NCBI RefSeq assembly: GCF_054482595.1
Contig: NZ_CM137008.1
DNA: 64,000 nucleotides
Direction: 5' to 3' (one strand)
Part shown: one piece after another, positions 1-64,000 of the stretch
Position numbering within the stretch: position 1 is the stretch's first letter
Layout of the letters: each line of letters starts with the position of its first letter
Notes under the pieces: generated by a model
The model's input: the letters and a program-made list of their open reading frames with translations, nothing else
Database searches by the model: none
What the model was told of the DNA's origin: nothing
Position numbers and translations under genes: made by a program

Positions 1-533
1 GTTTCCACCGTCACTTCCAGCGGATCGTTAGTTGCAGAAGCCGAAGGCGGTACGATGCGATCAACGGCGGAATCGACAAAGCCAACGTGTTCTTCTACCC
101 ACGCTTTGGCGTCTTCCTGCAGGGCGTTCATCACATGGCCTTTCAGCTGCGTGGTGCCGCGGACCATGTTTTCACAAGCGATGATGTTCAGCGGAGATTC
201 ATTACCTTGTTCTTTACGTTTCACCAGCCCTTTGGCGATAGCCGGAGCAATACGTTCCAGCACTACCGGGCCAACGGCGGTAGTGACTAAATCAACCTGA
301 GCAATGAGATCAACGACATCATCACCAATGCTGCTGACAGCATTGACGCCGGAAACGGTATCTACCTGCTCGGTTTCACCTACCACATGAACCTGATAGC
401 TATGACGGGCATTCAGGGCATCAAGTACCACCTGATTGACATCGGCAAACGTCAGTTGTATACCCGCGTCTGCCAGCAGTTTACCGATAAAGCCACGACC
501 GATATTACCTGCGCCAAAATGTAATGCTTTCAT
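1..533 (-). CDS. mtlD: Mannitol-1-phosphate 5-dehydrogenase, 5' portion (gene continues beyond window start)
   Basis: Reverse-strand translation from ATG at 531-533 gives [15 protein letters not shown]... (Rossmann GxGxxG motif); lies downstream of mtlA in the same orientation as in the mtlADR operon. Confidence 0.9.
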
Positions 534-762
<229 letters not shown>

Positions 763-2676
763 TTACTTATGACCTGCCAGCAGTTCCAGCACTTCATCCA
801 CGCTGGTGGTGTGTGCCAGACGCTCGATGACGGACTCATCATCCAGTGCATTGGTCAGGCTGGTGATAACCTGAATGTGCTCGTTGTTACGGGCAGCAAT
901 ACCAATCACCAGACGGGCAATGTCATCTTCTTCTTCACCGAAGCGCACGCCTTCCGGGTACTGGCAGAACACCACGCCCGTTTTCAGTACGCGATCTTTC
1001 GCTTCAACCGTACCGTGTGGCACCGCGATAGACTCACCCAGATAAGTCGGGGTCAGTTTTTCACGATCCAGCATCGCCTGAACGTATTCCGGCTCAACGT
1101 AACCGCCTTTCACCAGCTGCTCGCCAGCAAAACGAATCGCTTCTTCTTTGGTGGCCGCTTTGCGACCGAGGAAGATGTTCTCCGCGCCCAGTTTGAACAG
1201 GTTAGCACTGGAATCGTCAAAGCTGTCTTTCAGACTGTCTTTCACTTTCACTTCGTTTTCAGTATGGCGCTGGGCAGCAACCAGACGTTCGGTCAGGCTG
1301 GTGTACAGGCCGCTGTCGAGGAAGTTGGTCAGCGAAATATGCTGTGCCTGCGGAACCTGGCGCATAGCGCGTTCGGTCAGGTCACGGTGAGTGATGACGA
1401 GGTCCACATCTGGCGGCAGGTTGTTGATCGCACTGTTAGTGACCGAAATCTGCGACAGACCTGCATCCTGAATTTTCTTACGCAGCACGCCTGCGCCCAT
1501 CGCACTTGAACCCATACCGGCGTCACAGGCAACGATGATTTTACGTACGTGGCTCAGGTCGTTAGTCACATCGCCCGCAGACAGCGGAGATGCACCTTTA
1601 GACTCAGCTTTCATGTCCTGCATACGACGAGTTGCTGCTTCAATATCATCTTCTTCTTTCACTTTGCTGGTTTTCAGCAAAATAGCAGAGACAACAAAGG
1701 AGACAGCCATCGCCGCACACACACCCGCGATGTTAGCGAAATAAGCACCTTTTGGTGTCATCGCCAGTACAGCAAGGATAGAACCCGGAGATGCCGGAGA
1801 AACCAGACCACCGCCCAGGATAGTCAGCGTGAACACGCCAGTCATACCGCCGAGGATAACGGCCAGGATCAGACGCGGATTCATCAACACATACGGGAAG
1901 TAAATTTCGTGGATACCACCCAGGAAGTGGATAATTGCCGCACCGCCCGCAGACTGTTTAGCGCTACCACGACCAAAGAACATGTACGCCAGCAGCACGC
2001 CCATACCCGGACCTGGGTTAGCTTCAATCAGGAAGAATATGGATTTACCCAGTTCATGGGACTGCTGAATACCCAGCGGCGAGAAGATACCGTGGTTAAT
2101 GGCGTTGTTGAGGAACAGGATTTTCGCCGGTTCAACAAAGATAGACGCCAGCGGCAGCATGTCATGGACAACCATGAAGTTAACGCCCGCAGCCAGCATT
2201 TTGGACAGGGCTTCAACAATCGGGCCAATGCCGAGAAATGCCAGAATGGCGAGGATCATCCCGATGATGCCTGCGGAGAAGTTATTCACCAGCATCTCAA
2301 AACCGGATTTGATCTTACCGTCTACCCAGCGGTCGAAGTGCTTAATGCACCAGCCGCCCAGCGGACCTGCAATCATAGAACCGAGGAACATCGGCATGTC
2401 TGCGCCGACGATAACGCCCATGGTGGTGATGGCACCGACTACGCCGCCACGTTCGCCGCCTACCAGCTTACCACCGGTATAACCGATCAGCAGCGGCAGG
2501 AGATAAGTGATCATCGGCCCGACCAGCTTCGCCAGCGTCTCGTTCGGTAACCACCCTGTTGGAATAAATAACGCGGTGATGATACCCCACGCGATAAACG
2601 CGCCGATATTTGGCATCACCATGTTGCTGAGGAAACGACCAAAGCTTTGCACTTTGATCTTAATATCGGATGACAT
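763..2676 (-). CDS. mtlA: PTS mannitol-specific EIICBA component
   Basis: 637-aa [35 protein letters not shown]..., membrane EIIC domain followed by EIIB/EIIA domains; synteny with mtlD. Confidence 0.95.
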
Positions 2677-2819
2677 AAAAACACCCCTTCTTATGTTTGC
2701 TGTCGCGCAGGCTGGAAGCCCGAGGTTTTTTGTTAATGTGGCGGCAGAGGTAGCCGGACCTTGTAGATACTGCGAAATCTGGCACTGAATCGGTTAACTG
2801 TCCAGTCGACGGCCTTTTG

Positions 2820-3040
2820 TGTGATATCAGTCACATAAATATAGGGGGTAGAGAGGTAATTGACGTGATACTCATCACAAAACGCTTGTGTAAAAAAGCA
2901 ACAAGACGGCGATTTTCGCTAAAAATGGCATTTAAATGTGAGTAGTGTCACATTTTTGTTTTGATGGTTTGTTGAATCTTTGTGATCTGAATCACAAGAT
3001 ATTTTCTTACGGCGTTCACCTGATGTGATCTACAGCATGT
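2820..3040 (-). promoter_or_regulatory. mtlA promoter region with an array of CRP-type sites
   Basis: Four perfect TGTGA-N6-TCACA palindromes at 2820-2835, 2864-2879, 2937-2952 and 2981-2996, plus a half-site near 3024, upstream of the mtlA start; consistent with the known multi-CRP-site mtl promoter. Confidence 0.7.
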
Positions 3041-3212
3041 TATGCCTTCGTCATACAATCGTTATGTAACTAAGCAACTCATCACCTCTAAAAATTATTC
3101 TTTGGTGTTATGGCGAGAATCGCGAACCCGGATTATTGTCAAAATATCAGCCTGACTCCCTTCTGGCTGCCAGCCCAAAAACAACACTGATAAACGTGAA
3201 TCCGAGGCAGAT

Positions 3213-3575
3213 ATGTTTCTAAACTATTTCGCGTTGGGAGTGCTGATCTTCGTCTTTCTGGTGATTTTTTATGGAATCATCGCGATACATGACATCCCTT
3301 ATCTGATTGCCAAAAAGCGCAATCACCCCCATGCCGACGCTATTCATACGGCGGGCTGGGTGAGCCTGTTTACTCTGCATGTTATCTGGCCGTTTCTGTG
3401 GATCTGGGCGACGCTCTATCAACCGGAGCGTGGCTGGGGTATGCAGTCACATGTTGCGTCGCAGGAGAAAGCAACTGACCCGGAAATCGCCTCACTTTCT
3501 GACCGAATTTCCCGGCTGGAGCATCAACTCGCCGCCGAGAAAAAGACTGACTATTCCACGTTCCCGGAGATCTAA
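3213..3575 (+). CDS. yibI: DUF3302-type small inner-membrane protein
   Basis: 120-aa ORF with an N-terminal hydrophobic segment and a C-terminal coiled-coil-like tail; paralogue of the yiaW-like ORF at 21791; immediately precedes the HlyD-like gene. Confidence 0.8.
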
Positions 3576-3577
3576 TT

Positions 3578-4714
3578 ATGGATCTATTGATTGTTTTAAC
3601 TTACGTGGCGCTGGCGTGGGCGGTCTTTAAAATCTTCCGCATTCCGGTAAATCAGTGGACGCTGGCGACGGCGGCGCTGGGAGGCGTGTTTCTGGTGAGT
3701 GGTTTGATTTTGTTGATGAACTACAACCACCCTTACACTTTTACCGCGCAAAAGGCAGTGATAGCGATCCCTATCACGCCACAGGTGACGGGAATTGTTA
3801 CTGAAGTCACTGACAAGAATAATCAGCTTATTCAAAAGGGCGAGGTGCTTTTTAAGCTCGACCCGGTTCGTTACCAGGCGCGAGTTGACAGACTTCAGGC
3901 TGACCTGATGACGGCGACGCATAATATAAAAACGCTGCGCGCCCAGCTCACTGAAGCGCAGGCCAACACCACCCAGGTTTCAGCGGAGCGCGACCGTCTG
4001 TTTAAAAATTATCAACGTTACCTGAAAGGCAGCCAGGCGGCGGTGAATCCGTTCTCGGAACGTGACATCGACGATGCGCGGCAAAATTTCCTCGCGCAGG
4101 ATGCGTTAGTGAAAGGCTCGGTGGCGGAGCAGGCGCAGATCCAGAGTCAGCTCGACAGTATGGTCAACGGCGAGCAATCGCAGATTGTGAGCTTAAGAGC
4201 GCAACTTACTGAAGCAAAATATAATCTTGAGCAGACTGTCATTCGCGCACCAAGCAATGGCTACGTCACTCAGGTACTGATCCGCCCAGGCACATACGCA
4301 GCTGCCTTGCCGTTGCGTCCGGTGATGGTTTTCATCCCCGAGCAAAAACGGCAAATTGTCGCCCAATTTCGGCAAAACTCGCTGTTACGTCTGAAACCTG
4401 GCGATGATGCGGAAGTGGTGTTTAACGCGCTACCTGGGCAGGTGTTCCACGGCAAACTGACCAGTATTTTACCTGTCGTGCCAGGCGGTTCTTATCAGGC
4501 GCAGGGGGTATTGCAATCATTAACGGTCGTGCCCGGCACGGACGGTGTGCTGGGAACCATTGAACTGGACCCTAACGATGATATCGATGCCTTACCCGAC
4601 GGCATTTACGCCCAGGTGGCAGTTTACTCCGACCATTTCAGCCATGTTTCGGTGATGCGAAAAGTGCTGCTAAGAATGACCAGCTGGATGCATTATCTTT
4701 ATTTGGATCATTGA
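3578..4714 (+). CDS. yibH: HlyD-family membrane-fusion-like protein
   Basis: 378-aa ORF with one N-terminal TM segment and long coiled-coil regions; SD ggaga before the ATG; paralogue of the yiaV-like ORF at 22120. Confidence 0.85.
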
Positions 4715-5173
4715 GGGGGAAGGGGGAGATTATGGAACTTTGCTCCCTGTAAGGACTAATTATTTTTGCATATTATTTCATCGGCTGTGATGATTTTTCG
4801 TTAATATCCATTATGTTAAGAAGTTCGGGATGAGTGTGAACTCATTGGATTTTTTATCCGTCTTGATCTGCCGAAGGATCAGACTATACATTGTCGAGAT
4901 CGCAATGATGATATGAGTTGTTCCTCCTGCGACGGCTCTAATCAAAAAAGAGCAGGAGTGCTTTTCCATCTATTGCGATGATGGCTTTATTATCTGAAGG
5001 ATGACAGTCACATTTAAAAAATATTTAATCTATAGATCACAATGTAGGGTCATGGAATATATGTATACAACTATTTTCTTCTTCACTTTTAATTATCGTG
5101 TTCATTATAAAACCAAGTTAAAAAAACTCCTGGAGAGTGACTTATTAATATATTTTTAAATAAAATTAAGTTA

Positions 5174-5695
5174 TTATTCATCGATGCATTTTATAGAATC
5201 ATCAATGGCCATAATAGTACTATTAACTCTCCACTTTATATTTTTATCATCACTACAAATATTAACTGAATTTATATCAATGATTTTTTTATTCTTATCT
5301 TTTGTTTTATTTACTGTTTCAATGCAATCAGCGGCAAGTTGGAGTGGATTTAGATTTTTCAGATATGGTCTTATGATCTTTCCCTTACTTAATAAATAGC
5401 ATGTATAGGATTCGGAAAGTCCAGCATCTATTTTGTACCTCATTATATTAGATAAGGATGTGAGAAATTCCTTGTTATCATTCGCAGCCATATATGCCAG
5501 TCCGAGTTCAGCCTCTGCGGCCTTACAGGCAAAATAGCTAAGTGAACACGCTTTTCGTCCCTCTTTAGTACTGGCTGATATTAGTGCCCATAATATTGCT
5601 TTGTCTGCCAAATCTAACTCTCTCTGAAATTGTCTTGCAGTAACTGCACTCGCAGAAATAGAGAAAAAAAATACAATTGTTAATAACTTTGCCAT
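5174..5695 (-). CDS. Putative secreted immunity protein for the adjacent orphan Rhs toxin tip (yibG-like by position)
   Basis: 173-aa ORF with a signal-peptide-like N-terminus (MAKLLTIVFFFSISASAVTA); AT-rich; directly downstream of the orphan Rhs C-terminal module. Confidence 0.55.
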   Translation of the reverse strand: MAKLLTIVFFFSISASAVTARQFQRELDLADKAILWALISASTKEGRKACSLSYFACKAAEAELGLAYMAANDNKEFLTSLSNIMRYKIDAGLSESYTCYLLSKGKIIRPYLKNLNPLQLAADCIETVNKTKDKNKKIIDINSVNICSDDKNIKWRVNSTIMAIDDSIKCIDE

Positions 5696-5700
5696 ATTTT

Positions 5701-6594
5701 TTAGTCCGTAACTGTTAATGTGCTATCTGGCTCTGAAAATATTAACTCATTTAATTTTTGCATGTCATTAGATGAACCAGTTATACAACCCTCGGAACAG
5801 AATCGAGGTCCTAAAGACGGACCGAAAGCGTTTAAACAACTATGTGTTAAAAATCCATCACGATTATATGTTTCTGTATTTGCTGACGGTACTAAACGTA
5901 TACCATTAGGTTTTCTATTGGTTGCTCCAGGACCATTAACATTCCAGCTCCATACCCCTTGAGGTATTGGACCTCTATTTTGTAAGTGTGTACAACCAGG
6001 ATTATTTTTACATTGCATATTATTACCATTATTACCAGAGGCGACAGGAATAGTAAGCACATCATAAGAGTTATCATCATTTTGCGTATCTGAAACGCAT
6101 GAAAGCATACTTAAAGTTATGCTGTATAAACAGGTCGCTAATCCCAACGGGTCAATATCAGTTATCGGATTCAACGGATACTGATAAAAATTCCATCCCC
6201 CTTTCAGCCCAATCGGATCCTGAGTGATATATCGCCCCTGCAGCGGGTCATAATAGCGGTGGCGGTTGTAATACAGGCCGGACTCCTCATCATACTGCTG
6301 CCCCGGCAGGCGGATAAGCTGCTGCAGCTGATGCGGGTTCTCTTCATTCAGCAGGTTGCCCCACTCATCGTATTCTGCGCACCATTCTGTAGCACCTTCC
6401 GTGCTGATAAGCGCCAGCGGCAGGCCGCGATGGTCGCAGTGGTACAGGTGGATTTTTCGCGCCGGCGTGTACACCGGGTCCATCTGGTTTTGCATCTGCG
6501 CCACCGTCAGGCCGCACGATGCCAGCCAGCGGCGGCTTTCCTCACTCACCCGGTCAGCCAGGATTTCACTTTCCAGCCGGTCGAGCATCTGCAC
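5701..6594 (-). CDS. Orphan Rhs C-terminal module: truncated core end (through DPxGL) plus variable toxin tip, no native start (yibJ-like by position)
   Basis: ORF contains ...[39 protein letters not shown] followed by a ~145-aa AT-rich tip; homology to the main rhs core stops abruptly near 6595. Confidence 0.75.
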
Positions 6595-6595
6595 C
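6165..6595 (-). repeat. Rhs 3' core repeat, copy 3 (partial)
   Basis: About 430 bp near-identical to 10330-10760 and 8462-8890 (e.g. ccaatcggatcctgagtgatata...gcgggtcataatagcggtggcggttgtaatacaggccggactcctcatcatactgctg). Confidence 0.9.
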
Positions 6596-6635
6596 GTGCC
6601 GGCGGGAATCCCCCACTGTGCATAGGCAACTCACG

Positions 6636-7478
6636 CTATGAACGCTTCAGCTTATCAATAGCGGAAGTTATAATTTCATTGTCATCAAACTTGTACAACA
6701 TAGTATCTAAAACAGGAAGTAGCGTTTTATCACCTAATTCACCCGCAGCTTCAATGATATCATCATAAACAGTATTTTTTTTTAACTCATCGCATAAAAC
6801 AGATAAAACCCTTTTATCTTTTCTGTAGGAAAGTCAGATTATTGCTTCAATACGGACTTCCTCATTTTTATCCTGAAGCATCTCCACAAAATAATCCCTA
6901 ATATCACTATTATCATATTTATTGATATTTATTGCAAATGCGGCCCAGTTTCTGACATCTCCATTTGGATCTTTTAACAGATTAATCAATAGTGGAATTG
7001 TTGCTTTATCATTGATAACAGAAATAGCAAATGCTGTAGCACGTCTGACATTAGTCGATTTATCAAAAGCAGTAATTTGAGATTGTTCTACTATTTTAGG
7101 TGAATAATTTGGGTTTTTCTTGCATCGCTGAGCCGTTGACTCGATTGCCGTAGCTCGAACGCAAGCGCTCTTATCATTCAATGCCATATTGTTCAAAATA
7201 TTAAAAACATTATCTTCGCATTTTTTGCAAATTTTTATTTGCCCGAGTATAAATGCTCCGATATCTCTACGGATATAATTTTTATCAGAGCAGAACTCAA
7301 TTGCCAATCTAACAGCGTCTTGCCCACCTCTTAACTGTAATACTCTGGCAGATGAAATCCTTTTCAAGGAATTGTGATCATCAAGTAAGCGAAATAATTC
7401 ATCATCATTTAGTTTCTTACATTGATTATATAAACCATACTCTTTACTTGCCTTTCTTTTCTGGTATGTATTTGACAT
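6636..7478 (-). pseudogene. yibA: HEAT-repeat protein YibA, interrupted by an in-frame TGA
   Basis: Translation from the MSNTYQKRKASKEYGLYNQCKK start reads to ...EVRIEAII then TGA (6834-6836); the same frame continues LSYRKDKRVLSVLCDELKKNTVYDD...DKLKRS to a TAG at 6636-6638. Confidence 0.7.
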
Positions 7479-7582
7479 TGCAGGAACCTCCACAAAGGCT
7501 ATCTTTTTTTATCGTTTGACTGTCTGGAGTCCTCCACCTACTCTGCCATCAGCGCACACGATGTTTGATTATCCTTACATAC

Positions 7583-7966
7583 TTATTTTCCGTGGCCAAA
7601 ATTCAGAATTCTCCCATCATTTTTGCCTATTTCTATAATAAAAACCCCACCAGCAATTTGGTCTGAGTGAATGGTACCTTCAACAACCCAACTTGTTGTT
7701 AACTCAGTGATTTCGTATGGTTTTTCTTCTTCTGCGGCATCCTGTCCATAACGATTCTTAACATATATCTCAGCTAATTCCAATGCTATAGCTTTATTTT
7801 TAACCAAATTTCTAACGGTATATTTACCTTCACTTTCATACTTGCGCATTATTTTAATATTATTATTACACTGCGCCCATGTGTTGTATGTAAAAACAAA
7901 CAAAGATACAATGACACATTTCCTAAACAATATTTTTTTACATATTACCATGAACTCTGCAGACAT
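7583..7966 (-). CDS. Putative immunity protein for orphan Rhs tip 1 (possibly a lipoprotein or secreted)
   Basis: 127-aa ORF, AT-rich, hydrophobic N-terminus ([24 protein letters not shown]); overlaps the 3' end of the orphan toxin ORF; true start may be the internal Met at 7951. Confidence 0.5.
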
Positions 7967-9407
7967 TAGGTAATCCTTTTCCGTTTGTTATTTCCTTCCC
8001 GTGGTTATCTATTGCTTTAAAATTACCACTGGGCGTACCTAAATAAAATGACTTGATATTGTTATCTTTACTTTTAACTATTTTCTCATCTTTACCTGAA
8101 AATATTTCGTCCCAATATTCTCCATGACTATCTGCACCATGAGTATGATAAGCTGATACTTTCTCAGTACCATTAGGGCAAGGGCTATTGAATGGATATG
8201 ATCCTTTTCTTTCTCCTCGGTTAGGTGCTGTTGAGAAATATCTGCCACTATTATCCTTACATATTAAACCAGCGAACTCTTTATCTTCGCAAATAGATTG
8301 GCTATTTATTTTATTTAAGGCGTCATATGCGGTGCTATCTATAGAATCAAATTTATCTGGACCTATCATAGCGGATAGTGTGCCGCAAAGACCATTAGTA
8401 CATGCCCCCGATTTTGCATCCTCCCACATAGATAAACCCAGGGGGTCGATGTCTGATATCGGATTCAATTGATATCCATACAGGTTCCATCCCCCCTTCA
8501 GCCCAATCGGATCCTGAGTGATATACCTCCCCTGCAGCGGGTCATAATAGCGGTGGCGGTTGTAATACAGGCCGGACTCCTCATCATACTGCTGACCCGG
8601 CAGGCGGATGAGCTGCTGCAGCTGGTGCGGGTTCTCTTCATTCAGCAGGTTGCCCCATTCATCGTATTCTGCGCACCATTCTGTAGCCCCTTCCGTGCTG
8701 ATAAGCGCCAGCGGCAGGCCGCGATGGTCGCAGTGGTACAGGTGGATTTTTCGCGCCGGCGTGTACACCGGGTCCATCTGGTTTTGCATCTGCTCCACCG
8801 TCAGGCCGCACGATGCCAGCCAGCGGCGGCTTTCCTCACTCACCCGGTCAGCCAGGATTTCACTTTCCAGCCGGTCGAGCATCTGCACCAGCACCGGCGG
8901 GAACACCACACTGCCACCGTCTTCGCCGCCGGACTGCTGAAGGGCATCCGCCAGGCTGCGGCGCTGCGTTTTCGCCAGCTCACCGGTGGCAGTTTCGACC
9001 CTGATGAGTGGCGTGAAGCTCCCCGGCTGATAAATCGTCTGGATGCGGCTCCTGTCGTTCTGTATCGTGGTCAGCCGGTCGCCGTCCCAGCCGTACCAGG
9101 TCACTTGCGGTTTCCGTGACAGCGACATCCAGCCCGTCAGGTCCCGTTCACGCCGCCACACCCGTTTTGCCACCCTGCGGCCCAGCGGGTCGTAAAGATA
9201 GCGACTTTCGACCAGCGGCTCTGCATATTGTGTCCGCGTGTAGTGCACCAGCCGGTGCTGACTGTCGTAATGGTACCGGTGGGTGCGCTCATCATCCGTG
9301 CGGATAACCCCTTCCGGGATGAGGTCGGTTTTCTCCGTCAGCCTGCCGTGACGGTCATACCGGTAAAGATAGTGCGCGTCACGGGCGATACGGTTATCCG
9401 GCCACAT
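7938..9407 (-). CDS. Orphan Rhs C-terminal module 1: about 1 kb of core 3' end plus a distinct ~175-aa toxin tip, no native start
   Basis: 489-aa ORF beginning inside core sequence ([18 protein letters not shown]...), includes [27 protein letters not shown] then an AT-rich tip; core homology to the main gene ends near 9480. Confidence 0.75.
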
Positions 9408-9480
9408 GCTGAGGGCGCTGTCCGGGTGCAGCTCCGGGTCGGGCAGGCGGTTACCTGCCGGGTCTGTGGCATACGGGATA
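8462..9480 (-). repeat. Rhs 3' core repeat, copy 2
   Basis: About 1 kb highly similar to 10330-11350 of the main rhs gene. Confidence 0.9.
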
Positions 9481-9524
9481 TCAATGCCCAGGTTACATAT
9501 AATAATAAGAGCAATTAACTTAAT

Positions 9525-9851
9525 TTATTTGTTTATAATGCGCTTACTTAATACAAACCATTGAATATACCCTCCTGACAGAAAATAAAGCCATATTATT
9601 ATCGCCATAATATACTTACTATCAATCCTTACGCCAATAATGTCTGATACAGTCCCTATAAATATTAGAGCAATAAAGAATACTATGCCTGTTGGAAAAC
9701 ATATTACCATCATTCCATAAGACATGAGACTAATTAACTCGCTCACATCACGAGTGGAGTCTAATAGTGAAAGTCTATGCATGGAAAAGAATAGTATTAA
9801 AAGCGATAAAGCCAGCCATATAGCTCTGAATAAAAAAATAATATATTTCAT
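9525..9851 (-). CDS. Putative RhsI immunity protein (small polytopic membrane protein) for the main Rhs tip
   Basis: 108-aa ORF with about three hydrophobic helices; start codon overlaps the rhs stop by 1 nt (TAATG); AT-rich. Confidence 0.6.
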   Translation of the reverse strand: MKYIIFLFRAIWLALSLLILFFSMHRLSLLDSTRDVSELISLMSYGMMVICFPTGIVFFIALIFIGTVSDIIGVRIDSKYIMAIIIWLYFLSGGYIQWFVLSKRIINK

Positions 9852-12800
9852 TACATCACTCCGGTGAATACAAATCTAATAAAACGTCCAATGTTATTTC
9901 CGGAGCACTTCATCTTACATGTTTCTAAAGAATCATTAGACCAGTCTTGGCAGTTTTTAAATAGCCCTAAATTTATAGGTGTGAATATATCAGGCAATAC
10001 AGAATAACGCGGCCTTACCTCTTTAAACTTCCCTTTTAAACAGTTCTCCACACAACTATTATCGGTTTCAACGAGGTCACAACGGCCAGCAGCTTCTTTT
10101 GTATCATTACTTGCTTTACCTGGCCCCCATAGACCATCTCCTTTTGATTCTCCCCGTTGGTCTTGGCCACCACAAGTATAGTCCCCTTTACCATCTGGGA
10201 CACAAAGATATTGATGATAGAACGGATTCCCCCATATATCTGGACCGCTTCTTTCACCAGTTCCGCCCATTGAATGCAGTGGCTTAATGCATTTTAGTGT
10301 TTCTAATCCTAATGGATCTATATTTGAGATCGGATTCAACGGATACTGATAAAAATTCCATCCCCCCTTCAGCCCAATCGGATCCTGAGTGATATACCGC
10401 CCCTGCAGCGGGTCATAATAGCGGTGGCGGTTGTAATACAGGCCGGACTCCTCATCATACTGCTGCCCCGGCAGCCGGATAAGCTGCTGCAGCTGATGCG
10501 GGTTCTCTTCATTCAGCAGGTTGCCCCATTCATCATATTCTGCGCACCACGCTGTTGCCCCTTCCGTGCTGATGAGCGCCAGCGGCAGGCCGCGATGGTC
10601 GCAGTGGTACAGGTGGATTTTTCGCGCCGGCGTGTACACCGGGTCCATCTGGTTTTGCATCTGCTCCACGGTCAGGCCGCACGATGCCAGCCAGCGGCGG
10701 CTTTCCTCACTCACCCGGTCAGCCAGGATTTCACTTTCCAGCCGGTCGAGCATCTGCACCAGCACCGGCGGGAACACCACACTGCCACCGTCTTCGCCGC
10801 CGGACTGCTGAAGCGCATCCGCCAGGCTGCGGCGCTGCGTTCTGGCCAGTTCACCGGTGGCAGTTTCAACTCTGATGAGTGGTGTGAAGCTCCCCGGCTG
10901 ATAAATCGTCTGGATGCGGCTCCTGTCGTTCTGTATCGTGGTCAGCCGGTCGCCGTCCCAGCCGTACCAGGTCACTTGCGGTTTCCGTGACAGCGACATC
11001 CAGCCCGTCAGGTCCCGTTCACGTCGCCATACCCGTTTTGCCACCCTGCGGCCCAGCGGGTCGTAAAGATAGCGACTTTCGACCAGCGGCTCTGCATATT
11101 GTGTCCGCGTGTAGTGCACCAGCCGGTGCTGACTGTCGTAATGGTACCGGTGGGTGCGCTCATCATCCGTACGGATACCCCCTTCCGGGATGAGGTCGGT
11201 TTTCTCCGTCAGCCTGCCGTAACGGTCATACCGGTAAAGATAGTGCGCGTCACGGGCGATACGGTTATCCGGCCACATGCTGAGGGTGCTGTCCGGGTGC
11301 AGCTCCGGGTCGGGCAGGCGGTTGCCCGCCGGGTCCGTGGCATACGGGATGCGGATATCCAGATTCGCTGCGGTGGTGTGAACGCCGGTCAGCCTGCCGG
11401 TGGTGCTGTAGCTGTAACTCCGGGTCTGGCGCGGGCTGCTGATGCGGATGAGTTCGCCGTTGTCGTTCCAGGTGTAATCGCGGTCATACTGCAGGCTGTT
11501 CAGGTGCTGACGCTGTAACTGCCCGGCAGGGGTGTAAGCGGTGGTGAGTTCATAACGACCGAAGCTGCGCAGCGTTTCCCGGTGCAGGCGGTCGCGGGTG
11601 AAATCCACCAGCGGTGTGTCGCCGAGCTTCATGCCTGCCAGCCAGCCGCTGCCGTAGGTCAGCCATTCCACGGCGGGCAGGCTGTCCGGTATACAGCGGT
11701 TCGCCAGTCCCTGCGCGTTGTACGCATGTCTGGTCTCATGCTGCCAGAGCAGTGCTTCCGTCTGCGGGTGATGCACCGTCTGGCGCTCACCGGTCAGGCG
11801 GCCTTTCTCATCATACCTGTAATGCACCGCTACCCGGTGCCCTTCGCTGATATGGCTGATGTCTGTCAGCCAGCCACGTTCGTCATACCGCCACCGCTCT
11901 GCGGTTTCACCCTTCACGGTGCGGTGCGTGAGGCGGTCTGCTTCGTCATAGTGCCAGTGGGTGACCAGACCCTCATCCTCGCTGCGGATAAGTTTGCCGG
12001 TCAGGTCGTGGTGATAACGCTGTGTGCGGCCGTCAAAGCCGGTTTCCTGTATCAGCCGGTCAAGTACATCGTAACGGAAGGTGGTGTGGCTGCCGTTTTC
12101 ACTGGTCAGGCGGATGACCCGTCCGGCAGCATCGTATTCCATACTGCGCGTCAGCCCGCCCTGCGTGGTACGGACGGCCTTTCCCCACGCATCGTACTGT
12201 GTCCCGTTTCTGCTGCCGTCCGGGGCAATGACGGCGGTCAGGTCACCGGCGATGTTGTATTCATACCGCGTTTCATGGCCCTGCGTGTCTTTCACGGCAA
12301 TTAACTGTCCACGGCTGTCGTATGCGCGGTACTGGCTCAGCCCTTCCTCGCGGTGCACCGCCGTCATCTGCCCGAAGCGGTCATGGTCATAACGGGTCTG
12401 GTAGCCGGAACAGTCGGTGAAGCTCAGCAACTGGCCGTAACGGCTCCACGTCATGGTTTTCCGGCTGCCGGTGGCATCGTCCGTTGCGCAGGGGAGGTCA
12501 CTGTGTGGATTATCATAACGGTAGCGGGTGATATCGCCGTCAGGGGCGGTTTCCTGAATCAGACGGCCGGATTCATCATATTCCCGGCGCAATTCCAGCC
12601 CGTCAGGCCCGGTGGCTGACGTTAACTGGTTGTGGTGGTTATAGTAAAACGCCGATGCCCTGCCATCCGGCGTGGTTATGCGCGTGATGAGGCCCGTCAC
12701 CACATCCGGGCTGTACTCTGTTGTCCTGCCTGCGGCATCCGTCTGTGCCCTGAGCCTGCCCACGGCGTCAAACTGACTCTGCGTGACGCTGCCGTCCGCG

Positions 12801-14035
12801 TGTTCCTTTTTCACCACCCGCTTCAGCCCGGCTTCGCCCTGCGTGTGCAGCACTTCACGGCGGTCCAGGCTGTCGGTGATGGTGATGCGGTCTTTCTCAT
12901 ACTGATACGTGTAGCTTAAGCCTGCCGGGTTTAGCTGTTCTGTCACCCGCCCGTCGCTGTCGTAACGGTAACGGATTTCCGGCCGGCCCGTGTGACGGTG
13001 CGCCACCATCCGGCCCCGGTATTTATCATCGTAAGTAAAGCTGCGCACCTGTGTATTGCTGCGGTCATACACTGCCGCCAGTTCGCCGCGCGGCGTCCAG
13101 CCATAGCGCACCAGCGGCGCGGCAGGTAAATTCTCCGGGTATTCCGGGTCGTGCGTCAGCCACACGGCAGACAGACGGATGCCGTTGTCCCGGCCATATT
13201 CGGTGTAACCCGGCAGGGTATCAGGAAAAGCGGACGGTTCCGTCCCGCCGGAAATGGCCTGCTGCCGGGCTTCTTCTGCCTGCTGCGCCTGCGTGGTCAG
13301 TACCAGCCGGAAGTGACGCCCGGCACCATCCGTCACGCCGGTGATTTCGCCGCTGAATTCACCGGCGGCTTCGCGGTGGAACGTCTGTGTGCGCCCGAAG
13401 CGGTCCACCAGCCCGGTCAGTACCCGGTACGGCGGCAGCGGCGCAGGCAGCACCTCATCCGCTTCCGGCACCCGCTCACACCACCACCACGGCCCCTGCG
13501 GACTGTTTGTCGCCAGATAACGATGCGGACTTAAGCGGAGTTCTTCCGGCAGCGCCTGCCAGAGTGCGGCCAGCCGGTGACCTTCATCCAGTTTCGCCAC
13601 GCCGCCGCGCACCAGCCACAGTGACTCGCTGCGGCTGTAACCGTCCTCACCGGGAAACAGGTGCTCAAAATACAGGCTTCTGCCGCCGTTATCACTGAGT
13701 ATCAGTGTGTTATCGCGCAGCTGTAAGCGGATATCCGCAGGCATTTTCCAGCCGGGGCCGAGGCTCCCCACCGGCGCGGGCGTTTTTGTCCGGTAACTGC
13801 TGTAGGTGCGGGAGAGGATGAACGGCAGCGGGGCGGGCAGGGCGATGTCGGTTTCACCGGGAAGGACCTTTGCACCGAGCAGGGGATTGACCGGATGGCC
13901 GGACGTCACTCCGCCGGGGCACCCCGAACAGGCCACACCGGTTGGGGCACCGATGCGCACCCCGGCTGAACCCTGAACAATGCTACCGCCATACTGCGTC
14001 ATGTCGCCCTGACGCGCCGCCGGTTTTCCGCTCAT
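9851..14035 (-). CDS. rhsA: Rhs-family polymorphic toxin with N-terminal PAAR-like domain, YD-repeat core and variable C-terminal tip
   Basis: 1394-aa ORF; N-terminus [42 protein letters not shown] (PAAR-like); many YD repeats; DPLGL hinge followed by a ~150-aa Cys-rich AT-rich tip; sits next to yibF as rhsA does in K-12. Confidence 0.9.
10330..11350 (-). repeat. Rhs 3' core repeat, copy 1 (within the main rhs gene)
   Basis: Source copy of the about 1-kb segment duplicated in the two orphan modules. Confidence 0.9.
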
Positions 14036-14263
14036 CTGCTCATCCTTGTTTTATCGAGTTATTTGTCTGCTTCCAGGCAAAACCCTACAGATTTATAAGA
14101 AAGCCTTAAGTGAGATATCCATCAGATAGAAACAATTAGGAAAATATTTATATCACCATGATAAATATGTGATTTATTTGGAAGTAACAAACCATCAACA
14201 TTTTCTGCCCTTTTTCCCATCACCAGGCCATACTGATATTTTTCCTCGCACAAAGGACTCGGC

Positions 14264-14872
14264 ATGAAACTCGTCGGTAGCTACACCAGCCCGTTTGTAC
14301 GCAAACTTTCTATTCTGTTGTTAGAAAAGGGCATAACTTTCGAATTTATTAATGAACTGCCCTATAACGCGGACAACGGCGTGGCGCAATTTAACCCGTT
14401 AGGAAAAGTGCCGGTGCTGGTGACCGAAGAGGGCGAATGCTGGTTTGATTCGCCGATCATCGCTGAATATATTGAATTAATGAATGTCGCTCCGGCGATG
14501 TTACCGCGCGATCCGCTGGAGTCGTTGCGGGTGCGCAAAATTGAGGCGCTGGCGGATGGCATTATGGATGCCGGGCTGGTATCGGTGCGTGAACAGGCGC
14601 GTCCAGCGGCGCAGCAGTCTGAAGATGAATTGTTACGCCAGCGGGAGAAAATCAACCGTAGTCTGGATGTGCTGGAAGGATATCTGGTCGATGGCACACT
14701 TAAAACCGATACGGTCAATCTGGCGACTATCGCCATTGCCTGTGCCGTCGGATATCTCAATTTCCGCCGCGTTGCGCCAGGCTGGTGTGTCGACCGCCCA
14801 CACTTAGTCAAACTGGTCGAAAACCTGTTTAGCCGCGAAAGTTTTGCTCGCACCGAACCGCCAAAGGCTTGA
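14264..14872 (+). CDS. yibF: Glutathione S-transferase family protein
   Basis: 202-aa [26 protein letters not shown]..., GST N-terminal thioredoxin-like fold; conserved neighbour of rhsA and selA. Confidence 0.9.
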
Positions 14873-14969
14873 TGCGCGATATGTCCTCCTGACCCATCTC
14901 ACGTTACAATCCGTGGTTATGTTAAACGCCCTTCTCCGTGTGAGAGGGCCTTGATCAGCCAGGTTTCCT

Positions 14970-16361
14970 ATGACAACCGAAACGCGTTCCCTCTATAGTC
15001 AACTTCCGGCTATTGATCGCTTATTGCGCGATAGCTCCTTCCTTTCTTTGCGTGATACTTATGGTCACACCCGCGTGGTGGAATTGTTGCGTCAGATGCT
15101 TGACGAAGCGCGAGAAGTGATTCGTGACAGCCAGATGCTGCCCGCGTGGTGTGAAAACTGGGCGCAAGAAGTCGATGCCCGGTTGACGAAAGAGGCGCAG
15201 AGCGCGCTGCGTCCGGTGATCAACCTGACGGGAACCGTGCTGCATACCAATCTTGGGCGAGCTTTACAGGCGGAAGCTGCGGTGGAAGCCGTTGCGCAGG
15301 CTATGCGTTCGCCAGTGACCCTCGAGTACGATTTGGACGACGCCGGACGCGGACATCGCGATCGGGCGCTGGCGCAGCTGCTGTGCCGCATTACCGGCGC
15401 GGAAGATGCCTGTATCGTTAATAACAATGCGGCGGCGGTGTTATTGATGTTGGCGGCCACTGCCAGCGGGAAAGAGGTGGTGGTTTCTCGCGGCGAACTG
15501 GTGGAGATTGGCGGCGCGTTTCGTATTCCCGATGTTATGCGTCAGGCAGGCTGCACCCTACACGAAGTAGGGACCACCAACCGCACGCACGCGAATGATT
15601 ATCGTCAGGCGGTGAATGAAAATACCGCACTGTTGATGAAAGTACATACCAGTAACTACAGCATTCAGGGGTTCACCAAAGCGATAGACGAAGCTGAACT
15701 GGTGGCGCTCGGCAAAGAGCTGGATGTTCCCGTAGTGACTGATTTAGGCAGTGGCTCGCTGGTCGATCTTAGCCAGTACGGTTTGCCGAAAGAGCCAATG
15801 CCGCAGGAGTTGATTGCGGCGGGCGTCAGTCTGGTGAGTTTCTCCGGCGACAAGTTGTTAGGCGGGCCGCAGGCAGGAATTATCGTTGGTAAAAAAGAGA
15901 TGATCGCCCGCCTGCAAAGCCACCCGCTGAAACGTGCATTACGCGCGGATAAAATGACCCTCGCGGCGTTGGAAGCCACGTTGCGTCTTTATTTACACCC
16001 TGAAGCTCTGAGTGAAAAATTACCGACCCTGCGCCTGCTTACCCGCAGCGCAGAGGTCATTCAAATCCAGGCACAACGTTTACAGGCTCCCCTTGCCGCA
16101 CATTACGGCGCGGAGTTTGCGGTACAGGTTATGCCATGTCTTTCGCAGATTGGCAGTGGTTCGCTGCCGGTTGATCGCCTGCCGAGCGCGGCATTAACGT
16201 TTACACCCCATGATGGACGCGGTAGCCACCTTGAGTCATTAGCCGCCCGCTGGCGTGAATTGCCAGTGCCGGTGATTGGTCGTATTTATGACGGACGATT
16301 GTGGCTGGATTTACGCTGCCTTGAAGATGAGCAACGGTTTTTGGAGATGTTGTTGAAATGA
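14970..16361 (+). CDS. selA: L-seryl-tRNA(Sec) selenium transferase (selenocysteine synthase)
   Basis: 463-aa [24 protein letters not shown]...; stop overlaps the selB ATG (ATGA). Confidence 0.95.
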
Positions 16362-18202
16362 TTATTGCGACTGCCGGACACGTTGACCACGGCAAAACAA
16401 CCTTATTGCAGGCGATTACTGGCGTAAATGCCGATCGTCTGCCGGAAGAAAAAAAGCGCGGCATGACCATCGATCTCGGCTATGCCTACTGGCCGCAGCC
16501 GGATGGTCGTGTGCCTGGTTTTATCGACGTACCCGGTCATGAAAAGTTTCTTTCCAACATGCTGGCGGGCGTTGGTGGTATCGATCACGCGCTGTTGGTG
16601 GTGGCGTGCGATGACGGCGTGATGGCACAGACCCGTGAGCATCTGGCGATTTTGCAGCTGACCGGTAACCCGATGCTGACAGTGGCGCTGACCAAAGCCG
16701 ATCGCGTGGACGAAGCGCGTGTTAATGAGGTTGAACGCCAGGTAAAGGAGGTGCTGCAGGAATACGGTTTTGCTGAGGCAAAACTGTTTATCACCGCAGC
16801 AACCGAAGGTCGGGGAATTGATGCCCTGCGCGAGCATCTGCTTCAGTTACCAGAACGTGAACACGCCAGCCAACATAGTTTCCGCCTCGCGATCGACCGC
16901 GCATTTACCGTAAAAGGTGCCGGGCTGGTCGTCACCGGTACGGCGTTAAGCGGGGAAGTGAAGGTAGGCGATTCACTATGGCTGACTGGTGTAAATAAAC
17001 CGATGCGCGTGCGTGCGCTGCATGCGCAAAACCAGCCAACAGAAACCGCTCATGCCGGGCAGCGTATCGCGCTTAACATCGCGGGGGATGCGGAAAAAGA
17101 GCAGATTAACCGTGGCGACTGGCTGCTTGCCGATGTGCCGCCAGAGCCGTTCACGCGGGTGATTGTCGAGCTTCAAACCCATACGCCGCTGACCCAGTGG
17201 CAGCCGCTGCATATTCACCACGCCGCCAGCCACGTTACGGGACGCGTTTCGCTGCTGGAAGATAACCTTGCCGAGCTGGTGTTCGACACGCCGCTGCGGC
17301 TGGCGGATAACGATCGCTTAGTGTTGCGCGATATCTCGGCCCGCAATACGCTGGCGGGGGCGCGTGTGGTGATGCTTAACCCGCCGCGTCGCGGTAAACG
17401 TAAGCCGGAATATCTGCAATGGCTGGCGTCTCTTGCACGGGCGCAGAGCGATGCCGATGCGTTATCTGTTCATCTGGAACGCGGAGCGGTTAACCTTGCG
17501 GATTTCGCCTGGGCGCGCCAGCTCAACGGCGAAGGGATGCGCGAACTGCTGCAACAGCCGGGCTATATTCAGGCTGGTTATAGCTTGTTGAATGCGCCAG
17601 TTGCCGCCCGCTGGCAGCGGAAAATTCTTGACACATTAGCGACTTATCATGAGCAACATCGCGATGAACCTGGTCCTGGGCGCGAACGTCTGCGACGTAT
17701 GGCGTTGCCAATGGAAGATGAAGCGCTGGTACTGCTGCTGATTGAAAAAATGCGCGAAAGCGGCGACATCCACAGCCATCACGGCTGGCTGCATCTGCCA
17801 GATCACAAAGCGGGCTTCAGCGAAGAGCAGCAGGCCATCTGGCATAAAGCAGAGCCGCTGTTTGGTGACGAACCGTGGTGGGTGCGTGACCTGGCAAAAG
17901 AGACGGGAACCGACGAGCAGGCAATGCGTCTGACGCTACGCCAGGCGGCCCAACAGGGGATAATTACCGCGATCGTCAAAGATCGTTATTACCGTAACGA
18001 TCGGATTGTCGAGTTTGCCAATATGATCCGCGATCTCGATCAGGAATGTGGTTCAACCTGCGCGGCGGATTTCCGCGATCGCTTAGGGGTTGGGCGAAAA
18101 CTGGCGATTCAAATCCTGGAATATTTTGACCGCATTGGCTTTACGCGGCGTCGCGGAAATGATCATTTATTGCGCGACGCATTATTATTTCCGGAAAAAT
18201 AA
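16358..18202 (+). CDS. selB: Selenocysteine-specific translation elongation factor
   Basis: 614-aa [25 protein letters not shown]... (GTPase G1 motif), long C-terminal winged-helix extension. Confidence 0.95.
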
Positions 18203-18260
18203 GGAAATGATTAATTAAGTTTTAAAATAAATTAATACAAAATTCTTATGATTTTAAAAA

Positions 18261-18296
18261 AAGCACATTGTTTAATGAATACAATGTGCTTTTTAT
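18261..18296 (+). terminator. Rho-independent terminator downstream of selB
   Basis: Hairpin agcacattg...caatgtgct followed by a T-run. Confidence 0.6.
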
Positions 18297-18391
18297 TAGA
18301 TTAATTTTGCTAAACAATAATACTGATCATATTTTCGAATGAAAATCCTCAGTAAGCTGCCCGCCCTTTTTTACACTTTCAGGAGTGTGTT

Positions 18392-19543
18392 ATGGCAGCT
18401 TCAACCTTTTTTATTCCTTCTGTGAATGTCATCGGCGCTGATTCATTGGCTGATGCAATGAATATGATGGCAGAATATGGGTTTCGCCGTACATTGATTG
18501 TCACTGACAGTATGTTAACGAAATTAGGTATGGCGGGCGATGTGCAAAAAGCACTGGAAGAACGCAATATTTTTAGCATTATTTATGATGGCACCCAACC
18601 TAACCCCACCACGGAAAACGTCGCCGCAGGTTTGAAATTACTTAAAGAAAATAATTGCGATAGCGTGATCTCCTTAGGCGGTGGTTCTCCGCACGACTGC
18701 GCAAAAGGTATTGCGCTGGTGGCAGCCAATGGCGGCGATATTCGCGATTACGAAGGCGTTGACCGCTCTGCAAAACCGCAGCTGCCGATGATCGCCATCA
18801 ATACCACGGCGGGTACGGCCTCTGAAATGACCCGTTTCTGCATCATCACTGACGAAGCGCGTCATATCAAAATGGCGATTGTTGATAAACATGTCACTCC
18901 GTTGCTTTCTGTCAATGACTCCTCTCTGATGATTGGTATGCCGAAGTCACTGACCGCCGCAACGGGTATGGATGCCTTAACGCACGCTATCGAAGCGTAT
19001 GTTTCTATTGCCGCTACGCCGATCACTGACGCTTGCGCACTGAAAGCCGTGACCATGATTGCCGAAAACCTGCCGTTAGCCGTTGAAGATGGCAGTAATG
19101 CGAAAGCGCGTGAAGCAATGGCTTATGCCCAGTTCCTCGCCGGTATGGCGTTCAATAATGCTTCTCTGGGTTATGTTCATGCGATGGCGCACCAGCTGGG
19201 CGGTTTCTACAACCTGCCACACGGTGTATGTAACGCCGTACTGCTGCCGCATGTTCAGGTATTCAACAGCAAAGTCGCCGCTGCACGTCTGCGTGACTGT
19301 GCCGCTGCAATGGGAGTGAACGTGACAGGTAAAAACGACGCGGAAGGTGCTGAAGCCTGCATTAACGCCATCCGTGAACTGGCGAAGAAAGTGGATATCC
19401 CGGCAGGCCTGCGCGACCTGAATGTGAAAGAAGAAGATTTCGCGGTTCTGGCGACTAATGCCCTGAAAGATGCCTGTGGCTTTACTAACCCGATTCAGGC
19501 AACTCACGAAGAAATTGTGGCGATTTATCGCGCCGCAATGTAA
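18392..19543 (+). CDS. yiaY: Iron-containing (group III) alcohol dehydrogenase
   Basis: 383-aa [26 protein letters not shown]..., Fe-ADH family; SD aggag before the ATG; synteny with aldB. Confidence 0.9.
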
Positions 19544-19707
19544 TCATCATTCCAACAACGGCTGGCAAATTGTCAGCCGCTTTTTCAACTATCTCTGTAA
19601 TCCTTGCCCGTAAATTCGTGATAGCTGTCGTAAAGCTGTTACCGACTGGCGAAGATTTCGCCAGTCACGTCTACCCTTGTTATACCTCACACCGCAAGGA
19701 GACGATC

Positions 19708-21246
19708 ATGACCAACAATCCCCCTTCAGCACGTGTTCAGCCCGGCGAGTATGGTTTTCCTCTTAAGTTAAAAGCACGCTACGACAACTTTATTGGCGGC
19801 GAATGGGTAGCCCCTGCCGACGGCGAGTATTACCAGAACCTGACGCCGGTGACCGGGCAGCTGCTGTGCGAAGTGGCGTCTTCGGGCAAACGAGACATCG
19901 ATCTGGCGCTGGATGCTGCGCACAAAGTGAAAGATAAATGGGCGCACACCTCGGTGCAGGATCGTGCGGCGATTCTGTTTAAGATTGCCGATCGAATGGA
20001 ACAAAACCTCGAGCTGTTAGCGACAGCTGAAACCTGGGATAACGGCAAACCCATTCGCGAAACCAGTGCTGCGGATGTACCGCTGGCGATTGACCATTTC
20101 CGCTATTTCGCCTCGTGTATTCGGGCGCAGGAAGGTGGGATCAGTGAAGTTGATAGCGAAACCGTGGCCTATCATTTCCATGAACCGTTAGGCGTGGTGG
20201 GGCAGATTATCCCGTGGAACTTCCCGCTGCTGATGGCGAGCTGGAAAATGGCTCCCGCGCTGGCGGCGGGCAACTGTGTGGTGCTGAAACCCGCACGTCT
20301 TACCCCGCTTTCTGTACTGCTGCTAATGGAAATCGTCGGTGATTTACTGCCGCCGGGCGTGGTGAACGTGGTCAACGGTGCAGGTGGGGAAATTGGCGAA
20401 TATCTGGCGACCTCGAAACGCATCGCCAAAGTGGCGTTTACCGGCTCAACGGAAGTGGGCCAACAAATTATGCAATACGCAACGCAAAACATTATTCCGG
20501 TGACGCTGGAGCTGGGCGGTAAGTCGCCAAATATCTTCTTTGCTGATGTGATGGATGAAGAAGATGCCTTTTTCGATAAAGCGCTGGAAGGCTTTGCACT
20601 GTTTGCCTTTAACCAGGGCGAAGTTTGCACCTGTCCGAGTCGTGCCTTAGTGCAGGAGTCAATCTACGAACGCTTTATGGAACGCGCCATCCGCCGTGTC
20701 GAAAGCATTCGCAGCGGTAACCCACTCGACAGCGTGACGCAAATGGGTGCGCAGGTTTCTCACGGGCAACTGGAAACCATCCTCAACTACATTGATATCG
20801 GTAAAAAAGAGGGCGCAGACGTGCTCACCGGCGGGCGGCGCAAGCTGCTGGAAGGCGAACTGAAAGACGGCTACTACCTTGAACCGACGATTCTGTTTGG
20901 TCAGAACAATATGCGGGTGTTCCAGGAAGAGATTTTTGGCCCGGTGCTGGCGGTGACCACCTTCAAAACGATGGAAGAAGCGCTGGAGCTGGCGAACGAT
21001 ACGCAATATGGCCTGGGCGCAGGTGTCTGGAGCCGCAACGGTAATCTGGCCTATAAGATGGGGCGCGGCATTCAGGCCGGGCGCGTGTGGACCAACTGTT
21101 ATCACGCTTACCCGGCACATGCGGCGTTTGGCGGCTACAAACAATCAGGCATTGGACGCGAAACCCACAAGATGATGCTGGAGCATTACCAGCAAACCAA
21201 GTGCCTGCTGGTGAGCTACTCAGATAAACCGTTGGGGCTGTTCTGA
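19708..21246 (+). CDS. aldB: Aldehyde dehydrogenase B (NADP-dependent)
   Basis: Start placed at [17 protein letters not shown] after SD aaggag; 512 aa; ALDH catalytic-Cys region ([12 protein letters not shown]-like); the ORF-track upstream extension is unlikely. Confidence 0.9.
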
Positions 21247-21277
21247 TGTAAGAAGCTGGTCGCATCGGGTATTCATT

Positions 21278-21360
21278 GCCTGATGCGACGCTTACGCGTC
21301 TTATCATGCCTACGGGGACCTGACCGTAGGCCGGATAAGGCGTACACGCCGCATCCGGCA
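21278..21360. repeat. REP/BIME element downstream of aldB
   Basis: gcctgatgcgacgcttacgcgtcttatcatgcctacgg and ccgtaggccggataaggcgtacacgccgcatccggc, inverted REP units. Confidence 0.8.
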
Positions 21361-21790
21361 TAAACAAAGCGCACGTTGTTACAATTTACGTTTTAAACCT
21401 ACGTGTGCAATAACCCAGACTACGCCAACAAAAGTGCGTTTCTGGGGCGTGTTTTGCCAGGAGTTTAATCTCGCGTTTCGATGGTGAGCGGGCAAACCAG
21501 ACCGTAAATCACCATTGGTATTCCGAGGACAATCAGCAATAAACGGTAGATTATTGAAGGTTTAATACGCTTAATCTGCATTGTGGATGTTTTACGGTTT
21601 TTAATCATAAATTTGGCCAATAGTTCCATTATTTCAATATGATAAGCCTCGACCTGTTAAAAAGCCAGGCAGCACACTTCAGGAAGTATATAAAAAACAA
21701 TATGTCGTTATATAAATAAGGAAATTGCACTGCATCATGGCATTTCATAATATGCGTTAATTGTTCTTTTTTATATTCTCTGAGGGAAAT

Positions 21791-22114
21791 ATGTTCCTGG
21801 ACTATTTTGCACTGGGAGTGCTTATTTTTGTATTTCTGGTGATATTCTATGGGATTATTATTTTACATGATATTCCCTACCTGATTGCTAAAAAACGTAA
21901 TCATCCTCATGCCGACGCCATTCATGTTGCAGGTTGGGTGAGTCTTTTTACGTTACATGTTATCTGGCCGTTTTTGTGGATTTGGGCCACGCTTTACCGC
22001 CCGGAGCGGGGATGGGGAATGCAAAGCCATGATTCATCCGTTATGCAACTGCAACAGCGCATTGCCGGGCTGGAGAAACAGCTCGCCGACATCAAATCCT
22101 CTTCTGCCGAGTAA
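21791..22114 (+). CDS. yiaW: DUF3302-type small inner-membrane protein (paralogue of yibI)
   Basis: ATG at 21791 after SD gaggga (the track ORF starts at an upstream TTG); [23 protein letters not shown]...; about 80 percent nucleotide identity to yibI over the 5' region. Confidence 0.85.
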
Positions 22115-22119
22115 TACTT

Positions 22120-23256
22120 ATGGATTTACTGATTATTTTGACCTATGTGGCTTTTGCATGGGCAATGTTTAAGATCTTCAAAATTCCCGTAAATAAATGG
22201 ACCATTCCCACAGCGGCCTTGGGTGGAATATTTATTGTCAGCGGTCTAATTCTGTTAATGAACTATAACCATCCGTATACCTTTAAAGCGCAAAAAGCGG
22301 TTATTTCTATTCCTGTTGTCCCACAGGTGACTGGTGTGGTGATTGAAGTGACGGATAAGAAAAATACGCTGATTAAAAAAGGTGAAGTGCTATTTCGACT
22401 GGACCCGACGCGTTATCAGGCGCGGGTGGATCGGCTGATGGCGGATATCGTTACCGCAGAACATAAACAGCGGGCGTTGGGCGCAGAGTTAGATGAGATG
22501 GTGGCGAATACTCAGCAGGCAAAGGCCACGCGGGATAAATTCGCTAAAGAGTATCAGCGTTACGCACGCGGCAGCCAGGCGAAAGTAAACCCGTTTTCAG
22601 AACGCGATATCGATGTGGCGCGGCAAAATTATCTGGCGCAGGAAGCCTCCGTAAAGTCATCGGCAGCGGAACAAAAACAGATCCAGAGCCAGCTGGATAG
22701 CCTGGTGTTGGGTGAACATTCTCAAATCGCCAGCCTGAAAGCGCAGCTCGCGGAAGCAAAATATAACCTTGAGCAGACGATAGTGCGTGCGCCGAGCGAT
22801 GGTTATGTGACCCAGGTACTGATTCGTCCGGGTACCTATGCCGCGTCGCTGCCGCTACGTCCGGTGATGGTGTTTATACCCGATCAGAAACGACAAATCG
22901 TGGCGCAGTTCCGTCAGAACTCCTTGCTGCGCCTGGCTCCCGGCGATGATGCGGAAGTGGTATTTAACGCTCTGCCAGGCAAAGTGTTCAGCGGTAAGCT
23001 GGCAGCCATTAGTCCAGCTGTTCCCGGCGGAGCTTATCAGTCGACCGGCACCTTACAGACGTTAAACACAGCGCCGGGTTCAGATGGCGTTATCGCGACC
23101 ATTGAACTGAATGAGCACACTGATTTGAGCGCTTTACCAGACGGTATTTACGCCCAGGTGGCGGTCTACTCTGATCATTTCAGCCATGTCTCGGTGATGC
23201 GCAAAGTGTTATTACGTATGACCAGCTGGGTGCATTACCTTTATCTCGATCATTAA
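22120..23256 (+). CDS. yiaV: HlyD-family membrane-fusion-like protein (paralogue of yibH)
   Basis: 378-aa ORF collinear with yibH over its entire length. Confidence 0.85.
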
Positions 23257-24227
23257 TCTTCGCTTTCCGCCGCTTGTTCAGGCCGCAATTGCTGCGACTG
23301 AGCAAGCTGGTGGCGAATTTCACGCAGCATTTCATCCAGCACATACTGGACCCGCCAGGGCTGGTATTCCCGTTTACGGAAGATAGCCACCAGATCCAGC
23401 CACCATTCATACGGGTGCTGAAAGCAGGGCACCAGCGTGCCGTCTTGCAGATCGCTCTGCACACTTTTGTCTGGCGCAAACACAATCCCCAGGTGATTTC
23501 GTGCCAGCTCCAGCGCCGATTGCGTGTTGTCGCAAACGTAATTTCCCTTCACGCGATAATCCCGCACCTCTTTACTCCCGGCGACGTTGAAGCGCCAGAT
23601 ATTCGCGTCGTCGATCATCATCGAGTCGATCAAAATACAGGAGTGATGTTCGAGTTCGTCAGGACGGCTAATAGGATGTTTCTCAAGATAGCGCTGGCTG
23701 GCATAAGCGGTTACGGCATATTGTGTAATAAAACTGGCAACCAGCGATTCATCTTTTGGTGGAGCGTAGCTGATTAAAACATCACAGTCATCAGGAAATT
23801 CGACGCCTTCATAAAAGGCATTACGCTCAAGATTGCAGGTTTTTAGCGATAAGGTGATATCACCGATATCTTTAATTTTATCGATTACATGTTTGGATAA
23901 ATAGGTAATTATGCCGGTTGGGGCGTAGATGGTGACCCGACCACGTTTCTCATGCTTATAATCTGCAATAAAATTATTAAGCTGCTCGTTTCTGTCCAGC
24001 ATGTCGTTGATGTACGGTAACAGCGCGGTACCAAAAGGTGTGAGCATCAGCTGCCGGGTGGTTCGGTCAAAGACTTTTAAACCCACTTTTGATTCAAAAT
24101 CAGCAAGATATTTGCTGACGTTGGCCTGTGCGATGCCAAGTACAGTCGCGGCATGGCTGATATTTTCACTGGCAGCGATTACCGAGATAATTTTTAACTC
24201 CCGGTACTTAAGTTGTAATTTTGTCAT
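23253..24227 (-). CDS. yiaU: LysR-family transcriptional regulator
   Basis: 324-aa ORF with N-terminal HTH ([35 protein letters not shown]); 3' end overlaps the yiaV stop by 4 nt, convergent. Confidence 0.9.
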
Positions 24228-24350
24228 CGCAACAGCCCAATTATATATAATTTTATATATTACTATATAAATATGAATCTTGCACCGGAGAAATTGTAAG
24301 CATTACTATGCCGACTCTTTTTTATCTTATTTTAAAATGGAATACCGGAC

Positions 24351-25091
24351 ATGTTAATTAACCGCAATATTGTGGCGTTATTTGCGTTGCCTTTTATGGC
24401 AAGCGCAACTGCTTCTGAATTATCCATTGGTGCTGGTGCGGCTTATAATGAATCGCCTTATCGCGGTTATAATGAAAATACAAAGGCAATTCCGCTGATT
24501 AGCTATGAAGGTGATACTTTTTATGTTCGTCAGACCACGTTAGGTTTTATTCTGTCGCAAAGTGAAAAAAATGAACTTAGCCTGACCGCATCCTGGATGC
24601 CGCTGGAATTTGACCCTGCCGATAATGACGATTATGCCATGCAACAGCTTGATAAGCGTGATAGTACGGCTATGGCGGGGGTTGCCTGGTATCACCACGA
24701 GCGTTGGGGAACCGTGAAAGCCTCTGCAGCTGCGGACGTTCTGGATAACAGCAACGGCTGGGTGGGGGAGCTATCGGTATTCCACAAAATGCAGATAGGT
24801 CGTCTGTCGCTGACACCTGCGCTGGGCGTTCTCTATTATGACGAGAATTTCAGTGACTATTACTATGGCATTTCAGAGAGTGAGTCCCGTCGTAGCGGTC
24901 TGGCAAGTTATTCCGCGCAGGATGCCTGGGTGCCCTATGTCAGCCTGACGGCAAAATACCCGATAGGAGAGCACGTCGTATTGATGGCGAGCGCAGGATA
25001 CAGCGAGCTGCCGGAAGAGATTACCGACAGCCCGATGATTGATCGTAATGAGAGTTTTACCTTCGTCACCGGCGTGAGCTGGCGTTTTTAA
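24351..25091 (+). CDS. yiaT: MipA/OmpV-family outer-membrane protein
   Basis: 246-aa ORF with signal peptide (MLINRNIVALFALPFMASATA) and a C-terminal aromatic residue (…VSWRF), typical of beta-barrel OMPs. Confidence 0.85.
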   Translation: MLINRNIVALFALPFMASATASELSIGAGAAYNESPYRGYNENTKAIPLISYEGDTFYVRQTTLGFILSQSEKNELSLTASWMPLEFDPADNDDYAMQQLDKRDSTAMAGVAWYHHERWGTVKASAAADVLDNSNGWVGELSVFHKMQIGRLSLTPALGVLYYDENFSDYYYGISESESRRSGLASYSAQDAWVPYVSLTAKYPIGEHVVLMASAGYSELPEEITDSPMIDRNESFTFVTGVSWRF

Positions 25092-25099
25092 TTCACCGG

Positions 25100-25228
25100 T
25101 GGATGTCGGTGCGGCTGGCCTACGCTCTCGCACCGACTTGTATGCCTGATAAGACGTGTTAAGCGTCGCATCAGGCAATGTGCTCCTTACGTTGGATGCG
25201 GCGCGAGTGCCTTATCCAACCTACGGAT
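25100..25228. repeat. REP/BIME element at the yiaT-proximal boundary of the GH127 module
   Basis: gcctgataagacgtgttaagcgtcgcatcaggc and ggatgcggcgcgagtgccttatccaacctacgg; the last unit overlaps the GH127 stop codon. Confidence 0.75.
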
Positions 25229-27191
25229 GGCAATGCTTTTCCTCATTCACCCAGATCCGCATTTCGCCTTCACCCCGGTTGGCCCAGCTAAACCACGGGA
25301 TAAAGGTCAGAGTTTGCGTCTGGCGTTTGGCTGGCGCGCTGTCGTAATGCCACAGCGGTTGCTGCTCTGGATTGCTCTGTTCATACCGGTAACCCGGTGC
25401 CTGGATTAAGATCTTATGGCTAAACAATCCATTGCCTTCAAATGTCGTAAATGGCGCATCGGTGGGCAGCCACAGATTATGCAGTGACTCGCCGTTGTCG
25501 GCCTGTTCCAGGCAATACACCAGCGGGCCGCGCTGAATCGCCACTTTTCCGGCGACGTGACGCACCAGCGGGTTACCGTAAACGCGACGTACTGGCATCG
25601 GCAAAGTCAGATTCAGCGTGTCGCCCTCCTGCCATTCGCGGGTAATGTGCAAATACCCTTTACGAATATCCTGCTCGACCTCTTCCCCATTCAATATGAT
25701 CTGCGGCTGTGTGCACCAGTCCGGCAGACGTAAAGCAAGTGTATGACGCACCGGCTGGGGCGATTCGACCGCAATCGTCACCTGTTCCTGCCACGGATAG
25801 TTCCCGCTAACCCGCAGGCGCAGCGTGCCATTTTCTACCGGCACTTCCATGCTGTTTCCTGCGTATATGTTGATATACAACGCATCTTCTCGCGGCGTGT
25901 AGAGATAATGACCAATCGAGGTCAGCACGCGGGCGATATTTGGCGGACAACAAGCGCAGCCAAACCAACGCTGGCGGATCGGTTTAACGTGATCGTAGAT
26001 ATGGTTGAATTTCAGCGATTTTGGATGTACTTCCAGCGGATTCACATAGAAGAAATGTTTGCCATCCAGCGCCATGCCGCCGAGCACGGTGTTGTACAGT
26101 GCGCGCTCCATCACATCGGCATATTGACTGTCGCCTTCCATTTCCAGCATTCGTCGGGCAAACATCATCAGGCCGATGGAGGCGCAACTTTCAGCGTATA
26201 CCGTGTCATTCGGCAGATCGTAATCGCTGCTGAACGCTTCACCGCTGCTCTGTGAGCCAATGCCGCCGGTAATATATAACTGACGCTGGGCCATATTGTT
26301 CCACAGCCGCAGGCAGTTCTGACGCTTGCTGTCATCGTGACTTAAACGCGCGAGATGCGCGACGCCGGTCATCAGATAGACAAAACGTACCGCGTGACCG
26401 ATGGCGGTTTGCTGTTGCGCAAGGGGCAAATGTGCCTGGCTGTAGGCTTTGTCTTTCACCATCCACGCCGGGCCGTAGGTGTGCCAGTGCGATGTCTGCC
26501 CGCGCTTTTCATATTCCTGGTCGTAATAGTGCGGTTGCGCACCACGTTGTTCGACAAAATAGTTCGTCAGTGCCAGGTAGCGCGGCTCTTCGGTCACTTC
26601 ATACAGACGCATCAGTGCCAGTTCAATTTCCGGGTGACCAGGGTAACCGTGTAACTTACTTTCATCTGGACCAAACACGCTGTCGATATGATCGGCCAGA
26701 CGGCAAACCACTTCCAGCAAGCGCCGCTTGCCCGTGGCCTGGAAGAAGGCGACTCCAGCTTCAATCAGATGACCTGCGCAGTAAAGTTCATGACACTCCG
26801 CCAGATTGCTCCAGCGTTCTTCGGGTGCTTTTACCGTAAAGTAAGTATTGAGATAGCCGTCTTCGCATTGGGCGGAGGCGATCAGTTCGATTACCTCGTC
26901 GGCGGTTTTTTCCAGTTCGGCGTCTGGCTTCTGGCACAGCGACCAGGCTACCGCTTCCAGCCATTTGGCGACATCGCTGTCCTGAAACACCATCCCGTAA
27001 AATTCACCCTCCTGAAGTCCGGCGGCAATGCGAAAGTTTTCAATCGCATGGCTGGGTTCCGCTTCTGGTATACGATCGTTCAAGGCATCCCACTGATAAG
27101 GAATCACCACGTCGCGGACCAGTTGTTGGTACTGACCGAGAAACGGATCGCTGACCGTCAGTTTATGCAGATCGACTTCCGAAATGTTCAT
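25221..27191 (-). CDS. Glycoside hydrolase family 127-like protein (DUF1680; putative beta-L-arabinofuranosidase), cytoplasmic
   Basis: Start taken at MNISEVDL after SD aaggag (656 aa); contains YAESCASIG and WFGCACCPPN, matching the Glu-x-Cys and Cys-x-Cys-Cys zinc/nucleophile signature of GH127 enzymes; no signal peptide. Confidence 0.75.
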   Translation of the reverse strand: MNISEVDLHKLTVSDPFLGQYQQLVRDVVIPYQWDALNDRIPEAEPSHAIENFRIAAGLQEGEFYGMVFQDSDVAKWLEAVAWSLCQKPDAELEKTADEVIELIASAQCEDGYLNTYFTVKAPEERWSNLAECHELYCAGHLIEAGVAFFQATGKRRLLEVVCRLADHIDSVFGPDESKLHGYPGHPEIELALMRLYEVTEEPRYLALTNYFVEQRGAQPHYYDQEYEKRGQTSHWHTYGPAWMVKDKAYSQAHLPLAQQQTAIGHAVRFVYLMTGVAHLARLSHDDSKRQNCLRLWNNMAQRQLYITGGIGSQSSGEAFSSDYDLPNDTVYAESCASIGLMMFARRMLEMEGDSQYADVMERALYNTVLGGMALDGKHFFYVNPLEVHPKSLKFNHIYDHVKPIRQRWFGCACCPPNIARVLTSIGHYLYTPREDALYINIYAGNSMEVPVENGTLRLRVSGNYPWQEQVTIAVESPQPVRHTLALRLPDWCTQPQIILNGEEVEQDIRKGYLHITREWQEGDTLNLTLPMPVRRVYGNPLVRHVAGKVAIQRGPLVYCLEQADNGESLHNLWLPTDAPFTTFEGNGLFSHKILIQAPGYRYEQSNPEQQPLWHYDSAPAKRQTQTLTFIPWFSWANRGEGEMRIWVNEEKHCHP

Positions 27192-27201
27192 CTTGTGCTC
27201 C

Positions 27202-28602
27202 TTAAGGCTGTACATGACGCTGACGCAGGTCGGTAGCAATGCGTGACATCATAGGGTTATTGAGTTTGCAAAAGCGGATCGCCCCTGCCAGCAGCAGGTG
27301 GAATAGCGCAGGCAGTAATGTTTCCATCGCCGTGATCCCGCCAAGCGAACTGGTGGTCTGGTTTTCCACGCCTGGCTGGTAGGCGACAAAAATAAACAGC
27401 AGGCTGATGATCCCGGCGCTGGAGGCCCAGGCCAGCTTGATGAAAAACAGATTGAAGGCGAAGTTCATGCCGGAAGAACGTACGCGGGTTTTCCACTCGC
27501 CGTAGTCATCGGCAAAGGCCATCAATGAGAAGTGCAGTGGCAATGTGAAGCCAAGAATCACGCCATTACCGAGGATCACCGCCAGCCACAGCGTTTGATA
27601 AGCCGGGCCGGAGGGCAGGAACCACATCAACACCGCCAGTGCAGCGAGGAGCAGGTTGGTGTAGTAATAAATTTTGACGGTATCGAAACGCCGCGTTAAC
27701 GGGCTGACAATCACCGAGCCGATAATGGAGGCGAAGGTGACCATGGTGAAGAACAGCGACGTGTAGCCCGTGCTGCCTTGTAAGACGTAGGTAATGAAGT
27801 ACATATACCCACCGCCGCGAATATTAAAGACGTTAATCAGCAGGAAAGACATGACCAGCATCAGCAGCAGTTGGTCGTTGTTCCGCAGCCCGGCAAGATG
27901 TTCGCGCAGGGTAAATTTCCCCATTGTGGAGAGTGGCACCCGTTCACGAACCCAGAAAAAACAGCACAGGAACATCACCACGGCAATGGCGCACAGCACG
28001 CCGACGCCCAATTGATAGCCGCGCGCGGCATTACCCTGACCGAAGAGATCTACCATCCACGGTAAGCCTACCGAAACCAGAAATCCCGCTACGCCACAGA
28101 GAACGAATCGCCAGGACTGGCAGGAGATCACTTCATTGTGGCGGGTGGTCATGGTGTTGATCAGCGCGCAGTACGGTACGTTGATGGCGGTATAACCGAC
28201 TGAAAGGAGCAGGTAAGTACCGAACGCCCAGGCGATTTTTACTCCCATGCTGGCATCTGGCACGGTGAACGTCAGGATGCCGATAATGCCGATGGGAATG
28301 GCAATCCATAGCTGCCACGGACGAAAGCGCCCCCAGCGACTTTGCGTCCGGTCGGCAATGACGCCCATCACCGGGTCGGAGATGGCATCAAACACGCGCA
28401 GTGCAATAAACAGCGTGCCAACCAGCGCCGGAGTTAATCCAAAAACGTCGGTGTAGAAAAAGGTGAGAAAGTTCATGATCAGGCAAGTTATTACGGTGCC
28501 GCCTGCGTCACCCAGGCCGTAGCCTATTTTTTCCCGTACCGATAACGCATCGTCAATTTTACCTTTAGCGATATCAGCGGTAGTAATCGGTGTAGAGGTC
28601 AT
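27202..28602 (-). CDS. GPH-family glycoside/pentoside/hexuronide:cation symporter (MelB-like)
   Basis: 466-aa polytopic [38 protein letters not shown]...[13 protein letters not shown] (GPH signature region); SD gagga; stop lies 10 nt before the GH127 start, so operon-like. Confidence 0.8.
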
Positions 28603-28740
28603 AGATATTCCTCGTGAATAGGGAGCAATTTTTAGTTTTATTGAAATGACCTGATTAATTCTGCCGTGAACGGGAATATCAACAAGGCGAGAAAAGAGTA
28701 AAAAAAGGTGACGATTCCGACCTGAATTTAAAAGTGTGAA

Positions 28741-29643
28741 ATGGATCAGGTGAAATTAATGTTTTTTATTAATAATCAAAAGGTAATGTGTTTTGTCATT
28801 AATGAAGAAGCGGGAAATTACATATCAATGCTCGAATTATCCATGACGTTACCGATTAAAGTGCAAAATGGTGGATTATTTATTTCCCGTGGCGTAGGGA
28901 GGCATCCTGCAAGGCGGCTGGAGTCATGGGAAATTATCTTTGTCGAAAAAGGTCGATTAACGATTCAGGAAGAAGAACGGATATTTCTGGTCGATGCGGG
29001 AGAGAGTTTATTACTCTGGCCGAACCGACAACATGTTGGGGTGGAGGATTTTCCCGCCGATCTCAAATTTTACTGGCTGCATTTTGAGGTTAAAGCGCCG
29101 GACAACGACCCTCGCTGGCTTACTCATCTTAGCGTGCCGCAACAAACGAAGGTTGTCGATCCGCAGGCGCTGGTGGCCCTGTTTCGCCAGTTCTTAAGCG
29201 AACAGGAAAAGCATCAACGCACTCCGGCGCTGGAGTTTATTGTGCTGCTCATTTTGCAGCAGCTCACCCGTGACGCGCGTCTTGATGAACAGGCCGATGG
29301 CGCAGGCACCACCCTTGCCTGGAAAGCGCAGAAACTGATCCGCACGCAATATCATCGCCCGCTTTCTACGGTGCTTCTGGCCCGCGAGCTGTACTGCAAT
29401 GCCGATTATCTTGGGCGCGTCTACCGGCGGGTGTTTCATCTGACGTTAACAGAAGCAATCCATCGCCAGCGGGTGCGCGAAGCCGAAAAGCTGTTAATTA
29501 GCGAAGCGCGATCGCTCACGGAAGTGGCGGCGTTGTGCGGGTTTAATGACGTTGGCTATTTCCGGCAGATTTTTCGCAAACACACCGGTTTAACGCCAGC
29601 AGCGTGGAAGCGGCGTTACAGCAAGGAACATATCAATTCGTAG
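28741..29643 (+). CDS. AraC/XylS-family transcriptional regulator (N-terminal cupin-like sensing domain, C-terminal HTH)
   Basis: 300-aa ORF divergent from the transporter gene; C-terminal region with the typical AraC HTH; start codon uncertain (ATG 28741 or a downstream Met near 28819). Confidence 0.75.
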
Positions 29644-29886
29644 TGCCGTGTCGATTTCGCTTTCGACATCACGTCTGAAACAGGTGGGGGAGAAAAATCT
29701 CCTGAAACCACTGCGTGAAACCGCGCAGGCTATTTCTAATGAACTGGGATTTACTGTCAGGGATGACCTTGGCGCGATCACATAACGCTTTGGACAAGTG
29801 CCAAAACTTTAACATTTCCTTCGTTGGATCAAAGCAGTAGGGACGTGCTCTCTGGCACTCTGCTGTTTTAGTGCAAAGGAGTGATC

Positions 29887-30360
29887 ATGAACCGGTTTAT
29901 TATTGCGGATGCGACGAAATGTATCGGTTGCCGTACCTGTGAAGTGGCTTGCGCAGTGTCGCATCAGGAGAATCAGGATTGCGCTGCGTTGTCACCAGAC
30001 GAGTTTATTTCCCGTATTCGTGTTATTAAAGACCACAGCTGGACCACGGCAGTAGCCTGTCATCAGTGTGAAGATGCACCGTGCGCGAATGTCTGCCCTG
30101 TTGACGCGATAAGCCGCGAACATGGGCATATTTTCGTTGAACAATCACGTTGCATTGGCTGTAAAAGCTGTATGCTGGCTTGCCCGTTTGGTGCGATGGA
30201 GGTCGTTTCTTCGCGCAAAAAGGCGAGGGCGATTAAGTGCGATCTGTGCTGGCATCGGGCGACGGGACCGGCCTGTGTTGAAGCCTGCCCGACAAAGGCG
30301 TTGCAGTGCATGGATGTCGAGAAAGTGCAGCGGCATCGGCTACGGCAGCAGCCTGTTTGA
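29887..30360 (+). CDS. ysaA: 4Fe-4S ferredoxin-type protein
   Basis: 157-aa ORF from ATG 29887 after SD aaggag; several CxxCxxCxxxCP motifs (CIGCRTCEVAC, CHQCEDAPCANVCP, CIGCKSCMLACP). Confidence 0.9.
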   Translation: MNRFIIADATKCIGCRTCEVACAVSHQENQDCAALSPDEFISRIRVIKDHSWTTAVACHQCEDAPCANVCPVDAISREHGHIFVEQSRCIGCKSCMLACPFGAMEVVSSRKKARAIKCDLCWHRATGPACVEACPTKALQCMDVEKVQRHRLRQQPV

Positions 30361-30398
30361 AACGTTTTTCCGGCGTTTCTCAACGCCGGAATAGCGTA

Positions 30399-31652
30399 TT
30401 AATGGCTTTCAGCCCAGGCGCGTTCAATCTCTTCCGCCAGAATCTTCACACCCGCCTCAATTTTCTCCGGCTCCGGCACGTAGTTCATGCGCATACATTG
30501 ATGTGTATGTGGCCACGGTTTATCCAGTCCTGGGAAGAAGTTGTGCCCCGGCACCATCAGCACGCCGCGTGCTTTCAGGCGCTGATAGAGCTGCTCGGTC
30601 GTAATGGGCAAATCCTTAAACCATAGCCAGAGGAAAATGGCTCCTTCCGGTTTATGAATCAGGCAGCGATTTTCCGGTAAATAGCGGCGAATGATGGCGA
30701 TAGTTTCCTGAACACGCTGGTAGTAAAACGGTTTGATGACTGTTTCAGACAGGCGCAGCAGATCGTTACGCTTAATCATTTCACACATCATCGCCGGACC
30801 AATACCGCCAGGTGCCAGGCTGATAATGCCGTTCATATTGGTGATGGCGGTGATGATTTTTTCATTGGCGATGATAATGCCGCAGCGGGAGCCAGGTAGA
30901 CCCAGCTTGGAAAGACTCATGCACAGCACGATATTCGGATTCCATAGCGGGCGCGCTTCACTGAAGATGATACCCGGGAACGGGACGCCATAAGCGTTAT
31001 CAATCACCAGCGGAATGCCGTGTTGATTCGCCAGCGCGTCAAGCTTCAGCAACTCTTCGTCAGTAATCACATTGCCTGTTGGATTCGTCGGCCGGGAGAC
31101 GCAAATCATCCCGGTTTCTTCGCCAATATGCAGATGCTCAAAATCGACGTGGTATTTAAACTGGCCTTCAGGCAGCAGTTCAATATTCGGACGCGCAGAG
31201 ACAAACAGATCTTCTTCCAGTCCGGCGTCAGCGTAGCCAATGTATTCCGGTGCCAGCGGGAACAGCACTTTTTTGACCCGACCATCGGCACGGCGTCCGG
31301 CAAATAGATTAAATAAGTAGAAAAACGCGCTCTGGCTGCCGTTTGTTAGTGCAATATTCTGTGGTTCGATATCCCAACCCAACTTCTCGTGCAGCATTCC
31401 GGCAAGCAGTGTGAGTAGCTCCGTTTTCCCCTGTGGACCGTCGTAATTGCACAGTGCATCAGTCGCTTTGCCACTTTCCAGCATGTCGGTCAGTAGCGTC
31501 TGGAAGTAGTCCTGCATTTCCGGGATCTGCGCCGGATTACCGCCGCCGAGCATAATCGCGCCAGGCGTGCGTAAACCGTCGTTCAGATCTTCCATCAGCA
31601 GCGTAATGCCGGAGTGGCGGGTAAATTTGTCACCAAAAAGGGAGAATGTCAT
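30399..31652 (-). CDS. avtA: Valine-pyruvate aminotransferase (transaminase C)
   Basis: Start at MTFSLFGDKFTRHSGITLLMEDLN (417 aa); class I/II aminotransferase; the ORF-track upstream extension is rejected. Confidence 0.9.
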   Translation of the reverse strand: MTFSLFGDKFTRHSGITLLMEDLNDGLRTPGAIMLGGGNPAQIPEMQDYFQTLLTDMLESGKATDALCNYDGPQGKTELLTLLAGMLHEKLGWDIEPQNIALTNGSQSAFFYLFNLFAGRRADGRVKKVLFPLAPEYIGYADAGLEEDLFVSARPNIELLPEGQFKYHVDFEHLHIGEETGMICVSRPTNPTGNVITDEELLKLDALANQHGIPLVIDNAYGVPFPGIIFSEARPLWNPNIVLCMSLSKLGLPGSRCGIIIANEKIITAITNMNGIISLAPGGIGPAMMCEMIKRNDLLRLSETVIKPFYYQRVQETIAIIRRYLPENRCLIHKPEGAIFLWLWFKDLPITTEQLYQRLKARGVLMVPGHNFFPGLDKPWPHTHQCMRMNYVPEPEKIEAGVKILAEEIERAWAESH

Positions 31653-31829
31653 AGCGGGATATCTGTCGAACTCTGTAGCAAGGAAGGTAACAATAACGCT
31701 ACATTTGCTGGGGTGCAAATCAGTCTGTTGAAGAGTGAGTGGTGCTTTATCCTGCAACGCTGATTAGGGCTGACATTTTATCCTGGTTGGCGGCTTCCCG
31801 AGGTACTGACTAACGGGAAGCCGGAAAAG

Positions 31830-33860
31830 TCACTGTTGCCCAGCCCAGATGACCAGCACTTTATCGTCGCCATGCTCACGAACAAAGCCGTAGCCCTGCT
31901 TCAGCGAAAGTGTCGTTTGTTTGCCCGCGCCAATTGCGGGATGACGGGCGCGGAACTGGCTGATTTTCTGCCAGTGCGCGACGCTGGTGGCAGATTTACC
32001 GCTAACATCCTGCCAGTTCATATCCGAACGCGTACCTTGCAGCGGATCAGAACCGGTAGGACCGAACGGACGCGAGGATTCATCACCATAAAAGATTTGT
32101 ACCGCGCCTGGCGCTAATAATAATAACTCTGCTGCTTTGTCGCCCCCTTCACGGAACAGGCGGGTATCATGCGACGAGAGGTAGCTCAACACGTTGAAAC
32201 CCTGCAATTTCTCCGCCATTTGCTGCCAGGTCGTATCCATCTGCGCCAGACAATCGACTGCTTTCGCCGCCTGCTCCTGATAATCGAAATTGATCATCGC
32301 ATCGAAGCCGTGGCGATAGTAGTCACTTTGCATCACGCCGTGGCCCCAGGCTTCACCGGTCATCCAGAAAGGTTTGTCATCTAATGCTTTGTCGGGGTTA
32401 GCTTTTTTCCATTCGCGAAGCGCGGCGCTGGCTTCGGTTTTCAGTTGCTGCCAGGCGGGCAACTCAACATGTTTGGCGGTATCGACTCGAAAACCATCAA
32501 TCCCATAGTCGCGGACCCACTGACTTAACCAGTGGGTTAAGTAATCGCGAGGGGTAAAGCCGTCGATGACTTTAGCGTGGGTATCCGTTTTGTTTTTATA
32601 GAACACCGGCAGACCAGAAGCGGTCGTTGATTCGGTTTTGATATCCGGCAAAAAGGCCAGCGACATAGTGAGATCGTCAAATCCAGGATTGTCGTAATCG
32701 CCGATATCCGTTCTGATCCAGTTTTTTCCCCACCATTTATCCCAGCCTGTTTTGTCGCTGAAATTAATGTAATCGTTAAAGCTATGCCAGGTTTGCCCGG
32801 CGGCAGGTTTCCAGTCACTCCAGCGTTCACCCAGCGTTTTTTTCAGCTCGTCACCAGAAAGATATAACGCGCCAAACTGATACTCCTGCATATCCGCCAG
32901 CGTGGCATAGCCGGTGTGGTTCATCACGACATCAAAGAGAATACGAATACCGCGCTGATGCGCGCTATCAACCAGCGTCCGTAGATCGGCTTCGTTGCCC
33001 ATATTGGCATCAAGATTCGTCCAGTCCTGTGTGTAATAACCGTGGTAGGCATAATGCGGGAAATCACCTTTTGTACCGCCGCCGACCCAGCCGTGAATTT
33101 GCTCAAATGGGGCGCTTATCCACAAAGCATTGACGCCCAGCTGCTGGAGATAATCCAGTTTGTTGGTCAGGCCGCGTAAATCGCCGCCGTGAAAAGTACC
33201 TATTTCCGCCATACCGTCTTTATGACGTCCGTAACTCTGGTCATTACTGGGATCGCCGTTTTCGAAACGATCTGTCAGCACAAAGTAAACCGTGGCGTTA
33301 TGCCAGTCGAAAGGGGCAGGGGCGTCAGTTTCTGCCCGTTCCAGCAGGAGTAAACCGTTGCTGGTGGCAGCGGGTTGTAACGTTATTTGACCGTTCTTCA
33401 CTATCGCAATTTGCTGGCTGTAATAATCCCGTACGGCGGCTCCTTCCGGAAAAGTGGCGCTGACATCCAGCGTGAGCGGTAATCCATCCCATTTCGGGCA
33501 TACACGGACCTGGCTTGCTACCGGTTCGGCGGCGTTCTGGATGGAAATCATCAATGTTGGCGTGCCGGAGCGGGTGTCTATTTGCAGCGTATATTCGCCG
33601 TCCCTGAACAATCGCCATTGAGGCGGCGTGTTGCTACAAGGTTGCAGGGAAAGCATCTGATTGAGTTTTATCGCATCCGCAGGCTGCCAGCACTGTTGGT
33701 CAAAATTTAGCGTTAGTGGACGCGTACCTTTGGGCAACTGCGCGTGGCTGACAAATGTTCCCGTTCCCTGTTCACTAAAGGCAGGGAACCCCGGAGAAGT
33801 CCAGCTGGCGGCAACGGCGAAGCCAGGAAGGAGTGTCAGAAAACAGGCGGCGAGTTTCAT
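31830..33860 (-). CDS. malS: Periplasmic alpha-amylase
   Basis: 676-aa ORF with signal peptide (MKLAACFLTLLPGFAVAASW) and GH13 motifs (GFRVDTAKH, DVVMNH). Confidence 0.95.
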   Translation of the reverse strand: MKLAACFLTLLPGFAVAASWTSPGFPAFSEQGTGTFVSHAQLPKGTRPLTLNFDQQCWQPADAIKLNQMLSLQPCSNTPPQWRLFRDGEYTLQIDTRSGTPTLMISIQNAAEPVASQVRVCPKWDGLPLTLDVSATFPEGAAVRDYYSQQIAIVKNGQITLQPAATSNGLLLLERAETDAPAPFDWHNATVYFVLTDRFENGDPSNDQSYGRHKDGMAEIGTFHGGDLRGLTNKLDYLQQLGVNALWISAPFEQIHGWVGGGTKGDFPHYAYHGYYTQDWTNLDANMGNEADLRTLVDSAHQRGIRILFDVVMNHTGYATLADMQEYQFGALYLSGDELKKTLGERWSDWKPAAGQTWHSFNDYINFSDKTGWDKWWGKNWIRTDIGDYDNPGFDDLTMSLAFLPDIKTESTTASGLPVFYKNKTDTHAKVIDGFTPRDYLTHWLSQWVRDYGIDGFRVDTAKHVELPAWQQLKTEASAALREWKKANPDKALDDKPFWMTGEAWGHGVMQSDYYRHGFDAMINFDYQEQAAKAVDCLAQMDTTWQQMAEKLQGFNVLSYLSSHDTRLFREGGDKAAELLLLAPGAVQIFYGDESSRPFGPTGSDPLQGTRSDMNWQDVSGKSATSVAHWQKISQFRARHPAIGAGKQTTLSLKQGYGFVREHGDDKVLVIWAGQQ

Positions 33861-34179
33861 GGCGGATGAGTCCTTATTGCTGCGATTTCAGACAGTTTGC
33901 CAGCGATAAGCCATACAAAACTCATCCCTGAGCGGTAAGTCCACAGGATGAGAAGCAAGGGTGAGCGATCTCGCGCAAAAAACGGCTGAATTTTGCGATA
34001 AACCCCACATTTTCTGCGATTTAGCGCCAATCTGAATCGTTAACACGTGACATAGTTTCAGATTTGGACTATTCCTTGGGGTGCTCTTGACAGCTATTTT
34101 TGATATGATTTGAGATTCAACTCTCAAATTTGTGAAAAATATAAGGTGTTGGAATGATTAAATCCGACCAGGAGACCTG

Positions 34180-35004
34180 ATGATTTTGACTCCCATACGA
34201 CGATATGGGGCGATGATTCTTATGTTACTCACTCTGGTGTTTTCGAGTGAGGTGTTAGCGAAGACGCACACAACAACAGCGAGTCAAAAGTCCCACTTAA
34301 CTAAAGCTAGTAATAAACAGGTAAGCAGTAAACAAGAGTATTCTCGCAATAGTGCAAAGAGTAGTTCACTTCCTGATTTGCGAAAATACCCTTCCGGAAC
34401 ACCAAGGAAAAAGGCGTTTCTCCGGACCGTAATGCCTTACATTACCAGCCAAAATGCAGCCATTACTGCAGAACGTAACTGGCTGATTTCAAAACAGTAT
34501 CAGGGCCAATGGTCACCTGCTGAGCGTGCGCGTCTGAAAGACATCGCCAAACGCTACAAGGTGAAGTGGTCTGGTAATACGCGAAAAATCCCGTGGAATA
34601 CCTTGCTTGAACGCGTAGACATTATCCCTACCAGTATGGTGGCGACGATGGCTGCAGCAGAAAGCGGTTGGGGAACGTCGAAGCTGGCGCGCAACAACAA
34701 CAATCTTTTCGGCATGAAATGCATGAAAGGACGTTGTACCAATGCGCCGGGTAAAGTGAAAGGGTACTCACAGTTTAGTTCTGTCAAAGAATCGGTGAGC
34801 GCCTATGTCACTAACCTCAATACGCATCCGGCTTACTCTTCGTTCCGTAAATCGCGTGCGCAGCTGCGTAAAGCTGATCAGGAAGTGACTGCCACAGCGA
34901 TGATTCACAAGCTGAAGGGCTACTCGACCAAAGGGAAGAGTTATAACAACTACCTGTTCGCAATGTACCAGGATAACCAACGGTTAATCGCGGCGCATAT
35001 GTAA
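34180..35004 (+). CDS. bax: Bax protein (glucosaminidase-like domain)
   Basis: 274-aa ORF; SD ggaga; conserved position between malS and xylR. Confidence 0.85.
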   Translation: MILTPIRRYGAMILMLLTLVFSSEVLAKTHTTTASQKSHLTKASNKQVSSKQEYSRNSAKSSSLPDLRKYPSGTPRKKAFLRTVMPYITSQNAAITAERNWLISKQYQGQWSPAERARLKDIAKRYKVKWSGNTRKIPWNTLLERVDIIPTSMVATMAAAESGWGTSKLARNNNNLFGMKCMKGRCTNAPGKVKGYSQFSSVKESVSAYVTNLNTHPAYSSFRKSRAQLRKADQEVTATAMIHKLKGYSTKGKSYNNYLFAMYQDNQRLIAAHM

Positions 35005-35017
35005 TTGTATTTCCTCG

Positions 35018-35098
35018 AGCCTTATCCGACTTGTCGGTCGGATAAGGCTTTTGATCGCATCAGGTGGTTGTGCTGAGTTACCTGATGCGACGCCGACA
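35018..35098. terminator. REP-like hairpins, probable bidirectional terminator between bax and xylR
   Basis: Perfect palindrome gccttatccgac-ttgtc-ggtcggataaggc followed by gcatcaggt...acctgatgc. Confidence 0.6.
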
Positions 35099-35111
35099 AT
35101 TCTCATCATCG

Positions 35112-36290
35112 CTACAACATGACCTCGCTATTTACATCGCGATACTCTTTTGGCGTCGTGTCATATGCTTTTTTAAAAACAGAGTAGAAATATTGCAGCG
35201 ATGGATAACCGCACATTTGCGATATCTCATTGATCGACAAGGTGGTTGAAATCAGCAGACTGCGCGCTTTCTCCAGCTTCTCGGCATGAATCATGGCATG
35301 GATGGTTTCACCCACCTCTTCTTTAAAACGCTTCTCAAGATTGGAGCGCGAGATCCCGACCGCATCGAGTACCTGATCCACTTTAATCCCTTTACAGGCG
35401 TGATTACGAATGTAATGCATGGCCTGAATAACGGCGGGATCGGTCAGCGAACGGTAATCTGTTGAGCGCCGTTCAATGACGCGAACTGGAGGGACCAAAA
35501 TCCGCTGTAGCGGCATTTCTTCTTTATCTAATAATCGATGCAACAGTTTTGCCGCCTGATAGCCCATTTGCCGCGCGCCCTGAGCGACCGAAGAAAGGGC
35601 GACACGCGACAGATAGCGGGTCAGTTCTTCGTTATCGATGCCAATCACGCATAATTTTTCCGGTACGGGAATGTGTAGATGTTCACATACTTGCAGAATA
35701 TGCCGCGCCCGGGCGTCAGTAACGGCAATAATCCCGGTTTGCGGTGGCAGCGTTTGTAGCCAGTCTGCCAGCCGATTTTGCGCGTGTTGCCAGTTCTCTG
35801 GTGCGGTTTCTAACCCCTGATAAACCACTCCGCGATACTTTTCTTCGGCGACAAGCTGACGAAATGCATATTCGCGTTCAGTGGCCCAACGTTTGCCGCT
35901 TGATTCCGGAAGACCATAAAAAGCAAAGCGGTTAACGCCTTTCTCTTTTAAATGCAAAAATGCGCTTTCAACCAGCGCATAGTTATCGGTGGCAATGTAA
36001 TGAACGGGTGGGTAACTTTCTGCAAGGTGATACGAGCCGCCAACCCCAACAATGGGGACGTCGACATCAGCCAGCGCTTGCTCGATTTGTTTGTCGTCGA
36101 AGTCGGCAATGACGCCATCTCCTAACCAGTCCTTGATTTTATCAATGCGGGCGCGGAAATCTTCTTCAATGAAAATATCCCATTCCGATTGTGACGCCTG
36201 TAAATATTCCCCTACGCCTTCTACTACCTGCCGGTCATAGGCTTTATTGGCATTGAACAGTAATGTGATGCGGTGACGTTTAGTAAACAT
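35112..36290 (-). CDS. xylR: Xylose operon transcriptional activator (AraC family with periplasmic-binding-protein-like domain)
   Basis: 392-aa ORF, MFTKRHRITLLFNANKAYDRQVVEGVGEYL..., C-terminal AraC HTH. Confidence 0.95.
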   Translation of the reverse strand: MFTKRHRITLLFNANKAYDRQVVEGVGEYLQASQSEWDIFIEEDFRARIDKIKDWLGDGVIADFDDKQIEQALADVDVPIVGVGGSYHLAESYPPVHYIATDNYALVESAFLHLKEKGVNRFAFYGLPESSGKRWATEREYAFRQLVAEEKYRGVVYQGLETAPENWQHAQNRLADWLQTLPPQTGIIAVTDARARHILQVCEHLHIPVPEKLCVIGIDNEELTRYLSRVALSSVAQGARQMGYQAAKLLHRLLDKEEMPLQRILVPPVRVIERRSTDYRSLTDPAVIQAMHYIRNHACKGIKVDQVLDAVGISRSNLEKRFKEEVGETIHAMIHAEKLEKARSLLISTTLSINEISQMCGYPSLQYFYSVFKKAYDTTPKEYRDVNSEVML

Positions 36291-36367
36291 GGTTCTTTTC
36301 CTGCTGAATCATGCAAAAACTCAAAACCGGTAATACGTTACCGGCTTTGAGAAAATTTTTATCAAAA

Positions 36368-37549
36368 TCAAGAACGGCGTTTGGTTGCGGAGTCCATCCA
36401 TACTGCCAGCAACAGAATCGCACCTTTAACGATATACTGCCAGAAGGTCGGTACATCCATCATACTCATACCGTTATCCAGTGAAGCCATGATGAATGCC
36501 CCCATTACCGCTCCAGCCACGCTCCCGACGCCGCCTGCCAGACTGGTGCCGCCAATCACGCATGCTGCAATTGCGTCCAGCTCGGCGATATTCCCCGCAG
36601 AAGGTGAACCAGCGCCAAGTCGAGAACTGAGGATTAATCCGGCGATGGCTACCATTAATCCGTTAATAGCGAACACGGCAAGTTTGGTGCGTTCAACGTT
36701 AATCCCGGAGAGACGTGCTGCTTCCAGATTGCCGCCGATGGCATAAATGCGTCGTCCAAATGCTGTCCGCGTTGCCATAAACATTCCGCCGAGTAACAGC
36801 AACGTCAGCAGCAGAACAGGAGTGGGAACGCCACGATAATCATTCAACAGCCAGATTGCGCCTAATACGATGATAGCGGTTAAAGCCTGGCGACCGACTA
36901 CTGCGGTAGAGGCCGGAGACTGCAAACCCAAAGCCTGACGGCGCATTCTTCCGCGCCATTGCCAACCAACAAAAGCCATTAAGCCAAGCGCGCCAATGAT
37001 GAAGCCGGTGCTGGCGGGGAGATAGCTTTGCCCAATTTGTGACATCGCGGCGCTGGTGGGGGATACTGTCGTGCCGTTGGTGATGCCAATGAGTATGCCG
37101 CGAAATGCCAACATGCCCGCGAGGGTGACAATAAATGAAGGAACTTTACGATACGCGACCCACCATCCGTTCCAGGCACCGAGAAGCAGTCCCAGAACCA
37201 GCGTCACAATGATGGTAAGTGGTAAAGGCCAGCCTAGCCAGACGTCACAAATCGCCGCGACGCCACCTAATAGCCCCATCATTGAGCCGACGGAAAGGTC
37301 GATTTCAGCAGAAATTATGACGAACACCATTCCTACCGCGAGGATGCCGGTAATCGCGGTCTGGCGTAACAGGTTGGAGACGTTACGGGCGCTTAAGTAG
37401 GCACCATCGGTGGTCCAGGTAAAGAACAGCATGATTGCGATGATAGCTGCAATCATCACGAAGACCTGCAAATTCAGTGATTTCAGCCCGGAGAAGCCAC
37501 CGGATGTCGGTACGGCCAATTTCACTTCAGACGGATTGCTTTTCGACAT
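36368..37549 (-). CDS. xylH: Xylose ABC transporter permease
   Basis: 393-aa polytopic membrane ORF downstream of xylG. Confidence 0.95.
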
Positions 37550-39068
37550 GATGTTCGCTCCTCAATGCGGCTTCCATCACCTGCTCCTGAGTCAGGTTAT
37601 GATTTATCAGGTTGGCTTTTAGTTTCCCTTCATGCATCACTAGTACACGATCGCTAAGGCCGAGCACTTCAGGTAATTCAGAAGAGATGACAATAACGGC
37701 AATACCCTGCTGGACGAGTTGGTTAATTAATTTGTAGATCTCGTATTTCGCGCCAATATCGATACCCCTGGTGGGTTCATCAAGAATGAGAATGCGCGGG
37801 TTAAGTAACAGACAGCGAGCGAGGATCGCTTTTTGCTGATTGCCGCCGCTCAAACGTCCAATAGCAAGGTCGGGGGACGACGTTTTAACTTTGAGTTGCT
37901 GGATTGATTCCAGAATACATTTTTGCTCTGCCGCGTCATCAAGCTGGCTAATGCCACCGGTAAATTTATTGAGTGCGGCGAGGGTAATATTTTTACCAAC
38001 CGCCATTACCGGAACGATGCCGTCGCGCTTTCTGTCTTCGGGGACCATCGCAATCCCCTGGGCGATGGCTTGCTGACAGTTACGAATATCTACCTGTTTG
38101 CCATCAATATAAATTTTTCCTTCCCATTGTCCGGGCCACACACCAAACAGGCACTGAATGGTCTCGGTACGTCCGGCACCAACGAGTCCGGCAATACCCA
38201 GTATTTCGCCACGTTTCAGGGAAAACGAGACATCATTAACTCGTTTAATATGACGATTAACCGGATGCCATGCCGTCAGATGTTCAATACGTAATATTTC
38301 ATCTCCGGTGGTATGTGGTTCATTAGGGTAAAGCGCGGTTAACTCTCGCCCGACCATCATGGTGATAATATCGTCTTCACTCATTCCGGCAGCATCACGC
38401 GTACCAATGTGCTGTCCGTCGCGAATAACGCAAATCGTATCGGAAATCGCTTTGACTTCGTTGAGTTTGTGCGAAATATAAATACAGGCGATACCGTGCT
38501 GTTGTAGATCGCGAATAATATCCAGTAAAACCGACGTTTCCTGCTCAGTTAATGAGGCTGTCGGTTCATCGAGAATTAACAAGCGCACCTGTTTATTAAG
38601 TGCCTTGGCAATTTCAACCAGTTGTTGTTGCCCAAGCCCTAAATCGCCAACGCGGGTATCAGGTGAAATGGATAAACTGACCTGTGCGAGCAGCTTCTGA
38701 CAGCGTAGCGTCATCAGGTCATAATCCATAATGCCATTGTGGGTTATTTCGTTACCCAGGAAGATATTTTCCAGCACGGTCAATTCTTTCACCAGGGCCA
38801 ATTCCTGGTGAATGATGGCGATACCTTTGCGTTCGGTATCGCGGATGTGACTCGCCTGAATCTCTTCTCCCGCAAAAATAATTTCGCCTTCGTAGGAGCC
38901 ATGGGGATAAATACCACACAGCACTTTCATCAGCGTTGATTTACCAGACCCATTTTCCCCACAGAGTGAGACGATTTCGCCAGCATTCAACCGCAAGCTG
39001 ACGTTATCAATCGCCTTCACACTGCCGAAGGTTTTGGTAATGTTCTTCATTTCAAGTAGATAAGGCAT
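37527..39068 (-). CDS. xylG: Xylose ABC transporter ATP-binding protein (tandem ABC domains)
   Basis: 513-aa ORF with two Walker A motifs ([18 protein letters not shown]); 23-nt overlap with xylH. Confidence 0.95.
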
Positions 39069-39145
39069 AACGACTCCACCTAAGCCAATTCATTCACGCG
39101 GCATGGAGAGAAATCACGCCCCCGCTCCGCGCTGGGGCGTAACGC

Positions 39146-40138
39146 TTACAACTCGCTCTCTTTGTGGAATCCGTCTTTAATTACCGTATCTTTGATGTTG
39201 TTTTTATTCACATCTATCGGTGTCAGGAGGCGGGAGGGGACATCTTTCAAGCCATTATTCAGTGAGGTATCTGCTTTTGGCTCCTGACCATTGCCCAACT
39301 CAACGGCAATTTCTGCGGCAGTATTTGCCAGCAATGTAATAGGTTTATATACCGTCATAGTTTGCGTACCGGCAGCAATACGTTTAATACCTGCGAGATC
39401 CGCATCCTGGCCGGAAATTGCTACTTTCCCTGATAAACCTTGCGCGCTTAATGCCTGAATTGCCCCACCTGCGGTGGCATCGTTTGAGGCAACTACAGCA
39501 TCAATTTTGTTATTATTGGCGGTTAGCGCGTTTTCCATAATTTTCAATGCGTTTTCCGGTAACCAGCCATCAACCCATTGGTCACCAACGACTTTAATTT
39601 TTCCGGAATCAACGTAAGGTTTTAACACTTTCATTTGTCCGGCGCGGAACAGCTTGGCGTTGTTATCTACCGGCGAGCCGCCCATCAGGAAGTAATTACC
39701 TTGTGGAACAATATCGACCAGGGCTTTTGCCTGCAGTTCACCGACTTTTTCGTTATCGAAAGAAATATAAAAATCGATATCCGCATCGTTAATCATACGG
39801 TCGTAAGCTAATACTTTAATGCCTTCTTGTTTGGCTTCTTTTACAACGTTACTTAATACCTGACCGTTATACGGAATAATGACAAGAACATCGACACCCC
39901 GGTTTATCATGTTTTCAATCTGCGACATTTGTGTTTCTTCATTGCCATTTGCAGACTGTACAAATACTTTCGCGCCGAGAGATTCTGCCTTTTTCACAAA
40001 GATATCTCGATCTTTTTGCCAGCGTTCAAGACGGAGATCATCAATCGCCATACCTATTTTGACTTCTTTGGCGTGTGCAGCAACGTTGGTAAGCAGGAGT
40101 GAGGTGCAAAGGGTGAGTAGAATGTTCTTTATTTTCAT
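39146..40138 (-). CDS. xylF: D-xylose-binding periplasmic protein
   Basis: Start at MKIKNILLTLCTSLLLTNVAAHA (signal peptide), 330 aa; the ORF-track N-terminal extension is rejected. Confidence 0.95.
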   Translation of the reverse strand: MKIKNILLTLCTSLLLTNVAAHAKEVKIGMAIDDLRLERWQKDRDIFVKKAESLGAKVFVQSANGNEETQMSQIENMINRGVDVLVIIPYNGQVLSNVVKEAKQEGIKVLAYDRMINDADIDFYISFDNEKVGELQAKALVDIVPQGNYFLMGGSPVDNNAKLFRAGQMKVLKPYVDSGKIKVVGDQWVDGWLPENALKIMENALTANNNKIDAVVASNDATAGGAIQALSAQGLSGKVAISGQDADLAGIKRIAAGTQTMTVYKPITLLANTAAEIAVELGNGQEPKADTSLNNGLKDVPSRLLTPIDVNKNNIKDTVIKDGFHKESEL

Positions 40139-40503
40139 GGTGTAGGGCCTTCTGTAGTTAGAGGACAGCTTTAATAAGTAACAATCACCGCGATAAACGT
40201 AACCAATTTTTAGCAACTAAACAGGGGAAAACAATTACAGATTTTTATCTTTCGATTACGATTTTTGGTTTATTTCTTGATTTATGACCGAGATCTTACT
40301 TTTGTTGCGCAATTGTACTTATTGCATTTTTCTCTTCGAGGAATTACCCAGTTTCATCATTCCATTTTATTTTGCGAGCGAGCGCACACTTGTGAATTAT
40401 CTCAATAGCAGTGTGAAATAACATAATTGAGCAACTGAAAGGGAGTGCCCAATATTACGACATCATCCATCACCCGCGGCATTACCTGATTATGGAGTTC
40501 AAT
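40139..40503. promoter_or_regulatory. Divergent xylFGH / xylAB promoter region with XylR and CRP binding sites
   Basis: Intergenic region between divergent xylF and xylA; repeated tgtgaa motifs (tgtgaattatctcaatagcagtgtgaaataacataattga) upstream of xylA; individual site boundaries not resolved. Confidence 0.6.
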
Positions 40504-41826
40504 ATGCAAGCCTATTTTGACCAGCTCGATCGCGTTCGTTATGAAGGCTCAAAATCCTCAAACCCGTTAGCATTCCGTCACTACAATCCCGACGAACTGG
40601 TGTTGGGCAAGCGTATGGAAGAGCACTTGCGATTTGCCGCCTGCTACTGGCACACCTTCTGCTGGAACGGGGCGGATATGTTTGGTGTGGGGGCGTTTAA
40701 TCGTCCGTGGCAGCAGCCTGGTGAGGCACTGGCGTTGGCGAAGCGTAAAGCAGATGTCGCATTTGAGTTTTTCCACAAGTTACATGTGCCATTTTATTGC
40801 TTCCACGATGTGGATGTTTCTCCTGAGGGCGCGTCGTTAAAAGAGTACATCAATAATTTTGCGCAAATGGTTGATGTTCTGGCAGGCAAGCAAGAAGAGA
40901 GCGGCGTGAAGCTGCTGTGGGGAACCGCTAACTGCTTTACAAACCCTCGCTATGGCGCGGGTGCGGCGACGAACCCAGATCCAGAAGTCTTCAGCTGGGC
41001 GGCAACGCAAGTTGTTACAGCGATGGAAGCAACCCATAAATTGGGTGGTGAAAACTATGTCCTGTGGGGCGGTCGTGAAGGTTACGAAACGCTGTTAAAT
41101 ACCGATTTGCGTCAGGAGCGTGAACAACTGGGCCGCTTTATGCAAATGGTGGTTGAGCATAAACATAAAATCGGCTTCCAGGGCACGTTGCTTATCGAAC
41201 CGAAACCGCAAGAACCGACTAAACATCAATATGATTACGATGCTGCGACAGTCTATGGCTTCCTGAAACAGTTTGGTCTGGAAAAAGAGATTAAACTGAA
41301 CATTGAAGCTAACCACGCGACGCTGGCAGGTCACTCTTTCCATCATGAAATTGCCACCGCCATTGCGCTTGGCCTGTTTGGTTCTGTCGACGCCAACCGT
41401 GGCGATGCTCAACTGGGCTGGGACACCGATCAGTTCCCGAACAGTGTGGAAGAGAATGCGCTGGTAATGTATGAAATTCTCAAAGCAGGCGGTTTCACCA
41501 CCGGCGGTCTGAACTTCGATGCCAAAGTACGTCGTCAAAGTACTGATAAATATGATCTGTTTTACGGTCATATCGGCGCGATGGATACGATGGCACTGGC
41601 GCTGAAAATTGCAGCGCGCATGATTGAAGATGGCGAGCTGGATAAACGCATCGCGCAGCGTTATTCCGGCTGGAATAGCGAATTAGGCCAGCAAATCCTG
41701 AAAGGCCAAATGTCACTGGCAGATTTAGCCAAATATGCTCAGGAACATAATTTGTCTCCGGTGCATCAGAGTGGTCGCCAGGAGCAACTGGAAAATCTGG
41801 TAAATCATTATCTGTTCGACAAATAA
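40504..41826 (+). CDS. xylA: Xylose isomerase
   Basis: Start at [28 protein letters not shown] (440 aa) after SD ggag. Confidence 0.95.
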
Positions 41827-41897
41827 CGGCTAACTGTGCAGTCCGTTGGCCCGGTTATCGGTAGCGATACCGGGCATTTTTTTAAGGAACGATCGAT

Positions 41898-43352
41898 ATG
41901 TATATCGGGATAGATCTTGGCACCTCGGGCGTAAAAGTTATTTTGCTTAACGAGCAGGGTGAGGTGGTTGCTTCGCAAACGGAAAAGCTGACCGTTTCGC
42001 GCCCGCATCCACTCTGGTCGGAACAAGACCCGGAACAGTGGTGGCAGGCAACTGATCGCGCAATGAAAGCTCTGGGCGATCAGCATTCTCTGCAGGACGT
42101 TAAAGCATTGGGTATTGCCGGCCAGATGCACGGAGCAACCTTACTGGATGCTCAACAACGGGTATTGCGCCCTGCCATTTTGTGGAACGACGGGCGCTGT
42201 GCGCAAGAGTGCACTTTGCTGGAAGCGAGAGTTCCGCAATCACGAGTGATTACCGGCAACCTGATGATGCCCGGATTTACTGCGCCTAAATTGCTATGGG
42301 TTCAGCGGCATGAGCCGGAGATATTCCGTCAAATCGACAAAGTATTATTACCGAAAGATTACTTGCGTCTGCGTATGACGGGGGAGTTTGCCAGCGATAT
42401 GTCTGACGCAGCTGGCACCATGTGGCTGGATGTCGCAAAGCGTGACTGGAGTGACGTCATGCTGCAGGCTTGCGACTTATCTCGTGACCAGATGCCCGCA
42501 TTATACGAAGGCAGCGAAATTACTGGTGCTTTGTTACCTGAAGTTGCGAAAGCGTGGGGTATGGCGACGGTGCCAGTTGTCGCAGGCGGTGGCGACAATG
42601 CAGCTGGTGCAGTTGGTGTGGGAATGGTTGATGCTAATCAGGCAATGTTATCGCTGGGGACGTCGGGGGTCTATTTTGCTGTCAGCGAAGGGTTCTTAAG
42701 CAAGCCAGAAAGCGCCGTACACAGCTTTTGCCATGCGCTACCGCAGCGTTGGCATTTAATGTCTGTAATGCTGAGTGCAGCGTCGTGTCTGGATTGGGCC
42801 GCGAAATTAACCGGCCTGAGCAATGTCCCAGCTTTAATCGCTGCAGCTCAACAGGCTGATGAAAGTGCCGAGCCAGTTTGGTTTCTGCCTTATCTTTCCG
42901 GCGAGCGTACACCACACAATAATCCCCAGGCGAAAGGGGTTTTCTTTGGTTTGACTCATCAACATGGCCCCAATGAACTGGCGCGAGCAGTGCTGGAAGG
43001 CGTGGGTTATGCGCTGGCAGATGGCATGGATGTCGTGCATGCCTGCGGCATTAAACCGCAAAGTGTTACGTTGATTGGTGGCGGGGCGCGTAGTGAGTAC
43101 TGGCGTCAGATGCTGGCGGATATCAGCGGTCAGCAGCTCGATTACCGTACGGGGGGGGATGTGGGGCCAGCACTGGGCGCAGCAAGGCTGGCGCAGATTG
43201 CGGCGAATCCAGAGAAATCGCTCATTGAGTTGTTGCCGCAGCTACCGTTAGAACAGTCGCATCTACCAGATGCGCAGCGTTATGCCGCTTATCAGCCACG
43301 ACGTGAAACATTCCGTCGCCTCTATCAGCAACTTCTGCCATTAATGGCGTAA
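41898..43352 (+). CDS. xylB: Xylulokinase
   Basis: 484-aa ORF, MYIGIDLGTSGVKVILLNEQGEVVA... (FGGY kinase N-terminal motif). Confidence 0.95.
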   Translation: MYIGIDLGTSGVKVILLNEQGEVVASQTEKLTVSRPHPLWSEQDPEQWWQATDRAMKALGDQHSLQDVKALGIAGQMHGATLLDAQQRVLRPAILWNDGRCAQECTLLEARVPQSRVITGNLMMPGFTAPKLLWVQRHEPEIFRQIDKVLLPKDYLRLRMTGEFASDMSDAAGTMWLDVAKRDWSDVMLQACDLSRDQMPALYEGSEITGALLPEVAKAWGMATVPVVAGGGDNAAGAVGVGMVDANQAMLSLGTSGVYFAVSEGFLSKPESAVHSFCHALPQRWHLMSVMLSAASCLDWAAKLTGLSNVPALIAAAQQADESAEPVWFLPYLSGERTPHNNPQAKGVFFGLTHQHGPNELARAVLEGVGYALADGMDVVHACGIKPQSVTLIGGGARSEYWRQMLADISGQQLDYRTGGDVGPALGAARLAQIAANPEKSLIELLPQLPLEQSHLPDAQRYAAYQPRRETFRRLYQQLLPLMA

Positions 43353-43520
43353 ACGTTATCCCCTGCCTGACCGGGTGGGGGATAATTCACATCTATATAT
43401 CTCAGCAATTAATTAATATTTAGTATGAATTTATTCTGAAAATCATTTGTTAATGGCATTTTTCAGTTTTGTCTTTCGTTGGTTACTCGTAATGTATCGC
43501 TGGTAGATATGGAGATCGTT

Positions 43521-43862
43521 ATGAAAACCTCAAAAACTGTGGCAAAACTATTATTTGTTGTCGGGGCGCTGGTTTATCTGGTTGGGCTATGGATCTCATG
43601 CCCATTGTTGAGTGGAAAAGGCTATTTTCTTGGCGTGTTAATGACAGCAACTTTTGGCAACTATGCATATCTTCGCGCAGAAAAACTCGGGCAACTGGAT
43701 AATTTTTTTACCCATATTTGCCAGTTAGTTGCGTTAATCACTATCGGTCTCTTGTTTATCGGTGTTTTAAATGCACCTATCAATGCTTATGAAATGGTGA
43801 TCTACCCCATCGCCTTTTTTGTCTGCTTGTTTGGTCAAATGCGTTTGTTTCGCTCGGTATGA
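43521..43862 (+). CDS. yiaB: Small inner-membrane protein
   Basis: Start at MKTSKTVAKLLFVVGALVYLVGLW after SD ggag (113 aa); paralogous to yiaA. Confidence 0.8.
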   Translation: MKTSKTVAKLLFVVGALVYLVGLWISCPLLSGKGYFLGVLMTATFGNYAYLRAEKLGQLDNFFTHICQLVALITIGLLFIGVLNAPINAYEMVIYPIAFFVCLFGQMRLFRSV

Positions 43863-43907
43863 GCAACATAAAGCTCTTACACATTCAGGAATGAAAGGAA
43901 TACTGTG

Positions 43908-44345
43908 ATGGACAACAAAATATCAACCTATTCACCGGCCTTTAGTATTGTGTCATGGATAGCTCTCGTTGGTGGTATCGTTACCTATCTGTTAGGGCTA
44001 TGGAATGCAGAGATGCAGTTAAATGAAAAAGGATATTATTTTGCCGTACTGGTATTAGGACTGTTTTCTGCGGCGTCTTATCAAAAGACCGTTCGGGACA
44101 AGTATGAAGGCATACCGACCACTTCCATTTATTATATGACCTGCCTGACTGTCTTTATTATCTCTGTTGCATTACTGATGGTAGGTCTGTGGAATGCGAC
44201 ATTATTACTCAGCGAAAAAGGTTTTTATGGACTGGCTTTCTTCTTAAGCTTGTTTGGTGCAGTAGCGGTGCAGAAAAATATTCGTGATGCCGGAATAAAC
44301 CCACCAAAAGAAACACAGGTTACCCAGGAAGAATACAGCGAATAA
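43908..44345 (+). CDS. yiaA: Inner-membrane protein
   Basis: 145-aa [35 protein letters not shown]..., four hydrophobic segments. Confidence 0.8.
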
Positions 44346-44352
44346 CTCACGT

Positions 44353-44384
44353 AAGCCCGGTCAGTCCAATGTGACCGGGCTTTT
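44353..44384. terminator. Bidirectional rho-independent terminator between yiaA and wecH
   Basis: Hairpin gcccggtca...tgaccgggc with T-run on the plus strand; convergent genes on both sides. Confidence 0.65.
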
Positions 44385-44386
44385 AC

Positions 44387-45382
44387 TTAACTCACTAATC
44401 TGTTTCTGTCGATTCGTTGTACCAGCATAGAAAGTAACAAACTCGCTGCCAACGTCGCGCAAAAAATCCAAATAATATCCAGTATTGGCCAATTTTTAAG
44501 CTCAATTCCCCGGGTGCGCAGCGCATGAATAATCAAGGCGTGGAATCCGTATATACCCAACGAATGGCGGGAGATTAAGCCAAGTCCGCGAATGGTACGC
44601 GTATCCAGCGTGTTTTTAACCAGAGTCAATAGCGCGATTGCGCAGATAAAAACCATCGGCCCACTGTAAAGATACCAGGTATCGGCAAAATTTCCGCGCC
44701 ACTGCAATTCATATAATGTCCCGCGAGAGATAATAAAAACTCCCGTCGCAAACAGTGCGGCGCTCACCCACGACAGTGCTTTATGCTGTGTGTCCATCAT
44801 CCCTATAGCGCGGCCCAACATGCCATACAGAATGTAGTAAAAAGTATCGCCATTGATATATAAGTTAATTGGCAGCCATTCAAAACCGTCGATTTTCTGC
44901 GGCACGGTGTTTGGGTTAGCGATGATACCAATCACCACCATTAGCACCAGCAACATTTTTCCGCCGACGTTCTTCACCTGAATCAGCGGTGAAACCAGAT
45001 AAATCACCGCAATCGCGAAGAAAAACCATAAGTGGTAAAACACTGGCTTTTGCAGCAGGTTTTTCAGCGCTAACTCCACATTAATGGAGGTAAACAGTGC
45101 AATGTAGAGCAGCGCGATTGCGCTATAAAAAAACAGACATAAGCCGATACGCAAGAAATGGCGCGGCTGGGCGCTGCGTTCGCCAAAAAAGAGATAGCCG
45201 GAAATCATGAAAAATAGCGGCACGCTGACACGAGAGGCAGAGTTCAGAACATTGGCGATATCCCAGGTGACGGGGCTAACACTATGAGCATTGGTCACAT
45301 ACCAGGTAGTGGTGTGAATCATCACCACCATTAAACACGCTATCCCTCGCAGGTTATCAATCCAGTAAATTTTGGGCTGCAT
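44387..45382 (-). CDS. wecH: Membrane acyltransferase-3 family protein (enterobacterial common antigen O-acetyltransferase)
   Basis: 331-aa polytopic [28 protein letters not shown]... Confidence 0.9.
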
Positions 45383-45556
45383 CTGTGTCTCTGTATCTGG
45401 TTAAAAAAAGTCTGACCGATAAATCATTCAGTTGGCGCACTGGAATAATCTGAGTTTTAACACTACAGCTTATAGAGGCTTAAGGAAATTCGTAAGATAT
45501 CAGCCACTATACCGATATAAATAATAAGACTCACCTGCAAACCAGACGGTAATTTA

Positions 45557-45856
45557 ATGATGATGAACGCTTTCTTTCCGGCAATGGCGCTTATGGTGCT
45601 AGTGGGTTGTTCTACACCGTCACCCGTGCAGAAAGCACAACGGGTAAAGGTTGATCCTCTGCGTTCGTTGAATATGGAAGCGTTATGCAAGGATCAGGCG
45701 GCAAAACGTTATAACACCGGCGAGCAAAAAATCGACGTCACCGCCTTCGAACAGTTCCAGGGAAGCTATGAAATGCGCGGTTATACCTTCCGTAAAGAGC
45801 AGTTTGTCTGTTCTTTTGACGCAGATGGCCATTTTTTGCATCTTTCCATGCGTTAA
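45557..45856 (+). CDS. ysaB: Small lipoprotein
   Basis: 99-aa ORF with lipobox (LVGCSTPSP). Confidence 0.85.
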   Translation: MMMNAFFPAMALMVLVGCSTPSPVQKAQRVKVDPLRSLNMEALCKDQAAKRYNTGEQKIDVTAFEQFQGSYEMRGYTFRKEQFVCSFDADGHFLHLSMR

Positions 45857-45950
45857 GCCCTGCTTTTTCCCGTTTCATACTGTATATCTTCCATCCAGCG
45901 GGTATACTGATCCCTTCCTTTAAATCCACACGTATCCAGCACGAAATAAT

Positions 45951-46862
45951 ATGCAAAAGTTTGATACCAGGACCTTCCAGGGCTTGATCCTGACCTTACA
46001 GGATTACTGGGCTCGCCAGGGCTGCACCATTGTTCAACCATTGGACATGGAAGTCGGCGCGGGAACCTCTCACCCAATGACCTGTCTGCGCGCGCTGGGG
46101 CCAGAACCGATGGCGGCTGCTTATGTTCAGCCTTCTCGTCGCCCGACCGATGGTCGCTACGGCGAAAACCCCAACCGTTTACAGCACTACTATCAGTTCC
46201 AGGTGGTCATTAAGCCATCGCCGGACAATATTCAGGAGCTGTACCTTGGTTCTCTGAAAGAGCTGGGCATGGACCCGACTATCCACGATATCCGTTTCGT
46301 GGAAGATAACTGGGAAAACCCGACGCTGGGTGCCTGGGGACTGGGCTGGGAAGTGTGGCTAAACGGCATGGAAGTGACGCAGTTCACTTACTTCCAGCAG
46401 GTTGGTGGTCTGGAGTGTAAACCGGTTACCGGCGAGATCACCTACGGTCTGGAACGTCTGGCCATGTACATTCAGGGCGTAGACAGCGTTTACGACCTGG
46501 TCTGGAGCGACGGCCCGCTGGGTAAAACCACCTACGGCGACGTGTTCCATCAGAACGAAGTGGAGCAGTCCACTTACAACTTCGAATACGCGGACGTGGA
46601 CTTCCTGTTCACCTGCTTCGAGCAGTACGAGAAAGAAGCGCAGCAGCTGCTGGCGCTGGAAAATCCGCTGCCGCTGCCAGCTTACGAGCGTATTCTGAAA
46701 GCCGCCCACAGCTTCAACCTGCTGGATGCGCGTAAAGCCATCTCCGTCACCGAGCGTCAGCGCTACATTCTGCGCATTCGCACCCTGACCAAAGCAGTGG
46801 CAGAAGCATATTACGCTTCCCGTGAAGCCCTCGGCTTCCCGATGTGCAACAAAGATAAGTAA
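45951..46862 (+). CDS. glyQ: Glycine--tRNA ligase alpha subunit
   Basis: 303-aa [42 protein letters not shown]... Confidence 0.97.
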
Positions 46863-46871
46863 GAGGCGGCT

Positions 46872-48941
46872 ATGTCTGAGAAAACTTTTCTGGTGGAAAT
46901 CGGCACTGAAGAGCTGCCACCAAAAGCACTGCGCAGCCTGGCAGAGTCCTTTGCTGCGAACTTTACTGCGGAGCTGGATAACGCAGGCCTCGCACACGGC
47001 ACCGTTCAATGGTTTGCTGCTCCGCGTCGTCTGGCGCTGAAAGTAGCTAACCTGGCGGAAGCGCAACCGGATCGTGAAATCGAAAAACGCGGCCCGGCGA
47101 TTGCCCAGGCGTTCGACGCTGAAGGCAAACCGAGCAAAGCGGCAGAAGGTTGGGCGCGTGGTTGCGGTATTACCGTTGACCAGGCTGAGCGTCTGACTAC
47201 CGATAAAGGCGAATGGCTGCTGTATCGCGCCCATGTGAAGGGCGAAAGCACTGAAGCACTGCTGCCGAATATGGTTGCGACTTCGCTGGCGAAACTGCCG
47301 ATTCCGAAACTGATGCGCTGGGGTGCAAGCGACGTGCACTTCGTGCGTCCGGTGCACACCGTGACCCTGCTGCTGGGCGACAAAGTCATTCCTGCAACCA
47401 TTCTGGGCATTCAGTCCGATCGCGTGATTCGCGGCCACCGCTTTATGGGCGAGCCGGAATTCACCATCGATAACGCCGATCAGTATCCGGAAATTCTGCG
47501 TGAGCGTGGGAAAGTCATCGCCGATTACGAAGAACGTAAGGCGAAGATTAAAGCCGATGCCGAAGAAGCAGCGCGTAAGATTGGCGGTAACGCTGACTTA
47601 AGCGAAAGCCTGCTGGAAGAAGTGGCTTCGCTGGTGGAGTGGCCGGTCGTTCTAACCGCGAAATTTGAAGAGAAATTCCTCGCGGTGCCGTCTGAAGCAC
47701 TGGTTTACACCATGAAAGGTGACCAGAAGTACTTCCCGGTGTATGCGAACGACGGCAAACTGCTGCCGAACTTTATCTTCGTTGCCAACATCGAATCGAA
47801 AGATCCGCAGCAAATTATCTCTGGTAACGAGAAAGTCGTTCGTCCACGTCTGGCTGATGCCGAGTTCTTCTTCAACACCGACCGTAAAAAACGTCTGGAA
47901 GATAACCTGCCGCGTCTGCAAACCGTGCTGTTCCAGCAACAGCTGGGTACGCTGCGTGACAAGACTGACCGCATCCAGGCGCTGGCTGGCTGGATCGCCG
48001 AACAGATTGGCGCTGACGTTAACCACGCAACCCGTGCGGGCCTGCTGTCTAAGTGTGACCTGATGACCAACATGGTCTTCGAGTTCACCGACACCCAAGG
48101 CGTTATGGGGATGCACTATGCGCGTCACGATGGCGAAGCGGAAGACGTAGCCGTGGCGCTGAATGAGCAGTATCAGCCGCGTTTTGCTGGTGATGACCTG
48201 CCGTCCAACCCGGTAGCTTGTGCGCTGGCGATTGCTGACAAGATGGATACTCTGGCGGGTATCTTCGGTATCGGTCAGCATCCGAAAGGCGACAAAGACC
48301 CGTTTGCGCTGCGTCGTGCCGCGCTTGGCGTGCTGCGTATTATCGTTGAGAAGAACCTCAACCTTGATCTGCAAACGCTGACCGAAGAAGCGGTGCGTCT
48401 GTATGGCGATAAGCTGACTAATGCCAACGTAGTTGATGATGTTATCGACTTTATGCTCGGTCGCTTCCGCGCCTGGTATCAGGACGAAGGTTATACCGTT
48501 GACACCATCCAGGCGGTACTGGCGCGTCGTCCGACTCGTCCGGCTGATTTCGATGCCCGCATGAAAGCGGTATCGCACTTCCGTACCCTGGAAGCAGCTG
48601 CAGCACTGGCGGCGGCGAACAAACGTGTATCTAACATCCTGGCGAAATCTGACGAAGTGCTGAGCGATCGCGTGAATGCCTCTACTCTGAAAGAGCCGGA
48701 AGAAATTAAACTGGCGATGCAGGTTGTGGTGCTACGTGACAAGCTGGAGCCGTACTTTGCGGAAGGTCGTTACCAGGATGCGCTGGTCGAACTGGCAGAG
48801 CTGCGTGAACCGGTCGATGCCTTCTTCGATAAAGTGATGGTCATGGTTGATGACAAAGAATTGCGTATCAACCGTCTGACCATGCTGGAGAAACTGCGCG
48901 AACTGTTCCTGCGCGTTGCGGATATTTCGCTGTTGCAGTAA
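46872..48941 (+). CDS. glyS: Glycine--tRNA ligase beta subunit
   Basis: 689-aa ORF immediately downstream of glyQ. Confidence 0.97.
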
Positions 48942-48955
48942 TAACGCCGTTATTA

Positions 48956-48985
48956 AAAAGCCTGCCATCTGGCAGGCTTTTTTTA
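48956..48985 (+). terminator. Rho-independent terminator of glyQS
   Basis: gcctgccatctggcaggc hairpin followed by ttttttt. Confidence 0.8.
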
Positions 48986-49262
48986 TCGCTAAATAATACA
49001 GCAACCTTTAATAATCTTCTGCTGAATAAAGATTATCTCATATATTAATTTTATGAGATTTTTTAGGATTATATCAAGGAGAAGAAACAAACTTATTAAG
49101 CTAGAATAGCCACGGGTGCTTGAGACTGTTTGTCTCAGGTATTCACCGAAAGGCAGACAGAGAAAAGCCCCACCTGACTATAAATCAAAGTGAGGCCCCT
49201 CTATGCATAGACACCATAAGGTTAGCCTCTTACTCGTTGGAAATCAACACAGGGGGCTGGGA

Positions 49263-49415
49263 ATGCCGCAGAAATATAGATTGCTTTCTTTAATAGTGAT
49301 TTGTTTCACGCTTTTATTTTTCACCTGGATGATAAGAGATTCACTGTGTGAATTGCATATTAAACAGGGGAGTTATGAGCTGGCGGCATTTTTAGCCTGC
49401 AATTTGAAAGAGTAA
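49263..49415 (+). CDS. hokA: Hok-family small membrane toxin (type I toxin-antitoxin locus)
   Basis: 50-aa reading frame MPQKYRLLSLIVICFTLLFFTWMIRDSLCELHIKQGSYELAAFLACNLKE, typical Hok; followed by a GC hairpin (cggcgggaagttattcccgcc, about 49424-49444) resembling the 3' fold-back element of hok mRNAs. Confidence 0.8.
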   Translation: MPQKYRLLSLIVICFTLLFFTWMIRDSLCELHIKQGSYELAAFLACNLKE

Positions 49416-49544
49416 GAGTCTTCGGCGGGAAGTTATTCCCGCCTTTCTTACGGCGTTGCGCATTCTCATTGCACCCAAATTTATTTTTCACAAAAATAAT
49501 ACTAGATTTTATTACGCGATCGATTATTTATTTCCTGAAAAACA

Positions 49545-49580
49545 AATAAAAAAATCCCCGCCAAATGGCAGGGATCTTAG
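49545..49580 (-). terminator. Rho-independent terminator of cspA
   Basis: On the minus strand: atccctgccatttggcgggga hairpin followed by a T-run, immediately after the cspA stop. Confidence 0.7.
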
Positions 49581-49602
49581 ATTCTGTGCTTTTAAGCAGA
49601 GA

Positions 49603-49815
49603 TTACAGGCTGGTTACGTTACCAGCTGCCGGGCCTTTAGCGCCGCTTTCGATGGTGAAGGACACTTTCTGACCTTCGTCCAGAGATTTGTAACCATCGT
49701 TCTGGATAGCAGAGAAGTGTACGAACACGTCTTTAGAGCCATCGTCAGGAGTGATGAAGCCGAAGCCTTTGTCAGCGTTGAACCATTTTACGATACCAGT
49801 CATTTTACCGGACAT
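49603..49815 (-). CDS. cspA: Major cold-shock protein
   Basis: 70-aa [73 protein letters not shown]. Confidence 0.97.
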
Positions 49816-50095
49816 AGTGTATTACCTTTAATAATTAAGTGTGCCTTTCGGCGATATGGCGTGCTTTACAGATTTTGAAGCGTTAAAGGAATGTGCACTA
49901 CGAGGGGTATCAACGATAACTCTTGAAGGGACTTGCCTTACTACACTGCTTTAATGGTCTGTACGTCAAACCGTTGATGTGCATTAAGCCACGCATTGGC
50001 GGGTGATGCAACAATTATTTTTCATATTTATGATTAATCGGTTGGAAAACGGTCCTGTCATCAGGACCGTAAACCGCAATAAAGTGGATAAAAGT

Positions 50096-50386
50096 CTATT
50101 CCATCAACTGCTTACTTAATGCCGGGTTGGCTTGAATCAAACGCATCAATTTTAGTTCGGCACTTGAAGGCTTCACGCGTCTGGATTCCCATTCCTTTAC
50201 CATGGCGACTGATACGCCCAAAACCCGGGCGAAATCATCGATTTTTAATCCTGTCCCTTTTCGTAACTGCTCAATTTCGGTACAGGACGTTGTTCTGTGC
50301 GTCAGGGTAATTTTCTGCGTTTCATCTTTAAAAACAATCTGTTCCAGGCTGCTCAACAGCTCATGCATTGGATCTTTATATTCCAT
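50096..50386 (-). CDS. yiaG: XRE-family HTH transcriptional regulator
   Basis: 96-aa ORF with HTH (LKIDDFARVLGVSVAMVKEWES). Confidence 0.85.
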   Translation of the reverse strand: MEYKDPMHELLSSLEQIVFKDETQKITLTHRTTSCTEIEQLRKGTGLKIDDFARVLGVSVAMVKEWESRRVKPSSAELKLMRLIQANPALSKQLME

Positions 50387-50819
50387 TGAAAACTCCTCAA
50401 ATCACACTGCGGGATCGTGAATTGCATCGAAGCTCATTAAGAATAGTCGGGAAAAGCAGACACAGCGGGGTGAAGTCAGGGCATGCTCTGGCTATGATTC
50501 GATTCAGCCAGTCATTTAGCGTGACTTATAGCCACCTAACGATCTGATAAATGCCGATATATCTCTTACCACTCCTGGTTTGTAAAGATTTCGAAAATCT
50601 AACCTTCTGCGAAGGCGTAAATCTCTGGCTACAAAAAAGGCAACGGCAATATCATTTTTTAACAATGAAACAACAAATTAACCTTGTTTCATTTTCTCCA
50701 TGATTTTACCAGGAAGATTACGTAGAAAGGGTATCCTGCAAGCCTGTCCTGGACTATCCTTGTCACGTCAGACACGCGTGTGTCGTTGTGCGCTTTTTTT
50801 GGGTGAAAGGAGTAAGAAA

Positions 50820-51530
50820 ATGGCGACAGGAAAGTCCTGCTCTCGCTGGTTTGCGCCTCTTGCGGCGTTATTAATGGTAGTTAGCCTGAGTGGGTGTTTT
50901 GATAAAGAAGGCGATCAGCGTAAAGCGTTTATCGACTTCCTGCAGAATACAGTGATGCGTAGCGGTGAACGTCTACCAACCCTGACTGCCGATCAGAAAA
51001 AACAGTTTGGTCCTTTTGTCTCTGATTACGCGATTCTGTATGGTTATTCTCAGCAGGTGAATCAGGCGATGGATTCCGGTCTGCGCCCGGTTGTAGACAG
51101 CGTTAACGCAATTCGCGTACCGCAGGATTACGTTACGCAAAGCGGTCCGCTGCGTGAAATGAATGGTTCGCTGGGTGTGCTGGCGCAACAACTGCAAAAT
51201 GCGAAGTTGCAGGCCGATGCTGCGCACTCTGCGCTAAAACAGAGTGATGACCTGAAACCGGTCTTTGATCAGGCATTCACCAAAGTGGTAACGACGCCAG
51301 CTGATGCATTGCAACCATTGATTCCGGCGGCACAAACTTTCACGCAACAACTGGTGATGGTTGGAGACTACATTGCCCAACAAGGTACTCAGGTGAGCTT
51401 TGTAGCAAATGGCATCCAGTTCCCGACTTCACAGCAGGCAAGTGAATATAACAAACTGATTGCGCCATTACCGGCACAGCATCAGGCGTTTAATCAGGCC
51501 TGGACTACAGCAGTTACTGCAACCCAATAA
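50820..51530 (+). CDS. yiaF: Lipoprotein of unknown function (DUF3053)
   Basis: Start at MATGKSCSRWFAPLAALLMVVSLSGCF (lipobox) after SD aaggag, 236 aa; the ORF-track upstream extension is rejected. Confidence 0.85.
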   Translation: MATGKSCSRWFAPLAALLMVVSLSGCFDKEGDQRKAFIDFLQNTVMRSGERLPTLTADQKKQFGPFVSDYAILYGYSQQVNQAMDSGLRPVVDSVNAIRVPQDYVTQSGPLREMNGSLGVLAQQLQNAKLQADAAHSALKQSDDLKPVFDQAFTKVVTTPADALQPLIPAAQTFTQQLVMVGDYIAQQGTQVSFVANGIQFPTSQQASEYNKLIAPLPAQHQAFNQAWTTAVTATQ

Positions 51531-51579
51531 AGAGTAAAAGCCCGAGTGATTATCGGGCTTTACTCCACGCAGTCGCGGC

Positions 51580-52554
51580 TTAGTCCGCGACGTGCGGATT
51601 CACACAGTTCTTCTCAACCTTTCCTAGTAACGCATCAATCAAATTATCCACGGCACAGGCGGCCATGCCATAACGCGTCTCATGGGTGGCAGATCCAATA
51701 TGCGGTACTGCGACGACGTTGGCCATTGAGAGCAACGGCGAATCTACGGAAAGTGGCTCTTGTTCGAAGACATCCAGCCCGGCGGCGTGAATTTCGCCTT
51801 TCTGCAATGCAGCAATCAGTGCATTTTCATCAACCACCGGGCCACGTCCGGCATTAATGAATATGGCGGAGGATTTCATTTTGGCGAATTGTTCTGCGCC
51901 AAATAGATGATACGTCTCATCAGTTAACGGCAGGATCAGGCAAACGAAATCTGACTCTTGTAACAGTGTATCCAAATCGCAGTAGCGGGCGTTGAAGCGT
52001 TCTTCTGCTTCTTTATGGTGGCGGCGCGCGTTATAGAGGATGGGCATGTTGAAGCCAAAGTGCGCACGTTGTGCCAGCGCCATACCGATCCGTCCCATCC
52101 CGACAATGCCCAGTGTTTTATGGTGAACGTCAGTGCCGTACCAGTCCGGGCCTATGCTCGCGGTCCATTCGCCTGCTTTTACCCGTTCTGCTACCTCCAC
52201 AACCCGACGAGCGGTAGACAACATCAGCGCCATCAGCGTATCGGCGACGGTTTCTGTTAATACGGTTGGCGTGTGCATGAGCAGAATTTTTCGGGCGGTA
52301 AGCGCATCGACATCAAAATTGTCATAGCCGACGGAGATCGTTGATGTGGCACGCAGTTTCGGCATTTTTTCCAGCAATGCGGCATCTACATTCTCGTTTG
52401 AACCCAGTAAACCTTCAGCTTCTGCAAAAATTGCTGCATTTTGATCGACGGTTTGTGGGCTGAGGTTTGCCACCTGGTGAACGGTGAAATGCTCTTGCAG
52501 GCGTTGCAGTAAATCATCAGGTAAGGCTTTGTAGAGGATAACGGACGGCTTCAT
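51580..52554 (-). CDS. ghrB: Glyoxylate/hydroxypyruvate reductase B (2-ketoaldonate reductase)
   Basis: Start at [25 protein letters not shown] (324 aa); D-isomer 2-hydroxyacid dehydrogenase family with NAD-binding GxGxxG. Confidence 0.93.
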
Positions 52555-52657
52555 GCTTCTCTCCATTCACTGATAAGGCGATCACCTTAGCCTGAAATAT
52601 GATGAAGGAAAACTGAAGAATGCCAGGTGATTTCTGCATCACCTGGCATGAAAGGGA

Positions 52658-53317
52658 TTACAGCGGGCTTAAGGTAATTTCTACACGGCGGTTTTGCGCC
52701 TTACCTTCTGCGGTGCTGTTGCTGGCGATTGGGTTAGCCGGGCCAAGGCCCTGAGTACGGATGCGGCTGGCGTCCACGCCCTGGGTGATCAACGCGCTGG
52801 CAACGGAATCCGCACGCTGCTGGGAGAGACGCATGTTCAGATCGTGACCACCCGTGCTGTCGGTATAACCAATCACGTTAACCGCCGTTTTCGGATACTC
52901 TTTCAGCACCATTGCCACGCCGGTCAGGGTGTTAGCGCCCGCAGGTTTCAGGGTCGCGCTGCTGCTGTCGAAGGTCACATTGTTCGGCATATTGAGGATA
53001 ATGTTATCCCCGCTGCGGGTTACGCTAACACCAGTGCCGCGCATTTTGTCACGCAGCTTCGCTTCCTGCACATCCATGTAATAACCCACGCCGCCGCCCA
53101 GAGCTGCGCCTGCTGCTGCGCCAATCAGCGCGCCTTTACCGCGATCTTTCTTAGAAGAAGAGAGCGCTCCAATACCCGCGCCCACGAGAGAGCCCAGACC
53201 TGCGCCGATAGCAGATTTACCTGCTTCGCGTTCGCCGGTGTAAGGGTTAGTTGTGCAGCCAGATACCGCCAGAGCGCCACTCACTACGGCGGCAATAAGA
53301 TAAACACGTTTCTTCAT
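52658..53317 (-). CDS. yiaD: OmpA-domain outer-membrane lipoprotein
   Basis: 219-aa ORF with lipobox (ALAVSGCTTN), glycine-zipper region and C-terminal OmpA peptidoglycan-binding domain. Confidence 0.9.
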   Translation of the reverse strand: MKKRVYLIAAVVSGALAVSGCTTNPYTGEREAGKSAIGAGLGSLVGAGIGALSSSKKDRGKGALIGAAAGAALGGGVGYYMDVQEAKLRDKMRGTGVSVTRSGDNIILNMPNNVTFDSSSATLKPAGANTLTGVAMVLKEYPKTAVNVIGYTDSTGGHDLNMRLSQQRADSVASALITQGVDASRIRTQGLGPANPIASNSTAEGKAQNRRVEITLSPL

Positions 53318-53469
53318 TGTTAATCCTTAATAACCTTTTTATTCTTTGCCACGGGTTCCGTGGCGGGAGATTATGCCGCGTGAACATGAAGATTATTCCT
53401 GGGAATACTCGGAAATTTGTAAGTAATATTTAACTGCTCAATACATCTAACCTTTCAGGAGTCTTCGGT

Positions 53470-55803
53470 TTGGCCAACTCATCCTCACGATATTCCGTTC
53501 TGACTGCCGCCCATTGGGGGCCCATGCTGGTTGAAACCGACGGCGAAACCGTGTTTAGCTCGCGTGGCGCGTTAGCCACAGGAATGGAAAACTCCTTGCA
53601 GAGCGCGGTTCGCGACCAGGTTCACAGCAATACGCGGGTACGATTTCCAATGGTGCGCAAAGGCTTTCTCGCGTCACCGGAAAACCCGCAAGGCATTCGT
53701 GGGCAGGATGAATTTGTTCGCGTGAGTTGGGATGAGGCGCTGGATCTTATTCACCAACAACATAAACGCATTCGTGAGGCTTATGGTCCGGCATCGATTT
53801 TTGCTGGTTCCTACGGCTGGCGTTCAAACGGCGTGCTGCATAAGGCCTCGACATTATTACAACGCTATATGGCGCTGGCAGGCGGTTATACCGGGCATCT
53901 GGGGGATTATTCGACCGGTGCGGCACAGGCGATCATGCCGTATGTCGTGGGTGGCAGCGAAGTTTATCAACAGCAAACCAGTTGGCCGCTGGTGCTGGAA
54001 CATAGCGATGTCGTGGTGCTGTGGAGTGCTAACCCACTCAATACGCTGAAAATTGCGTGGAATGCATCTGATGAGCAGGGGCTTTCTTACTTTTCCGCAC
54101 TGCGTGACAGCGGGAAAAAGCTGATCTGCATTGATCCAATGCGATCGGAAACCGTCGATTTCTTTGGCGATAAAATGGAGTGGGTGGCACCGCACATGGG
54201 CACCGATGTTGCGCTGATGCTGGGGATCGCCCATACGTTGGTGGAAAATGGTTGGCACGACGAAGCGTTTCTGGCGCGTTGCACCACCGGTTATGCCGTC
54301 TTCGCCTCTTATTTGCTGGGCGAGAGTGACGGAATAGCGAAAAACGCCGAATGGGCGGCAGAGATTTGTGGTGTTGGCGCAGCGAAAATCCGCGAGCTGG
54401 CGGCTATTTTCCACCAAAATACCACCATGCTGATGGCAGGCTGGGGAATGCAGCGCCAACAGTTTGGTGAGCAAAAACACTGGATGATCGTCACGCTGGC
54501 AGCAATGTTGGGGCAAATCGGCACACCCGGCGGCGGTTTTGGTCTTTCTTATCATTTTGCCAATGGTGGTAACCCCACGCGGCGTTCTGCGGTGCTCTCT
54601 TCCATGCAGGGCAGCTTGCCGGGTGGCTGCGATGCGGTGGATAAAATCCCTGTTGCCCGCATTGTTGAAGCACTGGAAAACCCTGGTGGCGCATATCAAC
54701 ACAACGGTATGAACCGACATTTCCCGGATATTCGTTTTATCTGGTGGGCGGGCGGTGCCAACTTTACTCATCATCAGGATACCAATCGCCTGATCCGTGC
54801 CTGGCAAAAACCGGAGCTGGTGGTGATCTCTGAATGCTTCTGGACGGCGGCGGCAAAACACGCGGATATCGTTCTGCCTGCGACTACCTCTTTTGAGCGT
54901 AATGATCTCACCATGACCGGTGATTACAGTAATCAGCATCTGGTGCCGATGAAGCAAGTGGTGCCGCCACGCTATGAAGCGCGTAATGATTTTGATGTTT
55001 TTGCCGAGTTAAGTGAACGCTGGGAGAAGGGCGGTTATGCACGTTTTACGGAAGGAAAAAGTGAGCTGCAATGGCTGGAAACGTTTTATAACGTTGCCCG
55101 ACAGCGCGGGGCAAACCAGCAGGTTGAATTGCCGCCATTTGCTGAGTTCTGGCAAGCCAATCAGTTAATTGAGATGCCGGAAAACCCGGACAGCGAGCGG
55201 TTTATTCGCTTCGCTGATTTTTGCCGCGATCCGCAGGCGCATCCATTAAAAACCGCCAGCGGTAAGATTGAAATCTTCTCGCAGCGTATTGCCGATTACG
55301 CTTATCCGGATTGCCCGGGGCATCCAATGTGGCTGGTGCCGGACGAATGGCAGGGCAATGCCGAACCGGAACAGTTACAGGTACTTTCTGCTCATCCGGC
55401 GCATCGTCTGCACAGCCAGCTGAATTACAGTTCTCTGCGCGAATTGTACGCGGTGGCAAACCGTGAGCCTGTCACCATTCATCCTGACGATGCCCAGGCG
55501 CGCGGCATACAAGATGGCGATACTGTTCGGCTGTGGAACTCACGCGGGCAAATTCTTGCCGGAGCGGTCATTAGCGAGGGAATTAAACCTGGCGTGATTT
55601 GCATTCACGAAGGGGCATGGCCGGATCTGGATTTAACCGCTGACGGTATTTGTAAAAACGGCGCAGTGAACGTGCTGACCAAAGATCTCCCCAGCTCGCG
55701 GCTGGGGAATGGCTGTGCGGGTAATACGGCGCTGGCATGGCTAGAAAAATACAACGGTCCGGAACTGACACTTACAGCGTTTGAACCACCGGCCAGCTCA
55801 TAA
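53470..55803 (+). CDS. bisC: Biotin sulfoxide reductase (molybdopterin oxidoreductase)
   Basis: 777-aa ORF; the track start at 53470 is a TTG codon preceded by SD aggag; DMSO-reductase-family domains. Confidence 0.9.
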
Positions 55804-56212
55804 TCCAGGTGGGTAGTTGGGTTTCATCCTGCCATGCGCAATCGACAATGTGAAAACCCTGCGCCTGGTAAAAATCTATCGCCGGTTGATTTTTTTGATA
55901 AACCTCCAGCATCAGATGGGGATGGCGCTGTTGCACATACTGCATCAGCGCCTTACCAATACCGCGCCTGACGGCCTTCGGTGCGACAAACATCGCTGCC
56001 AGAAATCGGCCTTCCATAATGCTGACAAAACCAAGAAGCTTACTGTCTTCTTCCCAGACCCAGTTTTGTGCGTTGGCAAGATAGGCATCCCGCACCAGCG
56101 GAATGCACTCGCGCCAGTAATTCGCTTTTATAAAGGGATGGCCCCAGGTTGTACTTTCCAGCCACAGTTCGAGGATCGCGGGGAGTTCTGAACGTTGCGC
56201 TTCCCTAATCAT
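55772..56212 (-). CDS. yiaC: GNAT-family N-acetyltransferase
   Basis: 146-aa ORF; start overlaps the tag stop (ATGA); 3' end overlaps the bisC 3' end by 32 nt, convergent. Confidence 0.88.
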
Positions 56213-56772
56213 GGTTTATTTCCCGGATAGCAACAGCAGCCAACCACATGATCATTCACCAGCCCACATGCCTGCATAAAGGAGTAACAGATTGTGGTAC
56301 CGACAAACTTAAAACCACGTTTTTTCAGTGCCTTAGATAGGGCGTCGGAGGCGGGCGTAGATGTGGGGATTTCGCTCAACGTTGTGGCTTGTGTCACCTG
56401 TGGCTGATGATTTACAAACGACCAGACAAAGTCGGCAAACGGTTCGCCGTTCTGTTCCATTTGCAGGTACGCCCGCGCATTACCAATAATTGCCTGAATT
56501 TTCCCGCGATGGCGGATAATCCCGGCGTCCTGTACCAGTCTTTCGACATCCTCTTCCTGCATTGCGGCAACCTTCACCGGATCGAACTGATGAAAGCAGG
56601 CGCGATAGTTTTCGCGTTTTTTGAGGACGGTGATCCACGATAACCCAGCCTGCTGCCCTTCCAGGCAGATCATTTCGAACAGTTTTTTACTGTCAGTTTC
56701 AGGCACGCCCCACTCATTATCATGGTAGGCAATATAAAGCGGGTCCTGACTCACCCAGCCGCAACGTTCCAT
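56209..56772 (-). CDS. tag: DNA-3-methyladenine glycosylase I
   Basis: Start at MERCGWVSQDPLYIAYHDNEWGVP (187 aa); the ORF-track N-terminal extension to 57009 is rejected. Confidence 0.93.
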   Translation of the reverse strand: MERCGWVSQDPLYIAYHDNEWGVPETDSKKLFEMICLEGQQAGLSWITVLKKRENYRACFHQFDPVKVAAMQEEDVERLVQDAGIIRHRGKIQAIIGNARAYLQMEQNGEPFADFVWSFVNHQPQVTQATTLSEIPTSTPASDALSKALKKRGFKFVGTTICYSFMQACGLVNDHVVGCCCYPGNKP

Positions 56773-56929
56773 ACTTTCCCTCGCTATGTACCCGATCGTA
56801 AAAATTTCAGCCGCTTTTCTTGACGCATCGGTGAAAAAGTCAATATTTAATACAGGGCTACTATGCCCGATATCCTTCATACAATGACAATAATATTGCC
56901 GAATTCGGCTCTTCCCTGGAGTCGTGTTA

Positions 56930-57628
56930 ATGATCATAAAAAAAAGCGGTGGTCGCTGGCAGCTAAGCCTGCTGGCGAGTGTGGTAATCAGTGCCTTTTT
57001 TCTCAACACAGCTTACGCCTGGCAACAAGAATATATCGTTGATACGCAACCCGGGCATTCCACAGAGCGTTACACCTGGGATAGTGATCATCAACCTGAT
57101 TACAACGATATTTTGTCGCAACGTATTCAAAGTAGCCAAAGGGCGCTGGGACTGGAAGTCAATCTGGCGGAAGAAACCCCTGTGGATGTGACCAGCAGTA
57201 TGAGTATGGGCTGGAATTTTCCTTTATATGAACAGGTTACAACTGGCCCGGTCGCGGCATTACATTACGATGGCACAACCACCTCGATGTATAACGAGTT
57301 TGGCGACAGTACTACCACTCTGACCGATCCGTTATGGCATGCCAGCGTGAGTACCTTAGGCTGGCGTGTTGACTCCCGGCTTGGCGATCTCCGACCCTGG
57401 GCGCAAATCAGCTATAACCAGCAATTTGGCGAGAATATCTGGAAGGCGCAATCAGGCCTGAGCCGGATGACGGCGACAAACCAGAACGGCAACTGGCTGG
57501 ATGTCACCGTAGGCGCTGATATGTTGCTCAATCAAAATATTGCCGCCTATGCCGCGCTATCTCAGGCAGAAAATACCACTAACAATAGCGATTATCTGTA
57601 TACGATGGGGGTTAGTGCCAGATTTTAA
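56930..57628 (+). CDS. yhjY: Outer-membrane autotransporter-like beta-domain protein
   Basis: 232-aa ORF from ATG 56930 after SD ctggag; signal-like N-terminus; C-terminal aromatic residue (…VSARF). Confidence 0.85.
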   Translation: MIIKKSGGRWQLSLLASVVISAFFLNTAYAWQQEYIVDTQPGHSTERYTWDSDHQPDYNDILSQRIQSSQRALGLEVNLAEETPVDVTSSMSMGWNFPLYEQVTTGPVAALHYDGTTTSMYNEFGDSTTTLTDPLWHASVSTLGWRVDSRLGDLRPWAQISYNQQFGENIWKAQSGLSRMTATNQNGNWLDVTVGADMLLNQNIAAYAALSQAENTTNNSDYLYTMGVSARF

Positions 57629-57730
57629 CGTAACAATCACAATTAAAACCATTGAATAACAATAGTTGTGGCGATAGTGGGTGCTAACTTACCAAATAAT
57701 AAATTTGGTGAATAATTGTCGCGTCATTCA

Positions 57731-57761
57731 TTCCTGAACTAAGGCATTTCATTCCGTTCTG
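57731..57761 (+). promoter_or_regulatory. yhjX promoter direct repeats (LytTR-type response-regulator site, YpdB/BtsR-like)
   Basis: Two perfect copies of ggcatttcat (57731-57740 and 57752-57761) separated by 11 bp, about 100 bp upstream of the yhjX ATG. Confidence 0.65.
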
Positions 57762-57856
57762 ATGGCATTTCATGCCGTTTTTCCCCAGGCATAAAGTGCA
57801 CTTCGTTATGGTTGTCGGCAGAGATTTTTCCTTTTTATTACTGCAGGAATACTGCC

Positions 57857-59059
57857 ATGACACCTTCAAATTATCAGCGTACCCGCTGGTTGACACTCAT
57901 CGGTACTATCATTACCCAGTTTGCGCTGGGGTCGGTTTATACCTGGAGCCTGTTTAACGGCGCGCTTTCCGCCAAGCTGGATGCGCCGGTAAGCCAGGTC
58001 GCTTTCTCTTTCGGCTTGTTAAGTCTGGGGCTGGCAATATCGTCTTCTGTTGCGGGCAAATTGCAGGAACGTTTTGGTGTTAAACGCGTCACCATCGCTT
58101 CCGGCATTTTGCTGGGATTAGGGTTCTTCCTGACAGCGCATTCTGACAACCTGATGATGCTGTGGTTAAGCGCCGGTGTGCTGGTCGGTCTGGCGGATGG
58201 CGCGGGTTACCTGCTGACGCTCTCTAACTGCGTGAAATGGTTCCCGGAGCGTAAAGGTCTGATCTCCGCGTTCGCTATCGGTTCTTATGGTCTGGGTAGC
58301 CTGGGTTTCAAATTTATCGACACGCAGCTGCTGGAAACGGTCGGTCTGGAAAAAACCTTTGTGATTTGGGGAGCGATTGCGCTGGTGATGATTGTTTTCG
58401 GCGCAACATTAATGAAAGACGCACCAAAACAGGAAGTGAAAACCAGCAATGGCGTAGTGGAGAAAGATTACACGCTGGCAGAGTCGATGCGTAAACCGCA
58501 GTACTGGATGTTAGCGGTAATGTTCCTGACTGCCTGCATGAGCGGCCTGTATGTGATTGGGGTAGCGAAAGATATCGCCCAAAGTCTGGCACACCTTGAT
58601 GTGGTTTCCGCAGCCAATGCAGTCACTGTTATTTCCATCGCCAACCTTTCAGGTCGTCTGGTGCTGGGCATTCTGTCTGACAAAATCGCCCGTATCCGTG
58701 TTATCACCATTGGTCAGGTAATTTCGCTTGTGGGTATGGCGGCCCTGCTGTTTGCACCATTGAATGCAGTGACGTTCTTTGCAGCGATTGCCTGCGTGGC
58801 ATTTAACTTTGGCGGCACTATTACCGTCTTTCCGTCACTGGTCAGTGAGTTCTTCGGCCTCAATAACCTGGCGAAAAACTACGGTGTGATTTACCTCGGT
58901 TTCGGTATCGGTAGCATTTGTGGTTCGATTATCGCCTCACTGTTTGGCGGCTTCTATGTGACGTTCTACGTCATCTTTGCTCTGCTGATTCTGTCATTGG
59001 CGCTTTCTACGACGATTCGTCAGCCAGAGCAGAAAGTATTGCGTGAGGCGCATATTTAG
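57857..59059 (+). CDS. yhjX: MFS transporter (oxalate/formate antiporter-like; pyruvate-inducible)
   Basis: Start at MTPSNYQRTRWLTLIGTIITQFALGSVYTWSLF; 12-TM MFS. Confidence 0.92.
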   Translation: MTPSNYQRTRWLTLIGTIITQFALGSVYTWSLFNGALSAKLDAPVSQVAFSFGLLSLGLAISSSVAGKLQERFGVKRVTIASGILLGLGFFLTAHSDNLMMLWLSAGVLVGLADGAGYLLTLSNCVKWFPERKGLISAFAIGSYGLGSLGFKFIDTQLLETVGLEKTFVIWGAIALVMIVFGATLMKDAPKQEVKTSNGVVEKDYTLAESMRKPQYWMLAVMFLTACMSGLYVIGVAKDIAQSLAHLDVVSAANAVTVISIANLSGRLVLGILSDKIARIRVITIGQVISLVGMAALLFAPLNAVTFFAAIACVAFNFGGTITVFPSLVSEFFGLNNLAKNYGVIYLGFGIGSICGSIIASLFGGFYVTFYVIFALLILSLALSTTIRQPEQKVLREAHI

Positions 59060-59083
59060 CCAGGAACTACAGATTTTGAACGA

Positions 59084-59110
59084 AAGGGGGAGGAAATCCT
59101 CCTTTTTTAT
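59084..59110 (+). terminator. Rho-independent terminator of yhjX
   Basis: ggggaggaaatcctcc hairpin followed by ttttttatt. Confidence 0.75.
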
Positions 59111-59403
59111 TGCATTTTAAAGAATAAAAATGAAAATATTTTATCTTATTATTTGTGTGGTGAATGTTTTTGTTTTGTTTAATTGATATTTTATATTTAT
59201 TTATTCCTAAAAATAAACGATGGCTTTTTATGTGAAAATGTAACGCAATGATTTTTTTTAAGATTTAAAGTTGGATGCGCTATTAATATATTATTCGTAT
59301 AATTTTATTATTCGTATTTCATTGTATAATCCTTCCTTCAAAGTTGTCGATTTTGATACATCAAGATTTTCTTTTTAATGTAATTTTTTAAATGGAGTTT
59401 TTC

Positions 59404-59928
59404 ATGAAAAAGGTCGTTTTTGCCTTAACCGCACTGGCGTTAACTTCTGGCACTGTATTCGCAGCAGAGTCTGGTGACGGCACGGTTAAATTTACAGGCG
59501 AGATCGTGGATTCACCTTGCGTACTGTCCGTTGACTCTCAGAACCAGGAAGTTGTGTTGGGTCAGGTACAAAAATCTGTATTTGCTGCGGTTGGTGACAA
59601 ATCCCCGGCAAAACCTTTCGAAATCAAACTGGAAGATTGCGATACCACCACGATGAAAAAAGCCAATGTGAGCTTTAGCGGTGTTGGTGATGCAGATCAA
59701 TCTGATCTGATTTCTGTTAGTACTGAAGCCGGTGCGGCGAAAGGTGTTGGTATCGGTATTTATGATAACAGCAACACCCTGGTCGCTCTTAACGGTGGTA
59801 AAGCAAGTGTTGATCTGAGTAAAGGCCAGACGGTTCTCTACTTTACCGCCAACTACGTTTCAACTCTGGCAACGGTAACGACCGGTTACGGCAATGCGCA
59901 GGTCGATTTCAACCTGTCTTACGAGTAA
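59404..59928 (+). CDS. lpfA: Fimbrial major subunit, long-polar-fimbriae type
   Basis: Start at MKKVVFALTALALTSGTVFAAESGDGTVKFTGEIVDSPCVL after SD ggag; type 1 pilin domain with C-terminal ...VDFNLSYE; preceded by a very AT-rich promoter region. Confidence 0.85.
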   Translation: MKKVVFALTALALTSGTVFAAESGDGTVKFTGEIVDSPCVLSVDSQNQEVVLGQVQKSVFAAVGDKSPAKPFEIKLEDCDTTTMKKANVSFSGVGDADQSDLISVSTEAGAAKGVGIGIYDNSNTLVALNGGKASVDLSKGQTVLYFTANYVSTLATVTTGYGNAQVDFNLSYE

Positions 59929-59980
59929 TCGTCTGTTTTACCCATGGCGGCGTAATTGCCGCCATTAGTCGTCAAAATTC

Positions 59981-60679
59981 ATGGATCGAATGATGAAAAG
60001 TAAATTTGTTGCGTTGGCTCTGTCTCTGTTCCTCTCCCAGTCAGTTCTGGCGGGGGGCGTTGGGCTTAGTGCTACCCGTGTGATTTATGATGGCAGTAAG
60101 AAAGAAGCCTCGCTGACCGTACAGAATAAAAGTAAGACGGAAGAGTTTCTGATCCAGTCCTGGGTGGATGATGCCGCGGGCAGCAAAAAAACACCGTTTA
60201 TAATTACCCCGCCGTTGTTCAGGCTCGATCCTGGAAAAAACAATATATTGCGTATTGTAAATACTACCCCTGGCCTGCCGCAGGATCGCGAATCGGTCTA
60301 CTGGGTTAATGTGAAAGCCATTCCGTCTAAAAGTGACGACAGCGAAAACAAAAATGTATTACAGATTGCTGTTCGCACCCGAATCAAACTTTTTTATCGC
60401 CCGGCAGGTTTAAAGGGTGATGTAAAAACCGCGCCAAATGAACTGCGATTTACGCGTAACGGTAATCAGCTCCGCGTTGATAATCCGACAGTTTTTAATA
60501 TTACCTTTAATCAATTTTTTGCGAATGACAAAGAAATTGAAAAAGCAGGCATGGTACCCGCTAAAGGGGCATTAAATATCACATTACCCGCCGGGGTAGG
60601 TAGCGTTTCTAAAATTAAATATAACGCCATCAATGACTTTGGATCGTCAGCGGAAATGATGACTAAAAATGTTGATTGA
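59981..60679 (+). CDS. lpfB: Periplasmic fimbrial chaperone (PapD-like)
   Basis: 232-aa ORF with signal peptide; chaperone motifs (LSATRVIYDG..., NPTPYY-like region); start may be at 59990 or 59993. Confidence 0.85.
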   Translation: MDRMMKSKFVALALSLFLSQSVLAGGVGLSATRVIYDGSKKEASLTVQNKSKTEEFLIQSWVDDAAGSKKTPFIITPPLFRLDPGKNNILRIVNTTPGLPQDRESVYWVNVKAIPSKSDDSENKNVLQIAVRTRIKLFYRPAGLKGDVKTAPNELRFTRNGNQLRVDNPTVFNITFNQFFANDKEIEKAGMVPAKGALNITLPAGVGSVSKIKYNAINDFGSSAEMMTKNVD

Positions 60680-60707
60680 TTAATATCTTTTCAGGAGAAA
60701 TAGCTCA

Positions 60708-63281
60708 ATGTCACGGAAGACCGTTTCACGTACTTTTTCTTCCTTTTCTATCTCTGTGGTGGCGGTTGCTGTTGCCAGCACGTTTTCTGCACATGCCGGA
60801 AAGTTTAACCCCAAATTCCTGGAGGACGTTCAGGGTGTGGGCCAGCATGTCGATTTAACGATGTTCGAAAAAGGCCAAGAACAGCAGTTACCCGGCATCT
60901 ATCGTGTCTCTGTTTACGTCAATGAACAGAGAATGGAAACCCGCACACTGGAATTTAAAGAGGCCACAGAAGCACAGCGCAAAGCGATGGGGGAATCCCT
61001 TGTGCCTTGCCTTAGCCGGACGCAACTGGCAGAGATGGGCGTGCGCGTTGAAAGCTTTCCGGCCCTCAATCTGGTGCCTGCCGAAGCCTGCGTACCGTTT
61101 GACGAAATCATTCCCCTGGCCTCAAGCCATTTCGACTTCAGTGAACAAAAGCTGGTATTAAGTTTCCCTCAGGCGGCGATGCACCAGGTGGCGCGTGGCA
61201 CGGTGCCGGAATCTTTATGGGACGAAGGTATCCCTGCGTTGCTGCTGGATTACAGTTTTAGCGGGAGCAACAGTGAATATGACTCGACGGGGTCTTCCAG
61301 CAGTTATGTCGATGATAATGGCACTGTTCATCATGATGATGGTAAAGATACGCTAAAGAGCGACAGCTACTACCTCAACTTACGCAGCGGGCTGAACCTT
61401 GGCGCTTGGCGGTTACGGAATTACAGTACCTGGAGCCATTCCGGTGGCAAAGCGCAGTGGGATAATATCGGTACGTCTTTGAGTAGGGCCATCATCCCTT
61501 TCAAAGCGCAATTAACAATGGGGGATACGGCGACCGCGGGGGATATTTTTGACAGCGTTCAGATGCGTGGCGCGATGTTAGCCTCCGATGAAGAGATGCT
61601 GCCCGACAGCCAGCGAGGCTTTGCACCCATCGTTCGTGGGATCGCCAAAAGTAACGCCGAAGTCAGTGTTGAACAAAACGGCTACGTTATTTATCGCACC
61701 TATGTGCAGCCTGGTGCCTTTGAAATAAACGATCTTTACCCCACTGCAAACAGCGGTGATCTCACGGTCATTATTAAAGAAGCGGATGGCAGTGAACAAC
61801 GCTTTATTCAGCCATTCTCATCGGTGCCAATTTTCCAGCGTGAAGGCCATCTCAAATATAGCTTTGCCGCAGGTGAATATCAGGCCGGGAATTATGACAG
61901 CGGCTCGCCGCGTTTCGGGCAGCTTGATCTGATTTATGGTTTACCGTGGGGGACGACCGCCTACGGCGGCGCATTAATCTCCAATAATTACAATGCGTTT
62001 GCATTAGGGATAGGTAAAAACTTTGGTTATATCGGGGCGATTTCCATCGATGTGACACAGGCGAAAAGCGAGCTGAATAACGATCGCGATAGCCAGGGAC
62101 AATCTTATCGCTTCTTATATTCCAAGAGCTTCGAAAGCGGCACCGATTTCCGCCTCGCGGGCTATCGATACTCTACCAGCGGTTTCTATACCTTCCAGGA
62201 AGCCACCGATGTTCGCAATGATGCCGACAGCGACTATAACCGTTATCACAAGCGCAGCGAAATACAGGGTAACCTGACGCAGCAATTAGGGTCATATGGC
62301 TCTGTTTATTTAAATTTAACGCAGCAGGATTACTGGAACGACGCAGGTAAACAGAACACGGTATCGGCGGGTTACAACGGACGTATTGGCAAGGTCAGTT
62401 ACAGTATTGCATATAGCTGGAATAAAAGCCCTGAATGGGATGAAAGCGATCGCTTGTGGTCTTTCAATATTTCCGTTCCACTAGGCCGGGCCTGGAGTAA
62501 CTATCGCGTCACGACCGACCAGGATGGTCGTACCAATCAACAGGTTGGGGTCAGCGGAACGCTGCTTGAGGATCGCAACCTGAGCTACAGTGTCCAGGAA
62601 GGCTACGCCAGCAACGGTGTGGGTAACAGCGGTAATGCTAACGTTGGCTATCAGGGTGGGTCCGGTAATGTCAACGTAGGCTATAGCTACGGGAAAGATT
62701 ACCGGCAGCTCAACTACAGCGTTCGCGGCGGCGTGATAGTTCATAGCGAAGGCGTGACGCTTTCCCAACCGCTAGGCGAAACCATGACGCTCATCTCCGT
62801 ACCCGGTGCGCGCAATGCCCGCGTGGTGAATAACGGCGGCGTTCAGGTTGACTGGATGGGTAACGCGATCGTGCCTTACGCCATGCCGTATCGTGAAAAC
62901 GAAATCTCACTGCGTAGCGATTCGTTGGGTGACGATGTTGACGTTGAAAATGCGTTCCAGAAAGTGGTGCCAACGCGTGGAGCGATTGTCAGAGCGCGTT
63001 TTGATACCCGCGTTGGTTACCGCGTATTAATGACGCTGCTTCGTTCCGCGGGCAGCCCGGTGCCCTTTGGAGCAACGGCAACGCTAATCACCGATAAACA
63101 AAACGAGATGAGCAGTATCGTTGGTGAAGAAGGACAGCTCTATATTAGCGGAATGCCAGAGGAAGGACGGGTATTGATTAAATGGGGTAATGACGCGTCG
63201 CAGCAATGCGTGGCGCCTTATAAATTATCCCTGGAATTAAAACAGGGCGGAATTATTCCTGTTTCGGCCAATTGCCAGTAA
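60708..63281 (+). CDS. lpfC: Outer-membrane fimbrial usher, intact
   Basis: 857-aa ORF with SD aggag; usher N-terminal, barrel and C-terminal domains in a single uninterrupted frame. Confidence 0.88.
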   Translation: MSRKTVSRTFSSFSISVVAVAVASTFSAHAGKFNPKFLEDVQGVGQHVDLTMFEKGQEQQLPGIYRVSVYVNEQRMETRTLEFKEATEAQRKAMGESLVPCLSRTQLAEMGVRVESFPALNLVPAEACVPFDEIIPLASSHFDFSEQKLVLSFPQAAMHQVARGTVPESLWDEGIPALLLDYSFSGSNSEYDSTGSSSSYVDDNGTVHHDDGKDTLKSDSYYLNLRSGLNLGAWRLRNYSTWSHSGGKAQWDNIGTSLSRAIIPFKAQLTMGDTATAGDIFDSVQMRGAMLASDEEMLPDSQRGFAPIVRGIAKSNAEVSVEQNGYVIYRTYVQPGAFEINDLYPTANSGDLTVIIKEADGSEQRFIQPFSSVPIFQREGHLKYSFAAGEYQAGNYDSGSPRFGQLDLIYGLPWGTTAYGGALISNNYNAFALGIGKNFGYIGAISIDVTQAKSELNNDRDSQGQSYRFLYSKSFESGTDFRLAGYRYSTSGFYTFQEATDVRNDADSDYNRYHKRSEIQGNLTQQLGSYGSVYLNLTQQDYWNDAGKQNTVSAGYNGRIGKVSYSIAYSWNKSPEWDESDRLWSFNISVPLGRAWSNYRVTTDQDGRTNQQVGVSGTLLEDRNLSYSVQEGYASNGVGNSGNANVGYQGGSGNVNVGYSYGKDYRQLNYSVRGGVIVHSEGVTLSQPLGETMTLISVPGARNARVVNNGGVQVDWMGNAIVPYAMPYRENEISLRSDSLGDDVDVENAFQKVVPTRGAIVRARFDTRVGYRVLMTLLRSAGSPVPFGATATLITDKQNEMSSIVGEEGQLYISGMPEEGRVLIKWGNDASQQCVAPYKLSLELKQGGIIPVSANCQ

Positions 63282-63295
63282 GCAAGGAGAGCGAA

Positions 63296-64000
63296 ATGAA
63301 AGCGGCAATAGCATTATCCTTATTAGGATGCGTATTCGGATTTTCTGGCAAGGCATTTGCCGGAGATGCGTGGGGGCCATGTACCCCCGCGGATGGCACG
63401 ACTTATCACTATAATGTCGATGTGGATGTTGGTATACCTGATGCGGCAAAAAACGTCGCAGGAACGGTTTTACCGGATGTCCTTAACTGGTCTAATGGAC
63501 AAAACGTATCGCTAATTTGTGAATGTCCTGATTCTTATAAGAATGAAAAAGATACTCTAGTACAAGGGGTGAGTATGCTTCCCCCTTCTGGCCGTTCGGT
63601 TGACAGTATGAAATATTATACTTTGACGGAGGAACTGGAGGTTGCGACGAAAATTCGCATCAGTACCAGTGTGTATGGATTTGTTCCTTTCAAAAACCAG
63701 CAGGCGCTGCAAACAACCGGATGCAACAAAGTCATTACTACGCCCTATATGGGCGGCGCAGGTCTACTTTCCTTTGCTATTACTAAACCCTTTATCGGCG
63801 ATTCAGTCATCCCTCCCACGTTAATTGCCGAACTGTATGCCTCCAAAACAAATAAAGATTACGGAACAATGCCAATATCTTCCGTATCTATTCAGGGCCG
63901 CGTCACCATAACCCAGGATTGCGAAATTAAACCTGGCACGGTGCTGGATGTGCCATTTGGTGAATTCCCCTCCTCGGCATTCAAAAACAGGCAAGGGCAA
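63296..64000 (+). CDS. lpfD: Fimbrial minor subunit / putative adhesin, 5' portion (continues beyond window end)
   Basis: Open frame from ATG 63296 to the window end with no stop: MKAAIALSLLGCVFGFSGKAFAGDAWGPCTPADG...; SD aaggaga. Confidence 0.75.
   Translation, partial: MKAAIALSLLGCVFGFSGKAFAGDAWGPCTPADGTTYHYNVDVDVGIPDAAKNVAGTVLPDVLNWSNGQNVSLICECPDSYKNEKDTLVQGVSMLPPSGRSVDSMKYYTLTEELEVATKIRISTSVYGFVPFKNQQALQTTGCNKVITTPYMGGAGLLSFAITKPFIGDSVIPPTLIAELYASKTNKDYGTMPISSVSIQGRVTITQDCEIKPGTVLDVPFGEFPSSAFKNRQGQ

Follow-up and report, generated by a model that had tools for sequence, protein, structure and literature searches.

The paralogous yibIH and yiaWV modules of Escherichia coli: two deeply diverged DUF3302–adaptor gene pairs with no adjoining pump gene

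Genes at the locus

The window analysed here is a stretch of 64,000 nucleotides from contig NZ_CM137008.1 of the assembly GCF_054482595.1; the host is E. coli, and the window is 100% identical to strain XH990. Two modules of the same build, yibI–yibH and yiaW–yiaV, lie in it (Table 1), each consisting of a gene for a small DUF3302 protein followed by a gene for a periplasmic adaptor. All four are named and already annotated E. coli genes with no function assigned, and for this reason the paralogy of the two pairs is not a discovery. Both yibH and yibI are counted among the uncharacterised y-ome genes (PMC11551758), and YiaV is listed as TCDB 8.A.1.1.4, an uncharacterised MFP (PMC10971958).

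Table 1. Features of the window, with coordinates counted from its first nucleotide
Feature	Coordinates	Strand	Product or content	Basis
yibI–yibH module	3213..4714	+		ORF coordinates
yibI	3213..3575	+	DUF3302 protein, 120 aa	RefSeq; Pfam PF11742; hydropathy
yibH	3578..4714	+	HlyD/MFP-family periplasmic adaptor, 378 aa	Pfam CusB_dom_1, HlyD_D23, HlyD_3
Rhs region	5174..14035	-	Imm57 immunity gene, Rhs fragments, yibA, yhhH, ybfB, main 1394-aa rhs	annotation
Conserved core	14264..21246	+	yibF, selA, selB, yiaY, aldB	annotation; synteny in 52 loci
REP-bounded block, 3.8 kb	21314..25137		47-aa ORF, yiaW, yiaV, yiaU, yiaT	
yiaW–yiaV module	21791..23256	+		ORF coordinates
yiaW	21791..22114	+	DUF3302 protein, 107 aa	RefSeq; Pfam PF11742
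yiaV	22120..23256	+	HlyD/MFP-family adaptor, 378 aa	Pfam, AF2 model, Foldseek
yiaU (LpsR)	23253..24227	-	LysR regulator	Pfam HTH_1 + LysR_substrate, annotation
yiaT	24351..25091	+	MipA/OmpV-family outer-membrane protein	Pfam MipA 177.7 bits, annotation

The ORFs of yibI, yibH and yiaV were found at the positions, on the strand and with the lengths that an initial annotation of the window had assigned to them. Its length of 117 aa for YiaW has to be corrected: counted from that annotation's own ATG at 21791, the protein has 107 aa, as in RefSeq, and 117 aa corresponds to a mechanical ORF opened by a TTG at 21761. A GAGGG Shine-Dalgarno sequence lies 5' of the ATG, and the equivalent of an MFLxYF start, common to all DUF3302 family members compared, supports the same codon. 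In each module the two genes are coupled, with 2 nt between the yibI stop and the yibH start and 5 nt between the yiaW stop and the yiaV start; a translationally coupled two-gene operon is the best explanation of each. Both DUF3302 proteins are canonical members of PF11742, scoring 140 bits (YibI) and 146.7 bits (YiaW) against a cutoff of 32 and covering model positions 1–76 of 77.

An Rfam scan of positions 1–26000 returned no structured RNA at the gathering score, and promoter and terminator scans were uninformative, giving counts near the shuffled expectation. Membership of the modules in a defence system was ruled out, with zero matches of the four module proteins to PADLOC anti-phage models.

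In this strain the modules are 17,076 bp apart, and about 9.5 kb of the interval is a strain-variable Rhs region that is missing between yibH and yibF in UTI89, in strain E07 and at the loci L018 and L019. The spacing of about 17 kb reported in the initial annotation is thus correct for this strain but, because of the Rhs insertion, does not hold as a general figure. The segment yibF–selAB is kept in 5425 of the 5426 complete E. coli genomes, among which no natural deletion between the modules was seen. The longest exact run common to both modules is 20 bp. These two observations agree with the earlier view that deletion by recombination is unlikely.

Extent and age of the similarity

In BLASTP comparisons, YibI and YiaW share 85 of 113 residues (75%, E 2e-62), and YibH and YiaV share 291 of 378 (77%) in an ungapped alignment with an E value of 0.0. 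Global alignment of one module with the other gives a nucleotide identity of 69%, distributed unevenly: it reaches 74–82% in the first ~180 nt, which bears out the value of about 80% proposed earlier for the 5' ends, and 78–86% in the last ~150 nt, and falls to 43–52% where the C-terminal tail of DUF3302 and a portion of the coiled-coil hairpin are encoded. The two modules are collinear from end to end, and the order and orientation of both genes agree, as expected of a paralogous segmental duplication. Since the identity profile spans both genes, the similarity is full-length and not confined to short motifs. The repeat does not extend past the coding regions, the best local matches between the flanks being 19–26 nt long and chance-like.

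Between the copies, 90 of 137 four-fold sites differ, and dS is not computable owing to synonymous saturation. Synonymous differences are also even along the modules, affecting 35–68% of identical-residue codons in each segment compared. Even differences together with saturated four-fold sites rule out that the ends owe their higher identity to recent gene conversion. Saturated sites, unrelated flanks and the short longest exact run all indicate an old split with no sign of recent conversion, and the ancient divergence suggested by the initial annotation is well founded. Purifying selection on either copy is strong (omega 0.01–0.07).

Distribution and neighbouring genes

The syntenic copy, yibIH, is widespread and belongs to the E. 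coli core (5406 of 5426 genomes), and yiaWV turned up in no genera but Escherichia and Citrobacter, in a locus sample that is biased towards YiaV-like peptides. The pair as such is a conserved two-gene unit that reaches from Proteobacteria to a Planctomycete. Within E. coli, yiaWV does not belong to the stable core: the 3.8-kb yiaWVUT block is present in ~70% of complete genomes and absent from ~30%, including UTI89, and strain E07 has ~33 bp in its place. In this block yiaU is convergent with yiaV, with an overlap of 4 nt between the stop regions, and the overlap of the two transcripts is listed in PMC12288877. YiaU was rejected as a candidate regulator of yiaWV, as the sole study found gives yiaT and the waa LPS genes as the genes under its control, and not yiaWV (PMC9068703).

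We sampled ~13 unrelated gene contexts for the neighbours of the pair. No adjacent pump gene (RND, ABC, MFS or PET) was found beside it in E. coli or in any of these contexts, and the statement of the initial annotation that the adaptor lacks an obvious cognate transporter holds at this scale. The pump-less pair occurs in Enterobacterales, Roseiconus, a 7-Mb genome, Aeromonas, Bradyrhizobium, Ferrimonas and a gamma symbiont, as well as in metagenome contigs and on a Pantoea megaplasmid. In Ferrimonas, in the gamma symbiont and at the loci L068 and L070, the starts of the paired genes overlap or abut. In one lineage, a gene for an OEP (TolC-like) outer-membrane channel is located 12 nt upstream of the pair, and the neighbours on the Pantoea plasmid are genes for a PqiB-like protein and YahO and the arn genes. 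As far as gene neighbourhoods go, the pair is consistent with a "self-contained" module.

Protein features

The AF2 model of YiaV (pLDDT 72.5, low over residues 300–321) has the fold of a membrane-fusion adaptor. Its Foldseek matches include EmrA, MacA and AcrA, the best being EmrA in EmrAB-TolC (8zar/8zal, E 4.5e-21, TM 0.62), and a sequence search of the PDB also retrieved EmrA, at 1e-11. A lipoyl (barrel-sandwich) domain, supported by Pfam Biotin_lipoyl_2 and HlyD_D23, is split by an alpha-hairpin, with strands 53–94 and 221–232 around helices 97–152 and 161–218. C-terminal to it lies a beta-barrel (strands 250–350; Pfam HlyD_3 and HlyD_D23). The inner-membrane anchor consists of two hydrophobic helices (2–19 and 28–50), not one, and is kept across phyla; a C-terminal amphipathic helix is conserved as well. 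Conservation within the adaptor is highest in these membrane and C-terminal helices, where contact with a membrane partner would be expected. The hairpin has ~120 residues in enterics, about half of that at the loci L055, L063 and L065, and is longer in variants of 438–446 aa. A profile search for distant adaptors returned mostly Enterobacterales and added little diversity.

DUF3302 proteins have two hydrophobic helices, an acidic N-terminus, a conserved K/R/His-rich loop (P..IA..R.HP..DA.....W, with 3–4 K/R) and a variable coiled-coil C-terminal tail. The predicted topology places the N-terminus outside, the loop in the cytoplasm and the tail in the periplasm. Variants at the loci L068 and L070 carry an additional N-terminal helix after an Arg-rich sequence. 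In an AF2 model of a fused YiaW-linker-YiaV, a weak test whose output did not include contacts, pLDDT was 50–62 for YiaW and 60–68 for the adaptor helices, versus 64–72 for the adaptor alone; confidence in the membrane parts did not rise.

Discussion

Among known systems, the YiaV/YibH-type adaptor finds its best match, by sequence as well as by structure, in EmrA of EmrAB-TolC. Like EmrA, it is anchored in the membrane at its N-terminus, contains a lipoyl domain, a long alpha-hairpin and a beta-barrel, and has no membrane-proximal domain. However, identity is ~20%, and YibH and YiaV score 111–113 bits with the NCBIfam EmrA/EmrK model (TIGR00998), far under its cutoff of 390.8. YiaV and YibH also differ from EmrA in having two N-terminal helices, the conserved C-terminal amphipathic helix and a DUF3302 protein as upstream partner, and no emrB-like pump gene adjoins them. 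MdtN of mdtNOP (NF007785; 111 against a cutoff of 376) and AaeA (NF007850; 62–75 against 400) are among the other nearest NCBIfam models, and their scores are likewise far below the equivalog cutoffs. In the aaeXAB and ydhIJK operons, a gene for a small 2-TM protein is followed by an MFP gene and then by one for a PET/FUSC pump. The order of small 2-TM protein and MFP is the same in our pair, while yibIH and yiaWV have no third gene for a pump. To our knowledge, these are the only membrane-fusion-protein genes of E. coli K-12 without an adjacent pump.

Such features lead us to favour, tentatively, a reading in which the pair makes an EmrA-like, envelope-spanning adaptor complex with DUF3302 as its inner-membrane partner, and in which the ancestral copy is yibIH, syntenic and part of the core, and yiaWV is a deeply diverged second one; as a whole, this is the best explanation we can offer. 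The adaptor, with its lipoyl domain, long alpha-hairpin, beta-barrel, two N-terminal membrane helices and C-terminal amphipathic helix, would join DUF3302 in one complex anchored in the inner membrane. It may form an oligomeric tube with DUF3302 at the base and, by analogy with EmrA, could reach an outer-membrane channel, putatively TolC in E. coli and, in some taxa, an OEP protein of its own; the OEP gene next to the pair in one lineage is indirect evidence for such contact. A candidate substrate might then be moved across the envelope with no canonical pump encoded alongside. Some observations sit uneasily with this mechanism: the membrane helices of the adaptor carry Gly and aromatic packing motifs and not an obvious polar pathway, a hairpin of such varied length is hard to reconcile with a uniform tip-to-tip docking geometry, and the fused AF2 model, weak as a test, brought no higher confidence in the membrane parts.

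As to the origin of the second copy, the Escherichia/Citrobacter ancestor may have gained yiaWV horizontally as a divergent copy, instead of duplicating yibIH in situ; we regard this as possible, if somewhat doubtful. In an NJ tree, YiaV branches outside a group formed by YibH and the Yersiniaceae copies, in spite of its narrow distribution, and relative rates are equal against the true outgroups Aeromonas and Ferrimonas (15 versus 16 unique changes). Moreover, the yiaWV block is dispensable and REP-bounded, and Pantoea, Rhizobium and Vibrio have DUF3302 modules on megaplasmids. On the other hand, the same orientation of the copies and a distance of only 6–7 kb where the Rhs region is lacking (locus L045) suit a local duplication, and the GC content and GC3 of yiaWV are ordinary for the host. 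Loss of the block is demonstrably frequent, so many independent losses are plausible, and the locus sample is biased, as noted above. The tree and the relative-rate tests point to a deep split that fits both duplication with losses and acquisition.

The function can also be read differently. The pair might serve, as an adaptor sub-complex, a pump whose gene lies elsewhere (for instance an orphan transporter of the MFS, ABC or FUSC/PET type), with DUF3302 as an accessory subunit whose role resembles that of the small proteins found with other pumps. Every solved MFP that matches the model works with a separate inner-membrane transporter, the nearest NCBIfam models describe adaptors that belong to MFS or PET pumps, and in E. 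coli tolC itself sits apart from the genes of TolC partners. Against this, the absence of an adjoining pump from ~13 contexts across phyla is unusual for MFPs, and DUF3302 was ruled out as a relative of AaeX/DUF1656 (hhalign probability 0.2%, with an AaeX query confirmed as DUF1656 at 72 bits); a pump in trans is unlikely in our opinion. Bolder is the supposition that the system is autonomous, with a ring built from the helices of the adaptor and of DUF3302 serving as the inner-membrane component that feeds a TolC-type channel with no canonical pump at all; we hold this to be quite improbable. Finally, the module might be no conduit but an envelope-structural or stress module, such as a tether, scaffold or modulator of the outer membrane or peptidoglycan, with yiaWV functionally tied to yiaT and yiaU. 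The gain or loss of yiaWV, yiaU and yiaT as one block, the control of yiaT and waa by YiaU, the envelope-protein neighbours on the Pantoea plasmid and the variable hairpin speak for such a role, as does a rise in Ca2+-mediated transformation efficiency upon yiaW deletion, as it is cited in PMC12844161. Nevertheless, Lelliottia and Enterobacter have yiaU–yiaT without yiaWV, yibIH has no neighbours of the yiaU/yiaT type, the YiaU study names no yiaWV target, and the adaptor folds like those of transport systems; we find a structural role very unlikely.

For the envelope-spanning adaptor complex that we favour, there is also a phenotypic hint. Urine induces the yibI promoter, and in urine a UTI89 delta-yibI mutant had a competitive index of 0.33 (PMC5404293); UTI89 naturally lacks yiaWV. 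Against it, yibH serves as a neutral integration site (PMC5852967), and in the one assay reported, insertion in yiaW alone made no difference to phagosome LAMP1 association in macrophages (PMC5495878). Together with the dispensability of yiaWV in 30% of E. coli, this indicates a function that is conditional at best.

The problem has become more tractable, as it is the pair that is conserved as a unit from phylum to phylum, purifying selection acts strongly on both copies, and natural single-copy strains are at hand in the ~30% of E. coli, uropathogenic UTI89 among them, that carry yibIH alone. If the autonomous reading were true, the pair would represent a new architectural class of tripartite system extending from Proteobacteria to Planctomycetes. 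Should the pair work without a pump, the repertoire of envelope-spanning machines would be wider; otherwise, yibIH and yiaWV would be ordinary old paralogs.

Identity and age of the two modules

The window is E. coli chromosome (strain XH990 is 100% identical), in which RefSeq names the two gene pairs yibI-yibH and yiaW-yiaV and calls their products 'DUF3302 domain-containing protein' and 'HlyD family secretion protein'. The Rhs region, yibF, selA, selB, yiaY and aldB separate them in the RefSeq annotation. All four ORFs lie on the + strand, with the coordinates of the initial annotation. YibI and YiaW share 85 of 113 residues (75%, E 2e-62), YibH and YiaV are 77% identical across all 378 residues without a gap. 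The DNA is 69% identical overall; the figure is 74-82% over the 5' end of the first gene, reaches 86% where the second one ends, and drops to 43-52% in the DUF3302 tail and part of the hairpin. Because these identities run along both genes, the similarity is full-length and collinear, as was proposed for the same-strand pairs along with about 80% DNA identity at their 5' ends, and is not confined to short motifs; it is almost certain which genes these are and that they are paralogous. As for the sizes first given (120/117 and 378/378 aa), the ORF coordinates, the 120 and the 378/378 hold, but YiaW has 107 aa from its start at 21791, the figure of 117 belonging to a TTG ORF starting at 21761.

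Features of the window that bear on the two modules
Feature	Position	Strand	Description
yibI-yibH	3213-4714	+	module between mtlA and yibF
Rhs region	5174-14035		yibH-yibF interval; Imm57 immunity gene, Rhs fragments, 1394-aa rhs gene (PGAP label rhsC)
REP elements	21270-21360		adjoin 47-aa ORF
yiaWV block (3.8 kb)	21314-25137		REP sequence, 47-aa ORF, yiaW, yiaV, yiaU, yiaT
47-aa hypothetical ORF	21465-21608	-	annotated; MIKNRKTSTMQIKRIKPSIIYRLLLIVLGIPMVIYGLVCPLTIETRD; one hydrophobic stretch; between aldB and yiaW
yiaW-yiaV	21791-23256	+	module between aldB and yiaU
GH127 glycoside hydrolase, MFS transporter, AraC regulator cassette	25221-29643	-, -, +	672, 466 and 300 aa; aligns at 97% with E. 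coli E07

The split was also held to be ancient, and this is well borne out: 90 of the 137 four-fold sites common to the modules differ, dS is not computable, and no similarity was found between their flanks, upstream or downstream. Among identical-residue codons, the differing fraction is alike in every segment of the alignment. Both copies are under strong purifying selection (omega 0.01-0.07 against their orthologues). Deletion by recombination is unlikely, as first supposed, since the longest exact run common to both modules (20 bp) falls below the roughly 23-27 bp of exact identity from which RecA-dependent exchange in E. coli usually becomes efficient; such a deletion would also take out yibF-selAB, kept in 5425 of 5426 complete E. 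coli genomes.

Distribution and origin

We scanned one genome per species and sorted the resulting 52 loci by tblastn of neighbouring genes, a sample biased by search peptides taken from YiaV. In these loci, yibIH occupied the mtlA-yibF site in Escherichia, Citrobacter, Kluyvera, Raoultella, Lelliottia, Enterobacter, Trabulsiella, Atlantibacter and Pseudescherichia, and yiaWV the aldB-yiaU site only in Escherichia and Citrobacter; in Lelliottia and Enterobacter, aldB directly adjoins yiaU-yiaT. Named high-identity YiaW clusters all belonged to Escherichia, Citrobacter or Scandinavium. In the NJ tree, all YibH orthologues and the Rahnella, Serratia and Edaphovirga copies formed one clade, with YiaV outside. 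Relative-rate tests gave equal rates with Aeromonas/Ferrimonas outgroups (15 versus 16 unique changes) and an excess of YiaV-unique changes with the Yersiniaceae copies as outgroup, so the split predates the divergence of that family. The yiaWV pair may have arisen by duplication followed by many losses, or a divergent copy may have been acquired.

Variation within E. coli

Complete E. coli genomes matched yibIH in 5406 of 5426 cases and yiaWV in only 3804. About 30% lack the yiaWV block, among them E07, where some 33 bp stand in its place, and UTI89 of phylogroup B2; REP-like sequence lies at both junctions of the block. At the same junction, the GH127-MFS-AraC cassette is a second presence/absence polymorphism, since the window and E07 carry it and UTI89 does not, araD there directly adjoining aldB. 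The spacing of about 17 kb first noted holds for this strain, but is due to the Rhs region, which is missing in E. coli E69, SCPM-O-B-8794, E07 and UTI89, where yibF lies within ~70 nt of yibH; in Citrobacter Cu233, the modules are 6.4 kb apart. A Fic-family gene lies between yiaY and aldB in E07 (12006-13301 of locus L066) and UTI89 (11170-12465 of L072), and the window has none. The ends of the convergent yiaV and yiaU overlap by 4 nt (23253-23256), and PMC12288877 includes these two genes in its list of transcript overlaps ('excludons') from RNA-seq.

The conserved pair and its possible function

DUF3302 proteins formed 881 clusters at 50% identity (E <= 0.001). The contexts covered Roseiconus (Planctomycetota), Aeromonas, Ferrimonas, a gamma symbiont, a 7-Mb genome, Bradyrhizobium, several metagenome contigs and a Pantoea megaplasmid. 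In every readable context, DUF3302 was directly followed by an adaptor of the YibH/YiaV subtype; the pair is a unit conserved from Proteobacteria to a planctomycete. The adaptor was visibly broken in some apparently error-ridden contigs and in Bradyrhizobium, where it is frameshifted in L062 (7477-8661) and cut to a 179-aa ORF in L061 (7001-8660), with IS elements near; these two loci may represent module decay. By tblastn, DUF3302 occurs on 78 plasmid records (Pantoea, Rhizobium, Vibrio, Pseudoalteromonas). On the non-mobilizable Pantoea agglomerans plasmid pPagL15_2 (~180 kb; L073, 4754-9010), a PqiB-like gene and yahO flank a DUF3302-HlyD pair with 79% identity to YiaW, and arnT, arnE and arnF are close by. 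Three metagenome contigs (L067, L068, L070) place the pair beside a DUF3141-phosphate acetyltransferase-acetate kinase cluster, and the JGI contig of P0235 has a SecA-like ORF (584 aa) directly upstream of the pair. A 457-bp, low-coverage contig of a Terrisporobacter mayombei (Clostridia) assembly encodes the last 105 YiaV residues at 99% identity, most likely E. coli contamination.

YibI and YiaW, the DUF3302 proteins, combine a strongly hydrophobic helix and a weakly hydrophobic one with a nearly invariant loop (P..IA..R.HP..DA.....W) and a variable coiled-coil tail. The positive-inside rule and variants with an extra N-terminal membrane helix, seen in L068 and L070, suggest a topology with N-terminus out, loop in and tail out. 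YibH and YiaV are MFP-family adaptors, which would share this hairpin arrangement. Among NCBIfam models, EmrA/EmrK, MdtN and AaeA come closest to them, each scoring far below cutoff, and the nearest solved structure by sequence is EmrA, also the best structural match (TM 0.62; EmrAB-TolC pump) to an AF2 model (pLDDT 72.5) with two N-terminal helices, a lipoyl domain, a ~120-residue hairpin, a beta-barrel and a C-terminal helix. Conservation across the compared adaptors is strongest in the two membrane helices and in the C-terminal helix (VxRKVLLRMxSWxNYLF), and the hairpins differ more than two-fold in length. Some adaptor variants have 438 and 446 aa, and Pfam domain positions in the variant P0427 point to a longer hairpin.

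The best-supported reading of the mechanism as a whole, which we hold tentatively, is that the adaptor forms an EmrA-like complex with DUF3302 as its dedicated inner-membrane partner, and that this complex would work with an outer-membrane channel on a substrate; in one lineage, an OEP (TolC-like) gene lies 12 nt upstream of the pair. No canonical transporter gene adjoined the pair in any of these contexts, in line with the early remark that the HlyD-like partner lacks an obvious cognate transporter. The adaptor pair might instead partner an unlinked pump, which we consider rather unlikely, and a non-transport envelope role of the module seems improbable.

The module was first described as uncharacterised, and yibH and yibI (PMC11551758) as well as yiaV (TCDB 8.A.1.1.4; PMC10971958) are indeed so listed. 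Urine induces the yibI promoter, and in UTI89 delta-yibI lowered adhesion and gave a competitive index of 0.33 in urine (PMC5404293). Macrophage-evolved clones acquired an IS1 insertion in yiaW; a yiaW insertion by itself left phagosome LAMP1 association unchanged, the only assay reported for it (PMC5495878). Deletion of yiaW is reported, in work that PMC12844161 cites, to raise Ca2+-mediated transformation efficiency. The yibH gene has served as a neutral integration site (PMC5852967), and yiaT and waa genes are under YiaU (LpsR) control (PMC9068703).

Overall, the finding is real, but the genes were already named and annotated; what makes it worth attention is an orphan adaptor family whose function is unsolved, together with the naturally single-copy strains that have now been identified.

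Follow-up and report, generated by a model that had tools for sequence, protein, structure and literature searches.

Why does a single site in the Escherichia coli chromosome carry a full-length rhs gene together with two truncated copies of the end of that gene, each with a tip of its own? We analysed the locus within a 64-kb stretch of DNA (the window), which differs from the genome of E. coli XH990 by 1 mismatch across 64 kb. Lying between yibF and yibH, at the E. coli rhsA site, the locus is very likely an Rhs element of clade I; with equally high confidence we read the element as a record of successive C-terminal tip replacements at this site. At least 80% of the locus is held by 1159 of the 5426 complete E. 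coli genomes (about a fifth). The locus is ordinary in that its biology is already known and the exact sequence is already in RefSeq; the literature covers arrays of main and orphan rhs genes, C-terminal displacement, and two of its three toxin/immunity pairings. It offers a clean worked example, in which one site stacks tips that K-12 spreads over three loci and other strains represent alternative states.

The main rhs gene

On the minus strand, the full-length Rhs gene comes first; behind it lie two copies of its final core segment, both truncated at the 5' end. The flanks of the element are single-copy backbone. The features of the main gene and the two ends of the element are as follows:

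14036..14153, minus strand: 5' leader of the Rhs element, with a Shine-Dalgarno (SD) sequence AGGA 7 nt ahead of the ATG
9851..14035, minus strand: main rhs gene, full length, 1394 aa (NCBIfam RHS_core)
13895..14035, minus strand: short PAAR-like N-terminal fragment, 47 aa ending in GH (PDB-chain match and Tse5 layout)
13667..13900, minus strand: DUF6531 domain, aa 46-123 (Pfam E=1.4e-16), the N-terminal plug of the Rhs shell (PMC10684867)
10304..11350, minus strand: repeated core 3' segment, copy 1, inside the main gene (self-BLAST; DPLGL hinge at 10304-10318)
9851..10303, minus strand: main tip of 150 aa, the one found in K-12 RhsC (sequence comparison)
9525..9851, minus strand: ybfB, 108 aa, membrane protein with roughly three hydrophobic helices; start codon overlapping the stop codon of the main gene (TAATG)
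4779..5011, minus strand: H-repeat (YhhI-like) transposase remnant, frameshifted, marking the distal end of the element

Homology with the region ahead of rhsC in K-12 starts at 14153, and the DNA past about 14155 is rhsA-site-specific. The RefSeq name of the main gene, 'rhsC', follows the tip, while its position is that of the rhsA (yibF-yibH) site.

The main protein matched the NCBIfam RHS_core equivalog over its full length (profile positions 1-1261) with 2627.5 bits at a cut-off of 2000; as judged by this match, the gene product is an RHS element core protein. RHS/YD repeats occupy approximately aa 315-980 (15 Pfam RHS_repeat matches reported, 10 of them with E <= 0.001), and the core extends to aa 1244. 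The predicted aspartyl-protease motif DPIGL...DPLGL lies in copy 1 of the repeated core segment.

A full PAAR domain serves to mount Rhs proteins on VgrG. The N-terminus had been described as PAAR-like. This holds for the layout, which is that of the 47-aa PAAR-like N-terminal fragment of Tse5, and less so for the sequence, since Pfam PAAR_motif gave no match at E <= 10 and aa 2-29 only weakly resembled the last PAAR repeat (E=0.024 to 9rce_c; the other matches had E-values of 0.65 and 6.4). Residues 1-95 of 8cp6_B corresponded to aa 48-145 of the main protein (E=1.5e-16), and P48 (PVNPLLGAK) occupies the position of the Tse5 K47|P48 N-terminal cleavage site. The main protein shares with Pseudomonas aeruginosa Tse5 (RhsP1; PDB 8CP6) the 47-aa fragment, the position of the cleavage site before P48, the DUF6531 plug, the YD shell, and the two Asp with DPxGL at the C-terminal cleavage site. 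It differs in residue 47, which is Lys in Tse5 and His here, and in the toxin, which is unrelated (Tse5-CT forms pores). T6SS dependence has been shown for Tse5. No T6SS, vgrG or hcp genes are annotated within the 64-kb window.

From the N-terminus onwards, the main protein carries the PAAR-like fragment, the DUF6531 plug, the shell of YD repeats, and a predicted aspartyl-protease plug with DPLGL at its end. As in Rhs effectors of known structure, this protease may cut at DPLGL and free the 150-aa tip, and YbfB, the presumed immunity protein for the main tip, may protect the producer cell.

Three core copies with unrelated tips

Self-BLAST aligned 10314-11350 with 8443-9479 over 1037 nt at 96.1% identity without gaps, and 10303-10784 with 6138-6618 over 482 nt at 94.6%. 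The two shorter copies matched each other at 93.8% (8433-8913 and 6139-6618). A repeat of 1 kb with 96% identity lies far outside what chance would give. The longest tracts of perfect identity measured 143 nt between the main gene and orphan 1 and 90 nt between the main gene and orphan 2. The repeat boundaries of the preliminary description (10330-11350, 8462-9480, and 6165-6595) proved right to within about 30 nt. The modules downstream of ybfB comprise:

8433..9479, minus strand: orphan 1 core fragment, hinge at 8433-8447 (1037 nt at 96.1% to the main gene)
7938..8432, minus strand: orphan 1 tip of 164 aa, the one found in K-12 RhsB, DUF4329/Tox-JAB-2 (PF14220, E=1.6e-38)
7583..7966, minus strand: yhhH, 127 aa, Imm-NTF2-2 family (PF15631, E=3.9e-25)
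7499..7530, minus strand: remnant, the final 32 nt coding for the K-12 RhsA tip (K-12 comparison)
6636..7478, minus strand: yibA, HEAT-repeat gene, a pseudogene here (in-frame TGA at 6834-6836)
6139..6618, minus strand: orphan 2 core fragment, hinge at 6139-6153 (482 nt at 94.6% to the main gene)
5701..6138, minus strand: orphan 2 tip, 145 aa, Tlde1-like LD-peptidase domain (PF10908 Tlde1_dom, i-E=1.9e-6)
5174..5695, minus strand: Imm57-family gene, 173 aa (PF15596, E=1.5e-46)

As had been proposed, a DPxGL hinge ends each copy: it reads P-x4-DPLGL in all three (nt 10304-10318, 8433-8447, and 6139-6153), with DPIGL 22 residues upstream, and Rhs_assc_core matched each core copy with an E-value of about 1e-24. 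The orphan fragments cover the RHS_core profile positions 906-1261 (the last 356) and 1105-1261 (the last 157). The claim of three different AT-rich tips, each followed by a small AT-rich ORF, also stood: neither self-BLAST nor the family searches detected similarity among the tips, which belong to unrelated families, and the core copies had a GC content of 0.58-0.62, against 0.37-0.41 for the tips and 0.31-0.34 for the ORFs behind them (9525-9851, 7583-7966, and 5174-5695). The tip lengths past the hinge, given before as 145-175 aa, have to be corrected to 150, 164, and 145 aa for the main gene, orphan 1, and orphan 2, respectively. Of the three toxin/immunity specificities that had been assigned to the locus, the three toxin families remain; the immunity-type genes number four, one of them being the toxinless pseudogene yibA.

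This architecture resembles the described systems of C-terminal displacement (PMC2935791) and of orphan rhs-CT/rhsI modules (PMC3150448 by Poole et al., 2011; PMC3967940 by Koskiniemi et al., 2014) in its GC-rich core and AT-rich tips, the core fragments of differing length that lie downstream and bear non-homologous tips, the occurrence of the same tips at several loci, and orphans without translation signals. Repeat length and identity are comparable to those of the recombining Salmonella pair, for which 522 bp at 95% identity sufficed (PMC3967940). We saw no mechanistically new features at the locus. Clade I loci of E. coli are, according to Jackson et al. (2009; PMC2935791), generally without dissociated tips. 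The present clade I locus departs from this rule with two dissociated tips and a remnant, as K-12 yibJ and ybfO had already hinted.

Comparison with other strains

The proposed alignment with the K-12 rhsA-yibA-yibJ-yibG region showed the element to be a mosaic, collinear with segments of K-12 rhsA, rhsB, and rhsC. Positions 14153-8460 follow K-12 rhsC-ybfB-ybfO core, 9479-7132 the rhsB 3' end-yhhH-yrhC', 7530-6166 the rhsA tail-yibA-yibJ core, and 6349-4500 yibS'..yibH. With the K-12 RhsC element (rhsC-ybfB-ybfO'), the window shares the RhsC tip, ybfB, the 45-nt junction, and the start of the next core fragment (97.1% over 5.7 kb). The match to the K-12 RhsB element (rhsB-yhhH-yrhC'; 98.7% over 2.3 kb) covers the RhsB tip, yhhH, and the first part of yibA, so that yrhC is a fragment of yibA. 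Modules that lie at three separate loci in K-12 are stacked at one here, and the XH990 genome contains the RhsB-tip module and the Tlde1-like module only once each.

The K-12 RhsA element (rhsA-yibA-yibJ-yibG-yibS'-yibW'-yibV-yibU') occupies the same site between yibF and yibH. Its core is 97.4% identical, and both elements have yibA, a yibJ-type core fragment (collinear with the 5' part of the orphan 2 core), a yibS/yibW/yibV (Tlde1-like/Imm57) module, and a terminal H-repeat remnant. They differ in that the K-12 main tip is RhsA-CT, which is reduced to 32 nt here; in that the RhsC tip with ybfB and the RhsB tip with yhhH precede yibA here; and in that the yibJ tip and yibG are absent here. 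The Tlde1-like toxin and Imm57 are degraded in K-12 and intact here, whereas yibA is the pseudogene here: no stop interrupts the allele of K-12 or that of Ec1117. In K-12, yibA follows the RhsA tip, and to judge from this comparison the 32-nt remnant is all that is left of a toxin once ahead of yibA. The preliminary description had omitted this fourth, toxinless module (6636-7530) and the H-repeat transposase remnant (4779-5011).

Alternative module orders were found at the rhsA site of strains K-12, Ec1117, ES5, and O55:H7, and these orders fit the published C-terminal displacement model (PMC2935791). In ES5, the full-length gene of the same locus bears the RhsB tip, and the RhsC-tip/ybfB module is absent. 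This state is consistent with the earlier suggestion that the main tip was the most recently acquired. A polarity comparison of the cores, meant to order the gains of the modules, revealed the cores to be mosaic.

Under successive replacement, earlier tips would have been displaced downstream together with part of the core, namely the RhsB-type Tox-JAB-2 with yhhH, the 32-nt RhsA remnant with yibA, and the Tlde1-like tip with Imm57. RecA-dependent recombination between the core repeats could fuse an orphan tip to the main gene, deleting 1871 or 4165 nt.

Toxin and immunity families

Among the HMM searches that had been proposed for the tips, those of the orphans gave PF14220 (orphan 1) and PF10908 (orphan 2). 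The orphan 1 tip shows an HTH...S...D motif, read directly from the sequence (expected: E, H[ST]H, S, D). DUF4329, that is Tox-JAB-2, paired with Imm-NTF2-2 is catalogued (PMC3482391), and YhhH has a hydrophobic N-terminal segment; its gene overlaps the toxin ORF by 29 nt.

For orphan 2, the PF10908 match covers model positions 10-105 of 120. The catalytic motif of Tlde1 is H-x(14-17)-(S/T)HGCh (PMC9638812); the tip reads H-x15-SEGCI, which keeps the first His and the Cys and has Glu where Tlde1a has H129. A phmmer search of the tip against PDB chains gave no match, Tlde1a included. Pairing of Tox-LD-peptidase/Tlde1 with Imm57 is likewise catalogued (PMC3482391), and the Imm57 protein carries a hydrophobic, signal-peptide-like segment at aa 1-20. 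The Salmonella pair Tlde1a/Tldi1a (a T6SS LD-carboxypeptidase/transpeptidase effector and its immunity protein) is similar in the Pfam Tlde1 domain, the His...Cys spacing, and an immunity protein with a signal peptide, which fits a periplasmic target. It is dissimilar in that the orphan 2 tip is fused to an Rhs hinge rather than stand-alone, has SEGCI instead of (S/T)HGCh, and is accompanied by Imm57. RefSeq has no CDS annotation for the intact orphan 2 toxin ORF (5701-6138).

The main tip had no Pfam, NCBIfam or PDB sequence match. Within it, H10 does not vary, and H30 and C118 (in NCQDW) are conserved at >=90%. We tentatively regard it as a permuted papain-like (NlpC/P60-LRAT) Cys-His hydrolase; in that H-box/NC group, the conserved His sits on an early strand and the Cys belongs to an NC motif where a helix begins. 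A more far-reaching proposal, which we hold to be possible but rather doubtful, is that the RhsC tip founds an uncharacterised toxin family, known to date from Enterobacteriaceae only. The tip would be a cysteine-rich hydrolase of the permuted papain-like type (LRAT/PLAAT- or TseH-like), would end in a hydrophobic tail, and would be neutralised by YbfB, a membrane protein with three helices. If true, the main tip would be a lipid- or envelope-targeting enzyme with an immunity protein acting within the membrane, and all three intact cassettes would be envelope-directed weapons. The functionally uncharacterised RhsC tip/YbfB pair now has a testable fold hypothesis. Since all three immunity proteins look membrane-bound or periplasmic, all three toxins may act on the cell envelope.

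Expression and fate of the orphan modules

The orphan toxin frames are open from 9524 (orphan 1, 528 codons) and 6630 (orphan 2, 309 codons) and begin within core homology. It had been stated that they lack a start codon of their own; in-frame ATG (9407) and GTG (6594) codons do exist, but no SD sequence was found within 15 nt of either. An internal promoter, which the same statement denied, may exist. SD sequences are present ahead of the main gene, ybfB, yhhH (AGGA), and yibA (GGAGG), and a weak GGA only ahead of the Imm57 gene. The orphan toxin frames, having no ribosome-binding sites, are probably silent. For orphan 2 this is also argued by ES5, in which a toxin ORF 100% identical to that of the window stands beside a frameshifted Imm57. 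The orphan immunity genes, with SD sites of their own, may provide standing protection against neighbours deploying those toxins.

The orphan cassettes might instead be inert fossils that drift to decay, with no present role as toxin reserve or immunity. This reading is favoured by the nonsense codon of yibA, by the missing SD sequences of the orphan frames, and by the state of the modules in other strains: stops or frameshifts disrupt the orphan 2 toxin of K-12 (yibS'/yibW') and O55:H7, and the Imm57 gene is truncated or frameshifted in K-12 (yibV), O55:H7, ES5, and Ec1117. A module at least 95% identical to the intact orphan 2 allele occurs in only 77 of 3696 genomes. However, both orphan toxin frames and both their immunity genes are intact here, yhhH has a strong SD sequence, and the 40 nt mismatches between the orphan 1 and main cores alter just 9 of 345 aa, a constraint that may predate displacement. 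Moreover, orphan modules are functional and selectable in Salmonella and CDI systems (PMC3967940, PMC3150448). We consider the fossil reading unlikely.

Still less probable is that the main and orphan tip/immunity pairs are expressed intracellularly from core promoters as toxin-antitoxin-like addiction or growth-control modules, as reported for Salmonella Typhimurium, where a promoter inside the core drives the orphans (PMC7043789). A stretch equivalent to its P2 promoter is present in all three copies, Genomic SELEX located minor-sigma RNA polymerase binding inside K-12 rhsC at 732870, within the repeated segment (PMC5493296), and promoter-like sites occur in the AT-rich genes that directly precede the orphans (e.g., 9625-9598, with 10 of 12 matches). 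The P2 equivalent is, however, only about 72% identical, below the 80% cut-off of the source paper, with ATGATG instead of TTGACG as the candidate -35 and TACAAC instead of TACAAT as the -10 element. Promoter-like sites were not enriched over shuffled sequences (19 versus 14.3 ± 3.8). The seemingly exported or membrane-bound immunity proteins suit periplasm-acting toxins rather than a cytoplasmic role, and ES5 tolerates its intact orphan 2 toxin despite the frameshifted Imm57.

Mis-joining of paralogous rhs loci during assembly is a known hazard (a median of 6 places per E. coli genome match the locus query), but the chance that it produced the repeat structure is negligible, given that at least 13 complete genomes, independent of one another and differing in host and country, carry the same 9.6-kb arrangement at 99.9-100% identity, that the copies differ at 40 sites and so are not collapsed duplicates, and that the flanks are single-copy.

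Architecture of the rhs locus

The window differs from E. coli XH990 (NZ_CP019359.1, 128001-192000) by one mismatch in 64,000 bases. Its backbone is that of E. coli, and the flanking genes yibF/selA/selB and yibH/yibI are those of the K-12 rhsA site. All features of the Rhs locus lie on the minus strand:

9851-14035, minus: main gene, full-length rhs
10304-10318, minus: hinge P-x4-DPLGL, end of the main core copy
9851-10303, minus: main tip (C-terminal toxin part after the hinge)
9525-9851, minus: ybfB
8433-9479, minus: orphan 1 core fragment, ending in a P-x4-DPLGL hinge (8433-8447)
7938-8432, minus: orphan 1 tip, RhsB type
7583-7966, minus: yhhH
7499-7530, minus: remnant of the K-12 RhsA tip (its last 32 nt), from the K-12 comparison
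6636-7478, minus: yibA, a HEAT-repeat gene located after rhsA in K-12, from the K-12 comparison
6139-6618, minus: orphan 2 core fragment, ending in a P-x4-DPLGL hinge (6139-6153)
5701-6138, minus: orphan 2 tip, Tlde1-like
5174-5695, minus: Imm57 gene
4779-5011, minus: frameshifted H-repeat (YhhI-like) transposase remnant, distal end of the Rhs element

According to the preliminary description, the last part of the rhs core recurs downstream of the main gene. Self-BLAST indeed revealed two further copies, aligning 10314-11350 with 8443-9479 (1037 nt, 96.1%, gapless) and 10303-10784 with 6138-6618 (482 nt, 94.6%), and the repeat boundaries proposed earlier were right to approximately 30 nt. The expected DPxGL hinge followed by a differing tip was found in all three copies, with tips of 150, 164, and 145 aa that differ in sequence. 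The suggested length range was 145-175 aa, but the longest tip has 164 and not 175 aa. The tips (GC 0.37-0.41) and downstream ORFs (0.31-0.34) are AT-rich, as had been stated, next to core copies with a GC content of 0.58-0.62. Repeats, hinges, and GC pattern together confirm the observation, and its interpretation as an Rhs toxin/immunity array is essentially correct. The locus is a textbook element, already present in RefSeq and the literature. An assembly artefact was ruled out, as the arrangement recurs at 99.9-100% identity in no fewer than 13 independent complete genomes.

The main gene encodes an RHS element core protein of 1394 aa (NCBIfam RHS_core, 2627 bits; cut-off 2000). In this protein, Pfam detected DUF6531 (aa 46-123) and 15 matches to RHS_repeat, of which ten had E ≤ 0.001. 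The RefSeq name of the gene, rhsC, follows the tip, though the gene occupies the rhsA site. Pfam detected no PAAR domain in the main protein, and residues 2-29 ('GKPAARQGD...') weakly resemble the last PAAR repeat alone of PAAR proteins. Residues 48-145 align with 8cp6_B, the shell chain of Tse5, over its first 95 residues (E = 1.5e-16). [quoted passage not shown] The main protein has the same N-terminal layout but reads H47 before P48. Thus, the earlier label "PAAR-like" is fair for this N-terminus, whereas membership in the PAAR family is unsupported. No T6SS genes were found within the 64-kb window.

Toxin/immunity pairs

The orphan 1 tip is the K-12 RhsB tip with a DUF4329 domain (E = 1.6e-38), and the adjacent YhhH is an Imm-NTF2-2 protein (E = 3.9e-25). 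Zhang et al. (2012) catalogued DUF4329 as Tox-JAB-2, paired with Imm-NTF2-2, and the same catalogue lists the Tox-LD-peptidase/Imm57 pairing (PMC3482391). In orphan 2, a tip with a Tlde1-like domain (PF10908, E = 1.9e-6) precedes an Imm57 protein (E = 1.5e-46) whose N-terminus resembles a signal peptide. Compared with the Tlde1a motif H-x14-17-(S/T)HGCh (PMC9638812), the orphan 2 motif H-x15-SEGCI retains the catalytic Cys and the first His, but the second His is replaced by Glu. The toxin ORF of orphan 2 (145 aa) is intact yet unannotated, a small addition of this work. RefSeq (PGAP) annotates the core fragment 6139-6606 alone, as a partial pseudogene, and leaves the tip at 5701-6138 without a CDS.

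The main tip is the same as the RhsC tip of K-12 and is followed by ybfB, whose start overlaps the stop codon of the main gene and whose 108-aa product has about three hydrophobic helices. The main tip had no sequence match in Pfam, NCBIfam, or the PDB, and none of the three tips gave a meaningful hit when searched against PDB sequences. Homologues with a source name (n = 33) all came from E. coli, Shigella, Salmonella, or Buttiauxella; the remainder were metagenome sequences. An AlphaFold model built from a 14-sequence alignment reached a pLDDT of 72 and a pTM of 0.69, and a Foldseek search gave nothing significant, the top match again being Aichivirus 2A (E = 0.69). H10 is invariant in the main tip, and H30 and C118 ('NCQDW') are nearly so. 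These residues fit an H-box/NC active site, and for the RhsC tip, which is uncharacterised, we tentatively propose a fold of the NlpC/P60-LRAT type, again a small addition. A further one is that the three immunity proteins all appear to reside in the envelope.

A fourth module between orphan 1 and orphan 2, missed in the preliminary description, comprises the RhsA-tip remnant and yibA. The YibA reading frame (280 residues) is cut at residue 214 by an in-frame TGA (6834-6836). No stop occurs in the alleles of K-12 and Ec1117 (99.6% identical), whereas ES5 yibA likewise carries an annotated internal stop. The yibA of the window is an immunity-type gene decaying after toxin loss, and this toxinless module is likewise a small addition. 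Reading the four downstream proteins as anti-phage defence was rejected because PADLOC gave just weak HEAT-repeat noise for YibA. The H-repeat remnant shares ~80% nucleotide identity with K-12 ybfL, ybfD, and yhhI.

Mosaic relation to K-12 and order of tip arrival

Four blocks relate the locus to K-12. Positions 14153-8460 are collinear with the rhsC-ybfB-ybfO core (97.1% over 5.7 kb), 9479-7132 match the rhsB 3' end with yhhH and yrhC' (98.7%), 7530-6166 match the rhsA tail with yibA and the yibJ core (98.2%), and 6349-4500 match yibS'-yibW'-yibV-yibU' up to yibH (92.8%). Therefore, the window stacks at one site tips that are spread over three loci in K-12. The second block also identifies the K-12 pseudogene yrhC, downstream of rhsB-yhhH (6888-7133 of the K-12 rhsB locus, equivalent to 7233-7478 of the window), as a 5' fragment of a yibA homologue, and the yhhH/RhsA-tail/yibA junction thus predates the split of these loci. 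The locus in the window has neither the yibJ tip nor yibG, a loss apparently caused by two orphan core fragments recombining with each other. In sliding-window comparisons, the main core is a fine mosaic of K-12 rhsA, rhsB, and rhsC in which no single donor stands out; rhsC-specific sites are confined to the last ~25 nt before the hinge.

Modules at the rhsA site in other strains
K-12: RhsA tip/yibA; yibJ/yibG; degraded yibS'/yibW'/yibV
Ec1117: RhsB tip (broken by IS3)/yhhH; intact yibA; yibJ-type orphan/yibG; degraded orphan with frameshifted Imm57
ES5: full-length gene with RhsB tip/yhhH; yibA with internal stop; orphan 2; frameshifted Imm57
O55:H7: a further, different main tip, DUF6258 partner

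This series is what the C-terminal displacement model predicts, in which a new tip pushes the old one downstream (Jackson et al., 2009; PMC2935791). The ES5 locus equals that of the window minus the RhsC-tip/ybfB module, and the comparison would agree with the RhsC tip having come last. At the 44 sites separating the main (M) and orphan 1 (O) copies, ES5 reads MOOMOOOMMMMMMMM and then 29 O, a mosaic that matches neither ES5 as ancestor nor ES5 as a simple deletion derivative and gives no direct polarity.

Some part of the locus was matched in 5424 of 5426 complete E. coli genomes, and 1159 of the 5426 carry 80% or more of it at a single place. Among the modules, RhsC-tip/ybfB was found in 2778 genomes and RhsB-tip/yhhH in 3007. 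The orphan 2 module is present in 3696, just 77 of which have at least 95% identity to the intact allele of the window.

Expression and recombination potential

Shine-Dalgarno motifs are clear at the main gene, ybfB, yhhH, and yibA and weak at the Imm57 gene; none was found at the in-frame ATG 9407 (orphan 1) or GTG 6594 (orphan 2). Published orphans are likewise described as lacking translation signals (PMC3150448, PMC3967940). In ES5 (1976-2496 and 2500-3430 in internal coordinates of its locus), the orphan 2 toxin ORF is 100% identical to that of the window and the adjoining Imm57 gene is frameshifted. An intact toxin ORF without an intact Imm57 gene suggests that the orphan 2 toxin is silent in place.

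"Promoterless", as the preliminary description calls the orphans, is a tentative label. In Salmonella, a core-internal promoter lying shortly before the hinge drives transcription of both main and orphan tips (PMC7043789). When its 108-nt P2 sequence was aligned to the three copies, identity was just ~72% and both candidate hexamers were altered, a result compatible with either the presence or the absence of an internal promoter. A consensus scan yielded 19 promoter-like sites where 14.3 ± 3.8 were expected, which is no enrichment, and the number of terminators was as expected. One of the two best sigma-70-like matches of the locus lies inside ybfB (9598-9625, minus strand; TTGATA-16-GATAAT, 10/12) and is directed into the orphan 1 core fragment, ~120 nt further downstream; it is probably a chance match in such AT-rich DNA, though a candidate promoter should the orphan prove to be transcribed. 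The other lies at 9575-9602 on the plus strand.

The longest tracts of perfect identity to the main gene measure 143 nt in orphan 1 and 90 nt in orphan 2. A crossover with orphan 1 or orphan 2 would delete 1871 or 4165 nt and yield fusion proteins of 1408 or 1389 aa, respectively. Recombination under selection has been demonstrated for a Salmonella main/orphan pair with a shared segment of 522 bp at 95% identity (PMC3967940).

Other regions of the window

Between yiaT and ysaA, positions 25221-29785 encode a glycoside hydrolase (GH127), a transporter (MFS), a regulator (AraC), and the C-terminal part of an IclR-family protein. K-12 carries the yiaJ-yiaKLMNO-lyxK-sgbHUE cluster there, and the region thus resembles a sugar-utilisation island that has been replaced. 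Downstream of yhjX, positions 59404-64000 hold the long polar fimbriae operon lpfA1-lpfB-lpfC and one more fimbrial gene, a known variable-region insertion. Two paralogous DUF3302/HlyD-family pairs, yibI/yibH (3213-4714) and yiaW/yiaV (21791-23256), lie ~17 kb apart and flank the rhs/sel region on either side.

Follow-up and report, generated by a model that had tools for sequence, protein, structure and literature searches.

An intact orphan Rhs cassette with a Tlde1-type tip and an Imm57-family partner in the Escherichia coli yibF–yibH rhs array

The window (the whole 64 000-nucleotide stretch of DNA analysed here) contains the last, 'orphan' toxin/immunity cassette of the E. coli rhs array at the yibF–yibH locus. 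The toxin tip of this cassette, rich in cysteines, belongs to the Tlde1/DUF2778 branch of the YkuD (L,D-transpeptidase) fold, and it is accompanied by an Imm57-family gene. As judged from eight inspected genomes, the window carries a rare intact allele of a usually fossil cassette. Very probably, the pair comprises an orphan L,D-peptidase tip, which would be armed by recombination and act on the peptidoglycan of a neighbouring cell, and a periplasmic Imm57 immunity protein. An earlier note, prepared from the letters of this DNA, had interpreted the region as a peptidoglycan-targeting Rhs tip with a signal-peptide-bearing immunity partner, and at the level of sequence this interpretation is supported. 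The coordinates of the features are given in Table 1.

Table 1. Positions of the cassette, its functional elements and the neighbouring genes of the rhs array
Feature	Position in window	Strand	Basis or remark
Toxin tip, 145 aa, Tlde1/DUF2778-type, YkuD-fold L,D-peptidase domain	5704–6138	−	Stop codon 5701–5703
His99, predicted catalytic histidine	5842–5844	−	His in 114/115 aligned family domains
Ser115-Glu116-Gly117-Cys118, putative S-x-G-C active-site motif	5785–5796	−	Family conservation and alignment to L,D-transpeptidases/Tlde1a
Imm57-family immunity gene, 173 aa, intact	5174–5695	−	Pfam PF15596, E = 1.9e-47
Signal-peptide-like N-terminus of Imm57, residues 1–17 or 1–20	5636–5695	−	Hydropathy
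DPLGL hinge, end of Rhs core	6139–6153	−	Read directly; end of TIGR03696 Rhs_assc_core match (ORF residues 75–152)
3' Rhs core remnant (480 bp), putative recombination handle	6139–6618	−	Homology to main rhs core
yibA, HEAT-repeat protein, pseudogene, directly upstream of the Tlde1-type orphan	6636–7478	−	ORF list, PGAP, NCBIfam
yhhH, partner of the RhsB-type orphan	7583–7966	−	ORF list, PGAP, NCBIfam
First orphan, RhsB-type tip	7938–9407	−	ORF list, PGAP, NCBIfam
ybfB, 3' of the main rhs gene	9525–9851	−	PGAP
Full-length main rhs gene, RhsC-type tip	9851–14035	−	RHS_core 2627 bits (cut-off 2000); PGAP rhsC

The tip is encoded at the end of a minus-strand open reading frame of 297 aa (6594–5701 in the ORF list, with a mechanical start at GTG 6594) and begins directly after the DPLGL hinge of the same frame, as read from the sequence. 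Both protein strings quoted in the earlier note are present verbatim in this frame. A Pfam search with the whole frame matched Tlde1_dom (PF10908, formerly DUF2778) with an E value of 1.7e-6 (28.9 bits). With the tip alone the corresponding values were 3e-7 and 31.3 bits, and Tlde1_dom was the sole family matched at E ≤ 10. The DUF2778 similarity for which the earlier note had proposed an HMM search is thus significant with both queries. NCBIfam holds no model for the tip or for Imm57, and its only match (HisIE, E = 0.029) is meaningless.

Structure comparison of the tip gave the L,D-carboxypeptidases Pgp2 and Csd6 as the best matches and Tlde1a as the match with the lowest r.m.s.d., and the YkuD-type L,D-transpeptidase fold anticipated from the sequence was recovered. 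Pgp2 (Campylobacter jejuni) and Csd6 (Helicobacter pylori) are multidomain endogenous cell-shape enzymes, not toxins, and share 14–15% identity with the tip. In an AlphaFold model of the fused tip–linker–Imm57 chain both domains were confident (mean pLDDT 80, pTM 0.60). A chance occurrence of the His...S-x-G-C motif was considered and is ruled out by the Pfam E values together with the fold evidence.

A family profile was built from 12 close relatives of the tip and searched against 1.84 billion representatives, which yielded 392 representative clusters at E ≤ 1e-3. Conservation was assessed in an alignment of 115 sequences, consisting of 114 near-full-length domains (clusters at ≤50% identity) and the window tip. 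Ser115, like His99, is kept in 114 of the 115 aligned domains, and Gly117 and Cys118 are kept in all of them. Cys118 is the predicted nucleophile and would form the catalytic pair with His99. The earlier note had described a conserved histidine followed about 19 residues later by S-x-G-C-I; this spacing holds for His99 to Cys118 (19 residues), but Ser115 follows His99 by only 16. The codons of Ser115-Glu116-Gly117-Cys118-Ile119 occupy 5796–5782. Position 116 is Glu in 64 of the 115 domains, Ala in 13, Asn in 11, Thr in six, Lys in five, Gln in five and another residue in 11.

Besides Cys118 the tip contains six cysteines (residues 3, 14, 43, 49, 101 and 114; window 6132–5797), which are conserved in 88–115 of the 115 domains. 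C49 is found in 88, and C3, C14, C43, C101 and C114 are nearly invariant, as is a GPxPxG motif. Their positions along the chain suggest the pairs C3–C14, C43–C49 and C101–C114.

The relatives point to the same family. Of 31 divergent relatives, 27 matched Tlde1_dom at E ≤ 0.001, the strongest at 8e-15, and one to three also matched YkuD. Precomputed PF10908 hits are also present on relatives, and NCBI uses names such as 'DUF2778 domain-containing protein, partial [Escherichia coli]' and 'tlde1 domain-containing protein' for relatives. The domain is C-terminal in 110 of the 114 near-full-length matches, and ten of these proteins are Rhs-sized (≥900 aa). A search of PDB sequences with the narrow family profile returned nothing relevant. 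With a broader profile six sequences were reached at E ≤ 10, all of them YkuD enzymes or Tlde1a, at E values (0.13–1.1) that are individually non-significant; in these alignments His99 corresponds to the His of 'IHG'/'IHD' and the S-x-G-C motif to SHGC/SKGC of the YkuD enzymes and Tlde1a. It is thus Pfam and the fold comparison that tie the tip to solved structures.

Three distant standalone relatives (P0134, P0137 and P0154) contain two tandem DUF2778 domains, each with H...SxGC, and are not attached to Rhs. Another protein (P0149, 2628 aa) gave 14 tandem partial matches to profile positions 18–76; closer inspection showed a repetitive surface protein containing an 'AGNTNYNP' motif, and the matches were judged to be a compositional or partial-motif artefact.

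Among the closest known systems is Tlde1a/Tldi1a of Salmonella Typhimurium (PDB 7UMA), the effector of which is a T6SS L,D-transpeptidase-like protein. Tlde1a acts on the stem peptides of periplasmic peptidoglycan, as described by biochemistry and structure (PMC9638812). The His of its (S/T)HGC motif (H129), which is implicated in positioning D-Ala4 (PMC9638812), is Glu116 in the window tip and is variable across the tip family. The His–Cys spacing of 19 in the window tip exceeds that of classical YkuD enzymes (16) and of Tlde1a (10), and the loop between the two residues is flanked by the conserved C101 and C114. The window tip further differs from Tlde1a in its six conserved non-catalytic cysteines and in its immunity neighbour, which belongs to Imm57 (PF15596) and not to the Tldi1 (DUF2195) type of the Tlde1a subfamily. 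The fold assignment itself is firm, but because of the Glu in place of the motif His and the spacing of 19, the exact bond attacked may differ from that of Tlde1a.

The PF15596 match of the partner gene covers residues 30–127, and its RefSeq product is 'Imm57 family immunity protein'; the Pfam search gave no DUF2195 (Tldi1-type immunity) hit in this gene. In the model Imm57 consists of seven helices without a sheet (block pLDDT mostly 80–97), which agrees with the description of the family as 'mostly alpha' (PMC3482391). The protein begins MAKLLTIVFFFSISASAVTARQ. Its N-terminus is signal-peptide-like, as the earlier note had stated, with n-, h- and c-regions of the Sec type on the basis of hydropathy: a positive n-region (K3), a hydrophobic core with Kyte–Doolittle 11-residue means of 1.9–2.45 for segments starting at residues 1–8, and A-S-A at residues 15–17. 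Candidate cleavage sites lie between ASA and V or between VTA and R, the first reading MAKLLTIVFFFSISASA before the V. A comparable N-terminal hydrophobic segment is present in all Imm57 orthologues examined, namely those at 26–51% identity (two metagenomic Rhs loci and one database homologue) and that of Ralstonia. Imm57 has six cysteines (residues 50, 57, 99, 124, 147 and 170), several of which are common to the orthologues. The presence of six conserved non-catalytic cysteines in each of the two proteins would fit an oxidising, periplasmic site of action, and suggests that disulfides are formed there.

The pairing of tip and Imm57 is not a local accident, and the linkage spans distant taxa. 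Two full-length metagenomic Rhs proteins (L004 and L005), which are 1385 and 1570 aa long and combine DUF6531 and RHS repeats with the tip, each have Imm57 directly downstream, and in a Ralstonia solanacearum orphan (L015) the same tip is immediately followed by Imm57. Downstream of the full-length relative P0053 lies a 163-aa gene (L012 7210–7701) that is lipoprotein-like, gives no Pfam hit and is not Imm57; it may represent an alternative immunity family, and a BACON-domain neighbour suggests that its contig is of Bacteroidetes origin. For P0058, also a full-length relative, no adjacent small gene was called. Since neither P0053 nor P0058 has a recognisable Imm57 neighbour, Imm57 is a frequent, not a universal, partner of the tip.

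The cassette is an orphan, as had been claimed: only the last 151 of the 1261 RHS_core positions are present in the frame, residues 2–152 of which match NCBIfam RHS_core positions 1111–1261. The core remnant ends in PxxxxDPxGL and has neither a shell nor an N-terminal region, and nothing belonging to the gene is found upstream of it. It is 94.6% identical to the end of the main rhs core over 481 nt (from 6618 to the hinge) and 93.8% identical to the second orphan. The core is GC-rich (fraction 0.62 in the main core, 0.58 in the remnant), in contrast to 0.37 in the tip and 0.335 in Imm57; low-GC tips next to a GC-rich core are usual for Rhs genes. PGAP annotates 6139–6606 as a pseudogene that lacks both termini and ends exactly at the DPLGL hinge, so that the intact 145-aa tip is left without any annotated feature although the neighbouring Imm57 gene is annotated.

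The array is located on the minus strand between yibF and yibH/mtlA of the E. coli chromosome. Its main Rhs protein matches Pfam DUF6531 and RHS repeats and gave no PAAR hit at the N-terminus (Pfam). The 64-kb window contains no T6SS genes, and the remainder of it consists of housekeeping genes; T6SS, VgrG or PAAR genes were found neither in the window nor beside the full-length relatives examined. A promoter and terminator scan of 4900–7000 returned nine promoter-like sites, compared with 8.0 expected from shuffled sequence. A sigma-70-like site at 5739–5768 (minus strand; ATGACA, 18-nt spacer, TAATAT) overlaps the 3'-terminal part of the tip, with the Imm57 start some 45 nt downstream of it, and could drive immunity-only expression, although such sites are not commoner in the region than in shuffled sequence.

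As it has no Rhs shell and no N-terminal delivery region, the cassette alone makes no deliverable effector. Its probable partner for recombination, and scaffold for delivery, is the main rhs gene: homologous recombination between the core remnant and this gene would graft the tip onto a full Rhs protein. Such reactivation of orphans is documented for Salmonella (Koskiniemi et al., 2014, as cited in PMC12994826). The most likely exporter of the grafted protein would be a type VI secretion system, and the tip would be released at DPLGL into the periplasm of the neighbour. By analogy with other Rhs and Tc proteins, DPLGL is the expected autoproteolytic release site, and the cleavage role of this hinge is established for Rhs proteins. 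Once released, the tip would attack the stem peptides of peptidoglycan, with either L,D-carboxypeptidase activity or the transpeptidase exchange shown for Tlde1a, and so weaken the wall. In cassette-carrying cells Imm57 would reach the periplasm through its own putative signal peptide, and there it would bind the toxin and block it.

The distribution of the cassette was surveyed in 5426 complete E. coli genomes. It is present in 3488 of them (about 65%) at ≥80% coverage; the best match has 90–95% nucleotide identity in 3610 and ≥95% identity in only 77. The stretch 5100–6200 of the window (1101 nt) is 100% identical in strain XH990 and at least nine other complete genomes. Intactness was judged in eight inspected genomes. 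The common allele has one shared frameshift at about residue 53 of the tip in all five inspected representatives (K-12, O157:H7, M8, ETEC1748 and strain 127), in which Imm57 is also frameshifted, and the tip of DSM 103246 (99.5% identity to the window) is interrupted by a nonsense codon. Intact alleles were found in XH990 (identical to the window) and in strain 10R. The tip of 10R differs from that of the window at 16 nt; a comparison of these two intact alleles gives dN/dS values of 0.21 (tip) and 0.45 (Imm57), from few substitutions. In the window both genes are fully open and every family-invariant residue is kept.

K-12 MG1655 carries the same cassette at the same locus (L002 8001–8957) at 94% identity, in a decayed state. 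Its tip has a 9-bp deletion and a 1-bp deletion/frameshift, and its Imm57 has two homopolymer frameshifts (loss of 1 bp in a T-run and gain of 1 bp in an A-run). RefSeq annotates this copy as an Rhs pseudogene fragment with an internal stop and a frameshifted Imm57 gene, which we take to be the fragments named yibS/yibW and yibV/yibU. Compared with the K-12 copy, in which both genes are frameshifted, the window copy is intact and its core remnant is longer and better preserved. The tip lesion shared by K-12, O157:H7 and three other sampled strains indicates that the decay is old and shared, and the frameshifts in the common alleles together with the nonsense allele indicate that the cassette is frequently non-functional.

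A mosaic comparison was made of window 5100–6140 with K-12 (L002), 10R (L006), L007 and L010. Identity between the window and K-12 is 87% in the 5' half of the tip, 96% in its 3' half and 98.7% in Imm57, and that between the window and 10R is 96% in the tip and 93% in Imm57. This pattern suggests recombination breakpoints inside the cassette, near window 5860.

The state of the other alleles raises the question of whether the cassette is what is left of a former Rhs tip in the course of decay, by chance still open here and without present toxin or immunity function. Such a reading is possible, though doubtful. The lesions at about tip residue 53 and in Imm57 in the five common-allele genomes, the 90–95% allele class (3610 of 5426 genomes), the nonsense codon in the nearly identical DSM 103246, the upstream yibA pseudogene, the tip left uncalled by PGAP and the promoter signal around the cassette, which is not above chance, all speak for decay. 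They have to be set against two genes that are fully open in the window with all family-invariant residues kept, a second intact allele in 10R (16 nt different in the tip, dN/dS 0.21), a 100% identical cassette in at least ten complete genomes and the known recombinational reactivation of orphan Rhs cassettes (Koskiniemi et al., 2014, as cited in PMC12994826). That the tip is instead a cytoplasmic toxin like most Rhs tips, with the hydrophobic N-terminus of its partner serving as a membrane anchor or being incidental, is very improbable. Rhs repeats are usually fused to cytoplasm-acting effectors (PMC12994826), and the signal peptide of Imm57 is a candidate deduced from hydropathy; however, YkuD-fold enzymes and Tlde1a work on periplasmic peptidoglycan (PMC9638812), the hydrophobic segment and the small-residue cleavage motif recur in the Imm57 orthologues at 26–51% identity and in that of Ralstonia, and six conserved non-catalytic cysteines are present in the toxin and six in the immunity protein.

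The preferred reading, a periplasm-acting L,D-peptidase tip neutralised by Imm57, also has to be weighed against variants that keep the YkuD fold. It is unlikely that the tip, unlike Tlde1a, neither trims nor exchanges stem peptides and instead attacks another envelope bond, such as the Lpp–peptidoglycan link cleaved by DpaA/LdtF, or forms aberrant cross-links: in the structure comparison the L,D-carboxypeptidases Pgp2 and Csd6 came out best, the lowest r.m.s.d. is to Tlde1a, and the tip alone matches only Tlde1_dom in Pfam at E ≤ 10. A further proposal, which we regard as distinctly unlikely, is that the Rhs-borne, Imm57-paired, cysteine-rich clade is functionally distinct from Tlde1a, being DsbA-dependent and/or redirected to another envelope bond. 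If so, the three putative disulfides would form only after delivery and activation of the toxin would depend on the DsbA of the victim, while the Glu-for-His substitution and the longer Cys-bracketed His–Cys loop could redirect the enzyme to the Lpp–peptidoglycan link or to another stem-peptide position. The tip would then be an Rhs payload that acts in the periplasm with a novel specificity, for which the rare intact allele, beside the naturally inactivated K-12 copy, would provide a model.

Pfam and the literature already document the family and its association with both Rhs and Imm57. Tox-LD-peptidase was described by comparative genomics as a toxin domain of the LD-peptidase fold with conserved H, S and C (Zhang, de Souza, Anantharaman, Iyer & Aravind, 2012; PMC3482391), and was listed there with RHS repeats, T6SS association and the immunity families Imm16 and Imm57, the latter as its partner in beta- and gamma-proteobacteria. 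This is exactly the combination found in the window, where a conserved-H/S/C tip at an RHS C-terminus has Imm57 immediately downstream; the entry is part of a catalogue without experiments and gives no specific treatment of the E. coli yibF–yibH orphan. DUF2778 domains were likewise reported at the C-terminus of some Rhs proteins in the preprint of Sibinelli-Sousa et al. (2020; 10.1101/2020.02.18.954545), with Shigella sonnei WP_052983304.1 as an example ('Tae7' clade) and with Rhs–DUF2778 fusions in 11% of the genomes of one clade, tied to Imm16/Imm57. These fusions resemble the window tip in having DUF2778 at the Rhs C-terminus in Enterobacteriaceae including Escherichia and Shigella. They are full-length Rhs proteins near PAAR genes, whereas the window has an orphan fragment only. 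The rhs-orphan of Salmonella (Koskiniemi et al., 2014) and, in K-12, yibJ–yibG and the yibS/yibW/yibV/yibU fragments are built as the present cassette is, from a core remnant, a DPxGL hinge, an AT-rich tip and an immunity gene, and are likewise sited downstream of a main rhs gene with homology that would permit recombinational activation. No experimental study of an Rhs-Tlde1/Imm57 pair was found in the literature searched, the coverage of which was incomplete.

The sense of an atypical Rhs payload expressed in the earlier note is fair, as most Rhs tips act in the cytoplasm, yet it is no discovery. The cassette offers specialists a convenient example of a putative periplasm-acting Rhs payload, a minority class among Rhs toxins, and opens no new question. 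It indicates that the well studied rhsA/yibF–yibH array of E. coli can hold an intact, predicted peptidoglycan-directed Rhs tip together with a predicted periplasmic immunity protein, of which K-12 keeps just the wreck, presumably as the yib fragments given above, and of which automatic annotation labels the immunity gene and leaves the toxin tip uncalled. Its modest value lies in an allele that is intact here and decayed in every K-12-type copy inspected, in a tip that automatic annotation passes over, and in a clade that differs from Tlde1a in motif, loop, cysteines and immunity family.

The rest of the array also differs from that of K-12. The yibA pseudogene has an internal stop at 6834–6836 and stands without the RhsA tip, its toxin partner in K-12. 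In K-12, yibJ–yibG lies between yibA and the cassette; it is missing in the window, as if deleted via recombination between Rhs core repeats. The RhsC-type tip and ybfB occupy the chromosomal position of K-12 rhsA in the window strain, and tips from three separate K-12 loci are stacked in a single array.

Follow-up and report, generated by a model that had tools for sequence, protein, structure and literature searches.

A clone-wide premature stop codon in yibA, an Rhs immunity gene without its toxin, in Escherichia coli

Introduction

The 64,000-nt stretch of Escherichia coli DNA analysed here (contig NZ_CM137008.1 of RefSeq assembly GCF_054482595.1; hereafter the window) contains the HEAT-repeat gene yibA, the reading frame of which is split by an in-frame TGA codon. 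Such a codon may be an error, a recoded codon or a genuine lesion, and in the last case the questions are whether the gene has lost its function and why the loss is tolerated. A first-pass annotation made from the sequence alone had offered a nonsense pseudogene and a read error as the possible readings, and had proposed an alignment with K-12 yibA and a search for the same stop in other isolates. It left unremarked the context of the gene, which is that of an Rhs immunity gene whose toxin is gone.

In K-12, yibA begins 20 nt after the rhsA stop codon, and the last 132 residues of K-12 RhsA, following the DPxGL motif, constitute the Pfam family Ntox34. [quoted passage not shown] Ntox34 has also been listed with Imm-HEAT as its immunity partner (Zhang et al. 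2012, PMC3482391). Based on this literature on the K-12 protein, K-12 YibA is a HEAT-repeat immunity protein against the Ntox34 tip of RhsA. In addition, a K-12 screen found that nalidixic acid, UV, peroxide and SDS killed yibA::Tn5 mutants more readily (PMC2824699). The "yibA" of another paper (PMC12945103) is a misprint for YbiA and irrelevant here.

Reading frame of yibA and comparison with K-12

The yibA region of the window comprises the following features.

7478-6636, minus strand: yibA pseudogene, 280 codons plus terminal TAG, broken at codon 215; 99.6% identity to K-12 yibA
6834-7478, minus strand: remaining open frame, 214 codons plus stop, still matching HEAT_2 and HEAT
6834-6836, minus strand: premature opal TGA at codon 215 (GGA in K-12; G643T, Gly215 to stop), followed by C to give UGAC
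6636-6833, minus strand: untranslated 3' part of yibA, 65 codons plus TAG, with no in-frame start before codon 260
6783-6791, minus strand: A9 homopolymer in the untranslated 3' part (gene positions 688-696), the site of an A9 to A8 frameshift elsewhere

Direct translation from the ATG at 7478-7476 gives 214 sense codons ending in EVRIEAII before the TGA at 6836-6834. Past this codon the same frame runs for 65 codons (LSYRKDKRVLSVLCDELKKNTVYDD...DKLKRS) to the TAG at 6638-6636, which agrees in every coordinate with the split frame described in the first-pass annotation. The minus-strand sequence, the ORF list and the translation are concordant in giving yibA a length of 281 codons including the terminal stop. 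An in-frame GTG lies 15 nt upstream of the ATG (7479-7493, minus strand) and leads to a 219-aa product from some gene callers; two protein sequences, of 214 and 219 aa, are thus on record for one broken yibA, depending on the start called.

Alignment with yibA of the K-12 derivative ER1709 revealed GGA at codon 215, so that the window codon differs by the single transversion G643T. The only further coding differences are I124N (ATT to AAT) and C196Y (TGT to TAT), and no synonymous difference was found over the 843 nt aligned. Orthology is indicated by both sequence (99.6% identity over 843 nt) and synteny, the gene being located between yibF/selA and yibH/mtlA. The chain deposited as PDB 1OYZ ("hypothetical protein yibA") has 280 aa with Gly215 and aligns end to end with repaired YibA, i.e. 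the 280-aa protein obtained by replacing the premature stop with Gly. The length of 280 aa and the Gly residue given for K-12 YibA in the first-pass annotation are thereby both confirmed. Repaired YibA matches HEAT_2 (1.7e-27) and HEAT (5.5e-17) in Pfam and, being nearly identical to 1OYZ, has the all-alpha HEAT-repeat character of Imm-HEAT proteins. The window gene and K-12 yibA (b3594; PDB 1OYZ) are therefore alike in locus, length and frame, with 99.6% coding identity; however, K-12 yibA has GGA at codon 215 and follows an Ntox34-tipped rhsA, whereas the window gene has TGA and its toxin tip is deleted. As far as the alignments go, chance is of no concern for a stop that lies one base away from 99.6%-identical orthologues.

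Distribution and single origin of the TGA allele

The two alleles were searched for with 55-nt queries centred on the site, such that every 28-nt megablast seed word had to contain the variant base. The T allele was found in 20 of 5,426 complete E. coli genomes and the G allele in 2,932, which gives the T allele a share of 20 in about 2,950 yibA-bearing complete genomes. The 20 carriers were assembled independently and come from humans, pigs, chickens/poultry, a duck, river water and waste in several countries, so the question of whether other isolates share the stop can be answered affirmatively. The exact 214-aa product is encoded on 189 contigs and its GTG-start version of 219 aa on 130; the former was also located in 329 index blocks of the public collection (NCBI, ENA and Logan sources) and has been deposited as APY02162.1, BBW68688.1, BCG29891.1 and BCG34959.1. 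Gene order was identical at all 10 inspected places with the 214-aa product.

That the T is an error of sequencing or assembly, yibA being intact, is extremely improbable. An error could indeed yield a difference of one base; however, the identical base recurs in 20 complete genomes that differ in laboratory, host and country of origin, the truncated product is present throughout the index blocks mentioned above, further substitutions are found on the TGA haplotype, and the change is a substitution, not a homopolymer miscount. Judged from these records, sequencing error is excluded for practical purposes. Of the two readings offered at first, the nonsense pseudogene stands, the allele being clone-wide and annotated in RefSeq as an "internal stop", and the read error does not.

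In a 2.8-kb alignment extending from yhhH to the Imm57 gene, C48 and T2663 are common to the GGA relatives and two TGA haplotypes (L012 and L018), and A48 and C2663 are found in the window and eight other TGA haplotypes; later substitutions have built up on the TGA background. This nesting of SNPs indicates a single origin of the TGA codon followed by clonal descent. An exact protein look-up for G215* on the K-12 allele background gave no entry on record. The intact ancestor allele, N124/Y196/G215, is rare (10-18 contigs), and at one of its loci (L009) ybfB and yhhH lie upstream of the intact yibA as they do in the window. E. coli XH990 (NZ_CP019359.1) agrees at every base with two intervals of the window, 1-32000 and 636-13478, and in that strain RefSeq/PGAP labels yibA a pseudogene with an "internal stop". 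The comparisons indicate that the yibA stop is a real, vertically inherited nonsense mutation of one E. coli clone, and its pseudogene status is already known, since the public annotation of XH990 in RefSeq records it.

The rhs locus around yibA

The genes and fragments flanking yibA at this locus are as follows.

5174-5695, minus strand: Imm57 immunity gene (PF15596, 1.3e-47), partner of the downstream orphan fragment
5701-6606, minus strand: orphan rhs C-terminal fragment with a Tlde1-like tip (PF03527, 2.5e-15; PF10908, 3.5e-07), downstream of yibA
7499-7530, minus strand: rhsA 3'-end remnant, 32 nt including the TAG at 7501-7499; sole leftover of the cognate Ntox34 toxin gene
7583-7966, minus strand: yhhH, Imm-NTF2-2 immunity gene (PF15631, 2.5e-26), directly upstream of yibA
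7938-9494, minus strand: orphan rhsB-type C-terminal fragment with a DUF4329 toxin tip (PF14220, 6.7e-39), without N-terminus
9525-9851, minus strand: ybfB, downstream of the main rhs gene at the same locus
9851-14035, minus strand: main rhs gene, RhsC-type tip; lies in the yibF-yibH interval, the chromosomal position of rhsA

Read along the minus strand, the order is main rhs and ybfB, orphan rhsB tip and yhhH, yibA, and finally the Tlde1-like tip and Imm57. Homology to the K-12 rhsA-yibA region starts only at 7530, 52 nt before the yibA ATG. A position directly downstream of the cognate toxin tip, as seen in K-12 and 1,756 genomes, is thus not the one that yibA occupies in the window.

Within the fragment downstream of yibA, PGAP marks only 6139-6606 (minus strand) as a partial RHS pseudogene, and a GTG-start ORF extends to 5701. 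This ORF, 5701-6606, contains an RHS core motif and a Tlde1-like domain and stops 6 nt short of the Imm57 gene; together the two appear to form a complete-looking orphan toxin-tip/immunity module. The clone is still reshuffling in this fragment, as shown by two TGA carriers with changes in the rhs core fragment that map to about 6155-6500 of the window. One of them (L020) has about ten substitutions in 140 nt (alignment columns 1466-1603), resembling gene conversion from another rhs copy, and the other (L018) has a clean 96-bp in-frame deletion (columns 1717-1812).

The placement of yibA as a displaced immunity gene downstream of a main rhs gene is that of the orphan modules described for Rhs/CDI systems, where, as shown by Poole et al. 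(2011, PMC3150448), an orphan immunity gene can be expressed and confer protection. However, typical orphans of these systems keep a toxin-tip fragment with the immunity gene, whereas yibA of the window has none apart from the 32-nt remnant and is itself broken. A promoter/terminator scan returned sites that were not above those in shuffled sequences and none upstream of yibA, and is uninformative on expression. Elsewhere in the window, the interval 25221-29785 between yiaT and ysaA contains genes for a glycoside hydrolase (GH127), an MFS transporter and an AraC regulator, and after them 141 nt left over from the C-terminal part of an IclR regulator; this variable region, which presumably stands in place of the K-12 yiaJ and yiaK-sgbE operon, is unrelated to the yibA stop.

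Absence of Ntox34 from the TGA genomes

Ntox34-coding DNA was detected in 1,792 complete E. coli genomes. The Ntox34 DNA was then joined to a TGA-specific 55-mer as one query; since GGA genomes matched this query too, the band of at least 99% identity was used. Within this band the number of records rose from 1,791 with Ntox34 alone to 1,811 with the joined query. As exactly 20 extra records match the TGA segment only, all 20 TGA genomes are without detectable Ntox34 DNA, and we conclude, by arithmetic on record counts rather than genome-by-genome reading, that Ntox34 is absent from all of them. About 1,186 genomes have yibA without Ntox34; the stop is present in only 20 of these, and GGA is kept in 1,166.

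Other broken copies of yibA

The yhhH-to-yibA junction occurs in 2,974 of the 5,426 complete genomes and is therefore old and widespread. It is also found at the rhsB locus of K-12 ER1709 (L004, 5153-5503), where a second yibA follows rhsB and yhhH with the same junction as in the window. This rhsB-linked copy has a TAA at codon 82 and several substitutions, and is cut at codon 117 by ISEc1 (yhhI).

A third lesion, seen in DSM 103246 and its relatives, affects the A9 homopolymer. The yibA of DSM 103246, which belongs to the N124/Y196 allele, keeps GGA and has lost one A from this run, and PGAP describes it as "frameshifted". The frameshift falls at codons 230-232 and yields a 247-aa product lacking the last 49 residues. 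This product is on record on both allele backgrounds (127 and 476 contigs); the A8 allele was counted by exact protein look-ups, the low-complexity filter of BLAST being one that would probably mask the A-run. Of the eight A8 copies inspected, five have no toxin and are linked to yhhH; a truncated rhs precedes the sixth, and the remaining two are directly preceded by an apparently intact RhsA of 1,377 aa with Ntox34. The A8 copies beside intact RhsA could be homopolymer miscalls, or the C-terminal 49 residues could be dispensable, or self-immunity could be unneeded.

The A8 alleles and the K-12 rhsB-linked yibA' resemble the window gene in having the yhhH-to-yibA junction, in being mostly toxin-less and in encoding a truncated HEAT product. 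The lesions themselves are independent: a frameshift in the A8 alleles, a TAA and an ISEc1 cut in K-12 yibA', and the TGA at codon 215 in the window. Unlike the toxin-less yibA of the window, some A8 copies adjoin an intact Ntox34 rhsA. On the evidence of their sequences, toxin-less copies of yibA decay independently, by differing lesions.

Residual function, recoding and selection

It is unlikely that yibA is still functional in the clone, either through a 214-residue protein that binds its partner or protects from stress, or through readthrough of UGA-C by tRNA-Trp, giving some full-length protein with Trp215. The truncated product does keep significant HEAT_2 and HEAT matches, disruption of yibA in K-12 has the stress phenotypes described above, and A8 copies without the last 49 residues are occasionally found beside an intact Ntox34 RhsA. 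The 65 codons downstream of the stop are also undamaged; however, the stop is a derived state restricted to one lineage, and its recent origin accounts for the intact downstream frame, which is thus no evidence of constraint. A single-sequence AlphaFold model of YibA, of low confidence (pLDDT 59.7) and used for helix boundaries only, puts the stop close to where a predicted helix (206-217) ends, and the four predicted helices across 222-279 beyond it. Losing about four terminal helices usually destabilises a helical-repeat solenoid, and would probably do so here if this low-confidence model is followed.

As for readthrough, UGA followed by C is said to be the weakest (leakiest) termination signal in E. 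coli, reportedly after work by Poole, Brown and Tate in 1995. Typical UGA readthrough in E. coli does not exceed a few per cent. Neither a fold test nor an Rfam search found a structure or signal that would promote recoding, and the conservation of both stop and downstream frame across lineages that goes with programmed readthrough is not seen, the stop occurring in one clone only (20 of about 2,950 genomes). That a leaky UGA-C or a stable 214-residue fragment supplies enough YibA against RhsA-armed rivals or stress, which would make the allele down-tuned rather than null, is likewise unlikely.

A reading of the TGA as a selenocysteine codon is vanishingly improbable. The in-frame UGA and the nearby selA and selB (14970-18202, 8-11 kb off) are its only support. 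On the other side, 2,932 genomes encode Gly (GGA) at codon 215 and no homologue has Cys or Sec there, and the synteny selA-selB-yibF-rhs is unchanged in K-12, which has GGA. The 70 nt from the UGA onwards, tested for a SECIS stem-loop, are no more stably folded than shuffled sequences (-10.1 kcal/mol, z = -0.9), and an Rfam search including SECIS over 6400-7700 gave no meaningful match (lowest E-value 1.4, every match far short of its gathering score). The proximity of selAB to the premature UGA is thus a coincidence, and selenocysteine or any other recoding signal was rejected. A downstream restart producing a separate C-terminal protein was also rejected as unlikely: the first in-frame ATG/TTG codons are codons 260-261, and no ribosome-binding motif of the GGAGG/AGGAG type is present in the 20 nt upstream of each.

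Positive selection for the loss of yibA, with a resulting advantage explaining why the stop allele outnumbers its intact ancestor, is very unlikely. The truncated products are indeed found on 189 and 130 contigs versus 10-18 for the intact N124/Y196 allele, and all three differences from K-12 alter the protein, none being synonymous. However, hitch-hiking in a successful clone accounts equally well for the excess, a dN/dS test needs far more than three substitutions, and most toxin-less yibA genes (1,166 of 1,186) have GGA at codon 215. We know of no cost of YibA expression.

Probable decay of an orphan immunity gene

We consider it probable, at about 85%, that the inherited nonsense mutation G643T makes yibA a clone-specific pseudogene, i.e. 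an orphan immunity gene decaying under relaxed selection. Recombination in the rhs locus, a "rearrangement hot spot", would have removed the Ntox34 tip. With no Ntox34 near yibA or elsewhere in these genomes, YibA would not be needed against self or sibling intoxication, and the gene could be selected for only as a defence against foreign E. coli armed with RhsA. Weakly constrained, yibA would have drifted, with two replacements (I124N and C196Y) followed by the G-to-T transversion. The resulting stop ends translation at residue 214 and takes away the last 66 residues, about four predicted solenoid helices.

Toxin loss is the likely reason why the stop is tolerated, relaxed selection is the best reading of its cause, and the decay is most likely neutral or nearly neutral. 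From the missing 66 of 280 residues we infer that the truncated product has lost its immunity function; its retention of 214 of the 280 residues and of a HEAT match counts against full loss. As only 20 of the 1,186 genomes with toxin-less yibA have this stop, orphan status alone does not drive rapid decay, and orphan yibA copies may be under some selection, as Poole et al. (PMC3150448) proposed for orphan immunity genes.

Conclusions

The yibA of this clone deserves the pseudogene label it has in RefSeq, and not that of the 214-aa "lyase" or "hypothetical protein" of some GenBank entries. Beyond correct annotation the stop itself matters little, apart from the TGA allele being handy as a one-base marker of one E. 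coli clone. What is added here is the context, that of a toxin-less Rhs immunity gene alongside independently broken copies. The yibA of the window clearly illustrates, in a form that can be dated, how an Rhs immunity gene decays once recombination has removed its partner toxin, and the independent lesions of other copies without the toxin are relevant to the question of whether orphan immunity genes are really kept by bacteria for protection. The three independent lesions in toxin-less yibA could serve as a natural series for the rate at which orphan immunity genes decay after toxin loss.

Follow-up and report, generated by a model that had tools for sequence, protein, structure and literature searches.

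The stretch of DNA analyzed here, hereafter the window, comprises 64,000 nucleotides of contig NZ_CM137008.1 (RefSeq assembly GCF_054482595.1). From its ORF content (mtlA, yibI, yibH … yibF, selA, on the reverse strand), it was identified as the rhsA region of the E. coli chromosome, and strains Santai and XH990 contain 100%-identical matches to the locus. The features discussed below are collected in Table 1. The full-length main Rhs gene carries DUF6531 and RHS repeats according to Pfam. No PAAR motif was found on it at E ≤ 0.001 in Pfam, and T6SS genes are absent from the neighborhood of the identical Santai locus. With an orphan fragment that has no N-terminus, a main gene without PAAR and no T6SS neighbors, the locus does not fit the description of a T6SS PAAR-Rhs effector. 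Rhs genes of this kind are classed as "neighbourless" in reviews, and delivery of the Rhs toxin by a T6SS is assumed here from the literature. Downstream of the orphan, yibA stands without its cognate toxin and is interrupted by an internal stop codon (6834-6836) that replaces G215 of K-12 YibA; the Santai copy is annotated likewise.

Table 1. Features of the Rhs locus, given in positions of the window.
Feature	Position	Strand	Basis
Main Rhs gene, full-length	9851-14035	-	ORF list; tip annotated rhsC
Displacing cassette: RhsC-type tip of main gene	9851-10324	-	rhsC annotation, identical Santai locus
Displacing cassette: ybfB-like membrane ORF	9525-9851	-	ybfB annotation, identical Santai locus
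Direct repeat in main Rhs gene, matching the orphan core fragment	10325-11350	-	blastn
Orphan Rhs core fragment, 3' quarter of core, ending in the DPLGL cleavage motif	8463-9479	-	blastn, RHS_core
Toxin tip (putative), 164 aa + stop, DUF4329 / Tox-JAB-2	7938-8432 (stop 7938-7940)	-	Pfam
yhhH, putative immunity partner, 127 aa	7583-7966	-	Pfam Imm-NTF2-2, residues 60-127
32-nt remnant, 3' end of K-12 RhsA-type tip, upstream of yibA	7499-7530	-	blastn
yibA pseudogene, HEAT-repeat immunity gene of K-12 RhsA tip	6636-7478	-	Pfam HEAT_2; 277/280 aa identical to K-12 YibA
Second Rhs fragment with Tlde1 domain	5701-6594	-	ORFs, Pfam, Santai annotation
Imm57 gene	5174-5695	-	ORFs, Pfam, Santai annotation

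An initial annotation of this DNA had described an orphan Rhs tip of about 175 aa that is followed by an immunity-type partner. Translation of the minus strand from 7938 to 8462 reproduces the peptide quoted there exactly, and the arrangement is confirmed by this translation, by the ORFs and by a core that is limited to its last quarter. The length had to be corrected to 164 aa (7941-8432), as the quoted peptide begins with the last 10 residues of the conserved core, where DIDPLGL-S can be read directly in the sequence. The orphan frame matches NCBIfam RHS_core at positions 937-1261 only (model length 1261), with a score of 693 bits against a cut-off of 2000, and it aligns to approximately the last 518 residues of K-12 RhsB (1411 aa). 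It has no N-terminal domain, and its first in-frame ATG, at 9407, is not preceded by a Shine-Dalgarno sequence. The start of yhhH lies inside the 3' end of the toxin frame, giving an overlap of 29 nt, and its ATG has a good ribosome-binding site, AAGGA, 7 nt to the 5' side. The GC content of the core (0.615) is well above that of the tip (0.377) and of the partner (0.331), and a GC-rich core followed by an AT-rich tip and partner is the classic Rhs pattern. The sequence features by which an Rhs orphan module is recognized are present: behind a full-length rhs gene lies a frame in which the core is reduced to its 3' part, and the DPxGL motif is followed by an AT-rich tip and then by a small ORF. 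In strain Santai, which has the identical sequence, RefSeq lists this frame as a partial rhsB pseudogene. A scan of 7300-9900 for promoters and terminators returned fewer sites than shuffled sequence and nothing above chance.

The initial annotation could not assign the tip to a family and had proposed HMM and structure-prediction searches. When these were run, the tip was readily placed. It matches Pfam DUF4329 (E=6.7e-39; 132.9 bits against a gathering cut-off of 28.6; profile positions 2-112 of 116) and is identical to the C-terminus of K-12 MG1655 RhsB at 163 of 164 residues, the exception being G151 instead of R. DUF4329 corresponds to Tox-JAB-2, a toxin domain defined by the motif E, H[ST]H, S, D and paired with Imm-NTF2-2 (Zhang et al., 2012, PMC3482391). 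The tip carries all of these residues, encoded at 8277-8279 (E52), 8139-8147 (H96-T97-H98), 8097-8099 (S112) and 8088-8090 (D115). The partner is identical to K-12 YhhH at 126 of 127 residues and matches Imm-NTF2-2 over the full profile (positions 1-68; E=2.5e-26; 92.1 bits against a cut-off of 26). Judged by these Pfam E-values, both ORFs lie far beyond chance, and the identity of the parts as an RhsB-type Tox-JAB-2 / YhhH module is almost certain from sequence comparison.

Conservation and modeling extend the family assignment to an enzyme class. A word-indexed homologue search with the tip gave almost only E. coli fragments, while an exhaustive HMMER search provided a diverse alignment with 753 relatives at E ≤ 0.001, most of them located C-terminal to the DPxGL motif of Rhs/YD proteins. 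In an alignment of 139 sequences, E52, H96, T97, H98, S112 and D115 are conserved at 98-99%; among 62 diverse non-redundant sequences, E52, H96, H98 and S112 do not vary, and D115 is present in at least 90%. The AlphaFold2 model of the tip, computed with the family alignment, reached a pLDDT of 94.2 and shows the JAB (deaminase-like) fold. In structure, it comes closest to peptidases and not to RadC. Taken together, the conserved motif residues and the model indicate that the tip is a JAB/MPN+ domain with a complete predicted zinc site. Outside the motif, Cys58 and Cys85 co-occur in 73 of 74 cases, and an enterobacterial subgroup of the relatives has four further cysteines, which were gained as a block. 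A PDB sequence search with the tip returned only chance matches to internalin (E ~0.9) and no solved structure or close relative; the corresponding search with YhhH returned no matches.

The N-terminus of the partner is of particular interest for the site of action. Residues 1-32 of YhhH resemble a signal peptide: judged by simple rules rather than by a trained predictor, they comprise an unusually long n-region with 4 K/R and an 11-residue hydrophobic h-region (mean Kyte-Doolittle value 2.38), followed by a candidate cleavage site T-W-A|Q and then C33. By the same rules, YhhH qualifies as a substrate of Sec and signal peptidase I. Export signals are found in all four Imm-NTF2-2 lineages examined, although the signal sequences differ: YhhH, its paralogue YbbC, the Enterobacter member P0289, and the metagenomic member P0296 (MRRSAQLLVSLLLVLGQSVAPAVSSA), which is encoded beside an Rhs-DUF4329 gene at locus L009. 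The remainder of YhhH is less precisely modeled, with a pLDDT of 78-91 for residues 58-127. This domain model resembles PepSY/protease propeptide, cystatin, VirB8-like and colicin M immunity domains, and Y73 and W93 are invariant among 11 sequences.

An immunity protein against a T6SS toxin shares the compartment in which that toxin is active. The export predicted for Imm-NTF2-2 proteins therefore points to the periplasm. In the mechanism that we propose, the deployed toxin would be freed from the Rhs shell after DPLGL and would be a Zn-dependent JAB/MPN+ hydrolase that uses E52, H96, H98, S112 and D115. Its most likely site of action would be the periplasm of the target, where it would attack a peptide or isopeptide bond in the envelope, and exported YhhH would bind and block it. 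Two further observations agree with periplasmic action, more weakly: the co-occurrence of Cys58 and Cys85 together with the additional block of cysteines, and the resemblance of the modeled YhhH domain to extracytoplasmic inhibitor-type folds. At three distant Tox-JAB-2 loci, an exported partner is found at one (L009), and the small downstream ORFs at L007 and L008 have no signal peptide, so exported immunity is not universal for Tox-JAB-2. We consider the odds even that the toxin is a periplasmic hydrolase rather than a cytoplasmic nuclease. The more detailed proposal, that RhsB- and RhsD-type Tox-JAB-2 tips are periplasmic JAMM metallo-hydrolases that cut an envelope peptide or isopeptide bond and are inhibited by exported YhhH or YbbC through a PepSY/cystatin-like domain, is put forward tentatively, with the balance leaning somewhat against it. 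Candidate bonds would be, for example, those of the peptidoglycan stems or the Lpp-peptidoglycan link.

The principal alternative is found in the literature, where the tip would be a nuclease or RNase that acts in the cytoplasm, and the hydrophobic N-terminus of YhhH would be either irrelevant or an uncleaved anchor that faces the cytoplasm. Toxin JAB domains were suggested as possible nucleases by analogy with RadC (Zhang et al., 2012, PMC3482391). An eLife introduction lists Tox-JAB-2 among characterized nuclease domains, and later genome surveys label DUF4329 as an RNase with reference to Ma et al. (2017). As that work is described in a review (PMC6730261), only Rhs-CT1, CT3 and CT5 were tested, and CT5-CT8 are given as "putative RNase"; the RNase label goes back to bioinformatic classification. 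A preprint from 2024 still calls the activity and substrate of Tox-JAB-2 unknown. In the literature, with Ma et al. (2017) represented by the reviews that describe it, we found no published direct experiment on the RhsB-type tip / YhhH pair. The nuclease label is therefore a prediction, and it is made less likely by the present evidence, since export signals are kept across the Imm-NTF2-2 lineages despite their different sequences and the tip model finds its closest structural counterparts in peptidases instead of RadC. A cytoplasmic nuclease is in our view unlikely, with perhaps a quarter of the weight.

The kind of export signal on YhhH also had to be considered, as the initial annotation described the N-terminus of the partner as signal- or lipobox-like. 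The signal-like character is borne out, and the lipobox is not. An outer- or inner-membrane lipoprotein would account for the cysteine that follows the hydrophobic stretch (…TWAQ-C33), and it finds parallels in the canonical lipobox of YbbC (L-F-A-C18) and in Imm65, the lipoprotein partner of Tox-JAB-1 (Zhang et al., 2012). However, Gln at -1 and Trp at -3 violate the lipobox rule [LVI][ASTVI][GAS]C, and Cys33 is replaced in orthologues (…GWANG…, …GWAD-S…) that keep the small-residue T/G-W-A site suited to signal peptidase I. Because the cysteine is not kept, the T/G-W-A site is, and the lipobox rule fails, the signal suggests the signal-peptidase-I type rather than a lipoprotein, which we regard as distinctly improbable for YhhH.

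How an RhsB-type cassette came to lie in the rhsA region can be followed by comparison with K-12. By blastn, window 9479-7128 corresponds to the K-12 rhsB locus at 98.7% (3' part of the core, tip, yhhH and the pseudogene yrhC), and window 7530-6166 corresponds to K-12 rhsA locus positions 5286-6650 at 98.2%, with rhsA ending at 5317. The RhsB tip/yhhH cassette thus lies immediately upstream of yibA, and 32 nt of an RhsA-type tip are left there as a scar. On the other side, window 9900-8485 corresponds to K-12 rhsC-ybfB-ybfO at 99.0%, the junction from ybfB to core is identical, and the nucleotides at 8502, 8526 and 8528 are those of ybfO and not of rhsB. These comparisons suggest that the RhsB tip once formed the end of the main gene and that rhsC-ybfB-ybfO-like DNA entered this gene by recombination. 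On the right-hand side, the crossover would lie in the last ~40 nt of the shared core, about 8463-8501, and the core fragment of the orphan would have arrived with the incoming DNA.

Other strains speak to the state before this event. In YZMc10-2, STS73-1-E and LD67-1, the full-length Rhs gene at yibF…mtlA ends in an RhsB-type tip that is followed by yhhH and yibA, and RM8082 has the same arrangement with an ISEc1 insertion in the Rhs gene. Since the main gene at yibF…mtlA has this tip in four other strains and an RhsC-type tip in the window, the idea of displacement, already raised in the initial annotation, is supported. It is very probable that the RhsB-type tip here is the displaced former main tip. 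The K-12 RhsA C-terminus had been named as the ancestor with which to compare. When the comparison was made, the sequences proved to be unrelated, with only the last 32 nt of the RhsA tip present in the window, and the relevant relative is RhsB. Adjacency of yhhH and yibA was also tried as a marker of the rhsA locus and had to be rejected because in Survcare321 the two genes are also neighbors at the yhhJ (rhsB) locus; loci were inspected individually instead. Of 5426 complete E. coli genomes, 2683 contain the DNA of the tip plus yhhH at a coverage of at least 80%, normally in one copy, and only 24 have the arrangement of ybfB, ~1 kb of core and the RhsB tip.

What the orphan does at present is a separate matter. 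Since the toxin fragment is without an N-terminus, a ribosome-binding site and a loading domain, it is probably not produced now. In contrast, yhhH may still protect the cell against neighbors that deploy an RhsB-type toxin; in XH990, the one carrier whose hit table gives the copy number, this cassette is the only copy, and it would therefore be the only RhsB-type immunity of the cell. The orphan (9479-8454) and the main gene (11350-10325) share 96.5% identity over 1026 nt without gaps (blastn). Re-arming of the tip is possible because of this direct repeat, across which recombination would delete 1871 bp and rejoin the RhsB tip to the main gene. A decaying relic, neither protective nor re-armable, would fit the missing start signal and loading domain of the toxin fragment, the absence of a promoter above chance in the scan, the internal stop of the neighboring yibA and a diverged yhhH copy in ~273 genomes (the copy that was examined carries a frameshift and no longer has its toxin), but it is the least probable of the alternatives given two intact ORFs that each differ from the K-12 protein by one residue, the good ribosome-binding site of yhhH, the single copy in XH990 and a repeat of the kind that has been shown to re-arm an orphan in Salmonella. 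The intactness of the orphan may merely reflect a recent event, as there are 24 carriers and the adjoining yibA is already broken.

Overall, the locus is best explained as a displaced RhsB-type Tox-JAB-2/YhhH module in the rhsA locus that would work by the mechanism proposed above, and we assign this reading as a whole a probability of roughly 0.6. The tip and its partner are an already catalogued K-12 pair in a rare but unsurprising arrangement. As such, they are an ordinary genome feature: the K-12 genes occur in half of the complete E. coli genomes, and their families were named in 2012. The locus nevertheless offers a clean natural example of tip displacement in which both the rhsC-ybfB-ybfO-like donor and the crossover zone can be identified. 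The residual interest lies in the mismatch between an exported immunity protein and a "nuclease/RNase" label that has been repeated without data in several papers. Resolving it would settle the activity of a toxin that is among the most frequent Rhs toxins of E. coli. If the envelope-hydrolase proposal is true, these tips would be the first JAB-fold toxins of the cell envelope, and an annotation passed on for more than ten years would be corrected.

The closest known system is the RhsB tip/YhhH pair of K-12 (b3482/b3483). The genes are essentially the same, with 163/164 and 126/127 aa identical and the same 29-nt overlap. Even the downstream scar is shared, as the K-12 rhsB locus also has 32 nt of an RhsA-type tip and the start of yibA (yrhC is a yibA fragment). 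The difference is in the setting. In K-12, the tip is part of a full-length Rhs protein at nikR-yhhJ, whereas here it is a truncated orphan at yibF-mtlA behind an RhsC-type tip and ybfB. The K-12 RhsD/YbbC pair is paralogous and belongs to the same Pfam families (DUF4329, E=7.7e-38; Imm-NTF2-2, E=4.4e-26), with ~51% identity between the toxins and 48% between the immunity proteins. Like RhsB/YhhH, it combines an N-terminal Cys-containing toxin extension with an immunity protein that is predicted to be exported; unlike YhhH, YbbC has a canonical lipobox.

With respect to the orphan arrangement, the counterpart is the rhs-CT orphan/rhsI orphan of Salmonella Typhimurium LT2 (STM0292), which is also a core fragment with a tip behind the main rhs gene and without a translation start. 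There, recombination between main gene and orphan across a 522-bp repeat of 95% identity was shown experimentally to arm the orphan (PMC3967940). The LT2 orphan encodes a toxin of a different family, and the repeat in the window is longer (1026 bp, 96.5%). By analogy, re-arming could also occur here.

Two further groups are related through the JAB fold. Tox-JAB-1, paired with Imm65, is the other JAB-type clade on Rhs proteins and is found on Rhs toxins of Bacteroidetes. Imm65 carries a signal peptide and a lipobox (Zhang et al., 2012, PMC3482391), which parallels the exported Imm-NTF2-2, although Tox-JAB-1 is a separate clade with a different immunity family and the comparison is one of published descriptions. 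With the JAMM/MPN+ metalloproteases (PfJAMM1, AfJAMM, AMSH/Sst2, Rpn11, BRCC36 and CBASS Cap3), the tip shares only 11-21% identity. The spacing from HxH to S is 13 residues in the tip as compared to the canonical 7 in JAMM/MPN+, the tip is extended at its N-terminus by 24 residues and has up to six cysteines, and the residues of the Ubl-tail tunnel are not conserved (Zhang et al., 2012, PMC3482391).

The tip of the orphan RhsB-type cassette opens with a 24-residue extension which, in enterobacterial RhsB/RhsD-type tips, follows DPLGL and precedes the DUF4329 domain. Structure modeling predicts that it forms two short helices with a CxxxxC motif. Most other members of the DUF4329 family lack this extension, and its two cysteines co-occur as a block with Cys48 and Cys158. 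The coordinates of the features discussed here are collected in the table.

Features of the window and of the two comparison loci
Feature	Location	Strand	Remark
24-residue extension (tip residues 1-24)	window 8361-8432	-	
yibA and preceding RhsA-type tip remnant	window 6636-7530	-	
Second orphan: Rhs core fragment with Tlde1 tip, then Imm57 gene	window 5174-6594	-	
Main Rhs with K-12 RhsC-type tip and YbfB-like 108-aa membrane ORF	window 9525-14035	-	
yhhH variant	L011 (E. coli Survcare321) 6948-7580		the one genome inspected
ISEc1 insertion (ISAs1-family, H-repeat) in main Rhs gene	L013 (E. coli RM8082) 9833-10969		

In E. coli RM8082, the tip found as an orphan in the window is carried by the main Rhs gene, which is itself split by ISEc1; insertion of this element is a further route by which an RhsB-type tip becomes detached from a working Rhs gene. 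Diverged copies of the immunity partner also occur, with a yhhH variant of ~88% nucleotide identity present in ~273 of the 5426 complete E. coli genomes searched. In the one genome inspected, Survcare321, the variant is frameshifted and has lost the JAB tip. It is located at the yhhJ (rhsB) locus, where it is adjoined by a full yibA and by short fragments annotated as "pentapeptide repeat-containing protein".

Searches of Pfam and NCBIfam returned no family match for either the RhsC-type tip that the main Rhs carries in this rhsA region or the YbfB-like ORF, and the toxin on the present main gene is therefore left without a family assignment. The second orphan carries a tip of the Tlde1 type, an L,D-transpeptidase-like toxin that acts in the periplasm. 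Its Imm57 gene is intact in the window, whereas in K-12 the Tlde1/Imm57 orphan is reduced to remnants, with yibV annotated as PF15596 (the Imm57 family). Separately, the intergenic space past the 3' end of mtlA (window ~430-730) contains short ORFs on both strands translating to strings such as …SGLQ…, which are typical of REP/BIME palindromic repeats.

The K-12 RhsA tip has as its partner the HEAT-repeat protein encoded by yibA. The window retains this gene without the toxin; a 32-nt remnant of an RhsA-type tip precedes it, and codon 215 of this yibA is a stop (6834-6836). An identical scar is present at the K-12 rhsB locus, where the pseudogene yrhC is a fragment of yibA. The scar common to both loci and the derivation of yrhC from yibA imply that the RhsB tip/yhhH cassette was already linked to yibA by the time the rhsB element of K-12 originated.

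Follow-up and report, generated by a model that had tools for sequence, protein, structure and literature searches.

Gene relics arise by deletion between short direct repeats, through replication slippage or RecA-independent deletion, and remnants left by slippage between such repeats are already known. AcrZ, MgtS, and YoaI are validated single-pass small membrane proteins of Escherichia coli, at most 50 aa in length, the synthesis of which has been shown experimentally (PMC11429745). Here we analyze a 47-codon open reading frame (ORF) located between aldB and yiaW in a window of 64,000 nucleotides (NCBI RefSeq assembly GCF_054482595.1, contig NZ_CM137008.1). A sequence-only reading had proposed this ORF as a candidate small membrane protein. 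The proposal is right in that the peptide is derived from coding sequence, is predicted to have one membrane helix, and is not a chance ORF, but it does not hold for an independent small-protein gene, as the ORF is an in-frame 57-codon deletion allele of a gene encoding a 104-aa protein. An origin by deletion is almost certain. We consider it probable that the ORF is a decaying gene relic, generated by an in-frame internal deletion mediated by repeats and no longer functional.

The ORF and Its Genomic Setting

The window is from E. coli. The 401 bp around the ORF are 100% identical to strain XH990, as are 1,251 bp that extend from the 3' end of aldB into yiaV. Following the annotation of XH990, aldB (plus strand) ends at 21246, yiaW-yiaV (plus strand) start at 21791, and yiaU lies further on. 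The ORF and its TAA stop are at 21465..21608 on the minus strand, as defined by translation, PGAP annotation, and homology. The ORF is convergent with aldB and divergent from yiaW, and the location on the minus strand between the aldB/REP side and yiaW agrees with the earlier description. The reverse strand from 21608 (ATG ATT AAA AAC CGT AAA ... CGA GAT TAA) indeed translates to MIKNRKTSTMQIKRIKPSIIYRLLLIVLGIPMVIYGLVCPLTIETRD down to 21468, followed by TAA at 21467-21465, and the basic N-terminus and single hydrophobic segment ascribed to the product are borne out by Kyte-Doolittle 19-residue windows, which exceed 1.6 at starts 15-27. In the ORF listing, the same frame can be extended to an upstream in-frame ATG at 21629 for a product of 54 aa. 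REP-like sequence is present at ~21240-21365, and REP-type palindromic elements occupy 21277..21365 between the ORF and aldB. They lie outside of the gene, provide context only, and match Rfam naRNA4 on both strands with a score below the gathering score (E = 2.7e-5). Aside from one chance match with E = 0.99, the Rfam scan placed no family on the ORF.

Whether the ORF is unannotated depends on the record. The term is correct for the curated K-12 record NC_000913.3, in which the ORF corresponds to 3754611-3754754 on the plus strand, but not for RefSeq, where PGAP calls the same 144-nt ORF a "hypothetical protein" (WP_152936587.1 in XH990 and WP_001066080.1 in a K-12 MG1655 assembly). Most other sampled E. 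coli genomes also carry this call.

The length of the ORF by itself does not exceed chance, as 5 kb here contain 67 ORFs of 20 aa or more. Pfam and NCBIfam scans of the 47-aa protein gave no match, and its homologs in a word-indexed search of a 5.8-billion-protein collection are all from E. coli. These results, the abundance of short ORFs, and the lack of visible translation signals are what would be expected if the ORF had never been coding and had simply opened by chance in non-coding, AT-rich DNA between genes. It is homology to a longer conserved gene that sets the 47-codon ORF above chance.

A Parent Gene of 104 Codons

We searched the yiaW neighborhoods of GTDB species representatives with the peptide (tblastn) and with the intergenic DNA. 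In Escherichia whittamii, Escherichia sp. E1V33, Citrobacter amalonaticus, and E. coli 2020CK-00188, the peptide is matched in two pieces that are split by extra sequence. Each of these loci has one continuous 104-codon ORF in the same position and orientation, with the layout MNN..KRIKPSIIYRLLLIGLGTPMVIYGLVCG..(57 residues)..LWLYSLVRPLTIETRD. The ORF has a PGAP annotation in two E. coli strains, 2020CK-00188 and 6409. The ORF in the window consists of parent codons 1-39 joined in frame to codons 97-104. The retained 5' part (21492..21608, minus strand), delimited by tblastn, alignment, and the AlphaFold model, includes a variable N-terminus, a basic KRIK segment, and most of transmembrane helix 1. 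The retained 3' part (21465..21491, minus strand), delimited by alignment to full-length genes, includes codons 97-104 (PLTIETRD) and the stop.

The full-length gene is under strong purifying selection. Pairwise dN/dS among the E. coli, E. whittamii, E1V33, and C. amalonaticus alleles is 0.09-0.17. When restricted to the 47 retained codons, pN/pS between Escherichia species is 0.11-0.17, with E. coli and E. whittamii differing by four nonsynonymous and 12 synonymous changes. Codon-for-codon alignment to both ends of a gene that is present at the same locus in four other taxa, is constrained to this degree, and has 255 family representatives refutes a chance origin, which we regard as vanishingly improbable and effectively excluded.

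Decay of this gene has also occurred separately in Escherichia sp. MOD1-EC7003, where an independent deletion took away the 5' two-thirds (locus L008, ~2780-2900). The sequence at the break, CCTGTCATACTTCAAGTTGCATGTGCG, may resemble one end of an ERIC/IRU repeat.

Geometry of the Deletion

In full-length Escherichia alleles, direct repeats are located at codons 35-39 (TACGGCCTGGTTTGC) and codons 92-96 (TACAGCCTGGTTCGC). The two 15-bp repeats match at 13 of 15 bases, are in the same codon phase, and are 171 bp apart. The first specifies Y-G-L-V-C, within helix 1, and the second Y-S-L-V-R, where helix 2 ends. C. amalonaticus does not have the repeat. Comparison with full-length alleles places the deletion junction in the window at 21490..21506 (minus strand), where one hybrid copy of the repeat, TACGGTCTGGTTTGCCC, is left. 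A single hybrid copy in the window, relative to two copies in the full-length gene, is the signature of deletion between short direct repeats. The deletion is of 171 bases, or 57 codons (40-96), and is in frame. An in-frame product follows inevitably from the shared codon phase of the repeats.

We propose that an ancestral Escherichia gene, convergent with aldB, encoded an inner-membrane protein of 104 residues and that 171 bp were lost in the lineage of E. coli when the 15-bp imperfect repeats recombined or replication slipped between them. Along with the loop and helix 2, the loss would have taken all residues that are invariant or nearly so in the family. Since then, the remnant would have evolved at about a neutral rate, and it is now near-fixed in E. 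coli. We also considered the opposite polarity, in which 104-codon alleles are later insertions into an ancestral 47-codon gene. This is contradicted by the full-length genes of Citrobacter and Franconibacter and by a broad family of the same length.

Across 15 deleted alleles, there are three junction haplotypes in E. coli, GGT..TGC, GGC..TGC, and GGC..CGC, raising the possibility that the deletion might be recurrent. However, the junction and flank haplotypes of these 15 sequences are blurred by recombination among E. coli alleles. A separate patch at 21594-21602 (codons 3-5) has four substitutions in five bases (AACTCCAGT to AAAAACCGT). The patch is common to the window and strain 702/18 and is absent from O157, which is otherwise the closest allele to that of the window. 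From its sequence, the patch looks like a multi-nucleotide mutation or a short gene-conversion tract, and its distribution implies recombination within the locus.

The Protein Family of the Parent Gene

The parent gene belongs to an uncharacterized family of ~100-residue, two-helix membrane proteins for which neither Pfam nor NCBIfam has a model. When 1.84 billion cluster representatives were searched exhaustively with a profile, 255 relatives scored at E <= 1e-3, of which 66 reached E <= 1e-10. The majority are 100-125 aa in length and align with the profile from end to end. Named members are from Citrobacter, Franconibacter, and Pasteurella, and labels are all "hypothetical" or "inner membrane protein". 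An exhaustive HMM search was needed to recover the family, as a word-indexed search with the 47-aa and 104-aa queries returned Escherichia proteins only and missed the Citrobacter homolog. Pfam and NCBIfam scans of the 47-aa protein, the 104-aa protein, and 68 family members yielded sub-threshold noise only (DUF2784, bacteriorhodopsin, MgtE, and VMA21, as well as zinc ribbons on longer members). The UniRef name of one Franconibacter homolog refers to DUF3566, likewise a small bacterial transmembrane domain of function not known, but no scanned member matches that model even at E <= 1 to 10. Membership in DUF3566 is therefore unsupported here.

An AlphaFold model of the full-length protein, based on 50 family members (mean pLDDT of 84), has helices at 17-45 and 59-95, along with a small hairpin at 50-57 and a short strand at each terminus. 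A Foldseek search of this model against PDB found nothing below E = 0.78. The ancestral protein is predicted to have had this layout, beginning with the N-terminal strand and helix 17-45, followed by a beta-hairpin loop with a conserved W-N motif, helix 59-95, and the C-terminal strand. The full architecture of the family is defined by two long helices, the loop with the W-N motif, and a G-L-W-x-Y-S motif that ends helix 2.

The ORF in the window is homologous to the family profile through its alignment to codons 1-39 and 97-104, but it does not have the two-helix architecture, as residues 40-96 are absent. Related proteins of the 47-aa type in E. coli (P0002, P0017, and P0033) are matched by the family profile at positions 1-40 only. 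All of the invariant (G59, G88, and L89) and nearly invariant (G40, G46, W90, and S93) positions fall within the deleted segment. Because the loop, helix 2, and the invariant residues were deleted, the ancestral function is most likely lost. Purifying selection, seen in the full-length gene, is not seen in the remnant (12 nonsynonymous to six synonymous polymorphisms; see below).

The genomic contexts of family members point away from yiaWV. The Franconibacter ortholog is convergent with aldB and has no adjoining yiaW, and the Pasteurella homolog is located elsewhere. The aldB neighborhood, not yiaWV, is therefore the conserved enterobacterial partner of the gene. On the same contexts, we rejected a functional tie of the parent gene to yiaWV, which encode a DUF3302 protein and an HlyD-family protein.

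Evolution of the Remnant in E. coli

The locus is carried by ~3,800 of 5,426 complete E. coli genomes. Only 28 of the ~3,800 have the full-length gene and the remainder (~99%) have the 144-nt deleted allele. The 144 nt are uninterrupted in 3,805 of 3,813 genomes, a count that leaves frameshifts aside. Versions of the remnant with frameshifts, stop loss, small indels, or IS junctions are also found in public E. coli data.

To characterize polymorphism, 15 deleted alleles sampled across the range of identity were aligned with their flanks. The remnant has 12 nonsynonymous and six synonymous polymorphisms. In the same strains, the corresponding ratios are 3:20 in yiaW (Fisher p = 8e-4 relative to the remnant) and 2:36 in the 3' end of aldB (p = 2e-6). 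The ratio in the remnant also differs from the 4:12 observed across the same 47 codons of the full-length gene between species (p = 0.02). It is statistically compatible with the 75:25 division of sites that neutrality predicts (binomial p = 0.42), with a point estimate that is ~0.66 of the neutral ratio, somewhat below neutral. Segregating sites at the first, second, and third codon positions number 5/4/8 in the remnant, 4/1/18 in yiaW, and 1/0/35 in the 3' end of aldB. The allele in the window and an E. coli full-length allele are separated by 8.5 nonsynonymous and 2.5 synonymous changes, among them G27V and T30I in the helix. Amino acid changes in the remnant are thus accumulating at about the neutral rate with no detectable constraint.

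Conservation of the frame and codon-substitution patterns had been put forward as ways to evaluate the candidate. Related species keep the frame within the longer, 104-codon gene, and constraint on the 47-codon remnant in E. coli is relaxed. The 47-codon form is found in E. coli only, and neither its N:S ratio nor the distribution of its segregating sites is that of a conserved small ORF.

Alternatively, the remnant could be a functional small membrane protein, for example, a modulator of another membrane protein, that was retained or favored, with the deletion having spread as a consequence. We regard this as unlikely. The near-fixation of the deleted allele, in ~99% of E. coli genomes with the locus, is compatible with such a role, but if the deletion is old, near-fixation needs no selection. 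All 15 sampled alleles keep an intact frame. However, just 4.3% of point mutations create a stop, and the probability of observing zero stops among 18 mutations under neutrality is 0.46. Because stops are expected so rarely, intact frames are weak evidence for function, and the in-frame outcome of the deletion itself was set by the phase of the repeats rather than by selection. Residues 6-9, 11-26, and 31-38, which include the core of the helix, are invariant at the amino acid level among the 15 alleles, and this leaves room for residual constraint on the helix. Against this, non-conservative changes are present within the helix (G27V, T30I/S, and C39R), disrupted alleles exist, and the 12:6 ratio is statistically neutral and far from those of neighboring genes. 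The remnant retains the 5' region of its parent, on which selection acts in sister species, and PGAP calls the ORF a gene; both would fit a functional protein. The lack of a Shine-Dalgarno sequence or consensus promoter, and the absence of the whole segment from ~30% of E. coli genomes, speak against one. The three junction haplotypes could mean that the deletion occurred more than once. Selection need not be invoked for near-fixation, the intact frame, the invariant helix core of this small sample, or the junction haplotypes. A version of this scenario in which the deletion arose multiple times at the repeat, and the 47-residue peptide is still made from the signals of the parent gene and kept for a new membrane role, is in our judgment quite improbable.

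Expression Signals and the Intergenic Region

No Shine-Dalgarno sequence is visible upstream of either ATG (21608 and 21629), in agreement with the sequence-only reading, which had noted no strong one. A scan for consensus promoters and terminators found no sigma-70-type promoter on the strand of the ORF and no terminator. Within the literature collection searched, no paper linked yiaW with a small protein. The divergent intergenic region from the relic ORF to yiaW (21609..21790), defined by alignment and the promoter scan, is predicted to include the promoter and initiation signals of the parent gene. It is common to deleted and full-length alleles and, with pi = 0.054, is the part of the locus where nucleotide diversity is greatest. 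In C. amalonaticus, AGGA is located 6 nt upstream of the ATG. Full-length Escherichia alleles, which are under selection, share the same 5' region without a Shine-Dalgarno sequence. Missing canonical signals are therefore no proof that the remnant is untranslated. As the remnant keeps the 5' region of its parent, it is possibly still transcribed and translated at some level and may still be expressed as a single-pass membrane peptide on which selection has ceased to act.

Within this intergenic region, many Citrobacter species share, at 84-88% identity, a 50-bp AT-rich block that lies 56-105 bp upstream of yiaW (21686-21735), and the rest of the region is not alignable to Citrobacter. The block is probably the promoter of yiaW and/or an operator of the adjacent LysR-type regulator YiaU.

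The position of the ORF, 182 bp upstream of the divergent yiaW, and the conservation of a block upstream of yiaW into Citrobacter raise the question of whether the region is non-coding regulatory DNA or RNA for yiaW or aldB (a divergent promoter, an operator, or an antisense or 3'-end element), with the ORF being incidental. The conserved block is however outside of the ORF, and most Citrobacter loci with a retained yiaW contain nothing that corresponds to the region of the ORF. No Rfam family, terminator, or promoter motif is present within the ORF. We therefore consider a purely regulatory element to be highly improbable and effectively excluded.

Variation in the Neighborhood of the Locus

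Several observations on the neighborhood are reported in their own right. A hicA/hicB toxin-antitoxin pair is located between the full-length gene and aldB in E. coli 2020CK-00188 (locus L006, 2354-2966) and 15 other genomes. It is thus in 16 of the 28 genomes with the full-length gene and is seen only with the intact allele. The 3' end of hicB and the stop of the 104-codon gene share a 4-bp overlap.

Approximately 1,600 complete E. coli genomes (~30%; e.g., Ecol_732, locus L005) lack the whole yiaU-yiaV-yiaW-relic segment. In these, a frameshifted GH127 glycoside hydrolase gene, an MFS transporter gene, and a gene for an AraC-family regulator are beside aldB. A Fic-family gene is located between aldB and yiaY in O157:H7 (locus L003, 4681-5401) and Ecol_732 (locus L005, 6714-8009). 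No Fic gene is present in the window or in K-12, where the gap between yiaY and aldB is ~165 bp.

Insertion sequences are also associated with the locus. E. coli EC23HZZ201 (locus L091, 2616-3313) has an IS1A just upstream of yiaW and an IS1-associated loss of the sequence from there to selB, covering the relic, aldB, and yiaY. Several public protein variants read into IS ends at relic codons 5-12, a pattern in the sequences that suggests repeated IS insertion in this region. In E. coli HH194M (locus L096, 1-131), yiaV has an internal stop and is annotated as a pseudogene, implying that other genes of the segment also decay in some lineages.

Lastly, a second DUF3302 gene, with a product 72-76% identical to YiaW, is present in E. 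coli, Escherichia albertii, E. whittamii, and Citrobacter. It is presumably yibI, which adjoins the HlyD-family gene yibH. Neither of the two DUF3302/HlyD-family pairs has an obvious pump partner.

Implications

The main value of these findings is for annotation. A "hypothetical protein" in thousands of RefSeq E. coli genomes is explained as a deletion allele. Curators could label it as a truncated remnant and experimenters could give it a low rank. Screens for small ORFs will keep refinding the relic as a candidate small membrane protein, and it is likely to be a false positive. More generally, in-frame deletions mediated by repeats can yield small ORFs that look convincing.

The parent family merits attention in turn, being widespread, uncharacterized, and composed of two-helix proteins with no Pfam model. 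Rare strains of E. coli that keep the intact gene, such as 6409, provide a natural pair of intact and deleted alleles for functional work. Were the deletion recurrent and the peptide kept, the locus would document how truncation of a two-helix membrane protein can give rise to a bacterial microprotein, in a species where intact alleles still segregate and can be compared directly.

Comparison with Known Systems

Like AcrZ, MgtS, and YoaI, the product of the ORF is of similarly small size and has one hydrophobic helix with charged flanks. Unlike these proteins, the 47-mer is a predicted product, is restricted to E. coli, and evolves neutrally.

The closest relative is the full-length 104-aa protein (WP_001064340.1 of E. 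coli 6409; cluster P0195-P0208 of C. amalonaticus and C. farmeri), with which the ORF shares its locus, start codon, first 39 codons, and last eight codons. Across the retained part, identity is 83-95% to full-length proteins of E. coli and other Escherichia and ~55-60% to that of C. amalonaticus. Relative to the full-length protein, the allele in the window is without codons 40-96 and hence the loop hairpin, helix 2, and the invariant residues.

The locus is a new example of a remnant from slippage between direct repeats. As in other such relics, direct repeats flank the missing segment, a single copy is left, and constraint was relaxed afterward; here, the repeats match at 13 of 15 bases, the segment is 171 bp, and the copy left is a hybrid. 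It differs from them in that the deletion is in frame and the relic reads as a clean ORF with a transmembrane helix, which is why both the gene caller and the sequence-only reading took it for a small-protein gene.
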